Below are positions 1 through 64,000 of a stretch of DNA of 64,000 nt, in pieces (position 1 is the stretch's first letter; the number at the start of each line of letters is the position of its first letter). The stretch is from a virus: IMG/VR virus record IMGVR_UViG_3300005830_000045, positions 1 through 64,000 of that record, one strand, 5' to 3'. Below the pieces are notes generated by a model that made no database searches, had not been told where the DNA came from, and saw nothing but the letters and a program-made list of their open reading frames with translations. The position numbers were made by a program, and so were the translations under genes.

Positions 1-1
1 T

Positions 2-151
2 GGTAGAATGACAGGCCGTGCCGGAGCAGTTGATTCGAGAAATCTTTCTGCAGCCGGCATAGCTTTGCCTCCTTTTCATTTCCGATGTCGGTGTACAGTT
101 GATATTGATCCCGCTGTCGCTTCATTTGATGATTTGGCTCCTGTTACATAG
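2..151 (+). CDS. 3' end of phage minor head/morphogenesis protein (Mu gpF / SPP1 gp7-like), truncated by window start
   Basis: Manual translation of frame 2 gives ...ALPPFHFRCRCTVDIDP...VT*, the PPxHxxCRC signature of this family; it lies directly upstream of the protease. Confidence 0.8.
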   Translation, partial: GRMTGRAGAVDSRNLSAAGIALPPFHFRCRCTVDIDPAVASFDDLAPVT

Positions 152-164
152 CGTTGAAAAGGTT

Positions 165-192
165 TTGACTCTCATCCATAGGACGATAAACT
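165..192 (+). promoter_or_regulatory. Possible sigma70-type promoter upstream of the protease gene
   Basis: TTGACT-N16-TAAACT in the intergenic gap. Confidence 0.3.
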
Positions 193-229
193 TGACTTGC
201 TTGCGTATTTCGCTGAGCAAATAGGGAAC

Positions 230-814
230 ATGACAAAACGCAAACCACGTAGAGCAGTGACTTCTGCTGAAAAGCTAAAAGCAAGACCGGTCCAAAAGGT
301 GACTTCTGAAGCACTTGAAGGAAGCGGAAAACTTCAACCGGCAGCAATTAGTGGTTCTGGCGTGAAGGAACTGACCGAAGAAAAGGGCAAACTTGAAGAG
401 GCAGAGTTAGAAGTCTCAAAACGCTTGTTTGTTCCTATTCAAAAGGTCAACGATGAAGAGCAGACCATCACCGGTGTGGTTCTTCAGCCAGAAGTAGTGG
501 ACGCCCAAGGCGACATTATCAGCAAAGAAGTTATCAAAAATGCTGCGCACGATTATTTAAGAGGATACAACCAGGTAACCAAATTGGGTTTGATGCATAA
601 AGATTTCAAGCCGCAATTTGAGTTGTACGAATCATACATTGCTCCGGTTGATTTGGTTATCGGCCAGAAACAAGTGAAAGCAGACTCTTGGGTCATCGTT
701 GTTCACGTACTCAGCAAAAAAGTTTGGAATCAAGTCAAAGATGGAAAATTGACTGGCTTTTCTATTGGCGGAAAAGCGAAAGTCAAAAAGCTTCCTGCAA
801 GCAAAATAGTGTAA
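230..814 (+). CDS. XkdF-like prohead serine protease (S78_2 type)
   Basis: EQTITGVVLQPEVVDAQGD..GLMH..ESYIAP..SWV..VWNQVKDGKLTGFSIGG matches the XkdF core. ATG 230 preferred over TTG 197. Confidence 0.85.
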   Translation: MTKRKPRRAVTSAEKLKARPVQKVTSEALEGSGKLQPAAISGSGVKELTEEKGKLEEAELEVSKRLFVPIQKVNDEEQTITGVVLQPEVVDAQGDIISKEVIKNAAHDYLRGYNQVTKLGLMHKDFKPQFELYESYIAPVDLVIGQKQVKADSWVIVVHVLSKKVWNQVKDGKLTGFSIGGKAKVKKLPASKIV

Positions 815-832
815 GGCCAAAGGAGTAGAAAC

Positions 833-1780
833 TTGTCTTATGAAGCAAAACAGCGTTTCCTTGACCTTAGCGTGAACGAAATCTCTGTTGTTGATAAGCC
901 AGCAATTGAGGTTGAGTTTTTGGTCACGAAACGTATTGAGGAGGATCAAATGGAGGACATGGACCAGGACGTTACGGTCACCGCTGAAAAAAACGAAACA
1001 GGTGCCGAGATAGTATCCGTGGACGCACCTGCGTCCAATGAGGATGCCGCCGTCAATAAGGCATTGGAAAACGTTGCGGCGATGGTGGAAAACATTGCAA
1101 AGGCTGTTGGCGTGAATGCTTATTCGTCAGCCAAAGATGAGACGCAAGAAACTGCCAAGAGCGATGAAAAGAAAGTTTCAAACGAAGAAACCACCAAGGC
1201 CAAAACCAAGGCGGCAACACCGGCAACTCTTCGTGCTCTGTACGAGAAGCAACTGAAGGCCGCAGGAGTCAAAGGCGAAGCGTTTGAAAAAGCGATGAGC
1301 GAGTTTGACGAAGCAGCCAAAACGGAGAAAGAAACGACTAAGAATACAGAAGAAGAAAGCAAAGTCGAAACAGAAAAAAGTGATAAGGATCACGACGCTG
1401 AAGCTATCAAGTCTTTGGAACTTTTGGAACAAGCAATCAACAAAGCAAAAACTTTTACGCCTGGAAGGATTGCGCAACTCAAATCCATTTCAGAGCAGCT
1501 CCAAAAGTTGCTTTCCGGCGTGATGGAAGTCCCGCAAGGTGGCTCTCCAAAAACTTCCGTTCCAGGCGTTGGGATGCACGGAAACGCCTCTGCTGTTCAA
1601 CAGCTCACGAAGTCTGTTGAACGACTCACAGAAGCTGTTACAAAGTCTGTCGAAGGACAGTCTCAGCTTTCTGAAAGGGTGGAGGCAATCGAAAAGGCAA
1701 GAAATCCAGCGACTGCTTTGGAAAATGAAATAAGCGAAACTTCGGAAACAAAAAAGGGTTTTTGGACAGGTGTCCTTTAA
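833..1780 (+). CDS. Capsid scaffolding protein with N-terminal protease-type peptide; probable internal start at ATG 950
   Basis: Lies between protease and capsid; acidic and coiled-coil-like; many xxK-S/A sites; N-terminal EISVVDKPA; C-terminal KKGFWTGVL; GAGGAGG before in-frame ATG 950. Confidence 0.75.
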   Translation: MSYEAKQRFLDLSVNEISVVDKPAIEVEFLVTKRIEEDQMEDMDQDVTVTAEKNETGAEIVSVDAPASNEDAAVNKALENVAAMVENIAKAVGVNAYSSAKDETQETAKSDEKKVSNEETTKAKTKAATPATLRALYEKQLKAAGVKGEAFEKAMSEFDEAAKTEKETTKNTEEESKVETEKSDKDHDAEAIKSLELLEQAINKAKTFTPGRIAQLKSISEQLQKLLSGVMEVPQGGSPKTSVPGVGMHGNASAVQQLTKSVERLTEAVTKSVEGQSQLSERVEAIEKARNPATALENEISETSETKKGFWTGVL

Positions 1781-1840
1781 GCCGGATGGCCGGCAAACCC
1801 AAGTAAAGAAACGGTCAACCGGAAGAAAGGATCAAAGAAG

Positions 1841-3043
1841 ATGGGAAGCGTTTCTAACGAAGCAATGATCAACACTAATAAAGGCGTGATCACAGCAGAT
1901 GCCTTGGTTTCTCAAGGAAAGCTCAATGATGCGCAATCAGACCGTTTCATTGATTATGTTGTCGATGAAACTGTTTTGAAGAACAACGCTCGTGTCGTTC
2001 GTTTCAGAAATGAAAACCTCGACATCGACAAGATTGGTATCGGCGCACGCGCAGCGATGCCGAAAGCAGAAGCACGTGACCCTGGTGTTCGTCGTGGAGT
2101 CAGCACTTCAAAAGTCACTTTGACTCCCAAAGAGATCATGGTTCCTTTCGAGATTTCTGACATCTTTAGAGAAATCAATATTGAAGGCGATAACGTTGAA
2201 GACCACGTCATTCAGATGTTTGCTACTCAGATGGCAAACGATATGGAGGAAATGTACGTTGTCGGCAACACCCTTGGTCACGCCATCATCGAAAGTGATT
2301 ATCTCGGCTCTGGAAGCACGACGAAATATGTCAAAGACAATTACCTCGCACTTCACAATGGTTGGCAAGAAATCGCCAACGGCGCAAACGTTGTTGATGC
2401 TGAAGGCCAGAACATAGGCCTGGGCGTTTTCGGCAAGGCTATTCGGGCAATGCCGACAAAGTTCAGAAGGAACAAGAGGCAACTCCGCTGGTTCATGTCT
2501 CCTGACCTCTGGCAGCTTTACCTCGAAAAGCTGTCCACCCGTTCCACTGCTCTTGGCGATGAAGCTGCTGGTGGCGCGAACCATGGGCCTTTCGGCATCC
2601 CTTGTGTCGAGGTTCCACTTTGGGACTTCCTCCCGCCGGTTGTTGAGCACAAAGTTCTCAACGGCACGACAGCTGTATCGCTGCTTAATAGCAACGTTGC
2701 AAATGTTGTCGTCACTCCGAGTGACCTTGAAGACGAAGCAACTGATGCTTATGTCGATGGCACTGATTACAATCTTGATGCCGCAGCCGGAACTGTAGCG
2801 CGTGATGCTGGTGGGAGTATCGGCGATGGCGACACCGTCAAAATCACTTATAGCTCCAGCCCGCAGCTCATCCTTACGCACCAGAACAACTTCATTGTTG
2901 GTATTGGTCGTGATATCCGTATCGAGAAAGACAGGGACATTTTCAAGGGAGTGGACCAGTATGCCATTACAGCGAAATGCTCGGTCAACTTTGAGGAACT
3001 TTCCGCAATCGTCAAGGTCAGGAATATCGGTACAGGCGTGTAA
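1841..3043 (+). CDS. Major capsid protein (HK97 fold, XkdG-like) with an inserted beta domain
   Basis: GKLNDAQSDRFID, EINIEGDNVEDHV, RAMPTKF, NFIVGIGRDIRIE; 400 aa; follows the scaffold. Confidence 0.9.
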   Translation: MGSVSNEAMINTNKGVITADALVSQGKLNDAQSDRFIDYVVDETVLKNNARVVRFRNENLDIDKIGIGARAAMPKAEARDPGVRRGVSTSKVTLTPKEIMVPFEISDIFREINIEGDNVEDHVIQMFATQMANDMEEMYVVGNTLGHAIIESDYLGSGSTTKYVKDNYLALHNGWQEIANGANVVDAEGQNIGLGVFGKAIRAMPTKFRRNKRQLRWFMSPDLWQLYLEKLSTRSTALGDEAAGGANHGPFGIPCVEVPLWDFLPPVVEHKVLNGTTAVSLLNSNVANVVVTPSDLEDEATDAYVDGTDYNLDAAAGTVARDAGGSIGDGDTVKITYSSSPQLILTHQNNFIVGIGRDIRIEKDRDIFKGVDQYAITAKCSVNFEELSAIVKVRNIGTGV

Positions 3044-3110
3044 ACTTGCGTGGGGAACCACAGAAGTTTGAAAAATTAGCCATTGTTTGGAAGGTCTCAA
3101 AGGTGGCATC

Positions 3111-3524
3111 ATGAGAGCAAGAATTGAATTGACAGGTTGTCTTACGCATACTGCTCGCAGACCGTGTGTAAAGGGCAGACCTTTTTACACCACGAGTGCT
3201 TCTGAAATTGCATATTTTCAGTCGCAAGGAGTCTTTGCAGTAACAGTATTGGAAGGGAAGCCCCCAAAGGCCAAGGCAGAACTGAAACCTCCTGCGCCGT
3301 CAAAAGAAGTTGAAGTTGTTGAAGAAGAATGCGACGACAATGATCTGACAGTTGTGTCCTATACAAAGACCGATTTGGAAGCGACAAAAAAGGCTGACCT
3401 TCAAGCACTAGCTGCCGATGAATTTGAGCTTGACCTTGATCCAGACAGGATGTCTAAAAAGGTGATGGTTGCGGCCATACTAAAGGCTCAGATTGAACGT
3501 CTGGAAGCAAGCGAAGAGGAATAA
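3111..3524 (+). CDS. Hypothetical protein with C-terminal HeH/Rho-N-like helical domain
   Basis: YTKTDLEATKKADLQALA...MSKKVMVAAIL pattern; SD before ATG 3111. Confidence 0.5.
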   Translation: MRARIELTGCLTHTARRPCVKGRPFYTTSASEIAYFQSQGVFAVTVLEGKPPKAKAELKPPAPSKEVEVVEEECDDNDLTVVSYTKTDLEATKKADLQALAADEFELDLDPDRMSKKVMVAAILKAQIERLEASEEE

Positions 3525-3601
3525 GGCAGAGGCAACCCGTTTGAGGCGCGCACACCACTAAGCTCTTCAAACGGAATGCGCCTGTTTTGAGGAGCTAAAC
3601 C

Positions 3602-3883
3602 ATGACAGTAGAAAAACGATTCGTTGTTGTGGTTCCGGCAGGCACGGAGCCGCAACAAGTTGAAGATTTCCCAGAGGGTTGCGCACGGTGCAAACCAGGC
3701 GCATTATACGTAAGGCCTGGAAGCTTTGAAGTCACAGAAGGTGAATTGAAGCACATCCGGAAGCATCACAAGGATTTGGCTAGAAGAATCCAAGTTGTCA
3801 AAGGCCTTGTTGCTGAGCCGAAAGTGAAAAAGGCAGAACCGAAACCAAAGCCTGAATTGCCTAAGAAGAAAGATAAAAAGTAA
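3602..3883 (+). CDS. Hypothetical protein (CxxC, Lys-rich tail)
   Basis: GAGGAG SD and ATG; 93 aa. Confidence 0.6.
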   Translation: MTVEKRFVVVVPAGTEPQQVEDFPEGCARCKPGALYVRPGSFEVTEGELKHIRKHHKDLARRIQVVKGLVAEPKVKKAEPKPKPELPKKKDKK

Positions 3884-3934
3884 TTCAGTGCACAATTGGT
3901 TCCTTGCTTGGCAACGACCAACGGAGGAACATGG

Positions 3935-4393
3935 ATGCTCAAGATACACACCTCAGATGGGAAAACCCACAGAGTCGATTTATCGGATGAAGAGCAAGCC
4001 AAACATTGGCTTTCGCTCTTGAAAAGCTCTAATTTTCAAGAAGAAGTCACGGGTGTTTCTGTAGTTCAAGATTGCCATGGGAGAATACGTTGCTCAAATT
4101 GCAAAAAGCCAGGAAAATTAGTTTGTCAAGCTTGTGGCCAAAACGTTCCTTCTAATAGCAACACAAAGACGGGTGTCCAATATTCTTTATCGAGACCAGA
4201 TGGTTTCGATTCAGTCTTTTATGAAGTTGAACTCATAAGTCCAGAAATTGGTTCCAAAATCAGAGGTGGCGAAAAGGTTACATGTTTCGTTGGAAACCTA
4301 CGCGCAACGATGATGGTTCATGCCGGCCAACCTAGTGTTCGTGTCACCTTGTTGAAAACAGGGAAACGACGATATAATCCAAATAGTGGATGA
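3935..4393 (+). CDS. Hypothetical protein with zinc ribbon
   Basis: CSNC...CQAC; GGAGG SD before ATG 3935. Confidence 0.6.
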   Translation: MLKIHTSDGKTHRVDLSDEEQAKHWLSLLKSSNFQEEVTGVSVVQDCHGRIRCSNCKKPGKLVCQACGQNVPSNSNTKTGVQYSLSRPDGFDSVFYEVELISPEIGSKIRGGEKVTCFVGNLRATMMVHAGQPSVRVTLLKTGKRRYNPNSG

Positions 4394-4417
4394 AACCATT
4401 AGCAGGAGGTGATCCAA

Positions 4418-5959
4418 ATGGGTCTTTCACTACAAAGGATTGATTCCTTGTACAAGCCGGACACTTTTGATGACACCTTGTCCGCTGCGACGCTGGCGAC
4501 CCTGGAGGCCACCGCGGTGGATATGGCAGACTTTCAGGAAGGTTATCTTTCGCAGATAAAGCGTATCATCCATGGCAATGATTCAGGAAACTGGCACGAC
4601 GATATTGCGACTGTGTTTTCTCGCGTTGCGTCGTTGAAACAGCTTGCTTCCAAGACTCCATTGGATGAAAAGCTCACACTTCGATGGCGGCTGAATACCA
4701 CAGACCTCACCGCTGTCCCAGCAAGTGCGCAATACATTCTTCTTGACGGCGCTGGTGAGCCGCCTGACAAGGCGATTGCAATCAACGTGACGACGAAAGG
4801 CGCTGTGAGCGCTCAACTCGCAGGCGCTGTTGGCACAGCAGGGCTTGATGAGATTGCAGGCGCAAATACTTTGAACCCCAAAAATCTCGTTGCCATCTTT
4901 GATGGGAGCACCGGTGACCCTATTCTTTCGAGTGGTCGGCGTGTTTGGGGCCTTCTGCAAGTTGGAAGCGCAGCAACTGACGGAAACGCTTTTGCAACTT
5001 CTGGCAACGACCAAGGGCAAATTAGCTTTGTTCGTCCAAATGCAACGTATGATGATTTGGAACTTGTCCCGGCTGGAGACATGGACGGCGAAATCATCAT
5101 TTACGCATATTCCAATAGAAACGACATTGATTCCACCGCTGAAGATGAGTTCAGAGGCGGAATCAGCCAAGCAGACCCGCAGCAAGGTGTATCGGTCAGC
5201 CTTGATTCGGCCTATGATGGCGGAAACTTTATCGCTGCTGATGGCTCTGACATCGACTTCAGACTTTCTGACACTGTAAGTTTTGTCGTGCGAAAGGCTG
5301 GCGGGGCAGCAATGCTCACCGTCACGAGGAATGACGGCGGCAATGACATTGTCCAACTTGATGGAAGCGTGGATTTGTTCGATGTCAACGCGGCTGATTC
5401 TGATTTTGCAAACGGCGTCACCATTGATTCTGGCTCTCAGTCGATCAACGTTGGGAAAACGGCCAACGGCGTGATTGATTCTGCCTCTATCGAAACGCGG
5501 GCCACGGGTGGAAACAATACGCTGCAAGCTTCCGCAGACGTTCGGTTCATCACTGTCCGGGAAACTTCTGCGCTTCCTCTGGATGATGCAACTGCAGGAG
5601 CTATTAGCACTCTGACAGGAGGTCCGCACGCCTCTGTTTCGGCTGCAATCGCATACGCGATGACCGTGGGCGGCGCAGACCTTGGGCTCAAGGTTTTCAC
5701 AGCTGGTGCAAACTATGCTCGTGACGCCAACATTCCGGCAGCGACAGTTGACCTTACACAGTACAGCATCGACATGAATACGCCAGCAGGCGTAAATGCT
5801 TTTGTATTCTTGAATGGTCGATTGCTCGTTGGCGGAAACGTTACAACTCAAAATGATGCCTATGTCGGCGATACCGCAGCAAACGGCGACTTGAAAGTTG
5901 ATTTGGTCAAAGGCATAAAGACTGGTGACGTCATCATCACCATTACGCTGAAGGCATAA
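4418..5959 (+). CDS. Virion structural protein (G/A/D/T-rich; decoration or fibre-like)
   Basis: AGGAGG SD; beta-rich composition typical of virion proteins; located in the head module. Confidence 0.55.
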   Translation: MGLSLQRIDSLYKPDTFDDTLSAATLATLEATAVDMADFQEGYLSQIKRIIHGNDSGNWHDDIATVFSRVASLKQLASKTPLDEKLTLRWRLNTTDLTAVPASAQYILLDGAGEPPDKAIAINVTTKGAVSAQLAGAVGTAGLDEIAGANTLNPKNLVAIFDGSTGDPILSSGRRVWGLLQVGSAATDGNAFATSGNDQGQISFVRPNATYDDLELVPAGDMDGEIIIYAYSNRNDIDSTAEDEFRGGISQADPQQGVSVSLDSAYDGGNFIAADGSDIDFRLSDTVSFVVRKAGGAAMLTVTRNDGGNDIVQLDGSVDLFDVNAADSDFANGVTIDSGSQSINVGKTANGVIDSASIETRATGGNNTLQASADVRFITVRETSALPLDDATAGAISTLTGGPHASVSAAIAYAMTVGGADLGLKVFTAGANYARDANIPAATVDLTQYSIDMNTPAGVNAFVFLNGRLLVGGNVTTQNDAYVGDTAANGDLKVDLVKGIKTGDVIITITLKA

Positions 5960-6028
5960 TTGGTGTTCTAAGGTGTTCAACGGCGTGATTGGCCTTATTA
6001 TGGAGGCGCAAGCGCAAGGAGCAGAGCA

Positions 6029-6586
6029 GTGCAGAAAGACAGCGAAAAACGAGAATACGAGATAAGTGATCCCACTTCACTCGCAAAACTGTCAGGCGTC
6101 CAGCTTTCTATTTCATCACTCGAGCAAATGGCCGTGGAACTTACAACTGCTCTTCCAGAGAAACGTGGCGTTGTTCACGCCTGCAATGTTGTTGCCCAAA
6201 GAGTCATCGATGTGTGCGCAGGCGTGAACAATGAAGTTCAAGCGGAAAGAATGACGCCTGAAGAAGCAAGGATCAGGAACGATCAAACGATAAAGATTGC
6301 AGCGATTATCAGAGAAATAGGGAAACAGAACGATCATGACTTAGTTGCCATGCAGAATAAAGCAGTTGGCTATGTTGAAGCCGCAAACGCTATTTCCAAA
6401 AAGTTTGAAGCTATGGCGCTGAAATACGAAAAAGATGAACGTGTTGCCAAAGAAGATGAAGAAGATGAGCGAGAAGAAAAGATTGAAGCACCCAAGGGAA
6501 AGAAGAAAGTTCCGAAGAAAAAACCGAAGAAAACTGGAAATGTAAAAGCCAAAAAAGAAAAGAAAGCAGATGGGAAAGACTCCTGA
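6029..6586 (+). CDS. Hypothetical helical protein with acidic then Lys-rich C-terminus
   Basis: 185-aa ORF with SD; overlaps the next gene. Confidence 0.55.
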   Translation: MQKDSEKREYEISDPTSLAKLSGVQLSISSLEQMAVELTTALPEKRGVVHACNVVAQRVIDVCAGVNNEVQAERMTPEEARIRNDQTIKIAAIIREIGKQNDHDLVAMQNKAVGYVEAANAISKKFEAMALKYEKDERVAKEDEEDEREEKIEAPKGKKKVPKKKPKKTGNVKAKKEKKADGKDS

Positions 6587-7478
6587 CAGATTTCCAGGCT
6601 GTCGAGAAGAGGAAGAAATCCAACTCATTCCAGGCACTGAAAGCCCAACCGAAAATGGAATGTTTTCGTATCGTTCTGGTGCTGGATTTGAATTCTATGA
6701 AGAAGGCGCTGTCAAATCTCTAAGCGGCATAGGAGAAACCAATACAGCGTCAAACATAGGCGTGTCTGGAGTAGGCATATACAAAGAAAAAATTGGTGTT
6801 GATCTCCGTTTCAAGAAACTAAATTCTGGCTCTTCCAAAGTTACAGTTGTAGATGACGTTGGAAACGATGAGGTTGACGTTGACGTTGTAGAAGAAGAAA
6901 TTAGCCATGCGAATATAGGCGACATTGGCACCAATTCGCATAGTCAAATAGACAATCACATATCGGCCACATCCAACCCTCACTCTGTTACAGCGGCGCA
7001 AGCAGGCGCTGCCGCAACGGTTCATACGCACACTGAAGCAGACATTACAGACTTAGACCACACAGATACTAGCGCCATTCACGGCAATGTCCCTGGAGAA
7101 ATAAGCGCAATAAGCGAAAAGGTCTCTCCAATTAGCGCTGATATTATTATGATAGAAGACAGCGCGGATTCAAATAACAAGAAACGTATTCAGGTTGGGA
7201 ACCTTCCAGGTGGAGGCGGAGGGGGGCTAGCGACAAAGTCTGGTTCTATTACACAGGTTGCTTTTGGAACATCAAATCGTGCTTCTATAGCTTTTTCTTC
7301 TTCTTTTTCAGATTCAAATTATTCAATATCACTTAGTGCTTCAAGTGCGATTGCTGTTCCTATGGTTTTTTGGAGAAATAAAGCAATAAGCGGATTTGAT
7401 ATATACTTGCACGATAACATCCCTTCTGGCGTTACGTTTATTGTTGATTGGACTTGCGTCAAACACGGAGAAAGTTGA
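6570..7478 (+). CDS. Fibre-like protein with phage tail repeat motifs and a C-terminal lectin-like beta domain
   Basis: NPHSVTAAQAGAA, HTHTEADITDL, Gly6 linker, then SIAFSSSFSDSNYSISL..GFDI..VDW. Confidence 0.6.
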   Translation: MGKTPDRFPGCREEEEIQLIPGTESPTENGMFSYRSGAGFEFYEEGAVKSLSGIGETNTASNIGVSGVGIYKEKIGVDLRFKKLNSGSSKVTVVDDVGNDEVDVDVVEEEISHANIGDIGTNSHSQIDNHISATSNPHSVTAAQAGAAATVHTHTEADITDLDHTDTSAIHGNVPGEISAISEKVSPISADIIMIEDSADSNNKKRIQVGNLPGGGGGGLATKSGSITQVAFGTSNRASIAFSSSFSDSNYSISLSASSAIAVPMVFWRNKAISGFDIYLHDNIPSGVTFIVDWTCVKHGES

Positions 7479-7894
7479 TGGGCATCCAATACAATGGGCA
7501 TATTGTTTCAAATCCTTGTGCGCTAAAAGGCAAGGCGCATCCTGGTGTTTTCAATGATTCTACTTCACCATATAGAGTTTTTTTCGGTAATTATAATTTA
7601 TTTACTCAAGAATTGAACCAAAATATGACAATTGATGTTAGAGAACCAGGCTATGAATTAGAAGCCTCTCAAGGTTTAGGGTGTGGAGCGACGATTGTGT
7701 ATATTAGTGGCCTTTCAGGAAGTTCTGGGCCAAATTCTATAATTTGGACAATGTACAAATCAACTCCAATAAAATGGATGAACAACATAGTTCCGAATCA
7801 ATGCCATGATGGGACAAGAAGATTGCGTTGGTTGATTGCCATTTATTACTTGAACAATACAGCTTATGGCGTTGCAACGTTGATAAACTATTAG
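7478..7894 (+). CDS. Hypothetical fibre-associated protein
   Basis: TGATG coupling with the upstream gene; AT-rich; loosely resembles the next ORF. Confidence 0.5.
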   Translation: MGIQYNGHIVSNPCALKGKAHPGVFNDSTSPYRVFFGNYNLFTQELNQNMTIDVREPGYELEASQGLGCGATIVYISGLSGSSGPNSIIWTMYKSTPIKWMNNIVPNQCHDGTRRLRWLIAIYYLNNTAYGVATLINY

Positions 7895-7902
7895 GAGAAG
7901 AA

Positions 7903-8310
7903 ATGGATCAAACATTATTTGGAAGGATGACCATTACAGGGTCATCAATTCATTCCGATTTCTACGATAACGGTGACTCTGGTTCTGCGATTACAATTGA
8001 CACAGACAATGGCAATTATCAGAAGGTAAAATTGACAGCTGATTGCACAATAACGCTACGAAGCACAACAGGAATAGGAACAGCACGTTACACAATTCCA
8101 TTGGTTCTGTTATTGGTTCAAGACGCATCTGGTGGACACGTTGTCAATTGGGCTGCATACGGGGATGGAGCAATTGATTGGGCTAGCGGACAATTAGGAG
8201 CCATAACCATATCGGCAAACGCAGAAGATTTGTTGTTTGCTGTAGGCCTTTTCGACAACATTGGATCGAACATAGATTGGATGTGTTCGATTATGCACAA
8301 CTTTAAGTAA
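7903..8310 (+). CDS. Fibre-associated beta-sandwich protein
   Basis: ITIDTDNGNYQKVKLT..LVQDASGGHVVNW..IDWASG pattern seen in phage fibre modules; AGGAG SD. Confidence 0.5.
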   Translation: MDQTLFGRMTITGSSIHSDFYDNGDSGSAITIDTDNGNYQKVKLTADCTITLRSTTGIGTARYTIPLVLLLVQDASGGHVVNWAAYGDGAIDWASGQLGAITISANAEDLLFAVGLFDNIGSNIDWMCSIMHNFK

Positions 8311-8311
8311 C

Positions 8312-9433
8312 ATGAAGATACACTATCAAGTAGCTTCAAGTGATTTTTTAGATTGGAATGTTGTTGATTCCAAAGATTGGACTGGCCTTGGTTGTTTGTT
8401 TATAAATGCGATTTGCGTTCAAGGCGATATATGGCAAGGCTATGATGTTTATGGCGTAAAGAATCTTAGCAATGGCGCATTAGAAGTTGTTGGTTGTTGT
8501 GATTCTAAAGATTGGCCTCCAGGAACAAGATGGGCTCGTGTTGTAAAGTATGTGCCTTTGGGGCCTGATCCTCGCCCAGAATATGGAGGCGCAATAAATA
8601 GTTACAAGATTACAGAAATTTATGCCGATAATTTCTCTGCATTCTCCTACCACAAAAAAGATTCTTTATGTTGTTTCAAGCCTTGGGAAGACTTATATTT
8701 AAATAGATATTGTTGTAAAAATGGCATTTGGTTGTCTGATAAACAATTTGATGATTTAGACAAAAAAAGGTCTAAAAGAAGTTGGCGAGAATGGGGCGAG
8801 CACCTTTCGGTTGAAGAACTGGACAAAAACGGATTGGTTTTAGATCAATCTTCATTGGGTAGAAAGGTAGAACCAAAAGGCACTCAAACATTTATTATGA
8901 GAACAGGCACATCTTTTTATTACGCGCACACAGCGCAAAAGGTTCATAGTATATTGAAGGGATTTGGCACAGAAGATACAACCGTTGCTTCTGATATAAC
9001 TGGCGATGAAACATTGTTTATTTTTTGCGCCAAACCAGGTGCCCCTTGGGTCGCTCACTGGCCAAATAATGGTGTCTATAGATGTCAGATTGATGTGTCA
9101 TCTGCAACTACTGATTTGGCCTATGGCTTGAAGAATTTTGGATCTTCACCCGGACACTTTGGAAGAACAAGTAAAGAACACGGAACTTGTTTGCAGGCAA
9201 TCCAACAAGCTGAAGCTTCATTCACTGGTTCTGGGTTGAAGTTGGCCACTATAACAAATCCTTCTTGGTCGCTTGGTTCGCATTTCGATCAATTAGAAAT
9301 ACTTATTGCCGGAACAAGAACAACAGGCCATAGCAAGCAATCCTTGACGTTGAGGTTGAATAGGCCAGATGATTATATTGATGGGCCTTGGGAGCCTGTG
9401 CCCTGTGTAACGCAGGCAATGCTTGTCTTTTAG
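8312..9433 (+). CDS. Hypothetical protein
   Basis: 373-aa AT-rich ORF; no family recognised. Confidence 0.6.
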   Translation: MKIHYQVASSDFLDWNVVDSKDWTGLGCLFINAICVQGDIWQGYDVYGVKNLSNGALEVVGCCDSKDWPPGTRWARVVKYVPLGPDPRPEYGGAINSYKITEIYADNFSAFSYHKKDSLCCFKPWEDLYLNRYCCKNGIWLSDKQFDDLDKKRSKRSWREWGEHLSVEELDKNGLVLDQSSLGRKVEPKGTQTFIMRTGTSFYYAHTAQKVHSILKGFGTEDTTVASDITGDETLFIFCAKPGAPWVAHWPNNGVYRCQIDVSSATTDLAYGLKNFGSSPGHFGRTSKEHGTCLQAIQQAEASFTGSGLKLATITNPSWSLGSHFDQLEILIAGTRTTGHSKQSLTLRLNRPDDYIDGPWEPVPCVTQAMLVF

Positions 9434-9538
9434 ACAGAAAAGGTGAGAAAGATGAAAAGTTATTATGGATTTAGAGATTGGCCTTGAAGTCCAACATCTT
9501 TGATTGATTCAAAGCTTATCCAAGTGCTTTAGAGTGGT

Positions 9539-10036
9539 ATGATGTCGGTTGTAACGAAAGTTGAGCCTTTGAGCGGAAATGTGAATGGTGGCAACACCGT
9601 TTACACGACGCCAGAGGTTTTCGTTCCAGGCTCTGTTCGTTTGATTTGGAACGGAAACATCTATCAGGCTTCAGACACGAGACACGGATTCACAGAAACA
9701 GACACGAATGAAATCACAACGGTGCGTGCTCCCAGAACGGGTGACGTGCTTTTGGCAATATACCAGATAAACGCTGGCTCTGGCGTTTCTCCGTCTGACG
9801 AGTATGCCGATGGAGTTCAAGATTTATCAGAATTGACGGCAATACTACAAGCAGATAGAAAAGACAGACAAATACGTCTTGTTGAAGATGAGAATGCTTT
9901 GTACAGATTCGATGTGGGAGCAAGCATTGGCGGTATAGTACCAGGTGACGTGGATGACGGCCGTTGGTTCCGTATCGGCGACCAAATCCTAACTTTTGTT
10001 GGTTCTCCGTTTCACCCGTATGGCAGTTTGCCGTAG
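9539..10036 (+). CDS. Hypothetical virion protein
   Basis: 165 aa; FVPGSVRLIWNG..APRTGDVL..Y beta motif common in virion proteins. Confidence 0.5.
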   Translation: MMSVVTKVEPLSGNVNGGNTVYTTPEVFVPGSVRLIWNGNIYQASDTRHGFTETDTNEITTVRAPRTGDVLLAIYQINAGSGVSPSDEYADGVQDLSELTAILQADRKDRQIRLVEDENALYRFDVGASIGGIVPGDVDDGRWFRIGDQILTFVGSPFHPYGSLP

Positions 10037-10047
10037 GAGTCTTGAAG

Positions 10048-10482
10048 ATGCAGCCAGAAGAGAAAACAGTTACGCACGAAGTTGTGGTTCATAAGGCAAA
10101 TGTTTCGCTGATGAAAGGCGAATCTTTGCGTGATTACATTTCAAAAGTTTCCAACGCAGGCCGGCAACACCTCATGAAAAAGTTGAATCTCGGCAACAAA
10201 GTTGCCGTATATATGGTGGAAGCTTTCTCCGATGCCGCTGTCTTCAACGTCTACAGATACGACGACAACGCACAATCGGACAAAATAAATAGCTATTACG
10301 CTGTGCCTTACAAGCGAAAAGATGATGGAACTTTTGAAATGGGCGAAGCGACAGAGGTGATAAGCGTCACCCGGTTTGAACCCAAAAAGGTCCCAATCTC
10401 AAAATCTTCAGAGAAAACTTTCGGCAACGAAGTTTCAACCTGGAAAGAGACAGAAAAAAGCTTCTGGAAGGGTGCCCTTTAG
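10048..10482 (+). CDS. Hypothetical protein with scaffold-like C-terminus (EKSFWKGAL)
   Basis: AGGAG SD and ATG 10048; C-terminus resembles the scaffold's KKGFWTGVL. Confidence 0.65.
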   Translation: MQPEEKTVTHEVVVHKANVSLMKGESLRDYISKVSNAGRQHLMKKLNLGNKVAVYMVEAFSDAAVFNVYRYDDNAQSDKINSYYAVPYKRKDDGTFEMGEATEVISVTRFEPKKVPISKSSEKTFGNEVSTWKETEKSFWKGAL

Positions 10483-10490
10483 GAGGAACG

Positions 10491-11600
10491 ATGCCTGCCA
10501 TCGCACGTGAACAAGAGAACAGAATTGACCTGATCAATTGGTTCATTTCGATTGGTGGAGTGCTTACAGACGCCTATCAGGTTCAATATCGTATCTTTGA
10601 TATCTCTAGTGGACTTCCTGGAACTCAAATATTTCCAGTTACGCCTGGAGACTATGAAAACGTCACTACAGGGCCTGGCCACTTTTCCACTGGTTCGTAT
10701 TATGCCTATGATAACACAGCCGGCACGGGGTGGACGCCTCTGGTTACGGCAGTTGTAGGCACTCATCGAGTTGAATGGCGTTGGAAAGCAACGTCTTCAA
10801 GCCCATTCCAAGCAGGGTTTGAAGATTTCGAGGTCCTGAATTCATCTGTGGGTGGAACATCAGACGCCTATGTCACGGTTCAAGATATCAGAGATGCAGG
10901 CCTTTTGGAAGCGGATTATTCGGATGACAAGGTTCTTGCTTCCATTGAATTATGGCAAGCCATGCTTGAACGAATTTGTCGACAATGGTTCAATCCTCGT
11001 GTTCTCATTATCAACTTCGATGGAACGGATTCAGACACCTTACACCTTGGCGTTCCGATCATTGAAATCGAATACATCAAACTGAATAATGGCCCTGTTG
11101 CCTTGGACACGGACTATTATCGTGTGTACAACGCCAGGAGTTATCCGGATGACCGAAGAAATCCTCGAATAAAGTTGAGGAATTATCAAGAATATCAAGA
11201 TATATACACAGCTCCTTTGGTTTGGGGCGACCTAAGATTCAGAAAAGGCAGACAAAACCAAGAAGTCAAAGGCACTTTTGGCTTTGTGGAAGAAGATGGC
11301 CTCACACCGAAGCCAATAAAACGCGCCTTGCTCAAACTTGTAATCGAGAAGTTGACAAGACCTATTTATACAGCCCCAACGATAGCTCCAAAGTTGGCTC
11401 CGCCTCCATTGCTTGCTGGTTTGCTGACGGAAGAGTGGACAGATGGGCACAAACTAAAGTACACAGACACTTTCAAAGTGAAGGAACGTCGTGCAGTAGG
11501 TTTTTCTGGGGTGACCCAAGACCCTGAAATCATCGACATACTCAGGATGTATCGCGCACCTCTTGGTATCGCGACACCTGCACACCCGAGTCATAGCTGA
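10491..11600 (+). CDS. Head-tail adaptor/connector with N-terminal Ig-like domain
   Basis: AYVTVQDIR..LERICRQWF..GTFGF..PKPIKRALLKLV adaptor pattern. Confidence 0.7.
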   Translation: MPAIAREQENRIDLINWFISIGGVLTDAYQVQYRIFDISSGLPGTQIFPVTPGDYENVTTGPGHFSTGSYYAYDNTAGTGWTPLVTAVVGTHRVEWRWKATSSSPFQAGFEDFEVLNSSVGGTSDAYVTVQDIRDAGLLEADYSDDKVLASIELWQAMLERICRQWFNPRVLIINFDGTDSDTLHLGVPIIEIEYIKLNNGPVALDTDYYRVYNARSYPDDRRNPRIKLRNYQEYQDIYTAPLVWGDLRFRKGRQNQEVKGTFGFVEEDGLTPKPIKRALLKLVIEKLTRPIYTAPTIAPKLAPPPLLAGLLTEEWTDGHKLKYTDTFKVKERRAVGFSGVTQDPEIIDILRMYRAPLGIATPAHPSHS

Positions 11601-12010
11601 TGGCAATACCAAATTTATTGCACCCTGTTCCGGTTCAAATTAGCCAGACGGATGAATCCGAGACCATCTATGATGATGATATGCGCGAACCTGTCCAGCA
11701 GTGTGTGCGAGGTTCAACCGTAACAGTTTACGGGCAAGTGAAGTGGGGGATGGATCAGAAGTATAATTCAAGGCGTCAGGGCGTGGAAGAGGACAGCGAC
11801 GGATATGTTTTGTTCAGGTACGTTGATTTGAATGCCGCTGGAATAACGATTAAACGTGAAGATAGATTTCTGAAGTTGGGGAACATTGATGTTGATGTTT
11901 ACGTCACCGGATTGCGTCCAGAGGGACACTATTCCGATCAAGGTGGGCCTACATTGGTCAAAGCTTATTTCTCCGATAGGCAACCATCTCGTCAAACGAA
12001 AGGCGTGTAA
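11600..12010 (+). CDS. Head closure protein
   Basis: Position after the adaptor; YDDDMREP..GQV..GYVLFRY..IKREDR. Confidence 0.6.
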   Translation: MAIPNLLHPVPVQISQTDESETIYDDDMREPVQQCVRGSTVTVYGQVKWGMDQKYNSRRQGVEEDSDGYVLFRYVDLNAAGITIKREDRFLKLGNIDVDVYVTGLRPEGHYSDQGGPTLVKAYFSDRQPSRQTKGV

Positions 12011-12636
12011 TGGCCACTTCTTTCAAAATGGACAAGGGATGGAAGAAGTGGGAGTACGCAATTACACCTCGTGTTTTTGCCGCAAAGTTGAATCACAATA
12101 TGCGTCGTGCTACGGCGTTAAACGGAAAGATAGCAGAAGCCACGATAAGAAACACCATCAAAGCAGGCGTGGACCCAGCAAATGCAAATTTGACGATTAT
12201 GATCAAATCGAGCAGCAAGCCATTGGTTGATAAACCAGGAGGTCTTTTTCAAGCTGTGACTTCTGTTGTTGTGGATCATACGACGGTTTTTGCTGGTGTT
12301 CTTTCTACTGATGGCGATTATGATATTGCGATTGCTCTTCACGAAGGGGCAACTATTGCCGTGACTCCTCGTATGAGAGGGATGTTTTTCTGGCTTTGGC
12401 ACGCGAGTGAAGGCAGAATCCAGCCGGTTGATCTTGATGGTAGGGCTGCTGAGCTTTGGGAACGTGCCCCTGGTGGATGGGTGCCGTTGAAAGAATCGAC
12501 AACTCATATAGTCATACCTTCAAGACCTTTTATTCAAAAAGCTTTTGCTGATAAAGAAATGAGAGAAAAAGCTAAACATAACTGGCAAATGGCTTTGCAA
12601 GTTACTATGCGTGAACTGGCAAAGGGCAGACAATGA
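12010..12636 (+). CDS. Neck/tail completion protein
   Basis: KSSSKPLVD..ALHEG..IPSRPFI motifs. Confidence 0.7.
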   Translation: MATSFKMDKGWKKWEYAITPRVFAAKLNHNMRRATALNGKIAEATIRNTIKAGVDPANANLTIMIKSSSKPLVDKPGGLFQAVTSVVVDHTTVFAGVLSTDGDYDIAIALHEGATIAVTPRMRGMFFWLWHASEGRIQPVDLDGRAAELWERAPGGWVPLKESTTHIVIPSRPFIQKAFADKEMREKAKHNWQMALQVTMRELAKGRQ

Positions 12637-13874
12637 GAACGATCAAGCTTATAAAAAACTTTGAGTTCCAAGAAAAGAACAGAGAAAGAATCACGCTTGG
12701 ACCAAATGTTCGTTTGGTGGCAAACGAGCACAAAGTTCAACTTAAAGATACAAATGGAGTTTATCCTATTGATCCTGATCTTTATGTAAAAACTTGGGTA
12801 GCAAACCCAATAAACGTAAAACAATGGCTTTTGTTTGAATCCGTAATTGCTCACTGGTATGACGATGATGGAAGCCCGATAACAAGTGACGGATATAGGC
12901 TTGGGGACGGAACAGATGAATATTGGTGGGACGGAGGAGATTGGGTTATCAACAACACGAGTTGGAACACAGAACAAGAAATTTGCGACAACATAAACAC
13001 TTTCCCTGTTTCTTCTTTGAAACTTCAAGTTATTGTGAATTTAGTTACAACCGATTCGGAATATACGCCAGTGCTTTATTCCGTCAAAGTTCTCTATTCT
13101 TCTTCAATTGAGTTCAAAGAAGATTTGATTTATCGCTCTTTGATTCCTGCCTTGAAAGAAGGGATAAGGCCAATTGCAGACTACCCTGTAAAGCTTTCCG
13201 CAGACAGCGATACTATTGATTTGAAAAACGACTTTCCGCTGAGAACTCCTTACAATGTTGTTGAAATTGATTCTGTTTTCGACAATAACTCTGATCCAAA
13301 TCACCTTTTAGACCTTTACAGTTCATATGATTATAACGCACAAGTAATTACGATGACAACAACTCTGTCTGCCGGAACTGTTGTATGGATCAAGCTTATT
13401 TATGAGCCTGAAGTCGCTATAACCACTAAAAGAACATACAATGAAATTGGAAAAGTTCCTGTCCTTGTTATTTCTGATTATAACAACATTTCATCAAAAG
13501 AAGGACAGGGATCAGAGACAGTAATGAATAAAGCTACAGGAGTTGGGACGAAAGTTCATGCGCCTTTGATGCTCGACATCGAGTTTGTGCTCAGATGTCT
13601 CACAGACAAAGCTCGTGACCAAGTACGGCTCACAGATATGGTCAAGAGCTATTTCAGGAGGAACCCAGTGCTTTGGTCCAAGGGATTGGACGAGCCATAT
13701 CGTTTGTGGCTTATAGATGAAATTGATCATCAAAATCCGTTGGGTGAAAGCGAAATCGACTCTGCAAGACTTAGGTTTCGCATAGCAAACGCGCTATTCT
13801 ACAATCGTGGAGACGAAGTTGCGTATGCTGTAAAACGCTTTGTCGTACAGGGACCACCAAACTTGATAGTGTGA
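12633..13874 (+). CDS. Putative tail terminator with N-terminal extension
   Basis: Immediately before the sheath; C-terminal P.MLDIEFVL....KARDQ pattern. Confidence 0.5.
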   Translation: MRTIKLIKNFEFQEKNRERITLGPNVRLVANEHKVQLKDTNGVYPIDPDLYVKTWVANPINVKQWLLFESVIAHWYDDDGSPITSDGYRLGDGTDEYWWDGGDWVINNTSWNTEQEICDNINTFPVSSLKLQVIVNLVTTDSEYTPVLYSVKVLYSSSIEFKEDLIYRSLIPALKEGIRPIADYPVKLSADSDTIDLKNDFPLRTPYNVVEIDSVFDNNSDPNHLLDLYSSYDYNAQVITMTTTLSAGTVVWIKLIYEPEVAITTKRTYNEIGKVPVLVISDYNNISSKEGQGSETVMNKATGVGTKVHAPLMLDIEFVLRCLTDKARDQVRLTDMVKSYFRRNPVLWSKGLDEPYRLWLIDEIDHQNPLGESEIDSARLRFRIANALFYNRGDEVAYAVKRFVVQGPPNLIV

Positions 13875-13891
13875 GCTGAAGGAGTTTGAAA

Positions 13892-16216
13892 ATGGCACAA
13901 AGAAGGTTTGGCCCCACCCGTGGCGCGGGTGTGGTTACCATCGAAAAAGAAGGTGAAAAAACCATTGAACCGGCTGCACTAGGTTGGGCTGGTTATGCTG
14001 GTGTTTTCGAGAAAGGTCCTGTGGGCGAATTGAGCATTTGCCCGAATAGAACCACTTTCTTTCGCAGACACGGAAGCTACATTGATGACGGCCTTGCTCC
14101 GGATTGCGCGCAAAATTTCTACGATATTGCAGCTGGAGCTGGCGGGTTGCTTATCGTTCGCGTTACAGACGGAAATGAAGAACAAGCGGAGCGAACACTT
14201 TATCAAAGAAAAGTTGAAGGATCAGGCGCATCAGCTGAGCCTTGGCTTGTTCCTATGGGCAAGGTAAAAGCCAAAAACGGTGGTCGTTGGGGCGGAAAAG
14301 AACGTTTCTATACGAATGAGATGGCTTTGATTGGTGACCTTGGCGAAATTACGCTTGACACCGGTGTCACGACAAAAACGGACATCTGGAAAGGCGGATA
14401 TGTCGAGTTGAGCGCTGTAGCGAATAAACGCTATACGATCACAGGGAATACGGCGGCAGGTGTTATTACCGTGGAAGCAGACGAAACAATGCTTACAGAC
14501 CACGGTGGCGGCGCTGATCTTCGTTATTACCTTGTCCTTGAAAACGATGGAAAAGAAGTCACTTTCACAATTGAAGATGGAGAGGATAATCCATCAACTG
14601 AATTTGCTCTTAACGTTTTTGTTGACGGAGAACTTTTCAAAAAGTATTCAAATCTGAATACCAATCCCACGAGCGCCAATTACTGGGTCAGCGTTATCAA
14701 TAACGACGATACAAACGATCAGGTTGAAGTTGAAGACCTTGTGACGGGAGGCCACACAGCGGCAACCAGACCAGCAAACCTTTATGGGGTGATTGATACC
14801 GTAACTGAAACGGTTCTCACAGCCAGAATCAGCAACTTTGACATCAACTCTGTTGGCGGTGGAGACCCAACTTTTGCGCTTGGAACGACAACGGATGATT
14901 ACAAGGCGCAAAGAATCACCATTACAATGGCAGACTCAACGACTGGTGCTGCCGTTTCTGACAAATATGGCGCTCTTGGGACTGTGACTCTTGGAACGCT
15001 TTTTGATCCACCTAACGCAGCTGGCGGAGCAAACTTGATCAAATGGGTCCCTCCTTTCACCGTAACAGCAGGAGGTACAGCGCTCGCAGCAGCCGATACG
15101 CTTGTGATCGACTACATTCCGATGATTGCCGATCAGCTCATTGGTGGTCTCTTGTATCCGGATAAGCCAAACGCTTCTTTGTCCAAGTTCAGAATCGTGG
15201 ACAACGATCACAAAACAATCACAGTTGCAACAGGCTCTGATCTCACGACAAATGGTGCTGCAAACGATGAATTCATGGTCGTTGCTCTGCTTCCACTTGC
15301 TGGAGGTGTAGATGGAAATGCAGATTTAGTCGATGCAGATTACACCTCGCAAGCTTGGGATGTGGACGCATCACCTTTCAATCGAACAGCAGATAAAAAC
15401 CTTGGCCTGATCAAATTTGCTACTCCTGGAATCACGGCCACAGCCGTTCAAAAAGCAGGGCAAGCGTACGCAGAAGCAAAGAATCACCAATACAGATATG
15501 AAATTCTCAAATCAATTACGACAGAAACTGGCGCTCAGTCCTATGTGAATGATACACTTGGAAGGTCAGACTTTGTGGTTGCAAGCTTCCCTTCGTATGG
15601 CTCTGTCGCTGATCCAGAAGCGAATAACAGCGGCAAACTCAAAGAGGTTCCTCTCACTGGCATGATCCACGGTCGTGAAGCACGTATTGCAGCAGATTAC
15701 AACGGATATCACAAGGCGCAAGCCGGAAATGATGCGACACTTCCAGCTGTTCTCAAGATTCCAACAGGTGATGCTGTTCTTGACGGAGAAATCCTTAACC
15801 CAGTTGGTCTTTCAATTATCAAGAAAAAGAAAGGCAACTTTGTTATTTGGGGTGACCGCACTTTGTACCGCGATTCAACTTGGAAGTGGAAGCACCAACG
15901 CGAGCAAATGAGTTATTATGAGCAGACGCTTCAAGAGAACTTTGATTGGATTGTTTTCGCGATCAACGACCCTGAAAACGACAAACAAGCGCTTGTCACC
16001 ATGAGGTCTTTCTTCCGGCCTGAGTGGGTCAAAAGAGCAATTCGAGGCAATTCGCTTGACGATGCAGCAATCATAAAGATTGACGCCGAAAACAACACAG
16101 ATGCAACGAGAAGTGCTGGTGATGCTTATGCGGATATTGCGTTGAGACTTGCCGACACCGTTGAAAGATTCATCATCCGTATCGGGAAACAAGGAATATT
16201 TGAATCTGTGGGCTAA
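13892..16216 (+). CDS. Tail sheath protein
   Basis: GVVTIE..GVFEKGPV; NGGRWG; IWGDRTL; DWIVFAIND; ERFIIRI. Confidence 0.92.
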   Translation: MAQRRFGPTRGAGVVTIEKEGEKTIEPAALGWAGYAGVFEKGPVGELSICPNRTTFFRRHGSYIDDGLAPDCAQNFYDIAAGAGGLLIVRVTDGNEEQAERTLYQRKVEGSGASAEPWLVPMGKVKAKNGGRWGGKERFYTNEMALIGDLGEITLDTGVTTKTDIWKGGYVELSAVANKRYTITGNTAAGVITVEADETMLTDHGGGADLRYYLVLENDGKEVTFTIEDGEDNPSTEFALNVFVDGELFKKYSNLNTNPTSANYWVSVINNDDTNDQVEVEDLVTGGHTAATRPANLYGVIDTVTETVLTARISNFDINSVGGGDPTFALGTTTDDYKAQRITITMADSTTGAAVSDKYGALGTVTLGTLFDPPNAAGGANLIKWVPPFTVTAGGTALAAADTLVIDYIPMIADQLIGGLLYPDKPNASLSKFRIVDNDHKTITVATGSDLTTNGAANDEFMVVALLPLAGGVDGNADLVDADYTSQAWDVDASPFNRTADKNLGLIKFATPGITATAVQKAGQAYAEAKNHQYRYEILKSITTETGAQSYVNDTLGRSDFVVASFPSYGSVADPEANNSGKLKEVPLTGMIHGREARIAADYNGYHKAQAGNDATLPAVLKIPTGDAVLDGEILNPVGLSIIKKKKGNFVIWGDRTLYRDSTWKWKHQREQMSYYEQTLQENFDWIVFAINDPENDKQALVTMRSFFRPEWVKRAIRGNSLDDAAIIKIDAENNTDATRSAGDAYADIALRLADTVERFIIRIGKQGIFESVG

Positions 16217-16263
16217 GTCTTTGGCCTCGATTTGATTAGGCTTGGAGGACAAGGAGTAATAAG

Positions 16264-16494
16264 ATGGCAACAAGAATAACAGAAAGATTTGGCGACGGTG
16301 GTGGCAACATTACCAAGTCGCATGGCGGAGAAGCAACGTTGTCCGATGCGCTCCGTGACGGAATTGATGATGTGGCGGAGCTGAGAACGCAGCTCATCGC
16401 TTTGCTCGCGAAACTGGATGCGGATGCAGGCGTGACAGATACTGATTACGCTTCCACGTTGACTCCAGCGGCGCAAACACTTACAAAGGGTTGA
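16264..16494 (+). CDS. Small fibre/collar-like protein
   Basis: AGGAG SD; DVAELRTQLIALLAKLD coiled-coil motif. Confidence 0.55.
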   Translation: MATRITERFGDGGGNITKSHGGEATLSDALRDGIDDVAELRTQLIALLAKLDADAGVTDTDYASTLTPAAQTLTKG

Positions 16495-16541
16495 TCCATC
16501 ACGCTCATATTGGGGCTCAACCTAAGCAGGAGGAATAGCAC

Positions 16542-16979
16542 ATGAAGGGCGTGATTGAAGAAGGGCATATCCCTGTAAACAATTGGCAGCTCATCATCTT
16601 GGGCGGTCCACTTCTTACAATTACAGAGCAATCTGGAATTGAAGATGAATTAGAAACGACGGAATTGCCAGACCGCACCGTTGTTTCTGGCGGAAACAGA
16701 AAAGCCATCGAGTTTGACATCACGATGCCGGAACACCACACCGTGGAACAAGTTTTCATGGAGAGTTGGTTCAAAGAGTCACAAGACCCTGTAAGCCCAA
16801 CGTACAAGAAAATAGGGACAATGATCAGCTACGACATCAACGGAAACGTTGCTCGCACTATGAGCTTGATCGGGGCATTTCCAAAAAAGCGAGTTCAATC
16901 AGACCGCGAAATGGCAAATGAAGGCGAAATGGCCACAGTGACGTGGACCATCAGCGTCGATGATGTAGAGCCAATCTAA
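16542..16979 (+). CDS. Tail tube protein (T4 gp19-like)
   Basis: 145 aa after the sheath; SGIE.E.E..ELPD..SWF..YKKIGT..GAFP. Confidence 0.8.
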   Translation: MKGVIEEGHIPVNNWQLIILGGPLLTITEQSGIEDELETTELPDRTVVSGGNRKAIEFDITMPEHHTVEQVFMESWFKESQDPVSPTYKKIGTMISYDINGNVARTMSLIGAFPKKRVQSDREMANEGEMATVTWTISVDDVEPI

Positions 16980-17033
16980 ATAAAAGAACACGGTTGGGCC
17001 TGACAAAGGTTCCAAACTAATTGGAGGTGAACC

Positions 17034-17846
17034 GTGGAAGAAAAGAAAGAAAAGATTCAGACCATCAAAGAAAGAGGTGCACTCTTACCTCTTGGCATCC
17101 AGGACAAAAGCGGCAAACTTCACAGGGATATATCTGTCCGTCGTTGGCGTATGAAAGAAGAAAGAGAACTTGGCGAGTTACGAGACAGGCACAAAGACGC
17201 AAACCTCGCAACATACGTTTCGATGATTCTTGCAACAATGTGCACTCGCTTGGGGCCGCATGATTTCGAGAAAATGAAGTTTGAGGAACGTTGTCTCATT
17301 CTTAGCCAAATGTTCATGGGCGATGTTTTTTATGCTTATGTTTGGTTGAGAATAAATTGTCTCGGTCATTCCTTCCCTATTGAGTTCCAGCCGGCATGGT
17401 CGAACAAGCCTCTCAAAATCAAGGCAGACCTTTGGTCTGTTCAGGTGAAATCCGCTGAAAGCTACGAGTCATCTTGTTGGGCATACAAGCTCAATGACCC
17501 GTTTGAAATCAGAGGGAAGAAAGTTACAGGCTTCAGGCTTTCGCCTCAACGTTGGTCGTCCATGGAGCAACACAACGCTGTAGGCGCAGGTTCAAACCAA
17601 GGGCTTGCGAAGTTGATCATCATCAAATCTTCTATCATTGGATGCGAAGGGATTGACGGAGAAATCATGCTCACTGACAACGAATTGGATGAGCTCAGCA
17701 AGCTTGATCTCGAAAAGCTCACGACTTTGCTCGATCAGAACGTGCTTGGCCCGGTCATGGCCGTTGAAGGCGAGTATCGAGGTAGACCGTTTCGCGCCCC
17801 AATAGATTGGGGCTATGACAGTTTTTTCGGCATTTCTTCCGTGTAA
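17034..17846 (+). CDS. Tail assembly chaperone (short form)
   Basis: Between tube and tape measure; ends ..IDWGYDSFF with a slippery site. Confidence 0.7.
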   Translation: MEEKKEKIQTIKERGALLPLGIQDKSGKLHRDISVRRWRMKEERELGELRDRHKDANLATYVSMILATMCTRLGPHDFEKMKFEERCLILSQMFMGDVFYAYVWLRINCLGHSFPIEFQPAWSNKPLKIKADLWSVQVKSAESYESSCWAYKLNDPFEIRGKKVTGFRLSPQRWSSMEQHNAVGAGSNQGLAKLIIIKSSIIGCEGIDGEIMLTDNELDELSKLDLEKLTTLLDQNVLGPVMAVEGEYRGRPFRAPIDWGYDSFFGISSV

Positions 17847-18058
17847 AGGACACGGAAGAAATACGCGAAGAAGTTTTTGCTCTCACGTATTGCATGAAGG
17901 GGATGACTTACGGAGATTTAGAGAATATGTCAGCGCAAGACCGTCTTTGGTATCTGCAAAGATTGCACGATCAATTGAAAGCTGAAGCAGACGAAGTAAA
18001 AAGAACACAATCATCCGTGAGAGTCAAAAAACCTTCAAGAAGAGCAAAAAGGAGATAA
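17822..18058 (+). CDS. -1 frameshift extension of the tail assembly chaperone (gpGT-like); absent from the ORF track
   Basis: T TTT TTC heptamer at 17822-17828; the -1 frame is open to TAA 18056-18058 (..EEVFALTYCMKGMTYGDLENMSAQDRLWYLQRLHDQLKAE..). Confidence 0.75.
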   Translation, partial: FFRHFFRVKDTEEIREEVFALTYCMKGMTYGDLENMSAQDRLWYLQRLHDQLKAEADEVKRTQSSVRVKKPSRRAKRR

Positions 18059-18061
18059 AAG

Positions 18062-20707
18062 ATGGCGCTTGAGCGTGTTGGCCTTGGAGGCGTCCTGACT
18101 TTCGACAGCGCTCAAGCCGTTCGTGCTTCCGGTCAAGCGCGTGATGCTTTTAGCCGTTTCACGAGACAAGCCCAACCTGTTCCTCCTTTGATGGGGCGTA
18201 TAGGCCAATCTGTTCAAAGAGCAGCCCAACAAATGTTGCAAGGTGCTAGGCAGATTGGCCGAGGCATTGGACAGTTGGCAGGAGCCGCGCAACAAGCTGG
18301 CATGGCTCTATTGCCCATGACAGCCGCAGTGGGCGTAGGCGCTGAAAGGGCTGCCTCTTTCGAGCACCAGATGTCCGCTGTTCAAGCCATTACAGGAGGA
18401 ACTGCTGGCGACCTACAAACGCTCACTGCTGCTGCTCGGGCAGCAGGTATCGAAACTGCATTCAGCGCGACACAAGCTGGACAGGCCATGGAGTTTATGG
18501 CGAGAAGTGGCGCTAGCGCCACTGAAATCGTTGGTGGGCTTAGGGGTGTTGTCGATGCCGCCGCAGCAGAGGGCATTGAACTCGCCACCGCGTCAGACAT
18601 CATAGCTCAGTCAACACGTATCATGGGGCGAGAATGGAGTCAAGCCTCGAACACGGCTGATATTCTCGTCAGGACAGCCCAACGCTCGAACACCGATATC
18701 ATTCAGCTTGGCGAGGCAATGCGCTACGGCGGACAGTCAGCCCGTGTAGCTGGTATGGACCTTGAACAAACCTCTGCGATATTGGGACGCCTTGCGGATG
18801 CAGGCTTGAGAGGTTCAGTTGGCGGCACTTCTTTGCAAAATGCTCTAAGCAAACTCGCAAGGCCATCCAGGAGAGCACAAGAAATGATGCGCGAAATGCG
18901 CATCGAAATGACACGGACTGCGAGTGGCGGAGTAGATTTGACCAATATTTCGCAGCAACTCGCTGATCGTTTGCGCAATATTGAAGACCCATTGACAAGA
19001 ACGGATATTGCCGTTGAAATATTCGGTCAACGAGGAAGAAGAGCATTTGAAGCTCTGTCTCAGGCTGGCGAAGAAAGCGTGAGCAATTTAGAGGCACAAC
19101 TACGGCGTGCTTCTGAAGGCGCTGGTGCGGCAGCTGAAGCTGCTGCAACAAGGCTCGACAACCTCAAAGGCGCATTGACGCTTTTTGCTTCTTCGCTTGA
19201 AGGCGTGGCCATCACAATATTCGGACCCATGCTTGAACCGTTGAAGGATATTGTTCAAAACGTTACAGAGTATCTGAATCGGATTCTTATCGGCGTTGGT
19301 GCGATTATGGACGCTGGAGACAACCTTTCCGAAAGGTATGAAGCGCTGACTACGATTATGGAGAATGGCGGAGAAACCCAAGCAGGAGTTGTGCTTGGAA
19401 TTGTAGACGCTATCAACGACATGAGGAATGCTTTCAATTGGGTTCGCGAAACGGTCACAAGCCTGATATCTAGCATGGAAGCAGCCTTTGGCGCGGACAC
19501 AATTCGCCTGATTACTCGTATCGGCATCATCTTGGGGATTGCTGCTGCTGCTGTTGGCCCGGTTTTGTTGGCGGTCGGCACACTCATAGGGTTGATAGCT
19601 TCAATTGGATCAGGCATTATAAGTGGTGTTGGGTCTATATTGGGCGTTGTCTTTCTACCGCTCCTCGCTTCAATAGGTGTGCTTATTGGGTTGTTTTCTG
19701 TTATCCGCAGAGAAGGTGAAACTGTTGGTCAAACTTTTGCCAGAATCTGGGCTGTAATTCGAGAAGCAGCGTTGAGAGTTTGGGACCAAGGAATCAGGCC
19801 TTTCTATGAAGGTTTCATGAATATCATGATTCCTACTATTGAAGAGTTCAGAGTTTTGTGGCAGAATATAGTGCAAACATTTCGTAAGGAGATCAGCGAA
19901 TTAGCTGCTCAATTTGAGCAGTTTGGAAGCAGCACGCAGATCAGTTGGCAAGAAGTTGGACAAATGGTTGCACTAGTGATTAGGGGCATCATCACTGTCG
20001 TTTTACAGGTCATCCAAATCATGATTCAAGTCTGGAGCTATGCCATGGGCTTTTATATGCGCTATGGCCGAACCATGGTGAATAACGTTGTCCAAGCTTT
20101 CTCAGGAGTCATTACAATTATTGGGTCTGTTGTTCGTGCTTTGTCTGCGCTTTGGTCCGGAAACATTATTGGCGGAATGACTCACTTTGGACAAGCTATA
20201 ATGGACTTTATGCTTGAACCGATAAAGTCTGTTGTTCGAGGAATTGCGCAACTCGCTGATGCTTTTGGAGGCGAAAATTTAATAAGTCAAAGGGTCAGAG
20301 ATTGGTCAAGAGCGACAACGCCTATTGTTCGAGGCAGAGGCAGGCCTACAGGTCGTGGTTCAGACCTTTTCACTGGCTTGTTTGGCGATACTGGTGCACC
20401 GGCAGCAAGGGTTGCTCAGCCCACAGAAATAAGAAGAGAAACAGAAAGACTTGGAGAAAGAGTCACAAGAACTGCTGCACGCGGGGCAAGGAGAAGAAAC
20501 GTTGCTGGAAGCATCAGCGCTGACATCGAATTGCAAGATGAGCGCTCTATTGAAGTGAATAATGAAGTCTGTGTTGACGGACAGCAGCTTTCCGTAGCTT
20601 CACAACGGCACCGCACAGAAATAGGAGAGCGCTCTGGATTCAGAACAACGCCTTGGCAGAGGCGTGTACGGGCAGAACAAGGCGCTGCTCCGGTCACCGA
20701 GAGGTAA
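18062..20707 (+). CDS. Tape measure protein (TP901 family)
   Basis: FEHQMSAVQA, TAFSATQAGQAMEFMARSG, NTDIIQLGEAMRY, GLRGSVGGTSL, DNLKG. Confidence 0.93.
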   Translation: MALERVGLGGVLTFDSAQAVRASGQARDAFSRFTRQAQPVPPLMGRIGQSVQRAAQQMLQGARQIGRGIGQLAGAAQQAGMALLPMTAAVGVGAERAASFEHQMSAVQAITGGTAGDLQTLTAAARAAGIETAFSATQAGQAMEFMARSGASATEIVGGLRGVVDAAAAEGIELATASDIIAQSTRIMGREWSQASNTADILVRTAQRSNTDIIQLGEAMRYGGQSARVAGMDLEQTSAILGRLADAGLRGSVGGTSLQNALSKLARPSRRAQEMMREMRIEMTRTASGGVDLTNISQQLADRLRNIEDPLTRTDIAVEIFGQRGRRAFEALSQAGEESVSNLEAQLRRASEGAGAAAEAAATRLDNLKGALTLFASSLEGVAITIFGPMLEPLKDIVQNVTEYLNRILIGVGAIMDAGDNLSERYEALTTIMENGGETQAGVVLGIVDAINDMRNAFNWVRETVTSLISSMEAAFGADTIRLITRIGIILGIAAAAVGPVLLAVGTLIGLIASIGSGIISGVGSILGVVFLPLLASIGVLIGLFSVIRREGETVGQTFARIWAVIREAALRVWDQGIRPFYEGFMNIMIPTIEEFRVLWQNIVQTFRKEISELAAQFEQFGSSTQISWQEVGQMVALVIRGIITVVLQVIQIMIQVWSYAMGFYMRYGRTMVNNVVQAFSGVITIIGSVVRALSALWSGNIIGGMTHFGQAIMDFMLEPIKSVVRGIAQLADAFGGENLISQRVRDWSRATTPIVRGRGRPTGRGSDLFTGLFGDTGAPAARVAQPTEIRRETERLGERVTRTAARGARRRNVAGSISADIELQDERSIEVNNEVCVDGQQLSVASQRHRTEIGERSGFRTTPWQRRVRAEQGAAPVTER

Positions 20708-20709
20708 TT

Positions 20710-21495
20710 ATGTCGGCACTTAGTCTGTTCTTTGAAACTCGCAAATGGTACTTGAGAAATGAAGATACGGACGAAACGATAGAATCACAATTCCCAACAC
20801 CAAACGTTACAAGAGAGGTAACGAATAATTATGCTCGTCATATAGCGCTGAACCGTTCAAAAGAAATCATCCAGTACCTTTCGAGTAAAAACGACACGGT
20901 TTCTTTTGAAGGAATGTTCTTTGACGAAGGAACATTTTTTGACTTGTTCACAAATTCAGCAGAGGGCAAGATAAATAAGATTATCTCTTGGGCCAAAAAA
21001 GATGATGAGCTTGGCAGACCACCTATTGTTACTTTTTGGGTAGGCAACGGGTTTCTTGAGCAGACTTCTGTAATAGAATCAGTCACAGGAATCAATTATA
21101 GCGAACCAACTTCATTGGGTGCACTTCGCAAAGTTACATTTACGATCAATCTTCTTCAGTATGAAGACTTTGACCTTGGTGGCATTTCAATCCTCGAAAC
21201 GAGGTATCACAGAGCAAGAGTGCGAGACTATTATGAATTGTTGACGTACCGTGAATATGGCAATGCGCTAATTGGTGACGTCATCCGGAAACGCCACCCG
21301 GATCAACCAAATCTTGAATCTGGAGACGTTGTAAAACTTCCTTCAATTGGCGCAATTAGAACTAAAAAGGTTCAGCCTACTTCGATTGCTTTGAGTACAG
21401 CATATGGAAGGAAAGAAACACCACAAAGGGCTTTGAGAATTGCAACATTTGACAGCAGGAATAGGAAGTACGTGTCGCACGTAGTGGTTGAATAA
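20710..21495 (+). CDS. Tail tube initiator / baseplate protein with LysM-like C-terminus
   Basis: RPPIVTFWVG..VIESV; YELLTYREYGN..I..HPD..LESGDVVKLP. Confidence 0.65.
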   Translation: MSALSLFFETRKWYLRNEDTDETIESQFPTPNVTREVTNNYARHIALNRSKEIIQYLSSKNDTVSFEGMFFDEGTFFDLFTNSAEGKINKIISWAKKDDELGRPPIVTFWVGNGFLEQTSVIESVTGINYSEPTSLGALRKVTFTINLLQYEDFDLGGISILETRYHRARVRDYYELLTYREYGNALIGDVIRKRHPDQPNLESGDVVKLPSIGAIRTKKVQPTSIALSTAYGRKETPQRALRIATFDSRNRKYVSHVVVE

Positions 21496-22706
21496 TGCCA
21501 ACGCTTGTGCCAAATTACGTCATCCAAGTAGGCGGTGCCGGGTATGAAATTGACACCGGTATTCGTCGCTTGATTCAAACGGTTGAATACGAAAGCGCAG
21601 ATGGCATGGCAGACGTCATGCATATTCGAGCAGTCAATCCAGGCTTTCAGTTGTCAGATTCACGCCTTTTTGCACCAGGCAACGAGGTTTCTCTTTGGAT
21701 GGGTTACGGAACAGATCAATTGGTTCACGTTGGAAGAGTAAAGATTTACAAGAATATGCCGACATTCCCGCAAGATGGGTGGCCTACATTTGAAGCCGTT
21801 GGCTACACAAAAGACCACGACATGATGCATCGACAGCCAGAGGTATCAAGTCGTGACCGTGCAAACGGAGCAAGAGGCAGCCAACGTGGTGGAAGAAGAT
21901 TCACGCAACTAAAGTACAGCGAAGCAGTTGCGGAACGTGCTGAAGACTACGGGTTTGAACTTGACATTGATGACACCCACGATGAGCCTTCCAATTTCAT
22001 ACAAAGGGCAGGAATGTCTGATTATGATTTCATCAAGGGGTTGTCAAATTTGACAGGTTTCTACTTTTGGGTTGATGGCGATGAACAAGGAACTTGGACT
22101 TTGCATTTCAAAGACCCAGAAACTTTCGATAGCGGGCAAGAAAGAATATTCACACTTGAATACAACAACGGGAACTTTTCTACTCTGTTTTCTTTTGAAC
22201 CTGAGTTTCTGATAACTGGAGCTGTAACGCGAATTAGAGCAAGAGTCAGGAATGCGCGTACAGGACGAATAATGGAAGCAGAATTCACAGAGGATAATCT
22301 TGATGCTCCAGATTTGGCTTTTGAGGAAGAAAGTGGAGGATTAGGGTTTGATTCCGTTGATCTTCCAGAGATTGAATCTGCTCCAGCAACATCGACTGCT
22401 GTTCAGCTTTTCATTGGCGATTATTCGTTTGAAGACCTTACAAGTAGAAGATTTGGCACAGAAGCGGAATTGATCAATTGGGCTCGACAGTGGTTTAGAA
22501 GGCAACGAGAAAACTTTATACTAAGCAGAGGAGTATGTATTGGAGTTGAAGACATTATGTGCCGTCAGGTTCATACGATTTCAGGAGTTGGAACTGTGTA
22601 TGATGGTGATTATTTCTTTAGCCGTGTAAAGCACAAGATGGATGGCGAGGGCCAAGGATACACCCTCGATTTCAATTGTCGAAAGCAAACTCCACGGGTG
22701 GCGTGA
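21495..22706 (+). CDS. Baseplate hub (late control D / gp27-like)
   Basis: GNEVSLWMGYG, Q..MSDYDFIKGL..GFYFWVD, GVG..YDGDYFFSRVKH. Confidence 0.85.
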   Translation: MPTLVPNYVIQVGGAGYEIDTGIRRLIQTVEYESADGMADVMHIRAVNPGFQLSDSRLFAPGNEVSLWMGYGTDQLVHVGRVKIYKNMPTFPQDGWPTFEAVGYTKDHDMMHRQPEVSSRDRANGARGSQRGGRRFTQLKYSEAVAERAEDYGFELDIDDTHDEPSNFIQRAGMSDYDFIKGLSNLTGFYFWVDGDEQGTWTLHFKDPETFDSGQERIFTLEYNNGNFSTLFSFEPEFLITGAVTRIRARVRNARTGRIMEAEFTEDNLDAPDLAFEEESGGLGFDSVDLPEIESAPATSTAVQLFIGDYSFEDLTSRRFGTEAELINWARQWFRRQRENFILSRGVCIGVEDIMCRQVHTISGVGTVYDGDYFFSRVKHKMDGEGQGYTLDFNCRKQTPRVA

Positions 22707-23518
22707 TGCCAATTAGAACAGAAACAATGAGCGCCACAGTCACAGCAAACAATGATGATGAGAAGCGTGGCAGAATACGCGTAGCTTGTGTCGAATTGCT
22801 TGGAGACGATGATGCAGACCTGCCTATGTGGGTTGAGCCTATCTTTGATTGGGGCTGGTTTTTCGTGCCTGACGTTGGTGAAATTGTAGAACTTGAAGTC
22901 ACCGCTTCATCTGATATGGACGAGTCATTTCTTCAAGCTTCAATCGACCAACTTAATGTGAAATGGCGAGGACAGAGGTACTACGGGAATGAAGAAGCAG
23001 ACGTGCCAACCGTTATCCATCCCTTTTTCTCTGAAGAGAATTATGGGAAGAGAAGAGGATTTGCTACTCCATTTGGCCACATTATCATGTTTGACGACAC
23101 TGAAGGAAGTCCCAAGGTAAATCTTACGTGGGCGTCTGAAACTCAGGCTGCTGATGCTGAGAAGATCAGCCAAATTCTTATTGACACAGATGGAACAATA
23201 AAGCTTAGTGTTTTAGGGAAACACACAATACATCTCAAAGAAAATGAAATAGAGGTGAAGCTTGATGAAGGGGCAAGCTTGAAGGTGGTTGGAAAAGATG
23301 ATCAAACCGTTACAAACCTTGGCGATGGAGCAGTTGCTGTGGCTATTGCTGATCACCTCGAAACCTTTTACAGCCAACTCAAAACTTACATAGAAAACGC
23401 ATTTGTGAATACAGCGATGGGGCCTTCAGCGACAATAACAGCTTCTGTTGGGCCAGCAACAAGTTGGGATTCAAAGATCAATTCCGATAAGTTGAAGGTT
23501 CCAGATACAACACCATAA
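22706..23518 (+). CDS. Baseplate spike (gpV / gp5 OB-fold)
   Basis: VTANNDDEKRGRIRV..W..GWFFVPDVGEIV; TPFGHIIMFDDT. Confidence 0.85.
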   Translation: MPIRTETMSATVTANNDDEKRGRIRVACVELLGDDDADLPMWVEPIFDWGWFFVPDVGEIVELEVTASSDMDESFLQASIDQLNVKWRGQRYYGNEEADVPTVIHPFFSEENYGKRRGFATPFGHIIMFDDTEGSPKVNLTWASETQAADAEKISQILIDTDGTIKLSVLGKHTIHLKENEIEVKLDEGASLKVVGKDDQTVTNLGDGAVAVAIADHLETFYSQLKTYIENAFVNTAMGPSATITASVGPATSWDSKINSDKLKVPDTTP

Positions 23519-24030
23519 TGGCTTTAGTTTCTGCAACATTGGCCTCAAGCTTGGCCACATTGGAACCGACCGATAGCGTGTCTGTCGCTATTGACAGGAT
23601 TGCGACTGCGTTCACGAATTATTTCGGCGGTGCATCTGTATTGGGCGCTCTTGCTGCCCCCGCTGTGCTAGACGGTGCGCCGAAATCTGCGATGGCAGGA
23701 GCTATGGGCGGCTTGAACTCAATAGGAGGAGCAGCAGGAGCCATTTCTGCTGGCATCTCCGCTTTTTGGTCCGCGTTGTTGGGCTTGGAAGCTACGATTT
23801 GGATCATGATTCCACCGACGATCATGATTCCTTCAACAACAATTCTGCCACCAGGATTGGGAGGTTTGACAGCGGCAATCCAAGGAGCTTTTGACGCGAA
23901 CGTTGCTGCCGGGTCAGACCTTGCTTCGGCAGCAAATACTTTGGCAGCGGCAATCCATGGAACGCAATTAGGAGGCACGGTTCAAACCCAGGTTCCTCCT
24001 TCTGCTCCGGTTGCTTCTCCGATACTGTGA
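23518..24030 (+). CDS. Ala/Gly-rich hypothetical baseplate-region protein
   Basis: TAATG coupling; 170 aa, hydrophobic. Confidence 0.55.
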   Translation: MALVSATLASSLATLEPTDSVSVAIDRIATAFTNYFGGASVLGALAAPAVLDGAPKSAMAGAMGGLNSIGGAAGAISAGISAFWSALLGLEATIWIMIPPTIMIPSTTILPPGLGGLTAAIQGAFDANVAAGSDLASAANTLAAAIHGTQLGGTVQTQVPPSAPVASPIL

Positions 24031-24037
24031 GGCGAAC

Positions 24038-24412
24038 ATGCCTGTTGGATTCGCATTGCCCGTTCGTGCATCTTCAAGCGGAGGAATACGCCTTGTTGGC
24101 GGCGACGAAAACAACGACAAATTGATTAGCCTCGCTTTGGGCTCTGACGAAAATGAAAACGCATTTCAACAGGATATAGGTCTTGGCGATTTCATGGTAT
24201 TCGACACAGAAAGTCCTGCAATACGCGGCAAAATCATGAGTCGTTTGCGCAAAATATTTCAACGCTTTGAAGCCCAAAAACGTTTCAGATTACTCCCAGA
24301 AACAGTAGAATGGTCTTCAGACCAGGGAAACCAAGATTTGATTCTTCAATTCAAGTACCACGACCTAGAATCTGATGAAATCAAAACGTTTTCCAGAAAG
24401 ATTGGTCCTTAG
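24038..24412 (+). CDS. Baseplate wedge gp25/gpW-like (sheath initiator)
   Basis: GFALP..LI.L.L..GLG.F.VFD; position before baseplate J. Confidence 0.7.
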   Translation: MPVGFALPVRASSSGGIRLVGGDENNDKLISLALGSDENENAFQQDIGLGDFMVFDTESPAIRGKIMSRLRKIFQRFEAQKRFRLLPETVEWSSDQGNQDLILQFKYHDLESDEIKTFSRKIGP

Positions 24413-24415
24413 AAG

Positions 24416-26572
24416 ATGGCCAGCACAACTATACAAATACCAAACTTTGACTTTTCAGCGTTCTATTATCCGCAAATACTTGAAGCATTGATCCGTTACA
24501 AAAGAGAAAACGTTCCAGAGCTGACGGACGAATCAGAGTTTGAACCTTCCATCCAGATGCTTCGTGCAATGGCTTTGGTCGGACACTTGAATAGTTGTAC
24601 GATTGATTTAGTTGCAAATGAGTCTACGCTTCCAACGGCCCAATTGGTTGAAACAGTTCGCAATATGTTGCGGTTGATTGGGTATGAACTTTCCTCTGCT
24701 ACTCCTTCACAAGTTGAACTTCTTTACAAATTATCTCGCACGTTTTCTTCCACAATAGAAATAGTTAGTGAACGTGCTCGGGTGGCGACAGAACGTTCTG
24801 GAAGCGATGCAATTATAACTGTTGAGGCGAATGCAGCTGTTTCCGTTGATCGAACAGATCAGTTAGGTGCTGCTTTTTCGTTGGAAGATGCAACATATAC
24901 AGACAGAACCGCAAAACTTGTTAGCATAGCACCGGTCGATGACTTTTCACCTTGGGTCACCCCAGGCGTAGGCGACAGCCTATACTTCGGACACGCCTCA
25001 ATCCTCTGGGACAAGCTCAATATCGAGCTATCTACAGGAGGTTCTGGCCTCATAGGAATTTGGGAGTTTTACGACGGCGACTGGTTGAAGGTGAAACCTG
25101 ATTCGGCCACACCAGCAGGCGCGAATATCACGTTTGTTTTGAATGGACTTTTGGGCTCTGCCCAGAGACCAGGCACGACAGTGCGCGCTACTTTGAATGA
25201 AACAGGAGCCTATGAAGAGGCACAAGTTCAATGGAACGGCTCACAAAATTTTATAGTTGTTGGACTTCTTGGGCAATCTTCTCCTTCGTCTGACACCGAG
25301 GATTATTCTGTTGGTTCTGATTGGACTGAAATAGATGACGTTACAGACGGGACAATGAACCTTCAACAGACGGGAGAAGTTTCATATACAATCCCGCAAT
25401 CTGTTACCAAGAATTGGGTGAAAACAACAGTAAATAACGTTGAAGCGTATTGGATCAGGTATCGTCTTGTAGTTGTTTCTGCGCCTGTTTCTCCTGTGTT
25501 TAGGAACACAAATTTGGACCGTGGGAATCAGTACGTGATCCAACTTGCCACCCAAGGTTTTACAACCTTAGACAGCCCTTTGGGAAGCTCAACTGGTCTT
25601 GCTGACCAACGTTTTGAAACTTCTCGTGAAAACTTTATAAAAGGCTCACAGTCTGTTGAAGTTGATAACATTGAGTGGACAGAAGTTGACAATTTCGTGA
25701 ATAGCCAACCAACTGATCGACATTACGTCATTGAGCTTGGAAAAAACGACAAAGCAACTGTAGTTTTTGGGTCTGGGGCCGCAGGGTTGATTCCACCTAT
25801 TGGAGTAAATAATATCTCCATCGAATATCGGTATGGCGCTCAAGATGACGGCAACGTTGGCCCGGATACATTGAAAGTTGATAAAACAGGGTTGACTTAT
25901 GTTGACTCAATAACAAATCCTCGACAAGCAAGCGGTTGGAAAGAGGCAGATGGTTCGTCAACTGAGAGCCTTGAACGGGCAAAAATTGAAGGCCCAGCAT
26001 CCATTATATCTGGTGATGTCGCTATTGGGACGGATGATGTTGAAACTTTGACAAGGTCTTTTGCGGATAACCTAGGTTCAAAACCATATGCAAGAGCGTT
26101 AGCAATTGAAGAAGGATTTGGTGCGAAGACAATAGAGCTTGTTGTTGTTCTTCAAGGCGGAGGCCTTGCTTCCGCTGCTCAGCTTGAAGAATTGGCGGAA
26201 TATTTCAACGGAGACAAATATTCCACACCGCCTAAACGGCAAAGGATTGTCGCCAATCAAGAGGTCACCGTTGTAAACTACACGCCAAGAGTCATTGACG
26301 TCACAGCAGTAGTCAAGACGGAAGCAACAGCACAAGAGATCAAGAATAGACTCACACAAGTTCTCAGGCCGGAAGCTTTGAAAAATGATGGCGTAAATTA
26401 TGAATGGGAATTTGGCGGTAAAGTCACAGTTTCCAGGATAAATCACGAGATATTCAGCGTTGACGAAAACACTACAGATGTGGACATAACTTCGCCAGCG
26501 TCAGATGTACAATTAGGAGACAGGGAATTGCCTACGGTCGGCACCTTGTCTATCATAGTTGTTGAGCCGTGA
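24416..26572 (+). CDS. Baseplate J-like wedge protein
   Basis: PELTD..EP, ANES.LPTAQ..LIGY, STGLADQRF, VFG.G..G.IPP.G..I.IEYR.G..GNV. Confidence 0.9.
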   Translation: MASTTIQIPNFDFSAFYYPQILEALIRYKRENVPELTDESEFEPSIQMLRAMALVGHLNSCTIDLVANESTLPTAQLVETVRNMLRLIGYELSSATPSQVELLYKLSRTFSSTIEIVSERARVATERSGSDAIITVEANAAVSVDRTDQLGAAFSLEDATYTDRTAKLVSIAPVDDFSPWVTPGVGDSLYFGHASILWDKLNIELSTGGSGLIGIWEFYDGDWLKVKPDSATPAGANITFVLNGLLGSAQRPGTTVRATLNETGAYEEAQVQWNGSQNFIVVGLLGQSSPSSDTEDYSVGSDWTEIDDVTDGTMNLQQTGEVSYTIPQSVTKNWVKTTVNNVEAYWIRYRLVVVSAPVSPVFRNTNLDRGNQYVIQLATQGFTTLDSPLGSSTGLADQRFETSRENFIKGSQSVEVDNIEWTEVDNFVNSQPTDRHYVIELGKNDKATVVFGSGAAGLIPPIGVNNISIEYRYGAQDDGNVGPDTLKVDKTGLTYVDSITNPRQASGWKEADGSSTESLERAKIEGPASIISGDVAIGTDDVETLTRSFADNLGSKPYARALAIEEGFGAKTIELVVVLQGGGLASAAQLEELAEYFNGDKYSTPPKRQRIVANQEVTVVNYTPRVIDVTAVVKTEATAQEIKNRLTQVLRPEALKNDGVNYEWEFGGKVTVSRINHEIFSVDENTTDVDITSPASDVQLGDRELPTVGTLSIIVVEP

Positions 26573-26580
26573 GGTGAATC

Positions 26581-26982
26581 GTGGCAGGTTTGGTTGACTC
26601 GAAAGAGAACGAAGTTTTGGATGAGCTTTTGGGAAACGCTACGCTCATGCCTGATCCTGTGTATATCGGTTTGATGACTACAGCTCCAAGCGATGATGGG
26701 ACAGGAGTTGTTGAGCCTATTGGAAATGGATATGCTCGTGTAAGCGTTGACAACAATTTGACGGAATGGCCTGCGGCTGTTTCTGGTTCAAAGTCAAACG
26801 CGAATAACGTAACTTTCCCTTCAGCGACTGGCGCTTGGGGAACAATTACTCACTTTGGCATATTCGATGCTATTTCTGGCGGAAACCTCTTAGCGTATGG
26901 AGCCTTGAATACTCCCAGAAACGTTTTGACGTCTGATGTTTTCAGGTTCCTCGCTGGTGATTTGACGGTGTCGCTCGACTGA
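26581..26982 (+). CDS. Conserved phage tail/fibre-associated protein
   Basis: GYARV..SNANNVTFPSATGAWGTITHFGIFDA..GGNLL motif. Confidence 0.75.
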   Translation: MAGLVDSKENEVLDELLGNATLMPDPVYIGLMTTAPSDDGTGVVEPIGNGYARVSVDNNLTEWPAAVSGSKSNANNVTFPSATGAWGTITHFGIFDAISGGNLLAYGALNTPRNVLTSDVFRFLAGDLTVSLD

Positions 26983-27653
26983 TGGCAAATATAGATGCAG
27001 AAGGCAGTATTGCCGTAGCTTGTTCTCTTTCAACCGAGGCAAGTCTTTTAGGTATCTTGAACGGAAGTGTGTCGCAGTCATTTCTCGCGACAGGCAACAT
27101 GGTTTCCGCACCGCGTTTATCTTCCGTTGTAGCTTTATCCGGATATAAAGTACGTTTCACGTTTGATCAAGCAATGAAAAACGATAGTAGGCTAATTGAT
27201 CCAACAAATTATTTCGTAACTCCATCTTCTTCATCAGGAGTTGCTGTTTACGTTTCTTCGGTTGAACCAGAAGGCGTTCTCAATCCTACCTATGTTGATT
27301 TGACCGTGAATGAGATGACAGGAGGTGTAGGATACCAAGGCAGAGTCAACGCAGGCTTGAATGCTCCGGTCAGCCGTCTTGATATCGCGATAAACTTCTC
27401 TGGAAACACCGCTTCCTTTTTTGGCGAAGGTGAAAACCCAACTATTGTTTCGGTTGAAGCTATTGGTTCCAACCGTGTTGACATAACTTTCAGCGAACCA
27501 ATGTTGGATAACGATTCAATTCGTGACCCGACAAACTATATTTTCGACAACGGGCTGACAACGATAGCAATTTTGAACGTTGTTTCCAACAGAGTAGAAT
27601 TGGTCACGTCTGATCAGGTTCCAGGAATTATCTACAACCTGATGATTGGGTAA
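26982..27653 (+). CDS. Protein with two Ig-like repeats
   Basis: VRFTFDQAMKND..DPTNY and VDITFSEPMLDND..DPTNY. Confidence 0.65.
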   Translation: MANIDAEGSIAVACSLSTEASLLGILNGSVSQSFLATGNMVSAPRLSSVVALSGYKVRFTFDQAMKNDSRLIDPTNYFVTPSSSSGVAVYVSSVEPEGVLNPTYVDLTVNEMTGGVGYQGRVNAGLNAPVSRLDIAINFSGNTASFFGEGENPTIVSVEAIGSNRVDITFSEPMLDNDSIRDPTNYIFDNGLTTIAILNVVSNRVELVTSDQVPGIIYNLMIG

Positions 27654-27669
27654 TTGAAGGGGAAAACGT

Positions 27670-28512
27670 ATGTCGGCATCCATGCAAATTGATCAAGTAG
27701 GAATTGCCGCTGGCACTCCTGGACTTGCCCGTACAGATGGCCTCGATGACGGCGCAACAGTTACGCTGACAAGTATTACTGTTGGCACGACTTATCGCTT
27801 TGAGTTTCTATGGGTTCCTTCCGGTGACACGACAGCAGTGGCTAGTCTCGCAGCGACAGGCTCACCGGAGATTTGGGAGTTTAGCCCAACTCCAAATGTG
27901 TACGGAACATATCGAATACGGCTGATTGTTGATGAAGGATTGCCGACTGAAGACGAAACAATCAGAGTTTTTGGGATAAGAAACTCATCTGGTCTACTTT
28001 CTCCTGCTTTCAACGAAAAGGCTGATGAGGGCGCTTCTTTGGTTCTTCACACTCCTGATGAAGTGGAAGGATCAGAGAATAACGAAGTTTCAGGCGTGTC
28101 TGGATTACAATGGACGGGTTGGCACGACTTTTTCACGTTGACGACAAATCTTCTCGATACGATAAACAGAACGCGATATATCAAGCAAGCTTTCAACGAA
28201 CAAGAGGGCATTACACCCTCAAGCGTTGGAGCTTGGAAGCTGAAGCAAGGAACTTTGAAAGCTGGTTCTTCAGTTTACTTCGGTTCAAGCACAGGAACCC
28301 ACACGGTAACAGCTAGATTGCGCAGAGTTGGAGATCCAGTTCCAATTGTTGCTCAATGGCAAACAACAAGCGGATTGTCAAACGTCAATTTGGCTTCCGA
28401 TGCAACTTTGCCGGCTGATGATTGGTATTATCTTGAAATATTCAGCGGAGACGCAGCAGCAGTTGCTTTGCTCGATGGCGTGGACTTTGTTGCAGAACAG
28501 GATGCACCATGA
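27670..28512 (+). CDS. Virion protein with PKD/Ig-like N-terminal domain
   Basis: F.P...GTYRIRLIVDEG motif. Confidence 0.55.
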   Translation: MSASMQIDQVGIAAGTPGLARTDGLDDGATVTLTSITVGTTYRFEFLWVPSGDTTAVASLAATGSPEIWEFSPTPNVYGTYRIRLIVDEGLPTEDETIRVFGIRNSSGLLSPAFNEKADEGASLVLHTPDEVEGSENNEVSGVSGLQWTGWHDFFTLTTNLLDTINRTRYIKQAFNEQEGITPSSVGAWKLKQGTLKAGSSVYFGSSTGTHTVTARLRRVGDPVPIVAQWQTTSGLSNVNLASDATLPADDWYYLEIFSGDAAAVALLDGVDFVAEQDAP

Positions 28513-29513
28513 GTAAGATCACAAGCGTAAATAACGCAAACGTTCAAGGCGCAGAAGCCATTTACATTTTGAAGGCAACTCTCAAGACAGCGGGTTGGAC
28601 TGTTCCTCGTTCAAGCGATGGAACCACCTACAATGCTACTGGAGATGAAATCACGCAATCCGGCTCAGGCGCAAATGGCATGAATAATAGTCGCGCTTGG
28701 TTTGTGGTCCAAAGTCCAAACGGAGAACACCAGTGGTGCTTTCAAAGAGAAACGGACGACACAAACGAATGGCGCGTGAAAGTTTCCGCTCTTGATGGTT
28801 TTACAGGAGGAGCGCCAAGTGCAACTCAGGTTCCATCTGCTACGGACGAACAAATTTTGCATGGAAGCGGCACAGATGCTTCGCCTACAATGGAAGACTT
28901 GTTTACGGCGGCTGCTGTTCGATTCCACGTAATTGCTGAAAATGCCGCTGTTGGAACGGCAGTCCCTATTTATCCGTTTTGGGCTTTCGCGACAAACGGA
29001 TCAGGGCAAGTTGTAAACGGGATCATGCAAGAAGCAATGGACCCAAATACTTTTCCAGAGCTTTCTTCAGGCACAAGAGCTGCTCCGGTAACAGGAGACC
29101 CTGACCCGTGTATTTATATGTGTCATTACAGCTTATCAAATGACGCCTGGATTCACTCTACTTGGAGAAATGCGAATCACGTTTCGGCTTGGTATCGTAT
29201 GAATTATGTCGATGAATCATATGAATTCATGGATTTTGCTCACCTTTTATTCGCAAACGATCAAGGCACACCTCCAGACGCTGGTTATGGCTTTGGAAGC
29301 AATCCATATGATGGTTCCGATCAAGGTTTCCCGCTGTTTTGCGGAAGAGGATCAGGGATTTCCAATCCAGGTAAAAAAGGTTGGCTAAATCACTTGAAAA
29401 CCAAAGCAACCACGAGAAATTATCCAGACACAGTGAACCTCTCAAGTGGTGCAAAGGTTTATTTAGATGACTTCTTGGTGCCTTGGGAAGATGGAACTGC
29501 GCCTTTGATATAG
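28509..29513 (+). CDS. Putative tail/receptor-binding protein, paralog A
   Basis: LKTAGWTV..SSDG N-terminus; tandem paralog of the next gene. Confidence 0.6.
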   Translation: MSKITSVNNANVQGAEAIYILKATLKTAGWTVPRSSDGTTYNATGDEITQSGSGANGMNNSRAWFVVQSPNGEHQWCFQRETDDTNEWRVKVSALDGFTGGAPSATQVPSATDEQILHGSGTDASPTMEDLFTAAAVRFHVIAENAAVGTAVPIYPFWAFATNGSGQVVNGIMQEAMDPNTFPELSSGTRAAPVTGDPDPCIYMCHYSLSNDAWIHSTWRNANHVSAWYRMNYVDESYEFMDFAHLLFANDQGTPPDAGYGFGSNPYDGSDQGFPLFCGRGSGISNPGKKGWLNHLKTKATTRNYPDTVNLSSGAKVYLDDFLVPWEDGTAPLI

Positions 29514-30136
29514 AGGAATGAAATGGCAAAACAAAGTAGCGTAAACAACACAGGGGTTACTGGCGCAGAGGGTATCTACATTTTGAAGGAAACGCTCAAG
29601 TTGGCTGGGTGGACTGTTCCTCGTTCAAGTGATGGAACCACTTATAACGCTTCTGGAGATCAGATAACAAGTGGTGGCTCAGGCGCAAATGGAATGGCGA
29701 ATAGTCGCGCTTGGTTTGTGGTCCAAAGTCCAAACGGAGAACACCAGTGGTGTTTCCAAAGAGGAACAAGCAACAATACGTCTTGGCGCGTGAAAGTTTC
29801 CGCTCTTGATGGTTTTACAGGAGGAGCGCCAAGTGCAACTCAGGTTCCATCTGCTACGGACGAACGACTTTTGCATGGAAGTGGTACAGATGCTTCGCCT
29901 ACAACGGCAACTTTATTCCCAACAGATTCAACGTACCGATTTCACGTGATTGCTGAAAGCACAGCCGTTGGGACTGCGGTTCCTATTTATCCGTTTTGGT
30001 CATTTATCAACCCAACCGGAAGTCAATGGTGTCCCACTTTTATTTCGCAAGAAGCAATGGACCCAAATACTTTTCCAGAGCTTTCTTCAGGCACAAGAGC
30101 TGCTCCGGTAACAGGAGACCCTGACCCGTGTATTTA
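28686..30136 (+). repeat. Direct repeats between the paralogs: 28686-28738=29700-29752 (53 bp), 28770-28851=29784-29865 (82 bp), 29027-29116=30047-30136 (90 bp)
   Basis: Compared base by base; the blocks are identical. Confidence 0.9.
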
Positions 30137-30563
30137 CGTTTGTGATTACTACGGAGCAACTACTTTTGACGCTTATGCCTTATGGGTCAGCAACCTCTCA
30201 AGTGGATGGTCAAACGCTACTTCTCGTTGGAGTTATTGGCACAGAATGAATTACGGCGATGAAGCCTTTGTAGCCAACATTGCAGCAATTATTGACGCAA
30301 ATGGCTTGGGTGTTTTTGCTCCGCATGCACCCGCATATGGAACGCCCAGCAATCCTTATAACGGAGCAGACGAAGGCTTTCCAATCTTTACAGGCAGACC
30401 GCCAAATCTATCTCCAGTAGGTTTCAAAGGCGTCTGCAACCATTTGAAATTAGGCTCCAACAATAGGCTATATCCAGACACGGTGAATCTTTCCTCTGGG
30501 GCATACGTTTATTGTGGAGATTTGCTCGTGCCTTGGGAGGATGGAACTGCGCCTTTGCAGTAG
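29523..30563 (+). CDS. Putative tail/receptor-binding protein, paralog B
   Basis: Shares long identical blocks with paralog A, including C-terminal LVPWEDGTAPL. Confidence 0.6.
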   Translation: MAKQSSVNNTGVTGAEGIYILKETLKLAGWTVPRSSDGTTYNASGDQITSGGSGANGMANSRAWFVVQSPNGEHQWCFQRGTSNNTSWRVKVSALDGFTGGAPSATQVPSATDERLLHGSGTDASPTTATLFPTDSTYRFHVIAESTAVGTAVPIYPFWSFINPTGSQWCPTFISQEAMDPNTFPELSSGTRAAPVTGDPDPCIYVCDYYGATTFDAYALWVSNLSSGWSNATSRWSYWHRMNYGDEAFVANIAAIIDANGLGVFAPHAPAYGTPSNPYNGADEGFPIFTGRPPNLSPVGFKGVCNHLKLGSNNRLYPDTVNLSSGAYVYCGDLLVPWEDGTAPLQ

Positions 30564-30570
30564 GTAGAAC

Positions 30571-30849
30571 ATGGCCGATTACACAGGAACTTTTGTTGAC
30601 ATAGAAACATTTTCTGGCGTGGCCGACACTAAGGTTGGAGCGCTTGTTGAAGTGGAAACGTTGGAAGGTTTCTCTTATGCAGACGCAACAGCAACTCCTG
30701 ATATCATCCAAAGGATTTGGGACACAGGAGTTGGATGGTGTCAGTATACGCAAGAAACGTTCAATCCAACTCCTGCTTCCGGAGATACAGAGCCGAATCA
30801 TACCAATAATTTGGTCGCAGGAACTCATCAAAAACTAGGTGAATTTTGA
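30571..30849 (+). CDS. Small hypothetical tail protein
   Basis: SD and ATG; 92 aa; coupled to the next gene. Confidence 0.55.
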   Translation: MADYTGTFVDIETFSGVADTKVGALVEVETLEGFSYADATATPDIIQRIWDTGVGWCQYTQETFNPTPASGDTEPNHTNNLVAGTHQKLGEF

Positions 30850-32189
30850 TGGCAAATCAAGGACCAGGCGCTGGTTCGCTACCAGCAGGGGCAGGAGGGG
30901 CAGGAGGATCAGGTCCAAGCCCTATCGGCCCAGTAGCTGTAGGCGGTATTCTCGACACCGCTCTCAACCCACTGGCAAGCGGAAGCACAGCGTCTATGCT
31001 GGGTTATGTCGAAATTTCTGCCGATGATTTGCTTCAACTTCAAATGTACTTTTTTCTGATTGAGATAATCAGGATTGAAGACGCAAATAATGGTGACTTG
31101 TTTCTAAAAAGATTTCTTGAAGGACCGCAAACCGTTTGGGAAGATATTCAGGCCAAAATTTTCGCGATAAAGAATTTATGGTCAGTTTCAGACATTCCAG
31201 ATGAATATTTGAAATACTTGAAGAATATAGTTGGATGGACAGGGAAAAGAGAAAAAATAACAGACGCACTAAACAACGATACTTTGAGAAGGTTGATTGC
31301 AAATTCTGTAAACCTTTGGAAAAGTAGAGGGCCAGAAGAAACAATCACAAGTATCGTTACGTTGGTAACAGGGGCAAGAACACGCTCATGGAACTGGTTT
31401 GATTACCGTTGGGTCCAAGACGAAACAGGGCTTGGCCACGATATAAGCGGATATGACCCTTGGCTTCTTGAAATCGACAATGACCGCGAAATGAACGTGA
31501 GAATAATGGACCCTGATGGTTCTATCGACAGGGAACTTATCAAGAATCTGCTCAAATTAGTCAGGCCTTGCGGAGAAAGGTTTGAAATAACATATCTCAA
31601 CTTGATCGACATTTTCAATATTGACGGCGATGATACGCAGTGGGGCACGATAAACGACGCTGGAAGCGATTCAACAACTTTCACAGTTGCAAGCGGTTCC
31701 GGAACACTTACAGATTTGACGCATAGAGAAGAAATCTATTCCAATATTGACGGAGCTGATTCTTGGTCTCAGTACATGTTTTCTGCACGTTTGAGAGGCG
31801 AGGATCATTTTGGCATAACTTTTTACAGAGCGAATGAAAATAATTATTATGTCTTTCGTCTCAACACTACTGGTGTTGCGGATAACTTTGAACTTATCAA
31901 AAGGGTTGCTGGAGTAGAAAGTACGATTGCAAGTTCACCCGTTCCAGCCGGATATATCGTTGACCCTCTGCTGTATTACATGTTTAGGGTGACGACGGCT
32001 GTCGAAGGAACAGCGACAAGGATTCAGTGCTATATAGATGGTGTTGAAATCTTCAGCGCTTTAGACAGCCAATTCGCGCAAGGAACTGTTGGGGTCATTC
32101 ACGGTGTCGGCGGTGCAAGTGTCGAGGTTGACGAAATAGAAGTTATGAGTCTGCCAGCGGACAGCGATTGTGTCGACATCAACAGTTGA
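30846..32189 (+). CDS. Baseplate wedge / tail protein I-like with C-terminal lectin-like beta-sandwich
   Basis: IPDEYLKYL..VGW..RRLI..LWKSRG; C-terminal NNYY.F..CYIDG..GTVG. Confidence 0.75.
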   Translation: MMANQGPGAGSLPAGAGGAGGSGPSPIGPVAVGGILDTALNPLASGSTASMLGYVEISADDLLQLQMYFFLIEIIRIEDANNGDLFLKRFLEGPQTVWEDIQAKIFAIKNLWSVSDIPDEYLKYLKNIVGWTGKREKITDALNNDTLRRLIANSVNLWKSRGPEETITSIVTLVTGARTRSWNWFDYRWVQDETGLGHDISGYDPWLLEIDNDREMNVRIMDPDGSIDRELIKNLLKLVRPCGERFEITYLNLIDIFNIDGDDTQWGTINDAGSDSTTFTVASGSGTLTDLTHREEIYSNIDGADSWSQYMFSARLRGEDHFGITFYRANENNYYVFRLNTTGVADNFELIKRVAGVESTIASSPVPAGYIVDPLLYYMFRVTTAVEGTATRIQCYIDGVEIFSALDSQFAQGTVGVIHGVGGASVEVDEIEVMSLPADSDCVDINS

Positions 32190-32195
32190 GGAAAC

Positions 32196-34943
32196 ATGAG
32201 CACCGGAAAAACTTTCACAAATTTCGTGTTCAAAAGGCTACTTGCCGCTGAAGATTTCAGCACCAGGTTTCTTTACTTTCTGCTCGACAGCTTCAGAGAA
32301 GTTGTCGTAAGAGTTTTTGACGCTGACGGCATATTCGATGCAAAGATAACGTTTGCCGGATCAGCTTCAAATACGGTCACATTTGCGCAAGGTGCTCCTG
32401 GTGACTTCCGAGGAACAGACGGATTGGGAAACATTTTAGGCCTTGGAGAGTCAGGCAGCGAAGATGAGAGCATTGGCCAAATAAAGGTTGTTGTCTTTGA
32501 AAACACGAACGCTGTTGATTATCATTTCTCTTTGGAATACGCGACAAGGCCCAAAGGGATCCAAATAAATCCTCGAAATGGAAGGCCAGAGTACACTGAA
32601 ATTGTCCAGTCTATTGGGAAAAGCGCAGCGCCAAACTCAATCGTGGACAATGGAAGTAATTTGACTTTGGTGATTGATTCTGTCTGCGAAACTTCTCATT
32701 CTCATGCTGGAAGAAAGGCGATAATTTATCTCAACACTCCAGACAAAAACGCAATAACGGAAACGATTGCAATCGAAGAGTGCACAGTGACTTGGAACGG
32801 GGTGAATAATAGAATCACGACCGCAGCCTTGCTCGGGCAAAACTCTCCATCCACCACGCCTGGAGATTACACCGTTATGCTTTTGGGACCTAGTGTCCGC
32901 AAGGTAAATACTGTCGCTGTTTCCGGGCACATATATCTTGGAAATATCACCGGCAATGGCGGTGTTCCTGGAGCTGGAGATAACAGCAGCCAGAATTTGA
33001 TTGATAGTTCATTGTCTACACTTCTTTTGTATCCAGGCGGATCAAATTGGGCAGACGGAACATCTAACCCGGCAACGACTATCATTGATCAGCTCGATAA
33101 GATAGTGGCAGACCTCACGTCAACAAGTGGTGGCAGAGGATTGGCAAAGTTGACCGCCGCTGCTCGATCAAATTGGCACGACGGAACGACAAACCCGACA
33201 ACGATTGCTTCCACTGCTTTGAACAAGATAATTACAGACCTTGTGAATAATAGCGGATCAGACAGGATAGGCTCTGCCCAACTAACAAACGCTTGGTTGG
33301 ATACAGATATAATTGCAGCCGGGTCAATCAAGGATCAATTGGAAGAAGTTGTTGGGGACTTGACTTCAACTTCTGGAGATAGAGGGGCAGGGAAGATCAC
33401 AAATCCTGCTCGGGCATCTTGGGCAGACGGAACGGCAAATGCGGCCGCAAGCGTTTCCGCTGCAATCGCAAAGATTGTGACGGATTTGACTTCAACCACT
33501 GGAGACAGAGGACTTGGAAAGATAACAGCGCCTGCAAGGAGCAATTGGTACGATGGAACGACAAATGTTGCTGCAAATGCAGATGATGCTTTGGACAAGA
33601 TTATCACAGACCTCACGACAACTCTTGGAAATAGAGGCGCAGACAAGATTTCAGCAGAGATAAACGTCAATTGGCACGACGGCCATAGTTTTGCTTCTGG
33701 AAGCATTCACGATTTGCTTGCGGCGATAGTCACAGACCTTTCCGCTGATGGCTTTGGTTCTGATCGCATTGATAGCGAAGAAATAGGAAACAACATTGTT
33801 GCCGGTTTTACGAGTGATGTCTTTGTCGTTTCTGCTGGTTCCATCAAGGATCAACTTCAAGAAATTATAAATGAGTTGACGTCTCCTACGGCAGTTGCTT
33901 TTTACGCTGCGAGGAATTACAATGTCATTGAAACAGTCCTTGGCTCCTCTTTTACAATCAGAAGTTTTTTCCCAAACAATTCAAGCGGATCAATTGGTTG
34001 GGAAAACGCATGGTATGCCGTTGGAGATGATGGCGCTGGTACAGTTTCAAATATTCGATACGCACAAAAACATCTTGGTGATACTTGGACCACAGGGCCT
34101 GCTTGGAATGGGACATTTGTGGATATTGTTGATGTCGTGGCTATGGGCGGTTCGCAAGACCGTGTAATTGCAATGGGGCACGATTCAACCGGAGTGCTAT
34201 TGAATTACACAGACGACGACATGGGCGGGGTTTTCTCTAGTTCAAGTCCAAGCGGCAGAAGCGATTTGACAGGGAAAGCTTTACACCTTTGGAGTGCAAG
34301 AACTTATCTTGGAAGCAATCAGAACGTTGCCGGAACAGGGGATGTCATTCTTTACACCGATGATATTTCAGGCGGATGGGCGGTTCCAACTACAATTCCA
34401 TCGACATGTCGCGGCATTTATGCCTTCGCCCATAGCACTGCCAACGATTATGTTGTAGCAGGTGGCATAGATAGTTCAGGCAAAATTATGTTTCTTCGTT
34501 CTGCTGTTGGATCTCCAGAGACATGGACTGATGTCACGCCTGCATCTCCTCAAACTGGTAGGGTGTATGACCTTGTGTATGATTGGAAAAGGAGTGTGTA
34601 TTGGGCTTTGGCGACAAATGGGGAGATTTATCGCTCTGATTCAGTTGGACAGAATTGGGTAAAAAAGGCTAATGGATTGAATGGAACTTTTGGGTATATG
34701 GCCATAGACAGCCATGGCATTCTTGTTTTTAGCGATAGCACACTATCTCAACTTTTTGGCGTCACAAGAGATGTTGTGAATTATGACGAAATATCAATAG
34801 GAGAAGAAACACATTGGAGTAATGGTTACAAAAAAGTAAGAAATTATCGCGGAAAGTTTATTTGTGCATCTGGAAATGATCTCTTGGTCAGCGGGACGTT
34901 TGTGTTCGGTGAAAGCTCATTGCGATATATAGGTTCTGAATAA
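32196..34943 (+). CDS. Tail fibre with ~42-aa repeats and C-terminal BNR-like beta-propeller
   Basis: Repeats of W.DGT.N......L.KI..DL....G..G..KI; C-terminal YRSDSVGQNW and similar Asp-box-like motifs. Confidence 0.7.
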   Translation: MSTGKTFTNFVFKRLLAAEDFSTRFLYFLLDSFREVVVRVFDADGIFDAKITFAGSASNTVTFAQGAPGDFRGTDGLGNILGLGESGSEDESIGQIKVVVFENTNAVDYHFSLEYATRPKGIQINPRNGRPEYTEIVQSIGKSAAPNSIVDNGSNLTLVIDSVCETSHSHAGRKAIIYLNTPDKNAITETIAIEECTVTWNGVNNRITTAALLGQNSPSTTPGDYTVMLLGPSVRKVNTVAVSGHIYLGNITGNGGVPGAGDNSSQNLIDSSLSTLLLYPGGSNWADGTSNPATTIIDQLDKIVADLTSTSGGRGLAKLTAAARSNWHDGTTNPTTIASTALNKIITDLVNNSGSDRIGSAQLTNAWLDTDIIAAGSIKDQLEEVVGDLTSTSGDRGAGKITNPARASWADGTANAAASVSAAIAKIVTDLTSTTGDRGLGKITAPARSNWYDGTTNVAANADDALDKIITDLTTTLGNRGADKISAEINVNWHDGHSFASGSIHDLLAAIVTDLSADGFGSDRIDSEEIGNNIVAGFTSDVFVVSAGSIKDQLQEIINELTSPTAVAFYAARNYNVIETVLGSSFTIRSFFPNNSSGSIGWENAWYAVGDDGAGTVSNIRYAQKHLGDTWTTGPAWNGTFVDIVDVVAMGGSQDRVIAMGHDSTGVLLNYTDDDMGGVFSSSSPSGRSDLTGKALHLWSARTYLGSNQNVAGTGDVILYTDDISGGWAVPTTIPSTCRGIYAFAHSTANDYVVAGGIDSSGKIMFLRSAVGSPETWTDVTPASPQTGRVYDLVYDWKRSVYWALATNGEIYRSDSVGQNWVKKANGLNGTFGYMAIDSHGILVFSDSTLSQLFGVTRDVVNYDEISIGEETHWSNGYKKVRNYRGKFICASGNDLLVSGTFVFGESSLRYIGSE

Positions 34944-34954
34944 AAGGCAAAACA

Positions 34955-35617
34955 ATGCCAATAGACGAAAAACCGAAACACACACCAATACCCACTTCAG
35001 AGTTCAATCTTCTCACAAGGAATGTTGCTGAAATAACAATCGGTGTAAAATCAATTACAGAGCATATTCTTCCGCCTATTGCCAAAGACGCAAGAAAAGC
35101 TTCCGATTCAGTAATCAAACTTACAAGTTGGAATAAAGAAATAGACAATCGAATAAGTAAGATTGAAAACGGACAAATCATCCACAATTGCCCATATGAA
35201 GAAGAAATAAATAAACACGACACAAGATTGGAAGACTACGGCAAAGCGATAACAGCACAAGAAAAGGACGTTGCTGGTCTTTCTCGTTGGAGAACATATA
35301 TTGCCTCAATCACAATCCCACTTGCTCTTGTCGCTTTGAGCACTGCTGGAAAAGCTATCGCAGACGCCGCAACGGCTCAAGCTGAACGAGACGCACAAAG
35401 CGAAATCACCACCCGACATGAAAAAGAAATAGATGCTTTGGAGGCGGCAAGAGAAAGAGACAGACAGATTATCACCCAACAGATCAAGGCAATACCGATA
35501 GCTGTGAAAACAGCCGTTGAAAAAAGCCCAACAATCGTAGATTTGAAGGTAAAGTTGACGCCTAGATCACAAAAACGTCTTGAGTTGCTTCTCGATGAAG
35601 CTGATATTGAGATGTAA
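34955..35617 (+). CDS. Coiled-coil membrane protein (holin-associated?)
   Basis: One hydrophobic segment (YIASITIPLALVAL) flanked by coiled coils. Confidence 0.5.
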   Translation: MPIDEKPKHTPIPTSEFNLLTRNVAEITIGVKSITEHILPPIAKDARKASDSVIKLTSWNKEIDNRISKIENGQIIHNCPYEEEINKHDTRLEDYGKAITAQEKDVAGLSRWRTYIASITIPLALVALSTAGKAIADAATAQAERDAQSEITTRHEKEIDALEAARERDRQIITQQIKAIPIAVKTAVEKSPTIVDLKVKLTPRSQKRLELLLDEADIEM

Positions 35618-35629
35618 ACAGGAGGAGTC

Positions 35630-36010
35630 ATGGATTCTATGGTACAAGCTTTTACAAGCTGGCTTTCATTTGGTCCTAATATCGCAGCAATAATTGTGAT
35701 AGGAATGATTTGTGAAATTATCAGACGCCTTGTTCTTGGGCCTCGAAAAGAACGAAAAAACGGGGAACCTTACACAGGCTGGAGAGAAGTTTACAACACA
35801 CTTTACAAGGCGCAAGCTATTCTGTTTGGAGCGCTCATTGGTCTCATTCCGGGCATGCCTATTCCAGAGTCTTTTCATGGCGACGGTGTTGGAGGCGCAA
35901 TCCTCAATTACGCTGGCAATGGGGCAGCTTCGATGCTCGTTTACACACTTCTAGTCAGCAACGCCAAGTCATACATTGACAATCTGAAGTTGAAAAACGG
36001 CCAAATATGA
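35630..36010 (+). CDS. Putative holin
   Basis: 126 aa, three hydrophobic segments, basic C-terminus. Confidence 0.55.
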   Translation: MDSMVQAFTSWLSFGPNIAAIIVIGMICEIIRRLVLGPRKERKNGEPYTGWREVYNTLYKAQAILFGALIGLIPGMPIPESFHGDGVGGAILNYAGNGAASMLVYTLLVSNAKSYIDNLKLKNGQI

Positions 36011-36357
36011 TTATCCTCACGACAATTTGGGGCTGGATCAAGAAGTATCCATGGGCATTGATCGTGGCACTCGCTGGAATTATAGGCGCAACAGCGCTCC
36101 TGCTTTCCCGGACAAATAACGTTTCATCCCTCGATGATGCCATCCAGGTGCGAGCTGCTGTGCGAGAAATCGCCAGAAAAGAAGCACGAGCGAAAACACT
36201 CGAACAACAGGCTGACGCTGATTCCGTTGAAGTGGAAGCGTTGAAACGTGAAGTTGTTGCTTCCAAGAAACGTGTGATGGAGATACACAATGCTAAGTCA
36301 TTGGACGGCAAAACTGACGCTGACATTGCTCGCCTTTTCGCTGACGCTGGTTTCTGA
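36007..36357 (+). CDS. Putative inner-membrane spanin (Rz-like)
   Basis: N-terminal TM plus coiled coil; overlaps the next gene. Confidence 0.45.
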   Translation: MIILTTIWGWIKKYPWALIVALAGIIGATALLLSRTNNVSSLDDAIQVRAAVREIARKEARAKTLEQQADADSVEVEALKREVVASKKRVMEIHNAKSLDGKTDADIARLFADAGF

Positions 36358-36763
36358 CAGGCTGGCTACAGCTGAATGTGTTGAAGCGCAGAACGCCACA
36401 CCAGAATCCACGTGCGTCGTAATGATGCGCGAGGGTGTGCGAGGAGTGTGGTTTTCTCTTGGTGAGGCCGACAACATCAGGAGGATGAGGTTGGAGCTTC
36501 CGGAACTGCGCCTTCAAAATGCAAGCCTTGAAAGGGCACTTCGGATTTCGGAAAGCAGAATTGTAGCATACCAAGAAGCAAATACATTGAGGCAAGAAGC
36601 GTTGATTGCGCTTCAAGCTCGATTTGACGAAAGCCTTGAAAGGGAAACACAGCTCAGACAACAACTTGGGGTTTGGTATAGGTCACCATCATTATGGTTG
36701 TCCGTTGGGATGGTTCTTACAACTGTTGCCTATATAGCTGTAATGGTTGCAGTATCAGACTAA
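36290..36763 (+). CDS. Spanin-like partner (signal peptide, coiled coil, C-terminal TM)
   Basis: Overlapping Rz/Rz1-like arrangement; no canonical lipobox. Confidence 0.4.
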   Translation: MLSHWTAKLTLTLLAFSLTLVSDRLATAECVEAQNATPESTCVVMMREGVRGVWFSLGEADNIRRMRLELPELRLQNASLERALRISESRIVAYQEANTLRQEALIALQARFDESLERETQLRQQLGVWYRSPSLWLSVGMVLTTVAYIAVMVAVSD

Positions 36764-36773
36764 GGAGGAAACT

Positions 36774-37328
36774 ATGGACGAGAAAGTTGGAAAAGTAGGT
36801 AACTGGATATTATTCGCTTTTTGCCTTCCATATCTTTGTTTGGTGAGTTACTTCGTTGTTGCTTTGTCGGTTGTGTTGTTTCTCGCAAAGAAACCTCAAA
36901 TGCTTCCATACGGCATACTTATCGCCCAATGGAGACCATGGTGGGGCAAGATTTGGAAATACAGCACAACTTTCGGGAGATCAATCATATACCATCCAAA
37001 TGTAGTGGACGAGGAAACAGGCAAGATAATTTCCACAACAGAAGCACACGAGATGATTCACGTACGGCAGGCTGAAGACCGAATTGTGCTCGCTTTCTTC
37101 GTTGGCCTCGTTGTGTTCCTCGTGACCGGAAACTGGATATTAGGTCTTGCGCTTTGGGCTTCAGGTGGATTCTGGCAACTTCCAAACTTTTTGACAGCGC
37201 TACTTCGTGGCGGTCACGTTTATCGTGATGCAGAGCACGAGCGTTCCGCCTATTCTCAAACCTCACGAAGTTGGAATGCTAAAGAGTCTTGGCTAGAAGT
37301 GCACCTCCAAAATCCTCGCGATTGGTAA
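36774..37328 (+). CDS. Membrane protein with HExxH zinc-metallopeptidase motif
   Basis: AHEMIHVRQ...YRDAEHERSAY; TM segments; AGGAGG SD. Confidence 0.65.
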   Translation: MDEKVGKVGNWILFAFCLPYLCLVSYFVVALSVVLFLAKKPQMLPYGILIAQWRPWWGKIWKYSTTFGRSIIYHPNVVDEETGKIISTTEAHEMIHVRQAEDRIVLAFFVGLVVFLVTGNWILGLALWASGGFWQLPNFLTALLRGGHVYRDAEHERSAYSQTSRSWNAKESWLEVHLQNPRDW

Positions 37329-37452
37329 TCGCGTACAAATGTTAATATTATTGACTTTTTTGACACACAAGTGTTTCGTCTTGTAATTTATTGGGTCCAA
37401 GAAACGCCACTCCATATTCATTCAAGAATCCACTTATCGCCTCTAATTCATC

Positions 37453-37481
37453 TTGACTACTGTTTTGATCATATCTATAAA
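37453..37481 (+). promoter_or_regulatory. Sigma70-type promoter at the start of the replication module
   Basis: TTGACT-N17-TATAAA. Confidence 0.65.
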
Positions 37482-37486
37482 AGAAT

Positions 37487-39040
37487 ATGCCAAAACTCAA
37501 GCTTATTCTAAACAACCATAAAATCACAATACAAAACGCTCCAATCAATATAGCACGGTTGCTCGAAAAGGCCACCAGCTATCTTGTTCAAGGGCACTAC
37601 TTCAGTCCGGCATTTCGGAGCAGGCGTTGGGATGGTCGTGAGCACCTTTTGGTTTTCAAAAAGGGCCACTATCGTGCTCCTATAGGTTTGCTTGGAGTAA
37701 TACGTCAAGAGCTTGATAAGAATGGAATAGAATACGAAGTTAAAAGGGCAAAAACGAGAAAACCTGAAAAAGTCGAATTCATTTGGAACGAAGAAATCAG
37801 ATTGAGACCTTATCAGGTGGAAGCTATCGAAGCATTTTGCAAATCTCCTGACGCAGGAAGAGGCATACTGAAGATGCCTATTCGATCAGGGAAAACCAAG
37901 ACTGCTGCAGGAATAATCAAAAGAATAGGAGTAAAAACTTTATTCCTTGTTCCTTCGCAGATGCTTATGTATCAAACTGCGAAATCTCTAAGTGAATCGC
38001 TTCCAGGTTCAAAAGTTGGCATGATTGGGGACGGCAACTGGGAGGAAGGCAGCATAACTGTCGCCACAATTCAAACTCTTGGACGCTTAAAAGGCGGCAC
38101 GAAACAGCAGTGCTCCGGAAACAAAATGAGGAATGAAAGTGGAGTGCTGATAAAGGGCAAGTATTTGGCTTCTCTTGCTCCCTGCGGAAGAAAACGTTGT
38201 AACGGTTCACACAACTATAAGGCAGAGGAGGACACCAGATACAGACCGTTGATCAATAATTATGATTTAGCAATCATGGATGAAATTCACCACTTGACGG
38301 GTGAAGTTTGGCACAACGTATTTTCTGATATACCGGCAAAGTATCGTCTTGGTTTGTCGGCAACTGTCAATTTTGATTGCAAGAAAGAAAATGAAAGAGG
38401 TGTGATTTGGCTTCGTGCTTGTTGCGGAGATATAAAGTATGATGTTTCAACTTCCGAGTTGATAGAACAAGGATACTTGATGAGGCAACATGTTGAGATG
38501 AAGCCAATTCGGAAACCTAATTGCGATGGCGAGAAATGGTCTCGTGATTTACAGAATCGTTGCATATACAGCAATCCTGTGAGAAACAGACAAATAGTTA
38601 TAGATGCTGTGACAGAAACGGATAAAGGCTACAAAGTGATGATAGTCACAAATAGAAAGTCGCAAATCAAAGATATTACAGAGATTATGGATAAATACGG
38701 CATTGGGCACGTTACAGTTACAGGGGAAGACTCTCAGGACGTCAGAGATGAGCGAGTGGATGATTTCAAAAGTGGGAAGGTCCAGATTATCATCGGAACC
38801 GTCTTTGGCGAGGGCGTGGACATCCCTGAGATAGAAAGTGTCATAATTGCTGAAGGCGGACAAGACGCGAAAGCCACGGTTCAGAGGATGAGGAATATGA
38901 CGCCAATGGAAGGGAAGACTGTTTCAAGACTAATTGATTATTGGGATGATACAAACGCCTATTTCAGGAAACATTCCAGAAAAAGATACACAACATACAA
39001 GAGCGAGCCTGCCTTTATAGTCATGAAAACTTGGGAATAA
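37487..39040 (+). CDS. SF2 DExH helicase (UvsW/XPB-like)
   Basis: LRPYQ, MPIRSGKT, DEIHH, GLSAT, EGVDIP, VQR. Confidence 0.9.
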   Translation: MPKLKLILNNHKITIQNAPINIARLLEKATSYLVQGHYFSPAFRSRRWDGREHLLVFKKGHYRAPIGLLGVIRQELDKNGIEYEVKRAKTRKPEKVEFIWNEEIRLRPYQVEAIEAFCKSPDAGRGILKMPIRSGKTKTAAGIIKRIGVKTLFLVPSQMLMYQTAKSLSESLPGSKVGMIGDGNWEEGSITVATIQTLGRLKGGTKQQCSGNKMRNESGVLIKGKYLASLAPCGRKRCNGSHNYKAEEDTRYRPLINNYDLAIMDEIHHLTGEVWHNVFSDIPAKYRLGLSATVNFDCKKENERGVIWLRACCGDIKYDVSTSELIEQGYLMRQHVEMKPIRKPNCDGEKWSRDLQNRCIYSNPVRNRQIVIDAVTETDKGYKVMIVTNRKSQIKDITEIMDKYGIGHVTVTGEDSQDVRDERVDDFKSGKVQIIIGTVFGEGVDIPEIESVIIAEGGQDAKATVQRMRNMTPMEGKTVSRLIDYWDDTNAYFRKHSRKRYTTYKSEPAFIVMKTWE

Positions 39041-39046
39041 AAAGAC

Positions 39047-39076
39047 TTGCCTTCGACATGTGAATCGAGTTAGATT
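39047..39076 (+). promoter_or_regulatory. Possible promoter of the initiator-like gene
   Basis: TTGCCT-N18-TAGATT. Confidence 0.35.
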
Positions 39077-39149
39077 GTAGGTCATGAAAGGGGAACTTGC
39101 GACCGAGACAGAAACATTTTCTGAAAGCGCATGAACGGAGGATCAAAAG

Positions 39150-40706
39150 TTGAAAAAAACACACAAATTGGAAACAGTTGACTTGGTCAAGGCATACGAT
39201 CAGCTGAGCCAAGAAGCATTCTCTGTCTGGATGCGCTTGCACATGCTCGGTGACGATAAACTTGCACTAGGCCATAAAAAGTTGTGCAGGATCGTAGGCT
39301 ACTCTGAAGCACGATACATTGTCATCTTGAGGGATTTGCGCAATGCTGGGTATGTGAAGTTTCTCCCGGCTGAGAGGCCAGGCTTGCCGACGACATTATT
39401 GATGCTGAAAGTTTGCAAATTATCGGGCAAAAACCGCTTTGTCAAACTTAGCGTACAGGGTTCTGGCTGTGCATGCTCAAGTAGCCACGAAGAGGAGAAT
39501 TTGAGCATCCCTTTTGCGCAAAGTCTGTTTGCCAATCTAACAGTAAATGAAAAACAATTCACAGAAAACTACCAGGCAAACAGACACGCATCTTCTGAAG
39601 ATTATGAGGTTACCGGCGCACAAAAACAATTTGATGGAAATCACCAATTTTGTGTTCCTGAAGATGGAAGCGGAAACAGCGAATTCACAATTGGCAAATT
39701 CAATTATTTATGTGCGCAACATGGCCTGTCAAATAAACACGATGATAACTTGAGCATAGGAGAAAGCAATATGTCCGATGACTCTTCAAAAGGAGATAAC
39801 TCCAAGAAAAAAGTAAAATTTTTGACATTTGATGGCGACATAAAGCATGCCTCTGAAACAACTCACAAATCCAAAACAAATATCAGCTATACTAGTTTAA
39901 ATAGTGGGATAAATATATCTAAATACTCAAAAGAGAGACGAACGAAGAGAGTCTTGGAACGCCCAAAACATCCAGATTCTGGCAAACCGATAAATTGGGG
40001 GAAACTAGACCAATTAGGCAAGCCGGCAATCACATTCAATCTATCTGAATCGGAACGAGAGGAACTTATACGTTTATTGGTTCCTGATATGAGAAAACTA
40101 AGTTCAGAAGATAAGAAGTTTAGGCGCGCCGTTGAAAGGAAACTTGAACAAGAGTTTGTCCGGCTATACGAAAGGTATCGGCGTGCGGCTATGAGAGAAA
40201 TGGGTTGGGGCACAACAAAGTATGACGTTATGTCAAAAGAAAGGAAGTATGCTTTGGCAGCAGCGATTTCTTGCGTTGTAAAAGGAGTTACACCACGACA
40301 AGTTTTCCAGTATTGGCACAAGAACATAAAGCACTTTGCCAATAGCAAGCTTTCCGTGCCGCCTTTGCCCTTTCTAAGTCAACCGGCCAACATCGATGAA
40401 GTATGTATCAACATGATGGAAGAGAAGCACTCCGGGCCAAAGAGGCATGATTCCGGCAGACCGCGTTCCATGCACACCATGAGCGATACCTCGTTGCTTG
40501 ATCCTCGATTCAGAAAAACTTTGGCGGAAGTAGGATTTGATCTCAGCGGTATGAATGATGTTTACCTTGCAACGGTCCAAGCTTATGCTGTGGACGTGGC
40601 TGGCGGCCAAGTAAAAGCCAGGTTTATCCCTTCCAAGTTGCGAGAAATGGTGAAGTGGGCCGCTGACAACTTTTTTGCCGATAAGAATCTTGATGATTAC
40701 ATCTAA
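39150..40706 (+). CDS. Putative replication initiator (N-terminal winged HTH)
   Basis: LSQEAFSVW..KLCRIVGYSE...LRDLRNAGYV; directly upstream of the DnaC-like gene and DnaB. Confidence 0.55.
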   Translation: MKKTHKLETVDLVKAYDQLSQEAFSVWMRLHMLGDDKLALGHKKLCRIVGYSEARYIVILRDLRNAGYVKFLPAERPGLPTTLLMLKVCKLSGKNRFVKLSVQGSGCACSSSHEEENLSIPFAQSLFANLTVNEKQFTENYQANRHASSEDYEVTGAQKQFDGNHQFCVPEDGSGNSEFTIGKFNYLCAQHGLSNKHDDNLSIGESNMSDDSSKGDNSKKKVKFLTFDGDIKHASETTHKSKTNISYTSLNSGINISKYSKERRTKRVLERPKHPDSGKPINWGKLDQLGKPAITFNLSESEREELIRLLVPDMRKLSSEDKKFRRAVERKLEQEFVRLYERYRRAAMREMGWGTTKYDVMSKERKYALAAAISCVVKGVTPRQVFQYWHKNIKHFANSKLSVPPLPFLSQPANIDEVCINMMEEKHSGPKRHDSGRPRSMHTMSDTSLLDPRFRKTLAEVGFDLSGMNDVYLATVQAYAVDVAGGQVKARFIPSKLREMVKWAADNFFADKNLDDYI

Positions 40707-40743
40707 TTCATCTTCAGAGTTTCAATCTCATAAGGAGATAGCA

Positions 40744-41469
40744 ATGAAGAACAAACAAGAAGTGGGCACGTTCAAATATGAGGCGTCTATCAGAGCTATG
40801 AAGTGCCCTGAGTGTAAAGGTGCTCTCAATCAGCTGTGCGCTTGCACGGCAAGGTTTCGCTTTGAGGTGGAGGCGTTTGAATCTTGCATCCCTCGTGACT
40901 TTTGGGACATCGAAGAAAAGGATATATCGCACAACGTTGAGGCTTTTAAGGATTTCATAAAGCCTTATTGTAAAAAGCTGAACAAGGCGCATAAGCATGG
41001 CTACGGGTTGCTGCTTTCCGGTCCAAATGGCGTGGGAAAGACAACTTTTATGAGTTATGTTCTTACATGTGCAATACGTCGTGGAAAAAGTGTATATTAT
41101 ACGACTATGCTTCAACTTGACCACGATATAAAGGCAGGGTTCGGTGATGTTCAGTCCCAAATACGCCTTGAGTGGATGCTGACTTCCGATTTCTTGGGCC
41201 TCGATGAAATGGGGAAAGAACAATTCAAAGGGATTGATCGGCCAACGTTTATAAAGGCGCAGATTGAACGTATTCTCAAACAACGTTTTGATGAGAGCAG
41301 ACCGGTCATCCTCGCGACAAACTTGAATGCTTCCTCGCTTGCGAAATCTTATGGCGACAGCATAGTTTCAATCGTTCAAGGTAAATATCAACAAGTGGTC
41401 ATGGAGCCTGGAGATTTCAGGAAAACAATCGGCGAAAAGATGGCAAAGGACATGGGCTATTTGTCGTGA
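40744..41469 (+). CDS. DnaC/IstB-like helicase loader
   Basis: CPEC..CAC, GPNGVGKT, LGLDEMGKE, R..RPVILATN. Confidence 0.85.
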   Translation: MKNKQEVGTFKYEASIRAMKCPECKGALNQLCACTARFRFEVEAFESCIPRDFWDIEEKDISHNVEAFKDFIKPYCKKLNKAHKHGYGLLLSGPNGVGKTTFMSYVLTCAIRRGKSVYYTTMLQLDHDIKAGFGDVQSQIRLEWMLTSDFLGLDEMGKEQFKGIDRPTFIKAQIERILKQRFDESRPVILATNLNASSLAKSYGDSIVSIVQGKYQQVVMEPGDFRKTIGEKMAKDMGYLS

Positions 41470-42827
41470 AGATTGACATTGAATTCGAGGAAGAAGTTCT
41501 TGCACGAGCACTACGTGACGCAATGTATCTCAAGAAAGCTTCTGGCATATTGGATGCTCACCATTTCGGAACCAAGCACCATAGTTGGGTTTGGAAGCAG
41601 ATGAAAGAAGTGTGGTCTGCTTATCGGGAGTTGTGTAGCCCTAAGATGTTCGTTGCTCGCGTAAAGCGTGACTTCCTTGAGCTCGATGACAGGGAGCCAT
41701 ATTTACAATTAGTCAAAAAGCTTTTTCGTCTGAAGCCAAAAGCTTCTGCTGCTTCGCTCGATGAGCTGAGTCAATTCGTTCGATTTGTGAACGCACAACT
41801 GGCCTTGGAAAAGGGAGCAACCGCGCTTGAAAAGGGGAAGGTTGATGACGTTTATGGCGTCATGCAAGAGATTTCTCAAAAAGACCTTAGACCGCGAGTA
41901 TATACTCGTGTAAAGTGGATTGAGGAGTTTGAGGAGCGACAACGCGAAAGGAAGCACCGAAAGGAGCACCCAGAGGAGTACACCTCAATACCTACAGGCC
42001 TCAGCAAGCTCGATTCAATAATAACAGGAATTCAGATTGGAGAAATAGGGCTTGTTCTCGGGACAACTGGACGAGGCAAATCTATATTCTTGAACAACCT
42101 TGCTTACACAGCTGTGAAATTGGGCTTCCCAACAGCATACTTCGCCTTTGAGATGCCAGCCCGGCAAATTGCCCAACGGCAAGATGCTCGTTGGCTTCAA
42201 ATGCCTTATAGGAAGTTCAAGGATTATGCATTTACTCCATCAGAGCTTAGAGAAATCAATGTAAAGTTAGGCAGGATGAGACCACGTTGGAAAAGTCTTT
42301 TTCAGATATTTAGCATGCCGGTGAGGAGCGCTACGATCAACACGGTCATATCTGCTCTTGATGATGCTTACCTTGAAGATGGATTTAAGCCTAAGTTGCT
42401 CCTTTTTGATAGTGCTGATCATCTTTTGCCCACTGGAAGGTCAGAGTCTTTTAGGCTTGATCAAGCGAATGTGTACTGGGCCATGAAGGGATTGGCTGAA
42501 AGCGATGGCTATGCCATTTGGAGTTCAACACAAGCAAAACAGGAGTATGCAACGCGAACAATTACGGCTGAAGGTGGAAGCGAATCATACGACAAGGCGA
42601 GGATTGCTGATGTTATGGTTTCTTTGAATGAACCTCGCAAGTCAAGTCGTGCTACTAAGATTGTCGATGACGATGATGACGATGACGGCGAAAGTTTGAC
42701 GCCTACAACCAAGGGAAGCTTCCTTGAGCTTTTCCTTGCGAAGTATCGCGATGGAATGAGTAAAGTAACAATTCCTCTTGACGCTGAGTTTGAAAAGATG
42801 ATCATACATGAGGTTTATGTAGAGTAA
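41466..42827 (+). CDS. dnaB: Replicative DNA helicase
   Basis: IPTGL..LD, GTTGRGKS, FEM, FDSADHL, TQ, AKYRDG. Confidence 0.88.
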   Translation: MKIDIEFEEEVLARALRDAMYLKKASGILDAHHFGTKHHSWVWKQMKEVWSAYRELCSPKMFVARVKRDFLELDDREPYLQLVKKLFRLKPKASAASLDELSQFVRFVNAQLALEKGATALEKGKVDDVYGVMQEISQKDLRPRVYTRVKWIEEFEERQRERKHRKEHPEEYTSIPTGLSKLDSIITGIQIGEIGLVLGTTGRGKSIFLNNLAYTAVKLGFPTAYFAFEMPARQIAQRQDARWLQMPYRKFKDYAFTPSELREINVKLGRMRPRWKSLFQIFSMPVRSATINTVISALDDAYLEDGFKPKLLLFDSADHLLPTGRSESFRLDQANVYWAMKGLAESDGYAIWSSTQAKQEYATRTITAEGGSESYDKARIADVMVSLNEPRKSSRATKIVDDDDDDDGESLTPTTKGSFLELFLAKYRDGMSKVTIPLDAEFEKMIIHEVYVE

Positions 42828-43852
42828 TGTTTGATCTAGTAGAATGGGTTGACGCGAACATAGACCGTGCTCGTCCATCAGCTGGAGATGAGCGGACAGG
42901 AGAGTGCCCGTTTTGCGGCAAATATGGTGGTTTTTATATCAATTGTAGTGAAGATGGTAACGGGCCATGGGTGTGCTTCAAATGTGGAGAAGCATCAAAA
43001 AGCGTGATTCGTCTTATCGCGCACGTGGAAGGTATCACGCCTCAAGAGGCACGTGCTTTCCTCCTCAAATCTAAGGTTGAATTCAGAAGGAAAGAAACTG
43101 CCATTTCTCTTCTCGATAGGATCAAAGCGATAAGAGGAAACGAGGACATAGATTCAATTGATTTGTTCGATGAAAAGGTTGAAGGCGGATTGCCTTCTGA
43201 ATTTGTTCCTGTTTGGGACGGGAAGAAGTGGCGTGTTCCTGTTTATATGAGCAAAAGAGGATACAGGAGGTCAATCCTTCGAGATTGGGGAGTTGGTTTC
43301 TGCAACAGTGGAAGATACGCAAGGCGCGTCATCGTTCCTCTTGAGTGCCCAAATGGCAGGAGCTTTACTGCCCGTGATGTTACAGGTGAACAAAAGCCAA
43401 AATATTTGAACCCAGAAGGCATCGACCATAGGCGTTTGTTGTTTGGCTGGAATAGTGTGTCGAATCATTCCGGTTTTGAGCTGGTGGAAGGACCACTTGA
43501 TGCTATGAAGCTCGATCAACACGGGTTGCCTTCGATGGCCATGGGCGGAAAAGTTCTTCATTCCGAGCAATTGAATATGTTATTCAAAAGGCCTAGTTCT
43601 GTGCGGGTCACGGTCATGTTGGATCCAGAGGCGTTGAAGGAAGCGTATAATGTAGCGTCACAACTTATTGTTCATTTTGATCGTGTTTATGTAGCCTATA
43701 CGTTGCCTGACGGCGTTGATCCAGGCGATACGACCAGGGCCCAGGCACGAGAAACGCACAATAAAGCCTTTAGATACTCTGGAGAACGGGCTGAGAGAGT
43801 GCAGGTTGTAGTAAAAAATGCGCGCCATAAGTTACAGAAAATATTTGAATAA
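42827..43852 (+). CDS. dnaG: DNA primase (Zn finger + TOPRIM)
   Basis: CPFC..CFKC, PKYLN, LVEGPLDA, MLDPE, DPG. Confidence 0.88.
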   Translation: MFDLVEWVDANIDRARPSAGDERTGECPFCGKYGGFYINCSEDGNGPWVCFKCGEASKSVIRLIAHVEGITPQEARAFLLKSKVEFRRKETAISLLDRIKAIRGNEDIDSIDLFDEKVEGGLPSEFVPVWDGKKWRVPVYMSKRGYRRSILRDWGVGFCNSGRYARRVIVPLECPNGRSFTARDVTGEQKPKYLNPEGIDHRRLLFGWNSVSNHSGFELVEGPLDAMKLDQHGLPSMAMGGKVLHSEQLNMLFKRPSSVRVTVMLDPEALKEAYNVASQLIVHFDRVYVAYTLPDGVDPGDTTRAQARETHNKAFRYSGERAERVQVVVKNARHKLQKIFE

Positions 43853-43896
43853 TTACATATAAGGGAAAAAAAGTTGAAATCAAGGCAAAAAACTTC

Positions 43897-43926
43897 TTGA
43901 CCTTTGAAGCTGTATGGCATTATCCT
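43897..43926 (+). promoter_or_regulatory. Possible promoter of the CobS-like gene
   Basis: TTGACC-N18-TATCCT preceded by A-tracts. Confidence 0.4.
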
Positions 43927-43947
43927 GGATTTATTGGCGCAAACAAA

Positions 43948-45132
43948 ATGGCAAGGAGCAGTGACGCTATGCCATCACCAAAAGACTCCCACGATAGCAG
44001 AGGCAGGGCAAAGGTCAAGTGCGAAGTCTGTGGACTTTGGTATCATCGGCTTGATGTCCACATTGCCAAGAAGCACGGAATGAACGTCGAGCAGTACCAA
44101 GCGACGCACCCAGGGTGCCCAACCATCAGCGAGGCAGCATCCCAGGCAGCGTCATCCGCAGCGGTTAAAAAGGCGTCTCACGCCAAAGTAGTCAGAGAAG
44201 CGAAAGAGGAAACGTTCAGCGGAGACAAGGACACGTTCCGTATCGGCGTGGCACGCCTCAAGATGCGAAAAGACCTCAGCGAAGTAGACAAATTTCACGT
44301 TCCGGACTACGACCCAAAATACAATCTCGGCATGATGGAGAGAGAGAATTGGGAATATATCGCTCTTGGCGTTCAAGATAGTGAAAACGTTTTCATCTCC
44401 GGTCCAACCGGGTGCGGTAAAAGTTTGGGCGTTCTTCAACTCGCAGCAGCTCTCAATCAGCCTGTGCAGCGTATCAACCTTCACGGTGAAGTCAGAGCTT
44501 CTGACTTCGTTGGTGATAAGACTGTTGATGTTGACCCTGAAAGTGGACAAGCCGTTGTTGTGTGGAAAGATGGCATTCTCCCTAATGCTATGCGCAACGG
44601 CCACTGGTTGCTTCTCGATGAATTGGATGCTGCGCCTGCTCACGTGCTTTTCGTGCTCCAGTCTGTTCTCGAAAAGGGGATGCGCCTTGTCCTTTCAAAC
44701 AACAACGGAGAAATAGTAAAGGCCCACGAAAGTTTTCGCATTATCGCAACGGCCAACACTTTTGGCAGAGGCGATGATAGCGGAATGTACGGCGGTACAA
44801 ATATTCTCAACGAGGCATTTCTTGATCGTTTTGGAATCGTGATTCTCGTTGATTACCCTGGCGAGTTAACCGAAAGGGACATCATCGTGGAGCGCACTGG
44901 CTTGAATGGAGATGATGCTAGTAAGATGGTCAAGATTGCTCATGATGTTCGGAAGGCTTTGGAGAATGAAACGGTTTTTTGTTCTTTCTCGACAAGGCGT
45001 CTTGTCGCATGGGCACAAGCCTCTGTTCGATTGGGAGATGTTAAAAGGGCAGTCAAAATCAGCGTAACAAATAGGTTGAGCGCTGAGGATGCAACATTTA
45101 TTTCTGGATTGGTCCAAAGGTATTGGGGGTGA
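43948..45132 (+). CDS. CobS/MoxR-type AAA+ ATPase with N-terminal C2H2 zinc finger (start could be 43969)
   Basis: CEVC..H..KH, GPTGCGKS, W.DG.L..AM..G..LLLDELD, FRIIATANT, NEAFLDRF, STRRL. Confidence 0.9.
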   Translation: MARSSDAMPSPKDSHDSRGRAKVKCEVCGLWYHRLDVHIAKKHGMNVEQYQATHPGCPTISEAASQAASSAAVKKASHAKVVREAKEETFSGDKDTFRIGVARLKMRKDLSEVDKFHVPDYDPKYNLGMMERENWEYIALGVQDSENVFISGPTGCGKSLGVLQLAAALNQPVQRINLHGEVRASDFVGDKTVDVDPESGQAVVVWKDGILPNAMRNGHWLLLDELDAAPAHVLFVLQSVLEKGMRLVLSNNNGEIVKAHESFRIIATANTFGRGDDSGMYGGTNILNEAFLDRFGIVILVDYPGELTERDIIVERTGLNGDDASKMVKIAHDVRKALENETVFCSFSTRRLVAWAQASVRLGDVKRAVKISVTNRLSAEDATFISGLVQRYWG

Positions 45133-45243
45133 TTAGATAAATCTTTCCAATAAAACCTAATAAATTCACAAAGTAGCAAAAAAGTTTGTTTTTTTGGTAG
45201 AATTTTTTGGCAAATTCGTTTATGTTTATCTTATCGGCAACAA

Positions 45244-47274
45244 ATGATGAGGCTAAGGATGAAATTAAAGACCAATGCTCGCAGAAACGCACTTGATGGC
45301 CCTTTCACAGCGATAGCAAGGGCCCAAAGTCGTTCCTGGAAAGTCAATATCGTAGCTTCCGGCAGCGTTCTCGCAACAGATGGCAATACTATATATTTTC
45401 CATGGAATAGCGATGACATCGACACTATTCCTTTCAACGTTTTGAATGGATACCTTGACCATGAGGTGGGGCATATCGCAGAAGAAAGGGAGCATGCTAT
45501 AGACGGTCGTGAGACTCCTCTTGAAATCGCAAAGCGTCAAACAAATATCACAAAAAGAATGCTCCTCAATGTATACGAAGACATTCGTATGGAGATAAAA
45601 AGGGGCAAGATTTATCCTGGAGTCGCAGCAAATCTCAAGGCATCTAACGAGCACTCCGTTGGCACCTTTATAAAAAGATTTGGTGATGGCGATGGCATGG
45701 AAAAGGCTAATTTCTGGCACACTTTAGGGTGCGGGATCATCTTTGCCGCTAGGGAACTTGACACCTTTTGGCTTCCAGAGCAGTACGCTCCGTTCATGGA
45801 AATGCTACAGCCTGAAATCGAGGAAAGTAGGCACGTGGTTTGGGCCCAAGACTCGATGGAGCTTGTCGAGAGAACTTTTGAAAAAGTCCGTGAACTAGCT
45901 AAGGATATTGAAGATTGGATGGAAAAGAAGACAGCTCTGAAGAAAGAAGAGAAAGGCGAGTCAGAGTCAAGCGATACAAAGGGCAAGAGTGAAAGCGACA
46001 CGAAGGATGAAGGTGGTGTTGGTGGCCCTAGCGAAGATGGTTCTGACGATGCAACTGCCGAGGATGGTGATGGTGCCTCTGATAGCGCTGAAGGTGGCGA
46101 TCAGGAAGTTGGTGAAGGCGAGGAAAGTGCTAGCGGTGTAGAGGGTGGTGTCAGGCGTGGCGATAACGCCGAAGGCGATACCTCGTTTGGTTCACCCTCT
46201 ACAAGCGCAGAGGACACAAAAGAGGACATGTCTGAAGGCAAAGAAGAAGTGCCATGCGATGGCGCTGAGAAAGCCGCAGAAATCACAGCTGGGGCTTTTC
46301 AAGATGCTGACACCGATGACATCATGTGCGAAGGCAAGAAAGAAATTGAAAAGGCGAGCGAAGATCTTTCTACCTTGCGCGGTGGATACAACCCCTGCCC
46401 CTCTGCCCTTGAGGCTGATCAGTGGATCGTTCCGAAGAAGGGTGAAGAAGCAATTTACAATCAGATCAAGAAGCAGGTCCAGCAGCAGATTTCTGCACTT
46501 CGGTCCAAGTTGATCCACATCATTCGCAGTCGGGCAATTTCTCGCGAGCAATACGAGCAAGACAATGGGAAGCTTGACACTTCTTCGCTTTACCGCTTGC
46601 GCTTGGGCAGTAAGCAGGTATTCAGCAAGACCGTTTCAGGGCAAATGCTTGACACCGCAGTCACGGTGCTCGTGGACCTTTCTGGCTCGATGGGCGATTC
46701 AAATTTTGCCTATTCCAGAGCTTGTTACGCTAGGATGACGGCTGTTGCCCTTGCAGAAACTTTTGAATCAATCAACGTTCCTTTCGAGATAATAGGGTTT
46801 CACAACAGCTACGACATCCCTTTCAAGCCTGATCGCAGTGGAGCGTTCGTGAATAGACTTCCCTTTGAGTATCACGTTTACAAGAGCTTTGAAGAGGTCC
46901 ATCGCTCCGTTCGATGCCGTCTTGTTGGGATAACAGGACGGCAAGAGAACGCTGATGGCGAGGCAATCGTGGGGGTCGCAAGGAGATTGGTTGTTCGTCC
47001 TGAGAGTCGCAAGCTCATGTTCGTTATCAGCGACGGAAAGCCAGTCTGTCCCGGATTGAGTGATGAAGTTGGCTCAAGACATTTGATTGATTCAATCAAA
47101 AAGGTGCGAGGGGCAGGGATTATCCTTTTTGGTATCGGAGTGCAGCATTTGGATATCGTGCGTTACTATGGCGTAGAGCACAGCATTTGCGTGGACAAAC
47201 TTGACAAGATGGCCGAAAACATTTTCAAGGTCGTGCGTTCCGTACTTATCGCAGGCCTCAAAAAGGTGGCGTGA
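45244..47274 (+). CDS. CobT-like vWA protein (HExxH N-domain, acidic linker)
   Basis: DHEVGH, NVYED.R.E, DLSGSM MIDAS, NADGEA, ISDG.P. Confidence 0.88.
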   Translation: MMRLRMKLKTNARRNALDGPFTAIARAQSRSWKVNIVASGSVLATDGNTIYFPWNSDDIDTIPFNVLNGYLDHEVGHIAEEREHAIDGRETPLEIAKRQTNITKRMLLNVYEDIRMEIKRGKIYPGVAANLKASNEHSVGTFIKRFGDGDGMEKANFWHTLGCGIIFAARELDTFWLPEQYAPFMEMLQPEIEESRHVVWAQDSMELVERTFEKVRELAKDIEDWMEKKTALKKEEKGESESSDTKGKSESDTKDEGGVGGPSEDGSDDATAEDGDGASDSAEGGDQEVGEGEESASGVEGGVRRGDNAEGDTSFGSPSTSAEDTKEDMSEGKEEVPCDGAEKAAEITAGAFQDADTDDIMCEGKKEIEKASEDLSTLRGGYNPCPSALEADQWIVPKKGEEAIYNQIKKQVQQQISALRSKLIHIIRSRAISREQYEQDNGKLDTSSLYRLRLGSKQVFSKTVSGQMLDTAVTVLVDLSGSMGDSNFAYSRACYARMTAVALAETFESINVPFEIIGFHNSYDIPFKPDRSGAFVNRLPFEYHVYKSFEEVHRSVRCRLVGITGRQENADGEAIVGVARRLVVRPESRKLMFVISDGKPVCPGLSDEVGSRHLIDSIKKVRGAGIILFGIGVQHLDIVRYYGVEHSICVDKLDKMAENIFKVVRSVLIAGLKKVA

Positions 47275-49142
47275 TGGTCGGCAAACTTTCATCTGTTGAT
47301 CCTCTTGTCCGTGAAATGTATGAAGAAATAGACGCAAAATTTCTTCCATACATCAAATCTAGGGTGTCATCTCTTTCTGGTGTTGAATTCGATGACGCCG
47401 TACAAGAAGCAAGAGTAGCTTTGTTGACCGCGTTGCACGATTATGACTTCAATCGAGCAGGTGGTGATTATCTTCCATTCATGAAGATTGTCCTTCTGAA
47501 TACTTGTCGCGGTCTGTGGCTGAAAGAACGTAGGCGCTCAAAAACGCCTTGGGTCGCAAAACGTGATGGCGAGGATTGGGTTGAAGGCCCATCGAGACCA
47601 CTTAGCATCCAGCAGTCGAATGATTGCGATGGTCAACGTTTGCCTACTTATGATGCCTTGCCTGATGAAAACGCGATTGGCGGAGACCACATGATTTGCC
47701 ATGAGCATTCTTCTATGCGGGTTGAGGATTTCAAAGAGGTGCTTGAGCAGAATTTGAGCGAGTTTGAGCTGGAGGTGTATCGCTGTCGTGTGGATGCTCC
47801 CAAGGCTTTGATTGAGCAAGTAAAGGCGGATGATGGTGACGTCAACAACATAGGTGTTCTTGATATTGCTAAATTTCTTGGCGTTGGAAAGAACAAAGTA
47901 GATTGGGCGCTGTATAAGATAAAGTCTGCATTTACAGAAGTTGCTGAGAGAATACGCTTCAGCGATGTTTTTGGGGACTTGGTAAATAGCTCACAATGGC
48001 CCGTGGTCCACGTCAGCAAAGGATTTGAACGCAATAAAGAGTTTGTTCGGAGTATTATCAAGGACCGAAATTTAAGTGGTCTCGTCCTTGACGAGATTTC
48101 CGAGGAGTGTGAAAGCGGTGCGCGCACTATCATTTCCTATAAATGGGGCGTTGTCGTCTATATCGAGAGGGCAGAAACATGTTGGACGGCAGTCTTGGAA
48201 GGTTCATTCAATCCTCGCAGCGGTGATTTGTTTGGTTCTTGCGGAGCAAGGAAGTTGCTACCGATTGAGGGCTATGGGCAGTTGGCAAAAGATTTGGCAG
48301 ATGCAAGGAGAAAAGGGATGGCTTCTGTGAACGACGACAGTCAATATGATAGTTTGAAGGTTTTGCCGCATTGTATAAGCGAGTACGAGAAAGGAGATTT
48401 GGTTTGCGACGGGGATGAAAATGCAGAGTTTGATCCCTGTTGCGTCCACAGAGACAATTGTGTTGCTCTCCAATTGCGTATGAAGCAAAAGGGGATGAAA
48501 AAGGAGCAGTACGTTGTCGAGAAAACAGACTCAGCTGGCACACCATATTGTGCGCCGAAAAGCTTGATGAGTTTCGGCAAGATTGTTTCCGGCACGATTC
48601 GTAATTACGGTGTGCGCGACGGCAAGGCAACTCGCACCCCCAAGGCTAGGCCCAATAAAAACTCAAAGGCAGTTTCTCGACACAAGGAGTTGGTAGAAAA
48701 GGCCACTTCTGTTGTCGTGGCACGGTCAGAGGGTGCGACTATTATGGATCCTTGGTATGAAAGAGCTTTGGAAATTTTGTGCGAGAAAACCGGTAGAACG
48801 TTTTGTGCAGGCAACGATCCAAGCATAGGACAGTTTTATGCGAAAGACAGGCGTGCCAAAAGCGGATATGTTGGCGTGTATTGCAAGACGGAAAAGGGCA
48901 GGCATGTGGCGTTGTTTCTTCTCATGTACAAGCCTCGAACAACGACTATGGATTTCAAATGGCCTGTGTCTGTCGATGGATTCAAAGGCGTGGGAGAATC
49001 AACGATCAAATTGCTGTCTCCGGTCAAGCATAGTGATGGTGCTTTCGTTTCTATTTCAAAAGGTCTTGACGGGGCAGGAGTATCTCTTGCGGCTGAATCC
49101 CTTTCTCGCATGATTTCAAATGGCACAATAGTGCTTCCTTGA
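47271..49142 (+). CDS. Sigma70-family (SigH/ECF-like) sigma factor with ~400-aa C-terminal extension
   Basis: Region 2: DDAVQEARVALLTALHDYD..F..I..N; region 4: LSEFELEV..DIAKFLGV..NKVDWALYKIK. Confidence 0.72.
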   Translation: MMVGKLSSVDPLVREMYEEIDAKFLPYIKSRVSSLSGVEFDDAVQEARVALLTALHDYDFNRAGGDYLPFMKIVLLNTCRGLWLKERRRSKTPWVAKRDGEDWVEGPSRPLSIQQSNDCDGQRLPTYDALPDENAIGGDHMICHEHSSMRVEDFKEVLEQNLSEFELEVYRCRVDAPKALIEQVKADDGDVNNIGVLDIAKFLGVGKNKVDWALYKIKSAFTEVAERIRFSDVFGDLVNSSQWPVVHVSKGFERNKEFVRSIIKDRNLSGLVLDEISEECESGARTIISYKWGVVVYIERAETCWTAVLEGSFNPRSGDLFGSCGARKLLPIEGYGQLAKDLADARRKGMASVNDDSQYDSLKVLPHCISEYEKGDLVCDGDENAEFDPCCVHRDNCVALQLRMKQKGMKKEQYVVEKTDSAGTPYCAPKSLMSFGKIVSGTIRNYGVRDGKATRTPKARPNKNSKAVSRHKELVEKATSVVVARSEGATIMDPWYERALEILCEKTGRTFCAGNDPSIGQFYAKDRRAKSGYVGVYCKTEKGRHVALFLLMYKPRTTTMDFKWPVSVDGFKGVGESTIKLLSPVKHSDGAFVSISKGLDGAGVSLAAESLSRMISNGTIVLP

Positions 49143-49155
49143 TCATATAAATCTT

Positions 49156-49509
49156 TTGGAGGTTTTTTCGGTGCACGGTGACAGAGACTCATATCACGTG
49201 GCGGCACCGGGAAGAGATAGAGAGGGGTGTCTCGTCCATGCAATACAGGAGTACAGAAGAGTGAAGTTCGGTGACGATGTAATCTTGCGCCGGGGTGGCC
49301 ACCCTGACAAGCGCCCTGGTCAGTTCAGGGATGTGAGGGCCCGCTACATTGGCGCAAGGGGTCACGGGATCTACTGTGAGTTGCTGCAAGACGATCCAGA
49401 CGCTGTTGTCCAACCTAAGACAAAGGGGGGCAAAGGATGGTGGTCTCGCAGCATCATGAGGAGAGGTGATTCTGATCTTGATGGGCCGCCAGAGAAGAGT
49501 GATGAGTAA
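49156..49509 (+). CDS. Hypothetical protein
   Basis: 117-aa ORF filling the gap; start uncertain. Confidence 0.4.
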   Translation: MEVFSVHGDRDSYHVAAPGRDREGCLVHAIQEYRRVKFGDDVILRRGGHPDKRPGQFRDVRARYIGARGHGIYCELLQDDPDAVVQPKTKGGKGWWSRSIMRRGDSDLDGPPEKSDE

Positions 49510-50590
49510 ACCGAGACTCGAATGTGCTGACTGCGGACATCACATTTGGGATCGTAACATCAAAGAGTACCTGGAAGCCGTGAAGAGGAAGCGGGATGAA
49601 GAATTTATGGAAAGAGTAGTGATAATTGGCGGAGGTGTGTCTGGTCTCCTTGCGTCGTATGTTGTGAAACGCTATGGAAGAAGGGTGAAAGTCATAGAGG
49701 AAGCAAAGCCAGGTGGCGACTTTCTTTTGGGAGGTTTGAAGTATATACACAGAACGGTCAGAATGGAAGGTTTATTCAATGAACTTTCACTTCCATGGAG
49801 CCATTATAGGGTCAATGGCGGAATAATGCTGAAGGGGAAAGTTGAACCATATCCGAAATGTCTTCAGTTTATGAGTAAAGAAGAAGCAATGAGGATACAA
49901 GAAGATCATTACAGAAAAACGAGAAAGTCAGAGCCTGGAAAGTTTGGATCAAAGGCCATGAATGATCCGGCAGCGAAAGTTTCTAGGCGGGCAATTCGTT
50001 GTGACTTTGAAGAAATGATTAAAGAATTGGCGAAAAGAGCAGACATAGTCAAAGCTCGTGTTTCTTTTATTGAGTCAAAAAGAAATAGGGTGAAAACATT
50101 TGATGGTGAGTTTATCTATTATGACCGTTTGATCGTAACTATTCCTCTTTGGATTGTTCATCATATTGCTGACTTTTATGTTCCGCAAGGGATGGCGATG
50201 TCTCTGAACATTTTGGATGTTATTCCAAATAGAGATAGATATGCTCGATGGGATTACATTTACACCCCTTACACTCCGTCAAGCGCGGTTCATCGTTTGA
50301 GCCCAAGTGATCATGGATATAGCATCGAGATCAATGGTGATTGGGCCCAACAAGAAAGAGCTACGTGTAACGATTTGGCCTTTCTTTTCCCTGACGGGTT
50401 TGTCGTTCGTGGTGCTAAGATTGGCACAAAGGGGCATTTGCTTGAGCTCGTGGTAAAGCCTGATTGGCCTGAAAATGTTACGCCTTTGGGCCGTTTCGCG
50501 CAATGGGATCCACGAGCAACAACTGATGTCACTTTGGACAATATTCATAAGATGGCAAAGGGCTGGGGATGGAAAAAGATTCCTTATTGA
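49502..50590 (+). CDS. FAD-dependent oxidoreductase (UDP-galactopyranose-mutase/amine-oxidase-like fold); start 49502 or 49607
   Basis: VVIIGGGVSGL..E..PGG..G.KYIH, YDRLIVTIPL, LGRFAQW. Confidence 0.8.
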   Translation: MSKPRLECADCGHHIWDRNIKEYLEAVKRKRDEEFMERVVIIGGGVSGLLASYVVKRYGRRVKVIEEAKPGGDFLLGGLKYIHRTVRMEGLFNELSLPWSHYRVNGGIMLKGKVEPYPKCLQFMSKEEAMRIQEDHYRKTRKSEPGKFGSKAMNDPAAKVSRRAIRCDFEEMIKELAKRADIVKARVSFIESKRNRVKTFDGEFIYYDRLIVTIPLWIVHHIADFYVPQGMAMSLNILDVIPNRDRYARWDYIYTPYTPSSAVHRLSPSDHGYSIEINGDWAQQERATCNDLAFLFPDGFVVRGAKIGTKGHLLELVVKPDWPENVTPLGRFAQWDPRATTDVTLDNIHKMAKGWGWKKIPY

Positions 50591-51495
50591 GAATGTGGGA
50601 GATTCAAAAGCAACAACAAGCTGATCTTGGTCTTGATCCTCGTTACATGAACGGCGTGAATAAACGTGTTGCCGCTGGTGAGTTGATACAGGGGCTGTAC
50701 GAGGAGTTGTCAGAGCTTCAACGGTATGCCTCGACATATAAGAGGCACATTCTGTCGGTTGAAGGCGTCAACAAAGGGAATGTCACGGAAGAAATCGTTG
50801 ACGTGTTAAAACTTCTCATTTCGGTGGCCCAGCTCCATGGCATTTCTCCGGTTGATCTTGTGAGCGCTTTTGAGAGAAAGACACGAGTGATAGCAGCTAA
50901 GGCAGAGGGGCAACGGGTTGAGTTGTGTGTAAACACGAAAGTCCTCTGCGTGGATATGGATGATGTCATCGCTGATCTTTCCCCTTGGGTGAAGGAGCAA
51001 CAGGAACTAAGAGGTGATGCCCCGATGAATGCCAAGACTATGCAGTTGGTGGAAGCGTGGAAAGGTGATTGGTATCGTTTAGGACGTTTTTTGGAATTGA
51101 GGCCGATTGAAGGCGCATCTACAGCGCTTGGCGTTGTGAAAAGTTGGGGGTGGAAAGTTATCATTATCACGGCAAGACCGCAATGGCAATACAAGCGTAT
51201 TTACGCAGACACTCTTGAGTGGCTTCGGGCGCACGAAGTTCCGCATGATTTGATACTTTTCAATAAGGACAAAGTTGAAGCTATATATGATCACATATCT
51301 CCTGCTTGGCCGGTTGCTTTTGTTGAAGATCAGGAAAGAAACGCTGTTCAACTCAGCGCGGCTGGAGTAAAGGTGTTATTATTCGATACGGAACGCAATC
51401 AAGATTTCGTGTTGCCAAACGGCGTGCAAAGGGTTGCGAACTGGACAGAAGTTCTTTTAGCTTTGGAAAAAAGAAAGAAAGGGGGGCGCCGATGA
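50569..51495 (+). CDS. All-alpha NTP pyrophosphatase (dUTPase/MazG-like) fused to HAD 5'-nucleotidase
   Basis: EELSEL..EEIVDV..AFERK; VDMDDVIAD, ITAR, T.EWL, K, FVED. Confidence 0.82.
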   Translation: MEKDSLLRMWEIQKQQQADLGLDPRYMNGVNKRVAAGELIQGLYEELSELQRYASTYKRHILSVEGVNKGNVTEEIVDVLKLLISVAQLHGISPVDLVSAFERKTRVIAAKAEGQRVELCVNTKVLCVDMDDVIADLSPWVKEQQELRGDAPMNAKTMQLVEAWKGDWYRLGRFLELRPIEGASTALGVVKSWGWKVIIITARPQWQYKRIYADTLEWLRAHEVPHDLILFNKDKVEAIYDHISPAWPVAFVEDQERNAVQLSAAGVKVLLFDTERNQDFVLPNGVQRVANWTEVLLALEKRKKGGRR

Positions 51496-52448
51496 ATGAA
51501 AAGCCCAAAGTCACCTTGCTTACTTGGACCATGAATCCTTTGGAAACGGTTTACTCTGTTTGGCAAGCCTCGAAAAGCGAGGATGAGCTGGTTACGCCTT
51601 TCAATGTGAAAACATCAGTCTCGCAGGAAGAAGTTGAAAGACTTTTCAGGGCTGTAATTGCCCAGCGTATTCCGATTGGGGAGCATGTTGATTTCGTTTT
51701 CATGCTTGAAAACGTCAGTGTGAGTTGGCGCGAACAAGCTGTGCGACACAGGATTGGAACGCTTCCAAGCCCAGAGCGTGTCGGCGTGGACATTGTCATG
51801 GATCAAATTCCAGATTTGCCGGACAGTTCATTTTGGTCGCAGTCGATGAGAATACAAAATATGAGCAACTTCGCCAGAAAAGGCGCTTACAGGTTGCCTG
51901 AGACAGTTATAGAGGCAGGGCCTGAAATGGTTTCTCTTTATAAAGAAACTATGAGGTTGATCGAGAGGACATATGCGGTTTTGGTTGAAGAAGGTGTTCC
52001 TATGGAGGATGCCCGTGAACTTATTCCTCTTGGCGCCCAACACAGAATTAGTTGGCGGCTCAATATAGGTTCCCTGCAACATATCGTTGGGAAGCGAGGG
52101 TGTTGGATTCTCCAGCTTGGAATTTGGGGGCCTGTGATTACGGGGATGGTCAACGAATTGGCGACAAAGGTCCATCCGGTTTTCAGAGAATTGGTTGCGC
52201 CTCCTTGTTTGAAAGGCGATGAGTTTATGGGGTGTATTTACCATGAGGAGTGTCGCAGGCGTTATACTGGTGATGATGCGCTTCCGCCTTGCCCGCTTCA
52301 TCTTACCTATCATGAATTGCCTGCCAAGGGGTTGGAATACGTTGAAGCACAATTCTTATATCCTCGTATGGAAGAAATGGAGGAACGAGCGGAGCAGTAT
52401 CGCGTTTTTTGGGGCAGAGATCCGTATACAGGAGAAAGGTTGTGTTAG
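51492..52448 (+). CDS. thyX: Divergent flavin-dependent thymidylate synthase-like protein
   Basis: EH..F.F..VS...Q.VRHR, SQSMR, GVPMEDARELIP, N..SL....R. Confidence 0.8.
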   Translation: MNEKPKVTLLTWTMNPLETVYSVWQASKSEDELVTPFNVKTSVSQEEVERLFRAVIAQRIPIGEHVDFVFMLENVSVSWREQAVRHRIGTLPSPERVGVDIVMDQIPDLPDSSFWSQSMRIQNMSNFARKGAYRLPETVIEAGPEMVSLYKETMRLIERTYAVLVEEGVPMEDARELIPLGAQHRISWRLNIGSLQHIVGKRGCWILQLGIWGPVITGMVNELATKVHPVFRELVAPPCLKGDEFMGCIYHEECRRRYTGDDALPPCPLHLTYHELPAKGLEYVEAQFLYPRMEEMEERAEQYRVFWGRDPYTGERLC

Positions 52449-52655
52449 ATGGGACGAAAGATTCATTGGTCTGGCGGGGTGATGTTGTCTATGGTTAGGA
52501 TGCTTCGTGGGTATCCTTGTTGCTGTTCTGGAGACAAGGCGCTCAAAATCAGGTCTTTTGGGAACCAAACAGAAAAACGTGAAGACGTAACATGCAAGGA
52601 TTGCTTAGGCATTCTAAAAAGGCAGGATAAGTACCATGAAGATCACAACTGTTGA
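52449..52655 (+). CDS. Small Cys/His-rich protein
   Basis: H..PCCC..VTCKDC; tightly packed with its neighbours. Confidence 0.5.
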   Translation: MGRKIHWSGGVMLSMVRMLRGYPCCCSGDKALKIRSFGNQTEKREDVTCKDCLGILKRQDKYHEDHNC

Positions 52656-53388
52656 TTTGGGAGGAATATGCGTGGCGAAAGTTGTTGATAGTCGCACAGG
52701 AGAATTTGATCGTGCTCGTATTAGAGATAATGCTCCGCATTCGCATTATGCTCTTGATCGTGAGGATATTCACATTGAGCTTGCTGCCTTTGAAAAGGTT
52801 TGCAGGAGAATAGGAGAGCGTAGTGATTGGACCGTATTCGAGCCATTTGGTGGTTCTGGTTGGCATTCTTCTTTGATCAGGCGTTTGGTTGGTCCAAGAA
52901 AGCAATTTGTGGTTGATATTTCAAAGGATTGCATTCGTTCTGTTTGTGCTGGTTTGAAAGGCAATCGTGGTGTGATTGCTATTTGCGGAGATGGCTGTGA
53001 TTACCTAAGGCATTCCAAGTGGAAATTCAATTGGATTCACGCTGATTTCAATATTTGGACGGCTGAAGACATGAGTCTTGACCCTGAGTTGCGTGGCACT
53101 TGGAATGCTCTCTTTGAAATGGCAACGGATTGTATTACTTTCACGGACACTACGCATTATCACCTGGCTAATAGTCCTGTTGTGTATTGGTATGATGAAG
53201 TTGATCGTTGGATCAAGGTCACGAAGGGTTGGAAAGTTGATTTCGTGTTCGATTGGGGGCCAGCGGCCATGCATGTGCTTTCTCCTTTGAAGGAGAAAGA
53301 AAAAGAGGTTTTCGCAAAACCGCTCATAGTACAGGTCAGGGAACCTATGAAGGTAACAGTTTTGAGAGAGGAGAGCAGTGATGAGTAA
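52636..53388 (+). CDS. Class I SAM-dependent methyltransferase-like protein
   Basis: VFEPFGGSG, VVDIS, CGDG, IHADFN. Confidence 0.7.
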   Translation: MKITTVDLGGICVAKVVDSRTGEFDRARIRDNAPHSHYALDREDIHIELAAFEKVCRRIGERSDWTVFEPFGGSGWHSSLIRRLVGPRKQFVVDISKDCIRSVCAGLKGNRGVIAICGDGCDYLRHSKWKFNWIHADFNIWTAEDMSLDPELRGTWNALFEMATDCITFTDTTHYHLANSPVVYWYDEVDRWIKVTKGWKVDFVFDWGPAAMHVLSPLKEKEKEVFAKPLIVQVREPMKVTVLREESSDE

Positions 53389-54739
53389 TCAGAATGAAGA
53401 CACGACCATTGACACTATGGTATTCAACAAGCGTTTGATGAATAACATTGTCAGACTTCCTTTTGAAGTTGAAACAGCTCGTGGTTCTGCTATTCGTACT
53501 GTTCAGGGGCACGTTTTGTTGGATTTCTGGGGCGATGAAGGCGTATGTAGTCTTGGATACAACACAGAAGAATACAGAAGGATAGTGGATAATTTTCACA
53601 GCAGTGGACAACCGCATCAGTTGCCAGATGTTTATCCCCAGACCTCCAGATTCAACGCAGCAGAGAAGATTTGCCAGATGACAGATATGGACCGCATCTT
53701 TTTCGCAAATAGCGGTACAGAAGCGAATGAAGCAGCCATCAAAATTGCAAGAAAATTTTGGTGGGATAAGTATAGCAATATATATAGAGAAGGAAGAATA
53801 AAGTCAAATAAAGCGTACGCACGGCGGCATATAGTTCTCACAATTGCCGGAAACTTTCATGGCAGAACTGGGCTAAGCAGCGCGGCAAGCGACCCAAGGG
53901 TCAGTCCGTATCACCATTGGGGGTTTGGCCCGAAGCCAAAAGGTTTTGGCGTTATCGACGATAAGACTTTCCTTCAAGTCGTTACAGACGGCGATGTCCA
54001 TGAAGATTATCCGATTGAACCTGATTGGTCCAACGTTGCTGCTGTGATTCTTGCTCCGGTTTTGGGAAACAATTTGGTAAAGACATATTCTAAAAGCTTT
54101 TGGGAGGAACTTGGAGCTTTGAGGAAGAAGCACGGATTTCTTATTATCCACGATGACGTTCAAGCCGGAAGCGGAAGAGCAGGTTGGCCAGCAACGTATC
54201 AAGGGATTTCTGTCTTTGATTCGAGGTTTGAAAGCTTGGTCAAACCAGACATATTGTGTCTCGGGAAAGGCATGGCTCTTGGCTATCCAATGAGCGCGAT
54301 GCTTGCCTCTGAAGAAGTTGCTTCCGCTTTTACTCCCGGTGTCCACTTCAACACTTTTGGAGGCAGCCCTTTCGTTTGTTATCTTGCCGAGCAATATTAT
54401 AGTTGGCTTGAATTGGAACTTCCGAAAGTCAGAGATTTGGGCGAGGCAATTCGTTTGCGTTTCTCTGAAATGGCCTGGATCAAGGAGCATGACGGGTCTG
54501 GTTTGCTCAACGCTTTCACGCCTAATTTCGGGAAGTATGGATATGATGGTTTTGAGTTTTGTCACAAGGCTCGTGATTTCGGCATTAGCATTGTGACCCA
54601 TCGACGATATGGGCCAATTCGATTCACGCCTCCAATGAACGTTGCTCCTGATGAGATTGCTACCGCCTTTATTGCGTTGGAAAGAACACACAAGTTTTTG
54701 ACAAAAGAACACAGAAGCTTTAGGTTGGAGGATGAATAG
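53378..54739 (+). CDS. Class III PLP-dependent aminotransferase (ArgD/ornithine AT-like)
   Basis: FFANSGTEANEAAIKIAR, FHGRT, DDVQAG.GR.G, PDILCLGKG, HFNTFGGSP. Confidence 0.92.
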   Translation: MMSNQNEDTTIDTMVFNKRLMNNIVRLPFEVETARGSAIRTVQGHVLLDFWGDEGVCSLGYNTEEYRRIVDNFHSSGQPHQLPDVYPQTSRFNAAEKICQMTDMDRIFFANSGTEANEAAIKIARKFWWDKYSNIYREGRIKSNKAYARRHIVLTIAGNFHGRTGLSSAASDPRVSPYHHWGFGPKPKGFGVIDDKTFLQVVTDGDVHEDYPIEPDWSNVAAVILAPVLGNNLVKTYSKSFWEELGALRKKHGFLIIHDDVQAGSGRAGWPATYQGISVFDSRFESLVKPDILCLGKGMALGYPMSAMLASEEVASAFTPGVHFNTFGGSPFVCYLAEQYYSWLELELPKVRDLGEAIRLRFSEMAWIKEHDGSGLLNAFTPNFGKYGYDGFEFCHKARDFGISIVTHRRYGPIRFTPPMNVAPDEIATAFIALERTHKFLTKEHRSFRLEDE

Positions 54740-55319
54740 CGTAGTGATACTGGACGGGTTGAATGCAAGCGGAAAGACATTCTGCGCGGAAACGCTTTCT
54801 GAATTGCTTCCAGCCCCAATAATACGTCCATTTAGAGAAAACAATGAGCATCTTGGAAGAGAAGATAAAGGCGCTCAAGAAAACCTACACAAACTTGGCA
54901 TCCCGGCCAATACGTTTGTCGATGATGCTTATACGTCTGACTTTTTGGTTCAAACAGGAGTAAGCGCTGTTTTGGACCGTTCTATGGGTTCTGGCATTGC
55001 CTATGGCCTTCTGTACGGAAACATTGCGAATATGAAGCACGCCAGAGAATTGTTGTCGCTTTGGCAAGAGAGCATCACGAGGTATAACGGAAACATTTTG
55101 TATGTGTATATGATTGCTCGGAAAGAAGTCAGGAAGAAAAGGTGTAAAGCTGAAGGAAGATGGCACCCTAACGCTTCACAGGACAAACTGCTTTATAAAG
55201 TCTTTGATCTTGTTTTTAGGTGTATTGAATTTGAAAAGATATTGGTTGATTCTTCCGATATAGCCCAGGAATGCATTGGTCCGGTTGTTGCGAAGAAGAT
55301 AATCAAAAGACTGAGGTGA
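54732..55319 (+). CDS. Nucleoside monophosphate kinase (thymidylate-kinase-like)
   Basis: VILDGLNASGKT, VLDRS..S..AY. Confidence 0.78.
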   Translation: MNSVVILDGLNASGKTFCAETLSELLPAPIIRPFRENNEHLGREDKGAQENLHKLGIPANTFVDDAYTSDFLVQTGVSAVLDRSMGSGIAYGLLYGNIANMKHARELLSLWQESITRYNGNILYVYMIARKEVRKKRCKAEGRWHPNASQDKLLYKVFDLVFRCIEFEKILVDSSDIAQECIGPVVAKKIIKRLR

Positions 55320-55322
55320 TTC

Positions 55323-55685
55323 ATGTTTAAGTCGTTAGAAGAAATGAGAGAGCAACTTCGCAGAGGGATTGCAACCAGGTGTTCAAAAGTGGTGGATTCA
55401 AGGGAAGATTCAAGCTCTGGAAGCGAGACAATAGCTGGGCAGATGTCTCTGGTTGGTGATCCAGTTGCAGACTTTGAAAACGCAGACACGCGCTTGTATC
55501 TTGATGAGGAAGAAGAAGAAAAGGAGAAAGGTCCATGGAGCGGTACGCTTCCTGCTGTTGTGAAGCACGTTGAGGAGAAGTATGGGCCAATAAAGGGCAG
55601 ACACGTTGATATTATTGTTGTTGATGATATCATTGTCGATAAAGAAGATATCAGAGCGAGGGGGAAGAATAGTGGGAAAAGCTGA
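55323..55685 (+). CDS. Hypothetical protein
   Basis: GAGGTG SD and ATG; 120 aa. Confidence 0.5.
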   Translation: MFKSLEEMREQLRRGIATRCSKVVDSREDSSSGSETIAGQMSLVGDPVADFENADTRLYLDEEEEEKEKGPWSGTLPAVVKHVEEKYGPIKGRHVDIIVVDDIIVDKEDIRARGKNSGKS

Positions 55686-56034
55686 TGTGGATGAATGGTT
55701 TGAAGCAGACCTTGAAATACGTGAAGCGATTGATATTCGCGGTGGAAAGTATCCAGGGATTTCTCTTTCTCCAACCTTTGAGTTGAAAGGGCCATTGCCT
55801 CTGCGAGCCAAAAGTAGATTTCGCCATACTAAGTATTTGATCTTGGAAGATAAATCAGATGCACTTTTGAGTTTTGGCAAGCATTCCGGTAAATTTGTTT
55901 CTGCGGTTGCTTCGATTGAGCCTGATTATCTTAGATGGATTTTGAAAGAGGAGTTTTCTGCCGATTTGAAAGAAGTTGTCGATAATGTTTTGAATGGAAC
56001 CAAGCCTGTTGACATGAAGTTTCGTGGAAAGTAA
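55672..56034 (+). CDS. Protein with FGKH/YxG (DUF3820 / ExoX C-terminal-like) motif
   Basis: LSFGKHSGK.V..V....PDYLRWIL; GTG 55672 is the probable start. Confidence 0.65.
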   Translation: MGKADVDEWFEADLEIREAIDIRGGKYPGISLSPTFELKGPLPLRAKSRFRHTKYLILEDKSDALLSFGKHSGKFVSAVASIEPDYLRWILKEEFSADLKEVVDNVLNGTKPVDMKFRGK

Positions 56035-56069
56035 ATCCTCCCTAGTCTTTCGCAAGAAAGTAGGCGTTC

Positions 56070-59000
56070 ATGCATGATTCAGAAAAGAAAGAAGATTTTG
56101 TTCATCTCCACACTCATAGTGATTTGAGTCAGCTTGACGGCTGCGGAAAGATTTCTGATTACGTGGACGCAGCCCATAAGCGTGGAAATCCAGCAATCTC
56201 GTTCACTGATCATGGAACTATGAGAGGATACATGACGCAGTATGAGGAGTGCAAGAGGGCTGGAATCAAGCCAATCTACGGGGTTGAATTCTACGTTTCT
56301 CGAAATATGTACCGTAAGGGTATCACCGCTGAAGAAAAGACGGAACTTTCAAAGGGCAGGACCAAGGCGCAAGCGAAGGAGGTGATTGCGCAATACGAAA
56401 TAAATGAAGGGATCAGAAAGCGTTGGCACCTGACGGTGCACGCCGAAACAGAAGCGGGGCTGAAAAACCTTTTCAGACTGACCTCGAAAGCTTTCATTGA
56501 AGGTTTTTACTACAAGCCTCGAATAGATATTGAAACGCTCTGCGAGCACAGCGAAGGTTTGATTGTTTCTTCTGGTTGCGTTGGAAGTCCAGTCAATAGT
56601 AATTGGTTTGAAGGGAATAGGCGTTATGCCGTTGAAGTATCAGATAAGTTGCATGAGGTGTTCCAAGACCGTTATATGATTGAAATTCAGCCGCACGATA
56701 TAGCAGAACAGCTGGAAGCGAATAAGTTGGCTGTGAAACTCAGGAAAAGATATGGCGGGAAATCGCGTCTTGTCGCGACGCAAGATGCTCATTATATCAA
56801 CAAAAGTGATGCCGTTCACCACGATGTTCTTCTTTGCATAGGCACAGGAAGTTATCTTTCAGACCCAAAGCGTATGAAGTTTGACGGCGATGAATTTCAT
56901 ATGCGAACACGTCGTGAGATGATTCGAGCATTCATGAAGTGGCACAGCGGATTGACCAAGGGCCAAATAAAAGAGGCATTGGACACCACGATGCTCTTCC
57001 ACGAGCGTTGCAACGTCAAACTCAATATTGACTATCACGCAGCCTTGCTTCCTGATCCTGGTATCCCTCCTGAATATGTCGATGATTTCTCGTATTTGAA
57101 AGATTTGTGCATTCAAGGTTGGAGCTGGAGAGAAATACCGGCAAGGGCTTTAGCGTATTCGGTGAAACACGGGGTGCCTTACGAGGAAGCTTTGTCGCTT
57201 TACAGCAAACGTTTGAAGCATGAACTTGGAGCTATAAAGAAGCAAAGATTTGTTCCGTATTTTATTCTAATACACGACTTGTATCGTTGGGCACGCGGTG
57301 AGAATATAATGGTTGGCCCTGGTCGTGGAAGCGTAGCAGGTTGCCTAATTGGGTATCTGATCGGATTGACTTCTGTTGACCCTATTGATCATGGGTTGAT
57401 CTTTGAGCGATTCATCAACCCAAATCGTATCGACATGCCTGATATTGATATGGACTTTGAAGACAGGAGAAGGCAAGAGGTTTTTGCATACCTCAGGAGG
57501 AAGTACGGTGAAGACAAAGTTTGCCAAATTGCCACCGTTGGCAAGCTATCCGGGAAGCAGTGTCTCAAGGATGTTTCTCGCGTTCTACAGGTTCCATACG
57601 CGGAAGTCAACCAGGTGACAAATTCCATCATCGAGCGTTCTAGCGGGGATGAACGGGCATCGCAGACAATTGAAGACTCTTTCAAGGAGTTTGAAATATG
57701 TCGAGATTTTGATAAGAGATACCCGAAAGTTTTGTATCATTCAAAACGTCTTGAAGGCATGGCCAAAAACTTGGGAATACACGCTGCAGGAGCTGTTGCC
57801 TCTCCGGTGCCGCTGACAGATATCATCCCTCTGGAAGTGAGGAAGCATAATGGGAAAGATGTTATAGTCTCAGCCGTGGACATGTACGGCGTTGCTGCGA
57901 GTGGTTTGGTAAAGCTCGATGTTTTAGGTTTGCGCACACTCACCGTTTTGAAAGAAGCGACAGAAGCGATAGAAGAAAGGCATGGCAGGAAGATTGACCT
58001 TGAATCAGCAGAAGTTGATTTGAGCGACCCGAAAGTTTTGAAGGGGTTCACAGATCACGATTATGGAGGCGTTTTTCAGTATGATACGCCTTCAGCGGAC
58101 AAGGTCTGTTCAGGCGTCAAGTTCTCTTCTTTCGAGGACATTGCCGCCATGACAGCTCTCAACAGGCCAGGCACATCCAGAAGCGGTTTGGCATCCCGAT
58201 ATGTGGACAGAAAAAAGAATCCAGAGAAAGCAAAGAAACACGATTTCCATCCAGCTGTTTCCGAGATAACGAAGGACACGTTGGGCATTATCGTGTACCA
58301 AGAGCACGTCATAAAGATATTCACAGACATCGCTGGATTTGCTCCGGCAACGGCTGACTCTTTGCGTAAAACAATCGCTAAAAAGATTGGCGATGAAACC
58401 ATGGGGAAGGAACGTGCCAACTTTGTTGCTGGAGCTGTTGAGAAAACGGGAATGGACGAGAAAACCGCACATAAGATTATGGACGCGATAACTTTTTTCG
58501 GGTGCGTTCCTTGGTGGACGCAAATAGCAACGCCATTTGGGCCAAGGGCAATTGATTCTTTGTCTGATGGTGATGAAATTTACAGCGTTGAAGAATGCGG
58601 GAAAGTTGTCATCAATACCATAAAGACGGTCACAAGCACAGGGCCAAAGGATTTGTATCGAATAACTGCGAGCGGTTTTATGGTTGATTCTTCCAACGAC
58701 CACTATTGGGAGTGCATGGAAGGAGGTTACAAAAAGGCTAGTGAGCTTTGTGAAGGTGAATTCATATCGTATGTTATGGGGCATGGATTCAAATCATCCG
58801 AAAAAGAAAAGCTTTTGCTTGAAGAAGGATTGCGCAAGGGAAGTGTTTTGCCGAGGATTGTGCAGCCTTCATTATCAGAGACAGTACAGAAAGAAGCGGA
58901 CAGAAAAGGGCAACCCTGTGAGCAGTGCGCACAACAAGTGGCCCGGAGCACCGGGCAAGGGTTGGAAAAGGGGCAAAAACAAGAATACGCATCCAGGGAT

Positions 59001-60836
59001 AGCAGCGCACGCGAAAGCTATGATGGGAGAGTTGAATCCGGCTTGGACAGACTGGAGTTATTCAGAATTCAAAATAATGAAAGATACGCTGCTGGAAAAG
59101 ATAAAGGTCTGCCAAAGGTGCGGTTGCCCTCCGGACGAGGGAAGCGATGCCCCGAATGTGAGAGTTTTGCACGTCCACCACAAGAACAGAAACAAAAAGG
59201 ACAATTCGGCGGACAACTTGGAAGTTCTCTGTCAATCTTGTCACAGCAAGGAGCATTGGGAGGAAAAGCACTCTGGTGGATTCGGGTGGATGAAATTCGT
59301 CAAATAGCAGATAGATCAACGCACAGAAGTGGTTGCCCTGCTAGGGATATTGAGTGTTATGACATAGAGGTTGATTCTAGTCCATGTAATTATGTGGCTA
59401 ACGGAATAATATGCCATAATTCCTATGGATTCAATAAGAGCCATGCAACAGCTTATGGGATGATAGCGTTTTGGTGCATGTTTCTCAAGACCTATTATCC
59501 TCTTGAGTTTTATTGGTCGCTGTTGAAAAACGAGCCAGACCGTGTCCGGATACAACAGTTGGCGAAACACGCAAAGAAGAAAGGCATATCATTCTTGTCG
59601 CCTTCTGTGAACACTTCCAAGGCGCACTTTGCCATAGATGATAGTCGTGGAGCAATTCGAGGTTCCCTTGTAGACATAAAAGGAGTTGGGACAGCGGCAG
59701 CGAAAGCTATTATGGCGACGCAGCCTTATACTGACTTTTTTGACTTCCTTGATCGAGTAGACAAGAGAAAGGTTCACAAAGGCGTCGTGGCTTCTCTTGT
59801 CCGGGCAGGAGCACTGGATGATTTGGTCCCCAATCCTCGGTGGCTTATTGAGAACATGGAAGCATTCTGGAAGCAAGTTGCGAAGAAGTCAGAGGAAGCG
59901 CAGAAAGAAGCAAGGCGGATGATTGAGGCGTCAAAGGATGAAAAGTCTTGGGACGCAGAGGAAAAGCAGCTTATCGCTTCCAAGGTGAACCCTCTTGCTT
60001 TCGGGAAGCACCCGATGGATACTTACAAGGATTTCTTGAATAAAAACGTGAAGATAAAGATTGCAGATATGTCAGCTGGTGATTTCTATGAGAGGAATGA
60101 TGGAAGAATAGTCCTTGTCGGTGGAACTATAGTGGAAGTGAAACTCAATCAAATAGGTGACTTTCACACTGGAAGGCTGCCGACTGAAGAGGAACGTGAG
60201 CGTATGTTTTGGGGGAAACGTTATGCTAACGTAAACATAGAAGATATTGGCGGAGTTCAGAATAGAATCAAGTTTGATTGGGACGTTTACCCTGGTATGC
60301 GTCCTGTTATTGAATTAGGTTTGGGTGCTCCGGTGCTCGTGATGGCCTCTGTGAATGCGAAATTTGAGAACATGAGGGCTTTTTTCGCAGTCGATTTGGA
60401 GGGGATGAGAAAGAAGTTGATTTCGGGGAAACCATTGGGCATGTGGGAAAGCATTGTGACCGGAAACCATCCTGTGAAGCACATAAAGGCTAAGAGCGAT
60501 GCCGTCAAAAGAGCCATGTGGACCAATAAATATTACAGGATGTCTCCGAAAGGAGGTCCATTTTGGGGTGTTGTGACGAACATTCGTTTGAAATACGACA
60601 AGCGCGGTCAACTTATGGCTTTCTTTGGTCTTATTGGCGGCAACGGTTTCATGATTGATGTAATTTGCTTTGCTTCTCAATGGGAATTTGTCAAAACTGT
60701 AATCAGCGTTGAACAGGTGTTGAAGATAGAAATAGGCAGATCAAGAGAAAGAGGCAGAGGAGTGTCTCACATTTTCAACGGTGGCTTGGTAAAAAGTTTC
60801 AAGTCTGTTTGTGAAAAGGAGAAAGAAGATGAGTAA
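56070..60836 (+). CDS. dnaE: DNA polymerase III alpha subunit, intein-containing
   Basis: FVHLHTHS..S.LDG, TDHG, GPGRGS, MPDIDMDF, GIHAAG, KLDVLGL, YQE, YGFNKSHA. Confidence 0.97.
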   Translation: MHDSEKKEDFVHLHTHSDLSQLDGCGKISDYVDAAHKRGNPAISFTDHGTMRGYMTQYEECKRAGIKPIYGVEFYVSRNMYRKGITAEEKTELSKGRTKAQAKEVIAQYEINEGIRKRWHLTVHAETEAGLKNLFRLTSKAFIEGFYYKPRIDIETLCEHSEGLIVSSGCVGSPVNSNWFEGNRRYAVEVSDKLHEVFQDRYMIEIQPHDIAEQLEANKLAVKLRKRYGGKSRLVATQDAHYINKSDAVHHDVLLCIGTGSYLSDPKRMKFDGDEFHMRTRREMIRAFMKWHSGLTKGQIKEALDTTMLFHERCNVKLNIDYHAALLPDPGIPPEYVDDFSYLKDLCIQGWSWREIPARALAYSVKHGVPYEEALSLYSKRLKHELGAIKKQRFVPYFILIHDLYRWARGENIMVGPGRGSVAGCLIGYLIGLTSVDPIDHGLIFERFINPNRIDMPDIDMDFEDRRRQEVFAYLRRKYGEDKVCQIATVGKLSGKQCLKDVSRVLQVPYAEVNQVTNSIIERSSGDERASQTIEDSFKEFEICRDFDKRYPKVLYHSKRLEGMAKNLGIHAAGAVASPVPLTDIIPLEVRKHNGKDVIVSAVDMYGVAASGLVKLDVLGLRTLTVLKEATEAIEERHGRKIDLESAEVDLSDPKVLKGFTDHDYGGVFQYDTPSADKVCSGVKFSSFEDIAAMTALNRPGTSRSGLASRYVDRKKNPEKAKKHDFHPAVSEITKDTLGIIVYQEHVIKIFTDIAGFAPATADSLRKTIAKKIGDETMGKERANFVAGAVEKTGMDEKTAHKIMDAITFFGCVPWWTQIATPFGPRAIDSLSDGDEIYSVEECGKVVINTIKTVTSTGPKDLYRITASGFMVDSSNDHYWECMEGGYKKASELCEGEFISYVMGHGFKSSEKEKLLLEEGLRKGSVLPRIVQPSLSETVQKEADRKGQPCEQCAQQVARSTGQGLEKGQKQEYASRDSSARESYDGRVESGLDRLELFRIQNNERYAAGKDKGLPKVRLPSGRGKRCPECESFARPPQEQKQKGQFGGQLGSSLSILSQQGALGGKALWWIRVDEIRQIADRSTHRSGCPARDIECYDIEVDSSPCNYVANGIICHNSYGFNKSHATAYGMIAFWCMFLKTYYPLEFYWSLLKNEPDRVRIQQLAKHAKKKGISFLSPSVNTSKAHFAIDDSRGAIRGSLVDIKGVGTAAAKAIMATQPYTDFFDFLDRVDKRKVHKGVVASLVRAGALDDLVPNPRWLIENMEAFWKQVAKKSEEAQKEARRMIEASKDEKSWDAEEKQLIASKVNPLAFGKHPMDTYKDFLNKNVKIKIADMSAGDFYERNDGRIVLVGGTIVEVKLNQIGDFHTGRLPTEEERERMFWGKRYANVNIEDIGGVQNRIKFDWDVYPGMRPVIELGLGAPVLVMASVNAKFENMRAFFAVDLEGMRKKLISGKPLGMWESIVTGNHPVKHIKAKSDAVKRAMWTNKYYRMSPKGGPFWGVVTNIRLKYDKRGQLMAFFGLIGGNGFMIDVICFASQWEFVKTVISVEQVLKIEIGRSRERGRGVSHIFNGGLVKSFKSVCEKEKEDE
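58503..59420 (+). mobile_element. Intein in DnaE (306 aa)
   Basis: FFG|CVPWWTQIAT (block A), SSNDHYW (block B), CYDIEV..NYVANGIICHN|S (blocks F/G); removal restores FFGSYGFNKSH. Confidence 0.93.
58771..59307 (+). CDS. HNH endonuclease overprinted in the +1 frame inside the intein (start 58771 or 58783)
   Basis: C..DC....RGLC..HY Zn finger, GELNPAW, CQRC..LHVHHKNRNKKDNSADNLEVLCQSCHSKEH. Confidence 0.88.
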   Translation: MLWGMDSNHPKKKSFCLKKDCAREVFCRGLCSLHYQRQYRKKRTEKGNPVSSAHNKWPGAPGKGWKRGKNKNTHPGIAAHAKAMMGELNPAWTDWSYSEFKIMKDTLLEKIKVCQRCGCPPDEGSDAPNVRVLHVHHKNRNKKDNSADNLEVLCQSCHSKEHWEEKHSGGFGWMKFVK

Positions 60837-61320
60837 CACGACGATCAGAGACATCGCTCACGACGTTCAGCGGGACAACCCGCACCTTGGTTCCAAATCT
60901 GATGTTGAGCACTTGATCAAAGAGGTTTTTGGCGTCATCCTTGAGCGTTGCGCGAAAGGTGACAATGTGAAGGTGAGAGGATTTGGCGTTTTCGCGGCAT
61001 CAAACTTCAAAGGCAGAACACTTCGCAGCCCGTTGATGAAAGGCGGATTGATTGAATTCGCAGATCAGCTTGTTCTTCGATTCAGGCAGTCGCAATCCGC
61101 AAAGGGGAAGATCAATGAGATTGCCGCTGAGTTCGCTCCGAAAAATAACAAGTCGATTGAAAATGAAGCTTCTGCCGATGAAAAGGCTGTCGAAAAAAAG
61201 AAGGTAGAAAAGGCTTCATCGAAGAAGTCATCGCCAGCCAAGAAGCGTTCCAAGAAGAAGCCTGTTGCTGGAAGCAGAGAGGAAGATTTCTCCGAGTTCT
61301 CAGCACCGGCAACCGAGTAG
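60829..61320 (+). CDS. HU/IHF-like DNA-binding protein with Lys-rich tail
   Basis: GDNVKVRGFGVF....R..RSP....LRFRQS..K..IN. Confidence 0.85.
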   Translation: MSNTTIRDIAHDVQRDNPHLGSKSDVEHLIKEVFGVILERCAKGDNVKVRGFGVFAASNFKGRTLRSPLMKGGLIEFADQLVLRFRQSQSAKGKINEIAAEFAPKNNKSIENEASADEKAVEKKKVEKASSKKSSPAKKRSKKKPVAGSREEDFSEFSAPATE

Positions 61321-61325
61321 TCTTC

Positions 61326-61904
61326 ATGCCATTTTCAAAGAGCACCATCACCGTCAACGGCCACGAGGTCACTTTGGACACTGACTATGATTTGCAAGTG
61401 GGCGCGTTGTCTGGAGACATGGACAAGGTTGCTGCCCAAATGGGATTCTGGGGCAGTGTATGGGCAGCAGCGGTAAAAGAAAGAGCAGAAGCAGAGGCGC
61501 ACTATCGTTATTGGCGGGCAAAGGCCTCTGAAGAGGTTTTGGCATCAGAACCAAAGTTGGCGGAGTGGAAAGTCAAACTCAAGGTGGAAGCAGACCCGAG
61601 ATTTGTGACATACAAGCAAGCTCTTGCTCTTGCAGACCGGAACGTGGTGTTGGCTAAATCTGCATTTGATTCTTTTGATAAAAAGGCGAACCAACTTCAA
61701 TCCAAAGGCGCAATGCATCGTTCCGAGCTTGACGCTACGGATATGCACACCCCGAAAAATCCGAAAACTTCATCGAAGAAAAGCGCATCAGTTTCAGCTC
61801 CAAAAGGCAAAACTTTTCAGAAGAAGGCTGCCGCAAAAAACGCTTCTGATTCTGATGATCCAAGAGTTTCAGCGATGAAGGACATTTTCAGTAAAAAGAA
61901 GTAG
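61326..61904 (+). CDS. UvsY-like recombination mediator (putative)
   Basis: Helical; KLAEWKVKLKVEADPRF..FDKKANQLQS; lies beside SSB and RecA. Confidence 0.5.
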   Translation: MPFSKSTITVNGHEVTLDTDYDLQVGALSGDMDKVAAQMGFWGSVWAAAVKERAEAEAHYRYWRAKASEEVLASEPKLAEWKVKLKVEADPRFVTYKQALALADRNVVLAKSAFDSFDKKANQLQSKGAMHRSELDATDMHTPKNPKTSSKKSASVSAPKGKTFQKKAAAKNASDSDDPRVSAMKDIFSKKK

Positions 61905-61943
61905 CAAGGCGCGCCAACGTAGCGCCAACAAAAGGAGGTTTCT

Positions 61944-63164
61944 GTGGGAATTGATATGAAGTGTATGCGTAGAACGTATGACGAGAATCAGCGTGGAGGC
62001 GACATCTGGACGGCTGATGTTGGCGTGACCATGGTCTATATCCATGGACAATGTCGAGAGGATGGCCATGAACCGACCAAGGGCTTGAACCATGTTCCGG
62101 TTGTCGTTCACTATGGTCTTGGTCGCGATGGCCGGCAAATGGTTGTTTGTTTGGATCAAGAGAGGAATCCTATTGTCACGCATCCGTTCGTGAAAGCGTA
62201 TTTGAAATCAAAAGGTGTAAAGATTGGCAAGAAGTGCCCTGTTTGTCGTGCGATTGAAAGCGGAGAAATGGACGCTGATCAAGCTGACCGTTCTGCTCCT
62301 ACAACCAGATTTCTTTGGGGTGTCACGCCTATCGCTCACAAACCATCGAAATCTTCCGAGGGATGGAATAAGCTCACGCCAAAGCCGCAGTGCACTTTCG
62401 TTGGTTCTACGCTTTACAACGGTTTCATGGATTTGTTTTTTGAAAATGGGGATATCACAGACTTGGACCAAGCAACTTTTGCCTTGATCTATCGCACTGG
62501 GAAGGGGCAATATGACACAAAGTACGAGGTGAAGATTGATCCGGCCACGCTGAAATCTCCGAAAAAGATTCCAGGAGCGTTGCGACGGGTATTGATCAAG
62601 TCTGTCTCGAAAGATGGCGATTGTGATCTTTTCCGTATTGTCGCGAACATGGTCAAAAGCACGGAAGATATCAAAGGCTTGCTTTCTGGTGCAACTGTCG
62701 ACACGTCTGAAGGCGATGACGATGACTTTGATGAAGGCGATTTGGTCGATGATGATAGTGTCTTGGGCGATGATGAACTTGATGACGGTGGTGATGGCCT
62801 CGATGACGGTGGTGATGGCCTCGATGATGACGGTGATGACGGTGATGACTTTGACGGCGATGACGGCGATGAAGGCGATGACTTTGACGGTGAACTCGAT
62901 GACGGTGATGATCTTCTTGGCGAGGATGGTGACGAGGCAGCCGCAAGCGAGGATACACCCGAGGATACAGGCGATGATGAAGAAGAGGCAGAGGAGGCAG
63001 AAGAGGACACCTCTGGCGATGACGATGATGACTTGGGCCTTGATGAGTTGGATGCTGAACTCGAAAGGGTGACCAAAAAGGCAATCGAAAATAAAGCGAA
63101 GAAAGCTGGCAAGCTTGTCATCAAGCCTGCCAAAAAGCGTATAAATAAGAAAGCAAAAGCCTAA
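61944..63164 (+). CDS. Single-stranded DNA-binding protein (gp32-like) with long acidic region
   Basis: VHY..VC..CPVC, DITD..G.G..DTKYEV; Asp/Glu-rich C-terminal half. Confidence 0.75.
   Translation: MGIDMKCMRRTYDENQRGGDIWTADVGVTMVYIHGQCREDGHEPTKGLNHVPVVVHYGLGRDGRQMVVCLDQERNPIVTHPFVKAYLKSKGVKIGKKCPVCRAIESGEMDADQADRSAPTTRFLWGVTPIAHKPSKSSEGWNKLTPKPQCTFVGSTLYNGFMDLFFENGDITDLDQATFALIYRTGKGQYDTKYEVKIDPATLKSPKKIPGALRRVLIKSVSKDGDCDLFRIVANMVKSTEDIKGLLSGATVDTSEGDDDDFDEGDLVDDDSVLGDDELDDGGDGLDDGGDGLDDDGDDGDDFDGDDGDEGDDFDGELDDGDDLLGEDGDEAAASEDTPEDTGDDEEEAEEAEEDTSGDDDDDLGLDELDAELERVTKKAIENKAKKAGKLVIKPAKKRINKKAKA
62781..62827 (+). repeat. 21-bp tandem repeat (GATGACGGTGGTGATGGCCTC x2+) in the SSB acidic tract
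   Basis: Seen directly; encodes DDGGDGL repeats. Confidence 0.85.
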
Positions 63165-63306
63165 TAGGCTTTCAAGGAGTTGGGCGAACCTCACATGCCG
63201 CCGATAGCCGATTCAATGGCCTCTGCCTGGGCTTGCGGGAAATTGGGAAAGTTTGGGGTGACACTCCGGAGAGACGGGGCCAATCTTTTTGCTTGAGGTA
63301 TTTTCC

Positions 63307-64000
63307 ATGGACGCGCCCAAAACTAAATCTTCAAAAAAGACTAAAATAGGAATAAGATTCTCCGAGTTTCACGACAAGCCTCTGCCTACTGAAAACATTA
63401 CAGAATTGTTGAACGGCATGAGGAAAGACCTTGGGGACGAAAGCGTTATGCTCGCTGATGGCGAGGATATAAATGTGGAAGTACGAGGTGTTATCTCCAC
63501 GCAATGCGCTGCTTTGGATCACGCTATAGGCCGAAAAGGTGTGCCCCTTGGGCGGCTGACGATATTGCATGGTCCAGAGGGTTGCGGGAAAACTACTCTT
63601 GCTCTTCACATAATTTCAGAGGTCCAAAGAATAGGCGGAATAGCAGTATTCTTGGATAAGGAATACAAATTAGACATTGATTATGCGAAAGCATTAGGCG
63701 TTGACCGTTCAAGGTTACTTCTGAATCAGCCGAATACGCTTGAAGATGTATTCCGCTACATTGAAGTTGCGATTTCTCATGCTGCAAAGTTGCGAGAGAA
63801 GTTGGGCAGGCGTATTCCGGTTGTTGTCGTTCTTGACTCGATGAATGCTGCGATAACAAAGGCGCAATTTGAAGGTGAGTGGGACGATAAGCACATGGCT
63901 CCGCAAGCTCGATGCTATAGTCAAAACTTGCCAAAATTGATGCCTCTTGTTTACAAAGAAGATGTTGCTTTGGTTTGGATTAGTCAAATCCGAAAGAAGA
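63307..64000 (+). CDS. recA: RecA-family recombinase, truncated by window end; absent from the ORF track
   Basis: Manual translation: IST..ALD.AIG..GVP.GR...GPEGCGKTTLAL, FLD.E..LD..YAKALGVD, QP, VVLDS, QAR, ISQIR. Confidence 0.95.
   Translation, partial: MDAPKTKSSKKTKIGIRFSEFHDKPLPTENITELLNGMRKDLGDESVMLADGEDINVEVRGVISTQCAALDHAIGRKGVPLGRLTILHGPEGCGKTTLALHIISEVQRIGGIAVFLDKEYKLDIDYAKALGVDRSRLLLNQPNTLEDVFRYIEVAISHAAKLREKLGRRIPVVVVLDSMNAAITKAQFEGEWDDKHMAPQARCYSQNLPKLMPLVYKEDVALVWISQIRKK

Follow-up and report, generated by a model that had tools for sequence, protein, structure and literature searches.

A block of seven genes upstream of a phage DnaE polymerase is best read as a pre-replicative pathway to an amine-bearing 5-substituted deoxyuridine, a reading we hold with moderate confidence. 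It draws on what was observed or computed: how the genes are laid out, which folds and catalytic motifs their products keep, and that five of the genes are conserved together. A first-pass annotation had already proposed base modification before replication. We found that five-gene conservation, the nucleotide-level enzymes and a ThyX-like protein scoring below the thyX equivalog cut-off favour this proposal, but that conservation as a set does not extend to all seven genes. Its further statement that no characterised phage modification system shows this combination holds for the literature searched.

Layout of the block and its neighbours

The window analysed here is a stretch of 64,000 nucleotides (positions 1 to 64,000 of IMG/VR record IMGVR_UViG_3300005830_000045). 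Its ORF list holds seven plus-strand ORFs at 49502-55319, all overlapping or abutting and all where the first-pass annotation had placed them. The flavoprotein and fusion genes overlap by 22 nt (50569/50590), the fusion and ThyX-like genes have an ATGA in common (51492/51495), and the end of the ThyX-like gene (52448) abuts the start of a 68-aa ORF (52449). Overlaps of 20 nt (52636/52655), 11 nt (53378/53388) and 8 nt (54732/54739) join the 68-aa ORF to the p250 gene, p250 to the aminotransferase and the aminotransferase to the kinase. No terminator signal above chance was found within the block.

Immediately upstream lies the gene for a 623-aa protein (47271..49142, plus strand) that is conserved in relatives (tblastn to L004-L009), where its counterpart is two separate genes. 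We found a weak Sigma70_r2 match and ESM Atlas leads to Sigma70_r2/r4 clusters, and no PDB match. These sigma-70-like leads suggest that the protein is probably regulatory context and not a pathway enzyme. The block had been described as just before DnaE; it does lie upstream of that gene, but two small plus-strand ORFs intervene before the DnaE start at 56070. One is a 120-aa acidic ORF (55323..55685) for which tblastn detected no homologue in relatives. The other (55606..56034) encodes a small protein with an ExoX-like C-terminal motif (ExoX-like_C, 34.8 bits); with tblastn matches in L004-L009, it is a conserved neighbour just upstream of DnaE. The DnaE-type replicative polymerase itself (56070..60836, plus strand) has DNA_pol3_alpha, PHP, finger and HHH_6 domains and a weak Pfam Intein_splicing match, below cut-off, across residues 837-1117. 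It is the presumed consumer of the nucleotide pool.

The encoded proteins and their conservation

The first gene (49502..50590, plus strand), one of the core genes, encodes a small FAD-binding protein with the UDP-galactopyranose mutase/protoporphyrinogen-oxidase/amine-oxidase fold. Its ATG at 49502, preceded by a purine-rich leader, shares bases with the stop codon upstream; the start in relatives is the equivalent of ATG 49607, an alternative start. The sole Pfam matches were to an N-terminal dinucleotide-binding (FAD/NAD) motif. The best structural match of the AF2 model (pLDDT 93) was UDP-galactopyranose mutase 4dsg (Z 27.4, 323 residues aligned; Foldseek, VIA), followed by the next match at Z 23.8, and protoporphyrinogen and amine oxidases rank after 4dsg. 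The protein had been called an FAD oxidoreductase; FAD binding stands, but the closest fold is that of a sugar-nucleotide mutase and not of an alcohol oxidase. UDP-galactopyranose mutase is non-redox, and alcohol oxidation is atypical of this superfamily. All 152 proteins found in the family are metagenomic, and the contigs that encode them are phage-sized, ~110 kb at most.

The second core gene (50569..51495, plus strand) was assigned by Pfam and motif alignments as a fusion of a MazG-like NTP pyrophosphatase with a HAD nucleotidase, and the earlier description as an all-alpha dNTPase-HAD nucleotidase fusion is borne out. The C-terminal domain (residues ~120-300) is an NT5C-type HAD 5'(3')-deoxyribonucleotidase (41.9 bits against a cut-off of 24.8) whose DMDDV motif aligns to cdN/mdN. 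The all-alpha N-terminal domain (residues ~1-115) is MazG-like by its EExxE...ExxD motif, of which EE...D...K is invariant in 7 orthologues, and by the L004 orthologue, which passes the MazG/PRA-PH cut-off (24.9 against 22 bits) that the fusion of this phage falls below. One orthologue of this domain weakly matches dimeric dUTPase (dUTPase_2).

Next comes a core gene for a divergent ThyX-fold protein (51492..52448, plus strand). The Thy1 match of 70 bits (profile positions 2-167 of 191) and superposition of its AF2 model (pLDDT 90) on Thermotoga maritima ThyX (TM 0.72-0.76, normalised to target; Foldseek) uphold its naming as ThyX-like. R80, R85, Q117, R120, R175 and R202 are invariant across 58 diverse members; R202 is the equivalent of T. 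maritima R174 (alignment to 1kq4), and the dUMP-binding arginines are kept. The substrate loop of the protein holds an insert of ~25 residues between RHR and SxR, and its C terminus is extended by a tail in which four cysteines (C204, C239, C248 and C267) are nearly invariant, C204 standing two residues past the R174 equivalent. In canonical ThyX a GH...E segment lines the folate/flavin site; a MAFFT alignment places QRIPxxE there in the ThyX-like protein. It scores 49.6 bits, under the thyX equivalog cut-off of 87.9, which a canonical ThyX encoded elsewhere in the same genome passes at 109.4 bits. The canonical gene adjoins a dCMP deaminase gene, and no ThyA-family gene was found in this genome. 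It is unlikely that one ThyX copy simply duplicates the other.

The small Cys-rich protein of the first-pass annotation corresponds to a candidate 68-aa ORF with six cysteines (52449..52655, plus strand; ORF list). It is without a homologue and falls outside the conserved set: searches of 68 related loci with tblastn and jackhmmer gave no match, nor did Pfam or PHROG, so by sequence it appears unique to this phage. The annotated SAM methyltransferase is p250, a 250-aa protein (52636..53388, plus strand). It has a motif I (ExFGGSGW), ADFN at the motif IV position and ESM Atlas leads to methyltransferase clusters (feature score 0.91-0.92, TM 0.54-0.62), but no significant Pfam, NCBIfam or PDB sequence match was found, so a class I SAM methyltransferase fold is only probable. 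It is an accessory gene of a subclade, with homologues between the fusion and ThyX-like genes in L014/L018, L015/L016 and L021 and three genes upstream of the fusion in L071.

A match to Aminotran_3 (175 bits) confirmed the next core gene (53378..54739, plus strand) as a class III (omega-type) PLP aminotransferase. Its best PDB matches were AcOAT, SOAT and OAT, to which its Schiff-base Lys, DxxQ, FHGRT and C-terminal Arg all align; it retains the PLP lysine and the two arginines that contact substrate anions in the AcOAT/OAT group, whose members act on aldehydes and amines. The argD subfamily profile gave 179 bits, below its cut-off of 410, and the enzyme appears to derive from the ArgD-like group. 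The last core gene (54732..55319, plus strand; phrog_761, 8e-8) had been termed an NMP kinase. It does encode a P-loop kinase, which we assign to the deoxynucleoside-kinase/thymidylate-kinase (dNK/TMPK) superfamily since its family profile matched SPbeta YorR (2axp, 5e-12), then dNK and TMPK. G9, G14, K15, D82, R83 and R137 are invariant.

We then looked at how the genes are kept together. The core five (flavoprotein, fusion, ThyX-like protein, aminotransferase and kinase) stand beside DnaE in 27 of 68 ThyX-like loci in IMG/VR, this window included, which represent ~20 distinct phages. The aminotransferase and flavoprotein do co-occur with the nucleotide genes in relatives; the expected co-occurrence of six or seven genes holds for five, the Cys-rich ORF being confined to one phage and p250 to one subclade. 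Gene order varies, the aminotransferase lying on either side of the ThyX-like gene, and ThyX-like identity falls to ~40%, yet the five-gene set is never dispersed. In L071 the flavoprotein is divergent but in the same position (hhalign 91.6%). Some blocks hold further genes: in L019 an NAD epimerase/dehydratase flanked by the ThyX-like gene and the aminotransferase, in L040 a sulfotransferase. Members of the ThyX-like family are found in PolA-type phages too, there without the aminotransferase or flavoprotein. In a quick tree the aminotransferase-linked members form about one clade, which suggests that their co-occurrence reflects roughly a single evolutionary event. The close relatives of the module are all from uncultured phages, and this genome alone carries a canonical ThyX and dCMP deaminase alongside it. 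For 15 relatives the record shows no Thy1 gene other than the ThyX-like one (12 of these records are at least 90% complete), and the five records searched for ThyA gave none; there the protein could therefore serve simply to make dTMP.

A proposed pathway and its alternatives

We infer the substrates, products and order of steps as follows. The divergent ThyX-fold enzyme would bind dUMP and add a one-carbon unit at C5 by flavin chemistry, releasing a product at the hydroxymethyl or exocyclic-methylene level and not dTMP. The flavoprotein and the ArgD-derived omega-aminotransferase would convert this to an amine-bearing 5-substituted dUMP, most simply from 5-hydroxymethyl through 5-formyl to 5-aminomethyl; MnmEG/MnmC-like amine capture followed by oxidative trimming could give the same product. 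In the subclade of this phage the methyltransferase-like p250 may N-methylate it. The dNK/TMPK-type kinase would phosphorylate the modified nucleotide, the MazG-like/HAD fusion would hydrolyse the competing canonical dNTP and dNMP, and the phage DnaE would incorporate the product. The MazG-like domain, deoxynucleotidase, ThyX fold and dNK/TMPK-type kinase fit the classical logic of synthase, kinase and clearing enzyme. Because the genome also makes dTMP with its canonical ThyX, replacement of T is probably partial here.

Against this pathway, the canonical ThyX conflicts with a fusion that destroys dTTP and dTMP, ArgD-type class III enzymes normally act on amino-acid semialdehydes, and the nearest fold to the modelled flavoprotein would be that of a non-redox mutase. 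The relatives with a single Thy1 gene, the PolA-type phages and the near-single origin of the co-occurrence weigh against it too. By analogy, the TG context of Pbunavirus modification would imply a post-replicative step.

We think it unlikely that the block serves such post-replicative hypermodification, in which the ThyX-like enzyme would supply only 5-hydroxymethyl-dUMP for incorporation while an amino-sugar or amino-polyol donor for later attachment to DNA comes from the flavoprotein and aminotransferase, joined in some relatives by the epimerase/dehydratase. The lead of UDP-galactopyranose mutase among the structural matches and the position of the L019 epimerase/dehydratase would suit this, as would the related ThyX and GRFAxW-bearing flavoprotein of Pbunavirus, whose thymidine derivatives lie in a TG motif and have masses consistent with 5-hmdU bearing a polyol or pentose (PMC12191111). 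However, we recognised neither a glycosyltransferase nor a 5-hmdU DNA kinase or base transferase among the genes of the block, and the upstream 623-aa protein yields sigma-factor leads only. Sugar aminotransferases are normally of the DegT family and not of ArgD type, and a modified nucleotide pool accounts better for the kinase and clearing fusion.

A slightly smaller chance goes to ordinary dTTP supply, with the MazG-like domain taking dUTP to dUMP, the divergent ThyX making dTMP and the kinase dTDP, while the aminotransferase and flavoprotein are merely linked and serve host amino-acid or polyamine metabolism. The 15 relatives with one thymidylate-synthase homologue, the conserved dUMP-binding arginines, the PolA-type phages and the weak dUTPase match are consistent with this. 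Yet the canonical ThyX of this genome would then be redundant, a 5'-deoxynucleotidase fused to a pyrophosphatase would waste dUMP or dTMP, and the ThyX-like protein scores below the equivalog cut-off. The retention of the aminotransferase and flavoprotein despite reordering and divergence, and the restriction of the flavoprotein family to metagenomic phage-sized contigs, also argue against it.

It is highly improbable that the flavoprotein and aminotransferase leave the nucleotide untouched and feed the ThyX-like enzyme with a folate-independent one-carbon donor (formaldehyde via amine oxidation) or with electrons to flavin via the Cys4 site, giving dTMP or 5-hmdUMP: the QRIPxxE segment, the placement of C204, the amine-oxidase superfamily fold and ThyX structures solved with formaldehyde and N5-carbinolamine flavin (7ndw and 7ndz) would agree, but the idea is purely inferential, Cys-tail ThyX occurs without the aminotransferase in PolA-type phages and Pbunavirus, and the dedicated kinase and clearing fusion are left unexplained.

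Comparison with known modification systems

Bacillus phages of the SPO1, SP8 and phi-e type make 5-hydroxymethyl-dU before replication, and PBS2 uses dU. The proposed pathway shares with them a C5 synthase acting on dUMP, a dedicated kinase, hydrolysis of canonical dNTP or dNMP and a phage polymerase. In contrast, the SPO1-type hydroxymethylase is of the ThyA family, where this phage has a ThyX-fold protein and no ThyA-family gene, and no aminotransferase or flavoprotein step is known there.

The mnm5U pathway of tRNA (MnmEG, MnmC) likewise brings a flavin/folate one-carbon unit to uracil C5, exposes an aminomethyl group with an FAD oxidoreductase and uses a SAM methyltransferase, an order of functions that parallels the ThyX-like protein, flavoprotein and p250 (mechanistic parallel discussed in PMC8989533). 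However, its substrate is RNA and not a free nucleotide, and it has no aminotransferase; no homology of the block proteins to MnmE, MnmG or MnmC was found.

The nearest cultured relative of the ThyX-like family is gp61 of Pseudomonas phage PB1 (Pbunavirus; hhalign 99.2% to the family profile), a Cys-tail ThyX relative and the only TS-type gene in PB1, where, as in this genome, no ThyA was found. The PB1 replication-nucleotide module (gp68, gp61, gp59, gp58 and gp57; the same in F8 and 14-1) also holds gp68, an FAD protein of ~330 aa that shares both the N-terminal motif and the GRFAxW signature near the C terminus; gp59, a HAD phosphatase, and gp57, a DnaE-type polymerase, keep their order as well. 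PB1 differs in that it lacks an aminotransferase, its block is without a dNK/TMPK-type kinase, and we recognised no MazG-like domain. Its gp61 lacks the ~25-residue insertion, has RTR in place of RHR, matches Thy1 almost full length (108 bits) and is only ~26% identical to the protein of this phage. A 2025 report found that in virion DNA of F8 and 14-1 a hypermodified thymidine, located in a TG context, replaces about a quarter of T, and it assigned no biosynthesis genes to this modification (PMC12191111). We suggest, from this analysis and not from a published result, that gp61 and gp68 are linked to it.

Phages M6, ViI, PaMx11 and PhiW-14 carry amine-bearing C5 substituents on thymidine (PMC8989533), as proposed here, and an FAD-dependent, MnmC1-like enzyme of PaMx11 yields 5-aminomethyl-dU (PMC8989533). 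Their systems act on DNA, where a 5-hmdU DNA kinase and then an amino-acid:DNA transferase carry out the first steps, whereas this block encodes nucleotide-pool enzymes and their marker genes were not recognised in it; their PLP enzymes are decarboxylases, where this one is an aminotransferase. Both nevertheless use PLP enzymes, and the variable genes of the block (p250, the L019 epimerase/dehydratase and the L040 sulfotransferase) would, by analogy, follow the combinatorial pattern of tailoring-gene sets described for thymidine hypermodification clusters (PMC8989533).

Setting of the gene block

The source of this sequence is a tailed phage. Its IMG/VR record is 80,479 bp long and 78% complete by the CheckV estimate, and the window covers bases 1-64000. 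Every sizeable ORF in the window lies on the + strand. We found a replication module consisting of an SF2 helicase, a DnaC-like loader, DnaB, primase and a MoxR-type AAA / CobT-VWA pair, and the window also encodes a tape-measure protein, an HU-like protein and RecA. A search for tRNA genes in the window found none, and hence gave no clue to the host.

The block under study lies between the CobT-type gene and DnaE. The first-pass annotation had placed seven ORFs at 49502-55319, and all seven are present there on the + strand, overlapping by 4-22 nt or directly abutting. In order they encode a flavoprotein, a MazG-like/HAD fusion, a ThyX-like protein, a 68-aa Cys-rich protein, a methyltransferase-like protein (p250), a class III aminotransferase and a kinase. 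That annotation also put the block just before DnaE; the block is upstream of DnaE and on the same strand, but two small ORFs separate the kinase from DnaE, one of which carries an ExoX-like C-terminal motif. Promoter and terminator scans of the block performed no better than on shuffled sequence.

Both flanks of the block have features of their own. DnaE (56070-60836, + strand) is 1588 aa long, and between residues 837 and 1117 it matches the Pfam intein-splicing family weakly, with a score below cut-off. Inside this stretch lies an ORF of 207 aa (58684-59307), on the same strand in another frame. The MoxR/CbbQ-type AAA ATPase and CobT-like VWA protein pair upstream of the block (43897-47274) is kept in that position in nearly all relatives. 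The 623-aa protein that follows (47271-49142) is encoded by a single gene here, which the relatives examined have split into two neighbouring ones. The protein's N-terminus gave weak leads to sigma-70 region 2 and a PDB sequence search with it returned nothing usable; we dropped this protein as a candidate DNA-level transferase since the leads were to sigma factors only.

Predicted enzymes of the block

The ThyX-like protein scored 70.3 bits against Pfam Thy1 (gathering threshold 24.8) over profile positions 2-167 of 191. When its model was compared with Thermotoga maritima ThyX using Foldseek, the TM-score was 0.72-0.76 (target-normalised) at 20-21% identity. The protein is thus predicted to have the ThyX fold. 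Against the thyX equivalog model (NCBIfam TIGR02170), whose cut-off of 87.9 bits denotes the same function as characterised ThyX, it scored 49.6 bits and matched profile positions 85-181 only. The compact ThyX motif RHRxxSxxxxSxR(Y) is broken, with about 25 extra residues, poorly ordered in the model, between RHR and SQSMR. Ile rather than Tyr follows SxR, and in the alignment the GH...E segment of canonical ThyX is replaced. Among 58 members of the family, down to about 32% identity, R80, R85, W115, Q117, R120, R175, R202, W212, P237 and W307 are invariant, and H86 and four cysteines (C204, C239, C248 and C267) are nearly so. In the alignment to 1kq4, R175 and R202 fall on the AR and LR positions and so are the counterparts of R147 and R174 of T. 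maritima ThyX, residues that contact the dUMP phosphate and the O4 side of its uracil. The alignment indicates that both dUMP-binding arginines are kept, and the invariant arginine at the R174-equivalent position argues for a uracil over a cytosine substrate.

Pfam detects only the N-terminal dinucleotide-binding motif of the flavoprotein (NAD_binding_8, 22.9 bits against a cut-off of 21.9). An AlphaFold2 model built from 40 family members had a pLDDT of 93, and in VIA-align it matched UDP-galactopyranose mutase 4dsg with a Z of 27.4 and an rmsd of 3.3 over 323 of 327 residues. Protoporphyrinogen oxidases (Z 22-24) and amine and amino-acid oxidases (Z 17-20) came next, and Foldseek E-values were as low as 9e-16. 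The protein has the N-terminal GxGxxG FAD motif and aligns along its whole length as a two-domain fold, and the model places the flavoprotein in the UGM / protoporphyrinogen oxidase / flavin amine oxidase fold superfamily. Invariant Arg, Lys, Tyr and His residues in its family suggest an anionic ligand or substrate.

In the fusion, a putative all-alpha MazG-like domain precedes a predicted HAD deoxynucleotidase of the NT5C type. The window copy falls below the MazG and PRA-PH cut-offs (14.4 and 16.2 bits against 22 and 21.3) and the orthologue in the related L004 locus exceeds both (24.9 and 23.1 bits). Residues E45, E46, D78 and K81 of the MazG-like domain are invariant in seven orthologues. 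The HAD domain scored 41.9 bits for NT5C (cut-off 24.8), and its VDMDDVIAD, which contains the DMDDV nucleophile motif, aligns with VDMDGVLAD of human cdN, D129 and D131 being invariant. By these matches the C-terminal domain is a predicted NT5C-type HAD 5'(3')-deoxyribonucleotidase.

The aminotransferase scored 175.2 bits for Aminotran_3 against a cut-off of 30.5, and its LGKG, DDVQAG, FHGRT and NTFGG align with the equivalent motifs of AcOAT 2eh6. On this evidence it clearly belongs to class III, and the Lys that binds PLP, the Asp/Gln of DxxQ and the Thr that binds phosphate are all intact. It falls below the cut-off of every named transaminase, the best being the argD subfamily (179 bits against 410). 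Ten orthologues likewise scored 113-309 bits on their best models against cut-offs of 372-552; for all aminotransferases of the block the best match is the ArgD subfamily, and none reaches its cut-off. Both substrate-carboxylate arginines of AcOAT/OAT are kept, which would fit an aldehyde whose distal group is anionic, for instance the phosphate of a nucleotide, and equally an amino-acid semialdehyde. A tblastn search with the aminotransferase found no close cultured relative, the best matches being at most 30% identical and mostly bacterial fragments.

The kinase scored 16.7 bits against Pfam Thymidylate_kin, under the cut-off of 27. A profile of 11 orthologues matched YorR (2axp, 5e-12), dNK (4e-7) and TMPK (7e-7), and G9, G14, K15, D82, R83 and R137 are invariant. 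These matches probably place the kinase in the deoxynucleoside-kinase / thymidylate-kinase superfamily, with YorR of prophage SPbeta as the predicted closest solved relative. For p250 there was no significant sequence match in Pfam, NCBIfam or the PDB. Its glycine-rich ExFGGSGW and its ADFN are invariant in five homologues, and its model, with a pLDDT of 0.63, resembles methyltransferase clusters in the Atlas (feature scores 0.91-0.92, TM 0.54-0.62). These are leads to a putative class I SAM-dependent methyltransferase. No relative of the 68-aa ORF, which has six cysteines, was found in any search made.

Relatives of the block and of the ThyX-like protein

A first IMG/VR scan gave eight relatives, in which the flavoprotein, fusion, ThyX-like, aminotransferase, kinase, ExoX-like ORF and DnaE are syntenic. 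A wider scan with the family profile gave 68 loci. The first-pass annotation had made its reading depend on the aminotransferase and flavoprotein accompanying the nucleotide genes in relatives; profile and iterative ORF searches found the flavoprotein, fusion, ThyX-like gene, aminotransferase and kinase together in 27 of the 68 loci, window counted, or about 20 distinct phages. A further locus, L071, encodes a flavoprotein in the same position too, though a very divergent one. The aminotransferase precedes the ThyX-like gene in some phages and follows it in others, and it has diverged much faster (for example, 33% identity between the window and the L020 locus, where the ThyX-like proteins share 66%). 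ThyX-like proteins linked to the aminotransferase group in roughly one clade of a quick tree, so the co-occurrence, though deep and stable, comes close to a single event in the history of these phages. When the block was searched with blastn against 50,697 phage records, nothing matched.

The idea that the seven genes form one conserved set is ruled out, as the Cys-rich ORF and p250 are not conserved; homologues of p250 occur only in the subclade nearest the window phage and in L071. Other extras lie inside the block of relatives: a 471-aa NAD-dependent epimerase/dehydratase (L019:9774-11189) separates the ThyX-like gene from the aminotransferase, and a 257-aa sulfotransferase (L040:11488-12261) follows the kinase. 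Since five genes are shared and p250 and the other extras vary, we regard the five as the core and the rest as variable tailoring.

The source genome has a second, canonical ThyX. Beyond the window, near an amidase gene, G000:C1:70215-72400 of the whole record (L003:7215-9400) holds a dCMP deaminase, an ORF of 184 aa that matches nothing in Pfam, and a ThyX that scored 109.4 bits, above the equivalog cut-off of 87.9. This copy has standard motifs, its compact ThyX motif being RHRLASYAQESTRY. No ThyA was found in the source genome. As a phage with one thymidylate synthase gains little from a second, the ThyX pair suggests that the two enzymes make different products, and a canonical and a divergent ThyX in one genome are a natural pair for direct comparison. 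Dual ThyX as a general feature of the lineage was rejected, because among 16 related records checked only the source genome has a second Thy1 gene. For 15 relatives the record holds no Thy1 gene other than the ThyX-like one, and 12 of these records are at least 90% complete. Five relatives' records were tested further: none has ThyA and two have a dCMP deaminase. In relatives the ThyX-like protein could act as a plain thymidylate synthase.

The ThyX-like family has 513 members in a collection of 5.8 billion proteins, all metagenomic and on contigs of at most about 116 kb; at 50% identity and E below 1e-30 it falls into 224 clusters. Four representatives, P0241 (669 aa), P0242 (657 aa), P0259 (871 aa) and P0304 (648 aa), have double the usual length, and the profile matches each of them in two or three stretches with gaps between, which looks like inteins or other insertions in the gene. 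The aminotransferase and flavoprotein are absent from 39 of the 68 loci, 35 of which belong to PolA-type phages; no PolA-type locus has either gene. In PolA-type loci the genes for an AAA_24 protein, a nucleoside-deoxyribosyltransferase-like protein, an HD 5'-deoxynucleotidase and a DUF6378 protein come before the ThyX-like gene, often with an added radical SAM/SPASM enzyme or short-chain dehydrogenase. In both backbones the ThyX-like gene is accompanied by a nucleotidase, an all-alpha pyrophosphatase-type domain and redox or radical enzymes that vary, which we take as a hint of nucleotide tailoring. Some PolA-type phages have two different non-canonical Cys-tail ThyX paralogues (L037:6751-9933, L050:319-3330 and L054:1759-6124), flanking a radical SAM/SPASM gene in L050 and L054. 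The shorter paralogue has RxHRHxSFFSxSHQ and lacks the loop insertion.

No member of the ThyX-like family turned up in a pattern scan of 185,579 species genomes, and tblastn found no close cultured relative, the best matches being at most 28% identical. The closest cultured matches are from Pbunavirus and cover the C-terminal extension. In Pseudomonas phage PB1, gp61 resembles the family (99.2% probability to its profile, Cys positions included) and is the sole thymidylate-synthase-type gene. The PB1 module sets gp61 beside gp68, gp59, gp58 and gp57. The FAD protein gp68 (about 330 aa; L082:6620-7621, annotated hypothetical) has the N-terminal motif of the flavoprotein family and its C-terminal GRFAxW signature. 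The gp59 product (L082:9958-10998), annotated as a polynucleotide kinase/phosphorylase, is a HAD phosphatase with an additional C-terminal domain, gp58 is an exonuclease and gp57 a DnaE-type polymerase.

According to a 2025 preprint, virion DNA of the Pbunavirus phages F8 and 14-1 contains hypermodified thymidine (PMC12191111). About a quarter of T is replaced, in a TG context, by nucleosides of 362 U and 390 U, interpreted as a sugar-alcohol derivative and a pentose derivative, and no biosynthesis genes are named (PMC12191111). By our arithmetic, these masses are compatible with 5-hydroxymethyl-dU plus erythritol or pentose, minus water. As PB1 has no ThyA-type hydroxymethylase, we infer that gp61 is the obvious candidate for the one-carbon source; post-replicative oxidation of T may be the source instead.

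Proposed pathway and comparison with known systems

The best-supported reading is a pre-replicative pathway to an amine-bearing nucleotide, to which we give an even chance, each of its steps being deduced. The ThyX-like protein would put a hydroxymethyl-level C5 substituent on dUMP, and the flavoprotein and the omega-type aminotransferase would convert that substituent to an amine. The kinase would then take the product towards the triphosphate, and the fusion would remove the competitor nucleotide.

Alternatively, the flavoprotein and aminotransferase may build a donor that is attached after replication, which we consider unlikely. In its favour are the sugar-nucleotide mutase that is the flavoprotein's nearest fold, the epimerase/dehydratase inside the block of one relative, and the Pbunavirus precedent, which is sugar-like and sequence-specific. 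Among ORFs in the 37-64 kb interval, Pfam and PHROGs annotation gave no 5-hmdU DNA kinase or aGPT-Pplase names, the two markers of known clusters for post-replicative thymidine hypermodification. Ordinary dTTP supply with linked auxiliary genes would suit relatives whose sole Thy1 gene is the ThyX-like one; given the ThyX pair in the source genome, we hold it to be quite improbable. A role in cofactor or one-carbon support is very improbable.

The amine-bearing pathway invites a broader, two-part claim, which we advance tentatively and rate, both parts together, as rather doubtful. The ThyX fold would have a second widespread phage function, flavin-dependent hydroxymethyl-level dUMP synthesis, and a lineage of DnaE phages would oxidise and transaminate the nucleotide to 5-aminomethyl-dU, N-methylated in the subclade of the window phage, then kinased and polymerised. 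If true, this would account for a family of at least 220 sequence clusters now annotated as plain thymidylate synthase. A ThyX-family, transaminase-using route in the nucleotide pool would be new enzyme chemistry for modified dNTPs, useful in the enzymatic synthesis of functionalised DNA.

The replacement of bases in phage DNA is a known strategy against restriction and CRISPR. The first-pass annotation did not recognise the present combination from characterised systems, and our literature search for a ThyX-aminotransferase phage pathway likewise found no description. Our analysis contributes the ThyX pair, the PolA-type setting in which the family also occurs, the grouping of its aminotransferase-linked members in roughly one clade, the tailoring genes of relatives and the link to Pbunavirus chemistry. 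To our knowledge, every known C5-pyrimidine route begins with ThyA-family enzymes, and amines are added after replication. If the two-part claim above is true, it would describe the first route by which an amine-bearing substitute for thymidine is made before replication. The same claim would indicate the missing biosynthesis genes for the thymidine hypermodifications of Pbunavirus, which are therapeutic phages, and for these genes the route would provide a testable candidate.

Follow-up and report, generated by a model that had tools for sequence, protein, structure and literature searches.

The dnaE gene of an uncultivated estuary phage appears to harbor a composite selfish element, in which an intein predicted to splice itself out of the polymerase also encloses a separate HNH endonuclease gene that lies in the +1 frame and is maintained by selection. 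We place the probability of this reading at roughly 0.8. The stretch of DNA under analysis, hereafter the window, comprises 64,000 nucleotides (positions 1 to 64,000 of the IMG/VR record IMGVR_UViG_3300005830_000045), and the features of the element are collected in Table 1 with positions counted from its first letter.

Table 1. Features of the dnaE gene, its intein and the nested HNH gene in the window
Feature	Position	Strand	Basis or remark
DnaE-type DNA polymerase III alpha gene	56070..60836	+	ORF; 1588-aa precursor, intein included
Class-1 intein, 306 aa, ..ITFFG|C...CHN|SYGFNKSH	58503..59420	+	splicing residues, AF2 model, intein-less alleles
N-terminal splicing lobe, residues 1-92, blocks A and B	58503..58778	+	AF2 pLDDT 81-89, beta-rich
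Weak Shine-Dalgarno-like AAGGTG	58753..58758	+	12 nt before ATG 58771; spacing long
Nested HNH homing-endonuclease gene (predicted), +1 frame, 178 aa and TAG	58771..59307	+	PF01844 match, homologues, AF2
Host-frame linker, residues 93-255	58779..59267	+	pLDDT 23-42; predicted disordered
Zinc-finger-like motif C-x4-C...C-x2-HY, residues 16-35 of the HNH product	58816..58875	+	kept in all homologues
HNH catalytic core, CxxC, HH, N, N, CxxCH..H, residues 114-162 of the HNH product	59110..59256	+	Pfam, invariant columns
C-terminal splicing lobe, residues 256-306, blocks F and G, ending HN	59268..59420	+	pLDDT about 75-81

The host gene codes for the sole DnaE found in the window. The Pfam PHP, DNA_pol3_alpha, finger and HHH_6 domains are recorded in the precomputed annotation of an identical protein (P0005), and are also present in the homologue L003. 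The intein runs from Cys1 at 58503 to the ..CHN that ends at 59420, and is followed by the Ser+1 of SYGFNKSH. It is characterized by the residues of class-1 splicing, namely C1, an SNDH motif with H67 in block B, the H305-N306 pair and Ser+1. C1, H67, H305 and N306 are invariant in the five homologues that were aligned, which is in keeping with a first-pass annotation that had recognized Cys1, the block B histidine and HN|Ser from the sequence; D287, P294 and Y297 of the C-terminal lobe are likewise invariant in the aligned intein homologues. The Pfam Intein_splicing profile scores 25 bits on the intein (E 1.8e-5), below its cut-off of 35.8. In the AF2 model of the host-frame product only residues 1-92 and 256-306 fold (pLDDT about 75-89, with the loop at residues 270-281 as the exception within the C-terminal lobe), whereas the linker between them does not. 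Foldseek searches with this model recovered the Ssp and Npu DnaB, Mtu RecA and gp41-1 inteins with E-values of 1.6e-6 to 1e-4, and the N-terminal lobe can be aligned to that of a mini-intein from a related phage (L111, CVPFWTQIA..). As the catalytic residues are intact and no second DnaE was found in the window, we infer that the intein splices itself out of the polymerase. Its insertion point lies two residues upstream of what we take to be the cyanobacterial split-DnaE site (..Y|CFNKSH; Ssp DnaE intein).

The linker between the two lobes is the DNA of the HNH gene read in the -1 frame relative to HNH. Compared with the nuclease families of Pfam it gave no match, and it displays no HNH motif; with the HNH placed in the +1 frame, the element does not fit the description of a canonical intein with an in-frame HNH domain. 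No stop interrupts the +1 frame between 58666 and 59304, and a TAG at 59305-59307 closes it. The frame offers in-frame ATG codons at 58771 and 58783 and an alternative GTG start at 58741, while the third frame contains 10 stops across the same 178 codons. Residues 114-162 of the +1 product match the Pfam HNH family PF01844 with a score of 28.9 bits, above the family's cut-off of 21.4 (E 1.3e-6), and the product contains a GELNPAW motif, C114xxC117, H136 and H137, N145, N149 and C154xxC157-H158. C114, C117, H136, H137, N149, C154 and C157 are invariant across 35 sequences, with H158 being nearly so, and N145 and H162 are also invariant in a set of 7 sequences. The zinc-finger motif is repeated in many of the library matches, several matched stretches falling on query residues 11-45. 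The AF2 model of the HNH protein has a mean pLDDT of 82.9, rising to 96-98 in the core, and shows strands at 134-137 and 150-153 followed by a helix at 155-175 (pLDDT 96-98). Its top PDB neighbors in Foldseek are all HNH nucleases, but with weak E-values (best 0.028), as might be expected given the small size of the domain. The first-pass annotation had described both a DnaE-frame middle region devoid of nuclease motifs and a complete zinc-finger/HNH protein from ATG 58771 or 58783 to 59307, and both descriptions hold. The unconserved tail of the HNH ORF overlaps the first ~12 codons of the C-terminal splicing lobe. Gene callers report only the 1588-aa polymerase in this region and miss the nuclease.

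Comparisons by reading frame support, at the level of sequence evolution, purifying selection on the +1 HNH frame, with the host frame merely being kept open. Against the homologues, the HNH frame retains an amino-acid identity of 0.50, compared with 0.255 for the host frame and 0.259 for the third, so that the host frame is no better conserved than a nonsense frame. The alignment used for this comparison was built on the HNH translation and thereby favors the HNH frame, but the third-position periodicity of the differences in that frame (0.42, 0.35 and 0.63 at codon positions 1, 2 and 3) is independent of that choice. NG86 estimates in the HNH frame give dN of 0.33-0.48 with saturated dS, and an omega of 0.17 in the single computable pair (L004/L005); the host frame has an apparent omega of 1.5-2.0. 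The stop-free state of the host frame is itself unexpected, since synonymous shuffles of the window HNH ORF produced a mean of 11.3 host-frame stops, and none of 5000 shuffles was stop-free. All six loci tested have 0 host-frame stops against 4-14 expected from such shuffles, with a stop-free host frame arising in 0 of 5000 shuffles in five loci and with a probability of 0.007 in the other. Conservation is also higher in the HNH ORFs (40-61% identity) than in the splicing lobes that flank them (25-43%). The hydrophobic, charged and polar composition of the linker does not differ clearly from that of the third frame, and gives no sign of selection on composition. The dual-coding interpretation of the first-pass annotation, with both frames stop-free, is thus supported by the per-frame dN/dS values that it had proposed to compare.

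Seven further divergent phage lineages (nine contigs) have an intein at the same DnaE site with a +1-frame HNH ORF nested in it. The canonical position between the splicing blocks is occupied in L003, L004, L005 (identical to L055 and L133), L054 (identical to L128) and L122. L052 and L053 contain the same HNH family, but inserted 14 codons after Cys1, while L118 and L119 have a different, tandem HNH_3 ORF, which in L118 lies in an early loop. The HNH homologues, at 43-61% identity, stand in the same frame relation to their hosts as that of the window, and those with complete ORFs have uninterrupted polymerase frames of 1572-1595 codons. A further sequence, P0007, is identical to the L004 ORF, and the relative P0003 looks frameshifted within its HNH. 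Additional states of the site include a 154-aa mini-intein in L111, which is the closest relative of the window's splicing lobes (43-45% identity), in-frame HNH inteins at the same site as that of the window (L142, L145), and in-frame HNH inteins at the neighboring FNK|SH site (P0018, L140, L144). About 20 related phage DnaE genes encode a contiguous, intein-less FFGSYGFNKSH. The site is empty in the nearest exteins (L109, L110, L139 and others), with the L110-type empty dnaE allele reading ..TTCTTCGGG|TCGTACGGTTTCAATAAG.. at this point. A quick extein tree requires 4 changes for 5 carriers; on these sequences the patchiness is compatible with repeated loss and equally with gain. No co-conversion tract was seen in the closest carrier/empty pair (L133/L135), which diverges by about 20% in nucleotides throughout and is uninformative in this respect.

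Beyond the DnaE site, scans of viral, metagenome and genome sequences at 45% identity or above recovered no free-standing close relative of the zinc-finger HNH family. A blastn search of the region against the INPHARED phage collection gave no match, and a single-protein scan of viral contigs retrieved only an unrelated free-standing HNH (L002). A word-based protein search found two weak HNH relatives, and for the intein region only the window's own protein. The scan of genome contigs yielded matches to the HNH core alone, mostly in Patescibacteria MAGs, with no close relative; hence no host can be inferred. About 25 methylase loci with a nested HNH ORF, in the +1 frame and without an intein, occur among the more distant matches.

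The upstream regions of these ORFs suggest how the nuclease might be translated. In most relatives the first cysteine of the zinc finger is preceded, at a distance of 1-4 codons (six in L005), by a start codon with its Shine-Dalgarno motif, which argues for internal initiation. The signals are clear in L003, L004, L052 and L054, with better sites such as AGGAGG-5-ATG (L003), GGAGG-4-TTG (L004) and AGGAG-9-TTG (L054). In L003, L052 and L054 a +1-frame stop lies only 3-5 codons ahead of the Shine-Dalgarno-preceded start. The candidates in the window are AGGTGA/AAGGTG at 11-12 nt from ATG 58771, the latter located where the first-pass annotation had placed it, and AAGGAGG at 14 nt from GTG 58741. 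These are weak, and the true start of the HNH is therefore uncertain; many other genes of this phage, dnaE included, also do not show a clear Shine-Dalgarno motif. A scan of 58000-59600 for promoters and terminators found none on the + strand. The sequencing runs that hold the sequence are all labeled metatranscriptomic but are available as contigs, and as such say nothing for or against transcription.

Alternative explanations for this arrangement were also considered. It is extremely improbable that two indel errors in sequencing or assembly created the frame offset, because nine other contigs from different samples show the same frame relation. The record is indeed a metagenomic contig, and for the 5' junction near 58770 there is coverage from a single run. 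However, Logan contigs of four runs align over 57800-60100 with 0 differences and 0 gaps, including a 44-kb contig that spans the whole of this region, and contain none of the compensating indels for which the first-pass annotation had proposed a check. Another two runs extend over 59146-59440 and take in the HNH stop as well as the 3' junction of the intein, the identical protein is found in the JGI and Logan assemblies, and an offset produced by error would hardly leave the host frame stop-free against ~11 stops expected. A slim chance attaches to a decaying intein, in which a pair of compensating indels displaced an ancestral in-frame HNH domain, leaving the +1 ORF as a functionless fossil of recent date. 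The in-frame HNH inteins at this and the neighboring site and the apparent frameshift inside the HNH of P0003 are what such a history might leave behind. Yet six lineages, with HNH proteins that share no more than 40-61% identity, retain an intact +1 ORF, and this ORF displays third-position periodicity, saturated dS and start signals of its own. Moreover, the same HNH family occurs at a second position of the intein, again in the +1 frame, and the first of the two indels would by itself truncate DnaE, probably making the intermediate lethal.

Programmed ribosomal frameshifting is a distinctly unlikely source of the nuclease; it would yield a fusion of N-extein, N-terminal intein region and HNH, or, if a second shift followed, an HNH intein of the canonical in-frame type. 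The 35 codons of open +1 frame upstream of ATG 58771 and the weak Shine-Dalgarno motif in the window are compatible with it, but the stops close to the starts of L003, L052 and L054 leave almost no room to shift. Furthermore, informal inspection noticed no shared slippery motif at either junction, and restoration of the polymerase would require a second shift ahead of the HNH stop. The first-pass annotation had left the choice between an internal start and a +1 frameshift for a separately made nuclease; the starts of the relatives favor the former and not the latter. It is also unlikely, if marginally less so, that the HNH is functional and selected without being a homing enzyme, for instance as a domesticated nuclease with a packaging-associated or anti-competitor role for which the intein serves as a safe harbor. 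Selection on the HNH is evident while its target is not, and its conservation above that of the splicing lobes, its occurrence at two intein positions and the more distant HNH ORFs in intein-less methylase genes could all be accommodated in this way. Against this, the zinc-finger HNH family was found only in DnaE inteins at one site in the scans at 45% identity or above, and the intein is patchy among close exteins, as a homing element would be.

Under the preferred reading, that of a splicing intein with a separate nuclease gene inside it, the class-1 intein would remove itself from the polymerase by protein splicing, and a zinc-finger/HNH gene of the free-standing type resides within it in the +1 frame, in the window at the canonical position between blocks B and F. 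Ribosomes translating dnaE would read the HNH DNA in its -1 frame, producing a stop-free, unstructured linker of 160 residues between the lobes, which would be thrown away together with the excised intein. Ribosomes initiating internally, at the start codon of the HNH gene itself, would probably yield a ~20-kDa HNH protein as a separate product; the uncoupling of the nuclease dose from polymerase splicing, as put forward in the first-pass annotation, is a plausible consequence of such a layout. The HNH protein most likely nicks or cuts intein-less dnaE at ...ATCACnTTCTTyGGn|TCnTAyGGnTTCAAyAAG..., and repair after the cut would copy the intein along with the HNH gene into the empty allele, resulting in homing. 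Selection acts on the protein sequence of the HNH, and in the host frame, splicing lobes excepted, only on the absence of stops. A T-to-C change at an HNH third position, silent for the HNH protein, can eliminate any host-frame stop; this may explain why the +1 arrangement predominates.

As to its origin, the element most likely arose through the invasion of a mini-intein by a free-standing HNH gene, rather than through the frameshifting of an in-frame domain. More tentatively, and with odds well short of even, the zinc-finger/HNH gene might be an autonomous mobile cassette with a stop-free -1 frame, which moves independently of the splicing domain; such a cassette could lodge in coding DNA without truncating the host protein. 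Observations with a bearing on this possibility are the two positions of the same HNH family in one DnaE intein family, the HNH_3 ORF in the early loop of L118, the L111 mini-intein that lacks a cassette, the +1 HNH ORFs borne by methylase genes, and the greater conservation of the HNH ORFs relative to their flanking lobes. If this possibility is true, the DnaE site would constitute a natural series for how inteins acquire and domesticate endonucleases. In any case, the coexistence at one site of empty, mini-intein, in-frame HNH and +1 HNH alleles, the last at two positions, provides material for the scenario in which splicing comes first and the endonuclease invades later. With the same series one could examine whether indels convert nested ORFs on the same strand into in-frame domains. 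Inteins of this layout are liable to be misread as decaying inteins or mini-inteins. The apparent tolerance of a 160-residue unstructured insert by splicing lobes of ~130 residues might be of interest for protein engineering, as might a compact HNH with a highly conserved predicted target.

The first-pass annotation did not say whether the architecture was new; it has precedents (Gorbalenya 1998; Gosselin et al. 2025; Arsenault et al. 2025; Phillips et al. 2026). The layout was described in 2025-2026 for other nucleases and host genes; the window adds an HNH/DnaE example, accompanied by natural variants, to a recently recognized class of inteins in which an overlapping gene of its own encodes the homing endonuclease, and leaves the basic picture from those papers unchanged. 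Among the closest are inteins of actinobacteriophages in which an endonuclease VII-like HEN is encoded out of frame on the same strand (Gosselin, Arsenault, Gogarten et al., bioRxiv 10.1101/2025.01.02.630785). As in the window, the intein is contiguous and open, a nuclease ORF on the same strand but in a different frame occupies the space between its splicing blocks, no fold can be recognized in the in-frame linker, and the proposed origin is a free-standing HEN that invaded an intein. Their nuclease is endonuclease VII-like (IPR004211) and in 'frame 3', in DNA polymerase, minor capsid, TerL and ThyX genes of cultured actinophages, whereas that of the window is a zinc-finger/PF01844 HNH in the +1 frame of DnaE from uncultivated estuary phages. 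Unlike in those inteins, the DnaE site combines two within-intein positions with a mini-intein and in-frame forms.

The cyanobacterial dnaX intein with an out-of-frame LAGLIDADG HE (Gorbalenya 1998, as cited; Phillips, DeSimone, Gogarten, bioRxiv 10.64898/2026.09.14.751524) is comparable in the low omega of the overlapping ORF, the inflated omega of the host frame, the disorder of the modeled linker, and the Shine-Dalgarno motifs that precede the nested ORF. Alleles with a full intein, with a mini-intein and with none likewise coexist, and secondary invasion of a mini-intein has been proposed. That case involves a LAGLIDADG enzyme, a +2 ORF and bacterial chromosomes, as against the HNH, the +1 ORF and the phage genomes seen here. 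The ShiLan-type hidden HNH of phage DNA methylase genes (Arsenault, Gosselin, Gogarten, Genes 2025, PMC11855218) is also an out-of-frame HNH ORF with its own start, nested in a stop-free host ORF. It has no splicing domain, and its read-through peptide stays in the methylase, whereas in the window the read-through would leave with the intein. HNH inteins of the canonical in-frame kind (Dalgaard et al. 1997, as cited) share the nuclease superfamily and the polymerase host gene, and in the case of L142 and L145 also the insertion site. Their HNH is a domain of the intein polypeptide, while that of the window is out of frame with it. Lastly, fractured genes, i.e. split inteins flanking a free-standing HEN gene (Dassa et al. 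2009, PMC2677866), resemble the window in having an endonuclease gene of the free-standing type at the endonuclease position of an intein, and in their occurrence in environmental phage-like DNA. They differ in that their host gene is divided into two ORFs joined by trans splicing, whereas a single ORF of 1588 codons runs through the nested gene in the window.

Within the DnaE (Pol III alpha) protein of this tailed phage, whose window was taken from a linear IMG/VR viral contig of 80.5 kb, an intein (ITFFG/CVPWW...IICHN/SYGFNKSH, with slashes marking the junctions) contains a nested ORF in the +1 frame relative to the DnaE/intein reading frame (host frame). Inspection of ORFs, frames and motifs showed that all coordinates and motifs of the first-pass annotation were correct. 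The +1 product is recognized by Pfam as an HNH domain (PF01844; 28.9 bits against a cut-off of 21.4), and no nuclease family was matched by Pfam in the host-frame translation of the same DNA. The HNH ORF extends over intein residues 90-269. Only about twelve codons truly encode two functional segments at once; there the unconserved end of the HNH coincides with the strand that opens the C-terminal splicing lobe. The AlphaFold2 model of the HNH product, from a 35-sequence alignment, has a mean pLDDT of 82.9 (96-98 in the catalytic core), and the chains closest to it in the PDB all belong to HNH nucleases (McrA, GVE2 HNH, Cas5-HNH, Cap5, T4 endonuclease VII and I-HmuI), with weak E-values (best 0.028). 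The host-frame intein model folds only at residues 1-92 and 256-306, a part resembling mini-intein structures (E 1.6e-6), and residues 93-255 have a pLDDT of 23-42. The group of genes upstream of dnaE may constitute a nucleotide or base-modification module.

Features of the window bearing on the nested element and its gene context
Feature	Position	Strand	Details
DnaE ORF	56070-60836	+	1588 aa
Intein	58503-59420	+	306 codons, in frame within DnaE; Cys first, His-Asn last, then Ser
+1 frame open stretch	58666 to TAG 59305-59307	+	
Nested HNH ORF	from ATG 58771	+	178 residues; CxxxxC...CxxHY finger, GELNPAW, CxxC..HH..N..N..CxxCH..H core
Genes upstream of dnaE	43897-54739		MoxR-like AAA ATPase, CobT/VWA protein, FAD/NAD-binding protein, NT5C-type 5'-nucleotidase, ThyX, class-III aminotransferase
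Other window genes		+ (all)	Tape-measure-like minor tail protein, DnaB- and DEAD-type helicases, ThyX, RecA, HU-like protein, others

This frame layout is neither an artefact nor a product of chance. The same 1588-aa protein is on record, identical, from two assemblies (JGI and Logan), and the compensating indels against which the first-pass annotation had cautioned are absent from the contigs of four estuary runs over 57800-60100 (0 substitutions, 0 gaps). One 44-kb contig spans this entire interval. The HNH stop and 3' splice junction are also represented in two other runs, and only a single run reaches the 5' junction, which we accept because of the comparative evidence from relatives. The third frame has 10 stops across the HNH ORF, and in 5000 synonymous-codon shuffles that kept the HNH protein the host frame acquired a mean of 11.3 stops and was open in none. 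All four public runs holding the phage DNA, including the one that yielded the 44-kb contig, are labelled as metatranscriptomic estuary libraries; this could reflect DNA carry-over or very active infection, which contigs cannot separate.

Used as query in an exhaustive HMMER search, the HNH product retrieved three small proteins closely related to it and hundreds of remote HNH proteins. Related DNA loci (L-numbers) were obtained from scans of JGI metagenome contigs and IMG/VR using an alignment of the closest HNH relatives as query. A +1-frame HNH homologue with 43-55% identity to that of the window is situated inside a long ORF in L003, L004, L005 (=L055, L133), L052/L053 (=L116, L117) and L054 (=L128), and L122, from the DnaE scan, is a further case. 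The host ORFs have 1572-1595 codons in the four complete cases (that of L054 ends at the contig end), and all are DnaE genes with an intein at exactly the same site (FFG/C...HN/SYGFNKSH). The layout is thus shared by lineages with exteins only 39-58% identical to that of the window. In a related protein from a 655-nt ENA contig (P0003), the N-terminal half resembles the host-frame linker of the window (E 1e-6) and the C-terminal half the HNH frame (E 2e-32); the explanation is either a frameshift within the HNH gene of a decaying copy or a sequencing error.

Frames were compared across six lineages over 141 ungapped codon columns. Pairs of sequences differ by 0.42, 0.35 and 0.63 at the first, second and third codon positions of the HNH frame, and translations in that frame share a mean amino-acid identity of 0.50, against 0.255 for the host frame and 0.259 for the third, nonsense frame. 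Nei-Gojobori estimates for the HNH frame give a dN of 0.33-0.48 with saturated dS (omega 0.17 in the sole computable pair), and the host frame shows an apparent omega of 1.5-2.0. Third-position changes, dN/dS and identity all display a purifying pattern in the +1 frame, which, taken with the host-frame values, is characteristic of an overprinted frame. The host frame has no stops in any of the six loci, against an expected 4-14. Being open yet unconserved, it indicates that selection keeps the HNH protein and an open polymerase frame and is indifferent to the linker sequence. The earlier interpretation of the intein as a dual-coding element is thereby supported, with the HNH frame selected and the host frame merely held open.

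The HNH is probably translated separately. In the relatives, the open +1 stretch ahead of the zinc finger is only a few codons long, and a start codon with a Shine-Dalgarno sequence is found there (AGGAGG-5-ATG in L003, GGAGG-4-TTG in L004, GAGG-6-ATG in L052, AGGAG-9-TTG in L054 and GAGG-9-ATG in L005). This late opening and the start signals favour internal initiation and leave little room for a +1 ribosomal frameshift. The start signal of the window is weaker (AAGGTG or AGGTGA 11-12 nt before ATG 58771; AAGGAGG 14 nt before GTG 58741), and a clear Shine-Dalgarno is also absent from many genes of this phage, dnaE included.

The HNH is +1 relative to the host frame in nearly all nested cases that we encountered, which are not all independent. 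In this layout a host-frame stop would arise only where a T in the HNH third position precedes AA, AG or GA, and, judging from the genetic code, a T-to-C change at that position should always be silent. The sole +2 case among those encountered is an HNH_3 ORF in the second of two inteins of a 1348-codon ORF (L045:3830-4495, =L100). A TerL intein also contains a nested +1-frame HNH (L081:3548-4267).

With the N-extein segment as query, 80 phage DnaE loci were retrieved. The site is empty in the loci whose exteins are nearest to that of the window (L109, L110 and L139) and in about 20 more. In L111 the site holds a 154-aa mini-intein, the closest relative of the window splicing lobes (43-45% identity), and in L142 and L145 an in-frame HNH intein. 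An HNH of the window's family (49-54% identity by alignment) occurs, again in the +1 frame, in L052 (3983-4468; =L053, L116, L117). There it is inserted 14 codons past Cys1 instead of in the gap separating blocks B and F, and the entire rest of the splicing domain lies downstream of it, a non-canonical endonuclease position; this HNH clusters with those of the window, L003, L054 and L122. A different +1-frame cargo is found at the same DnaE site in L118 (3135-3728; and L119), where a tandem HNH_3 ORF right after block A, at the early position used in L052, encodes two HNH_3 domains (E 2.7e-19) and a C-terminal CxxC..HY finger.

A quick extein tree requires four changes to account for the five canonical carriers, no better than with shuffled labels, and the HNH ORFs are more conserved (40-61%) than the splicing lobes (25-43%). 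This distribution and conservation would fit repeated gain, in which a mini-intein was invaded by a free-standing-type HNH gene. Descent from one frameshifted in-frame intein fits less well, because a single-indel intermediate would be expected to truncate the polymerase. The intein might instead have been lost repeatedly; the closest pair of carrier and empty loci is too diverged to reveal co-conversion.

Six codons downstream, L111 (3581-4435), L109 and L124 (about 3100-4000) possess a second DnaE insertion (FNK/T...VVSHN/SH) with an in-frame HNH, in L111 in tandem with the mini-intein. Its first residue is apparently Thr (TVGRSAMVW, TICKNAWVW, TLWENSYVL), which is unusual at an intein N-terminus. 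The otherwise identical 8450-nt loci L052 and L053 differ by 9 clustered mismatches at 4850-4861, 32-43 nt past the intein 3' junction, changing HATAYGII to HATEFDRV in the C-extein; this may be an assembly error or local variation close to the homing site.

The architecture of an intein with an out-of-frame endonuclease has already been reported. Gorbalenya (1998), as cited in later papers, described non-canonical inteins with endonuclease ORFs antisense or out of frame, and an invasion model was proposed by Gosselin et al. (bioRxiv 10.1101/2025.01.02.630785). In the cyanobacterial dnaX inteins studied by Phillips et al. (bioRxiv 10.64898/2026.09.14.751524), a LAGLIDADG ORF lies out of frame, and omega differs between the frames in the same manner as in the window. 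Hidden out-of-frame HNH genes in phage methylases were described by Arsenault et al. (PMC11855218), and about 25 of our more distant loci match this ShiLan-type arrangement. C-5 cytosine DNA methylase genes contain distant HNH ORFs in their +1 frame in L010, L016, L025, L057, L059, L063, L072-L079, L094 and L101-L105, in which Pfam detected no inteins; ShiLan-type hidden HNHs appear to be common in IMG/VR contigs. Our literature search found no paper on a PF01844-type HNH out of frame within an intein, nor such a case in DnaE. The window adds to the known cases a +1-frame HNH nuclease hosted by the Pol III alpha gene of uncultivated phages; we infer splicing, separate translation and homing for the window element, which is accompanied by an informative set of sister alleles.
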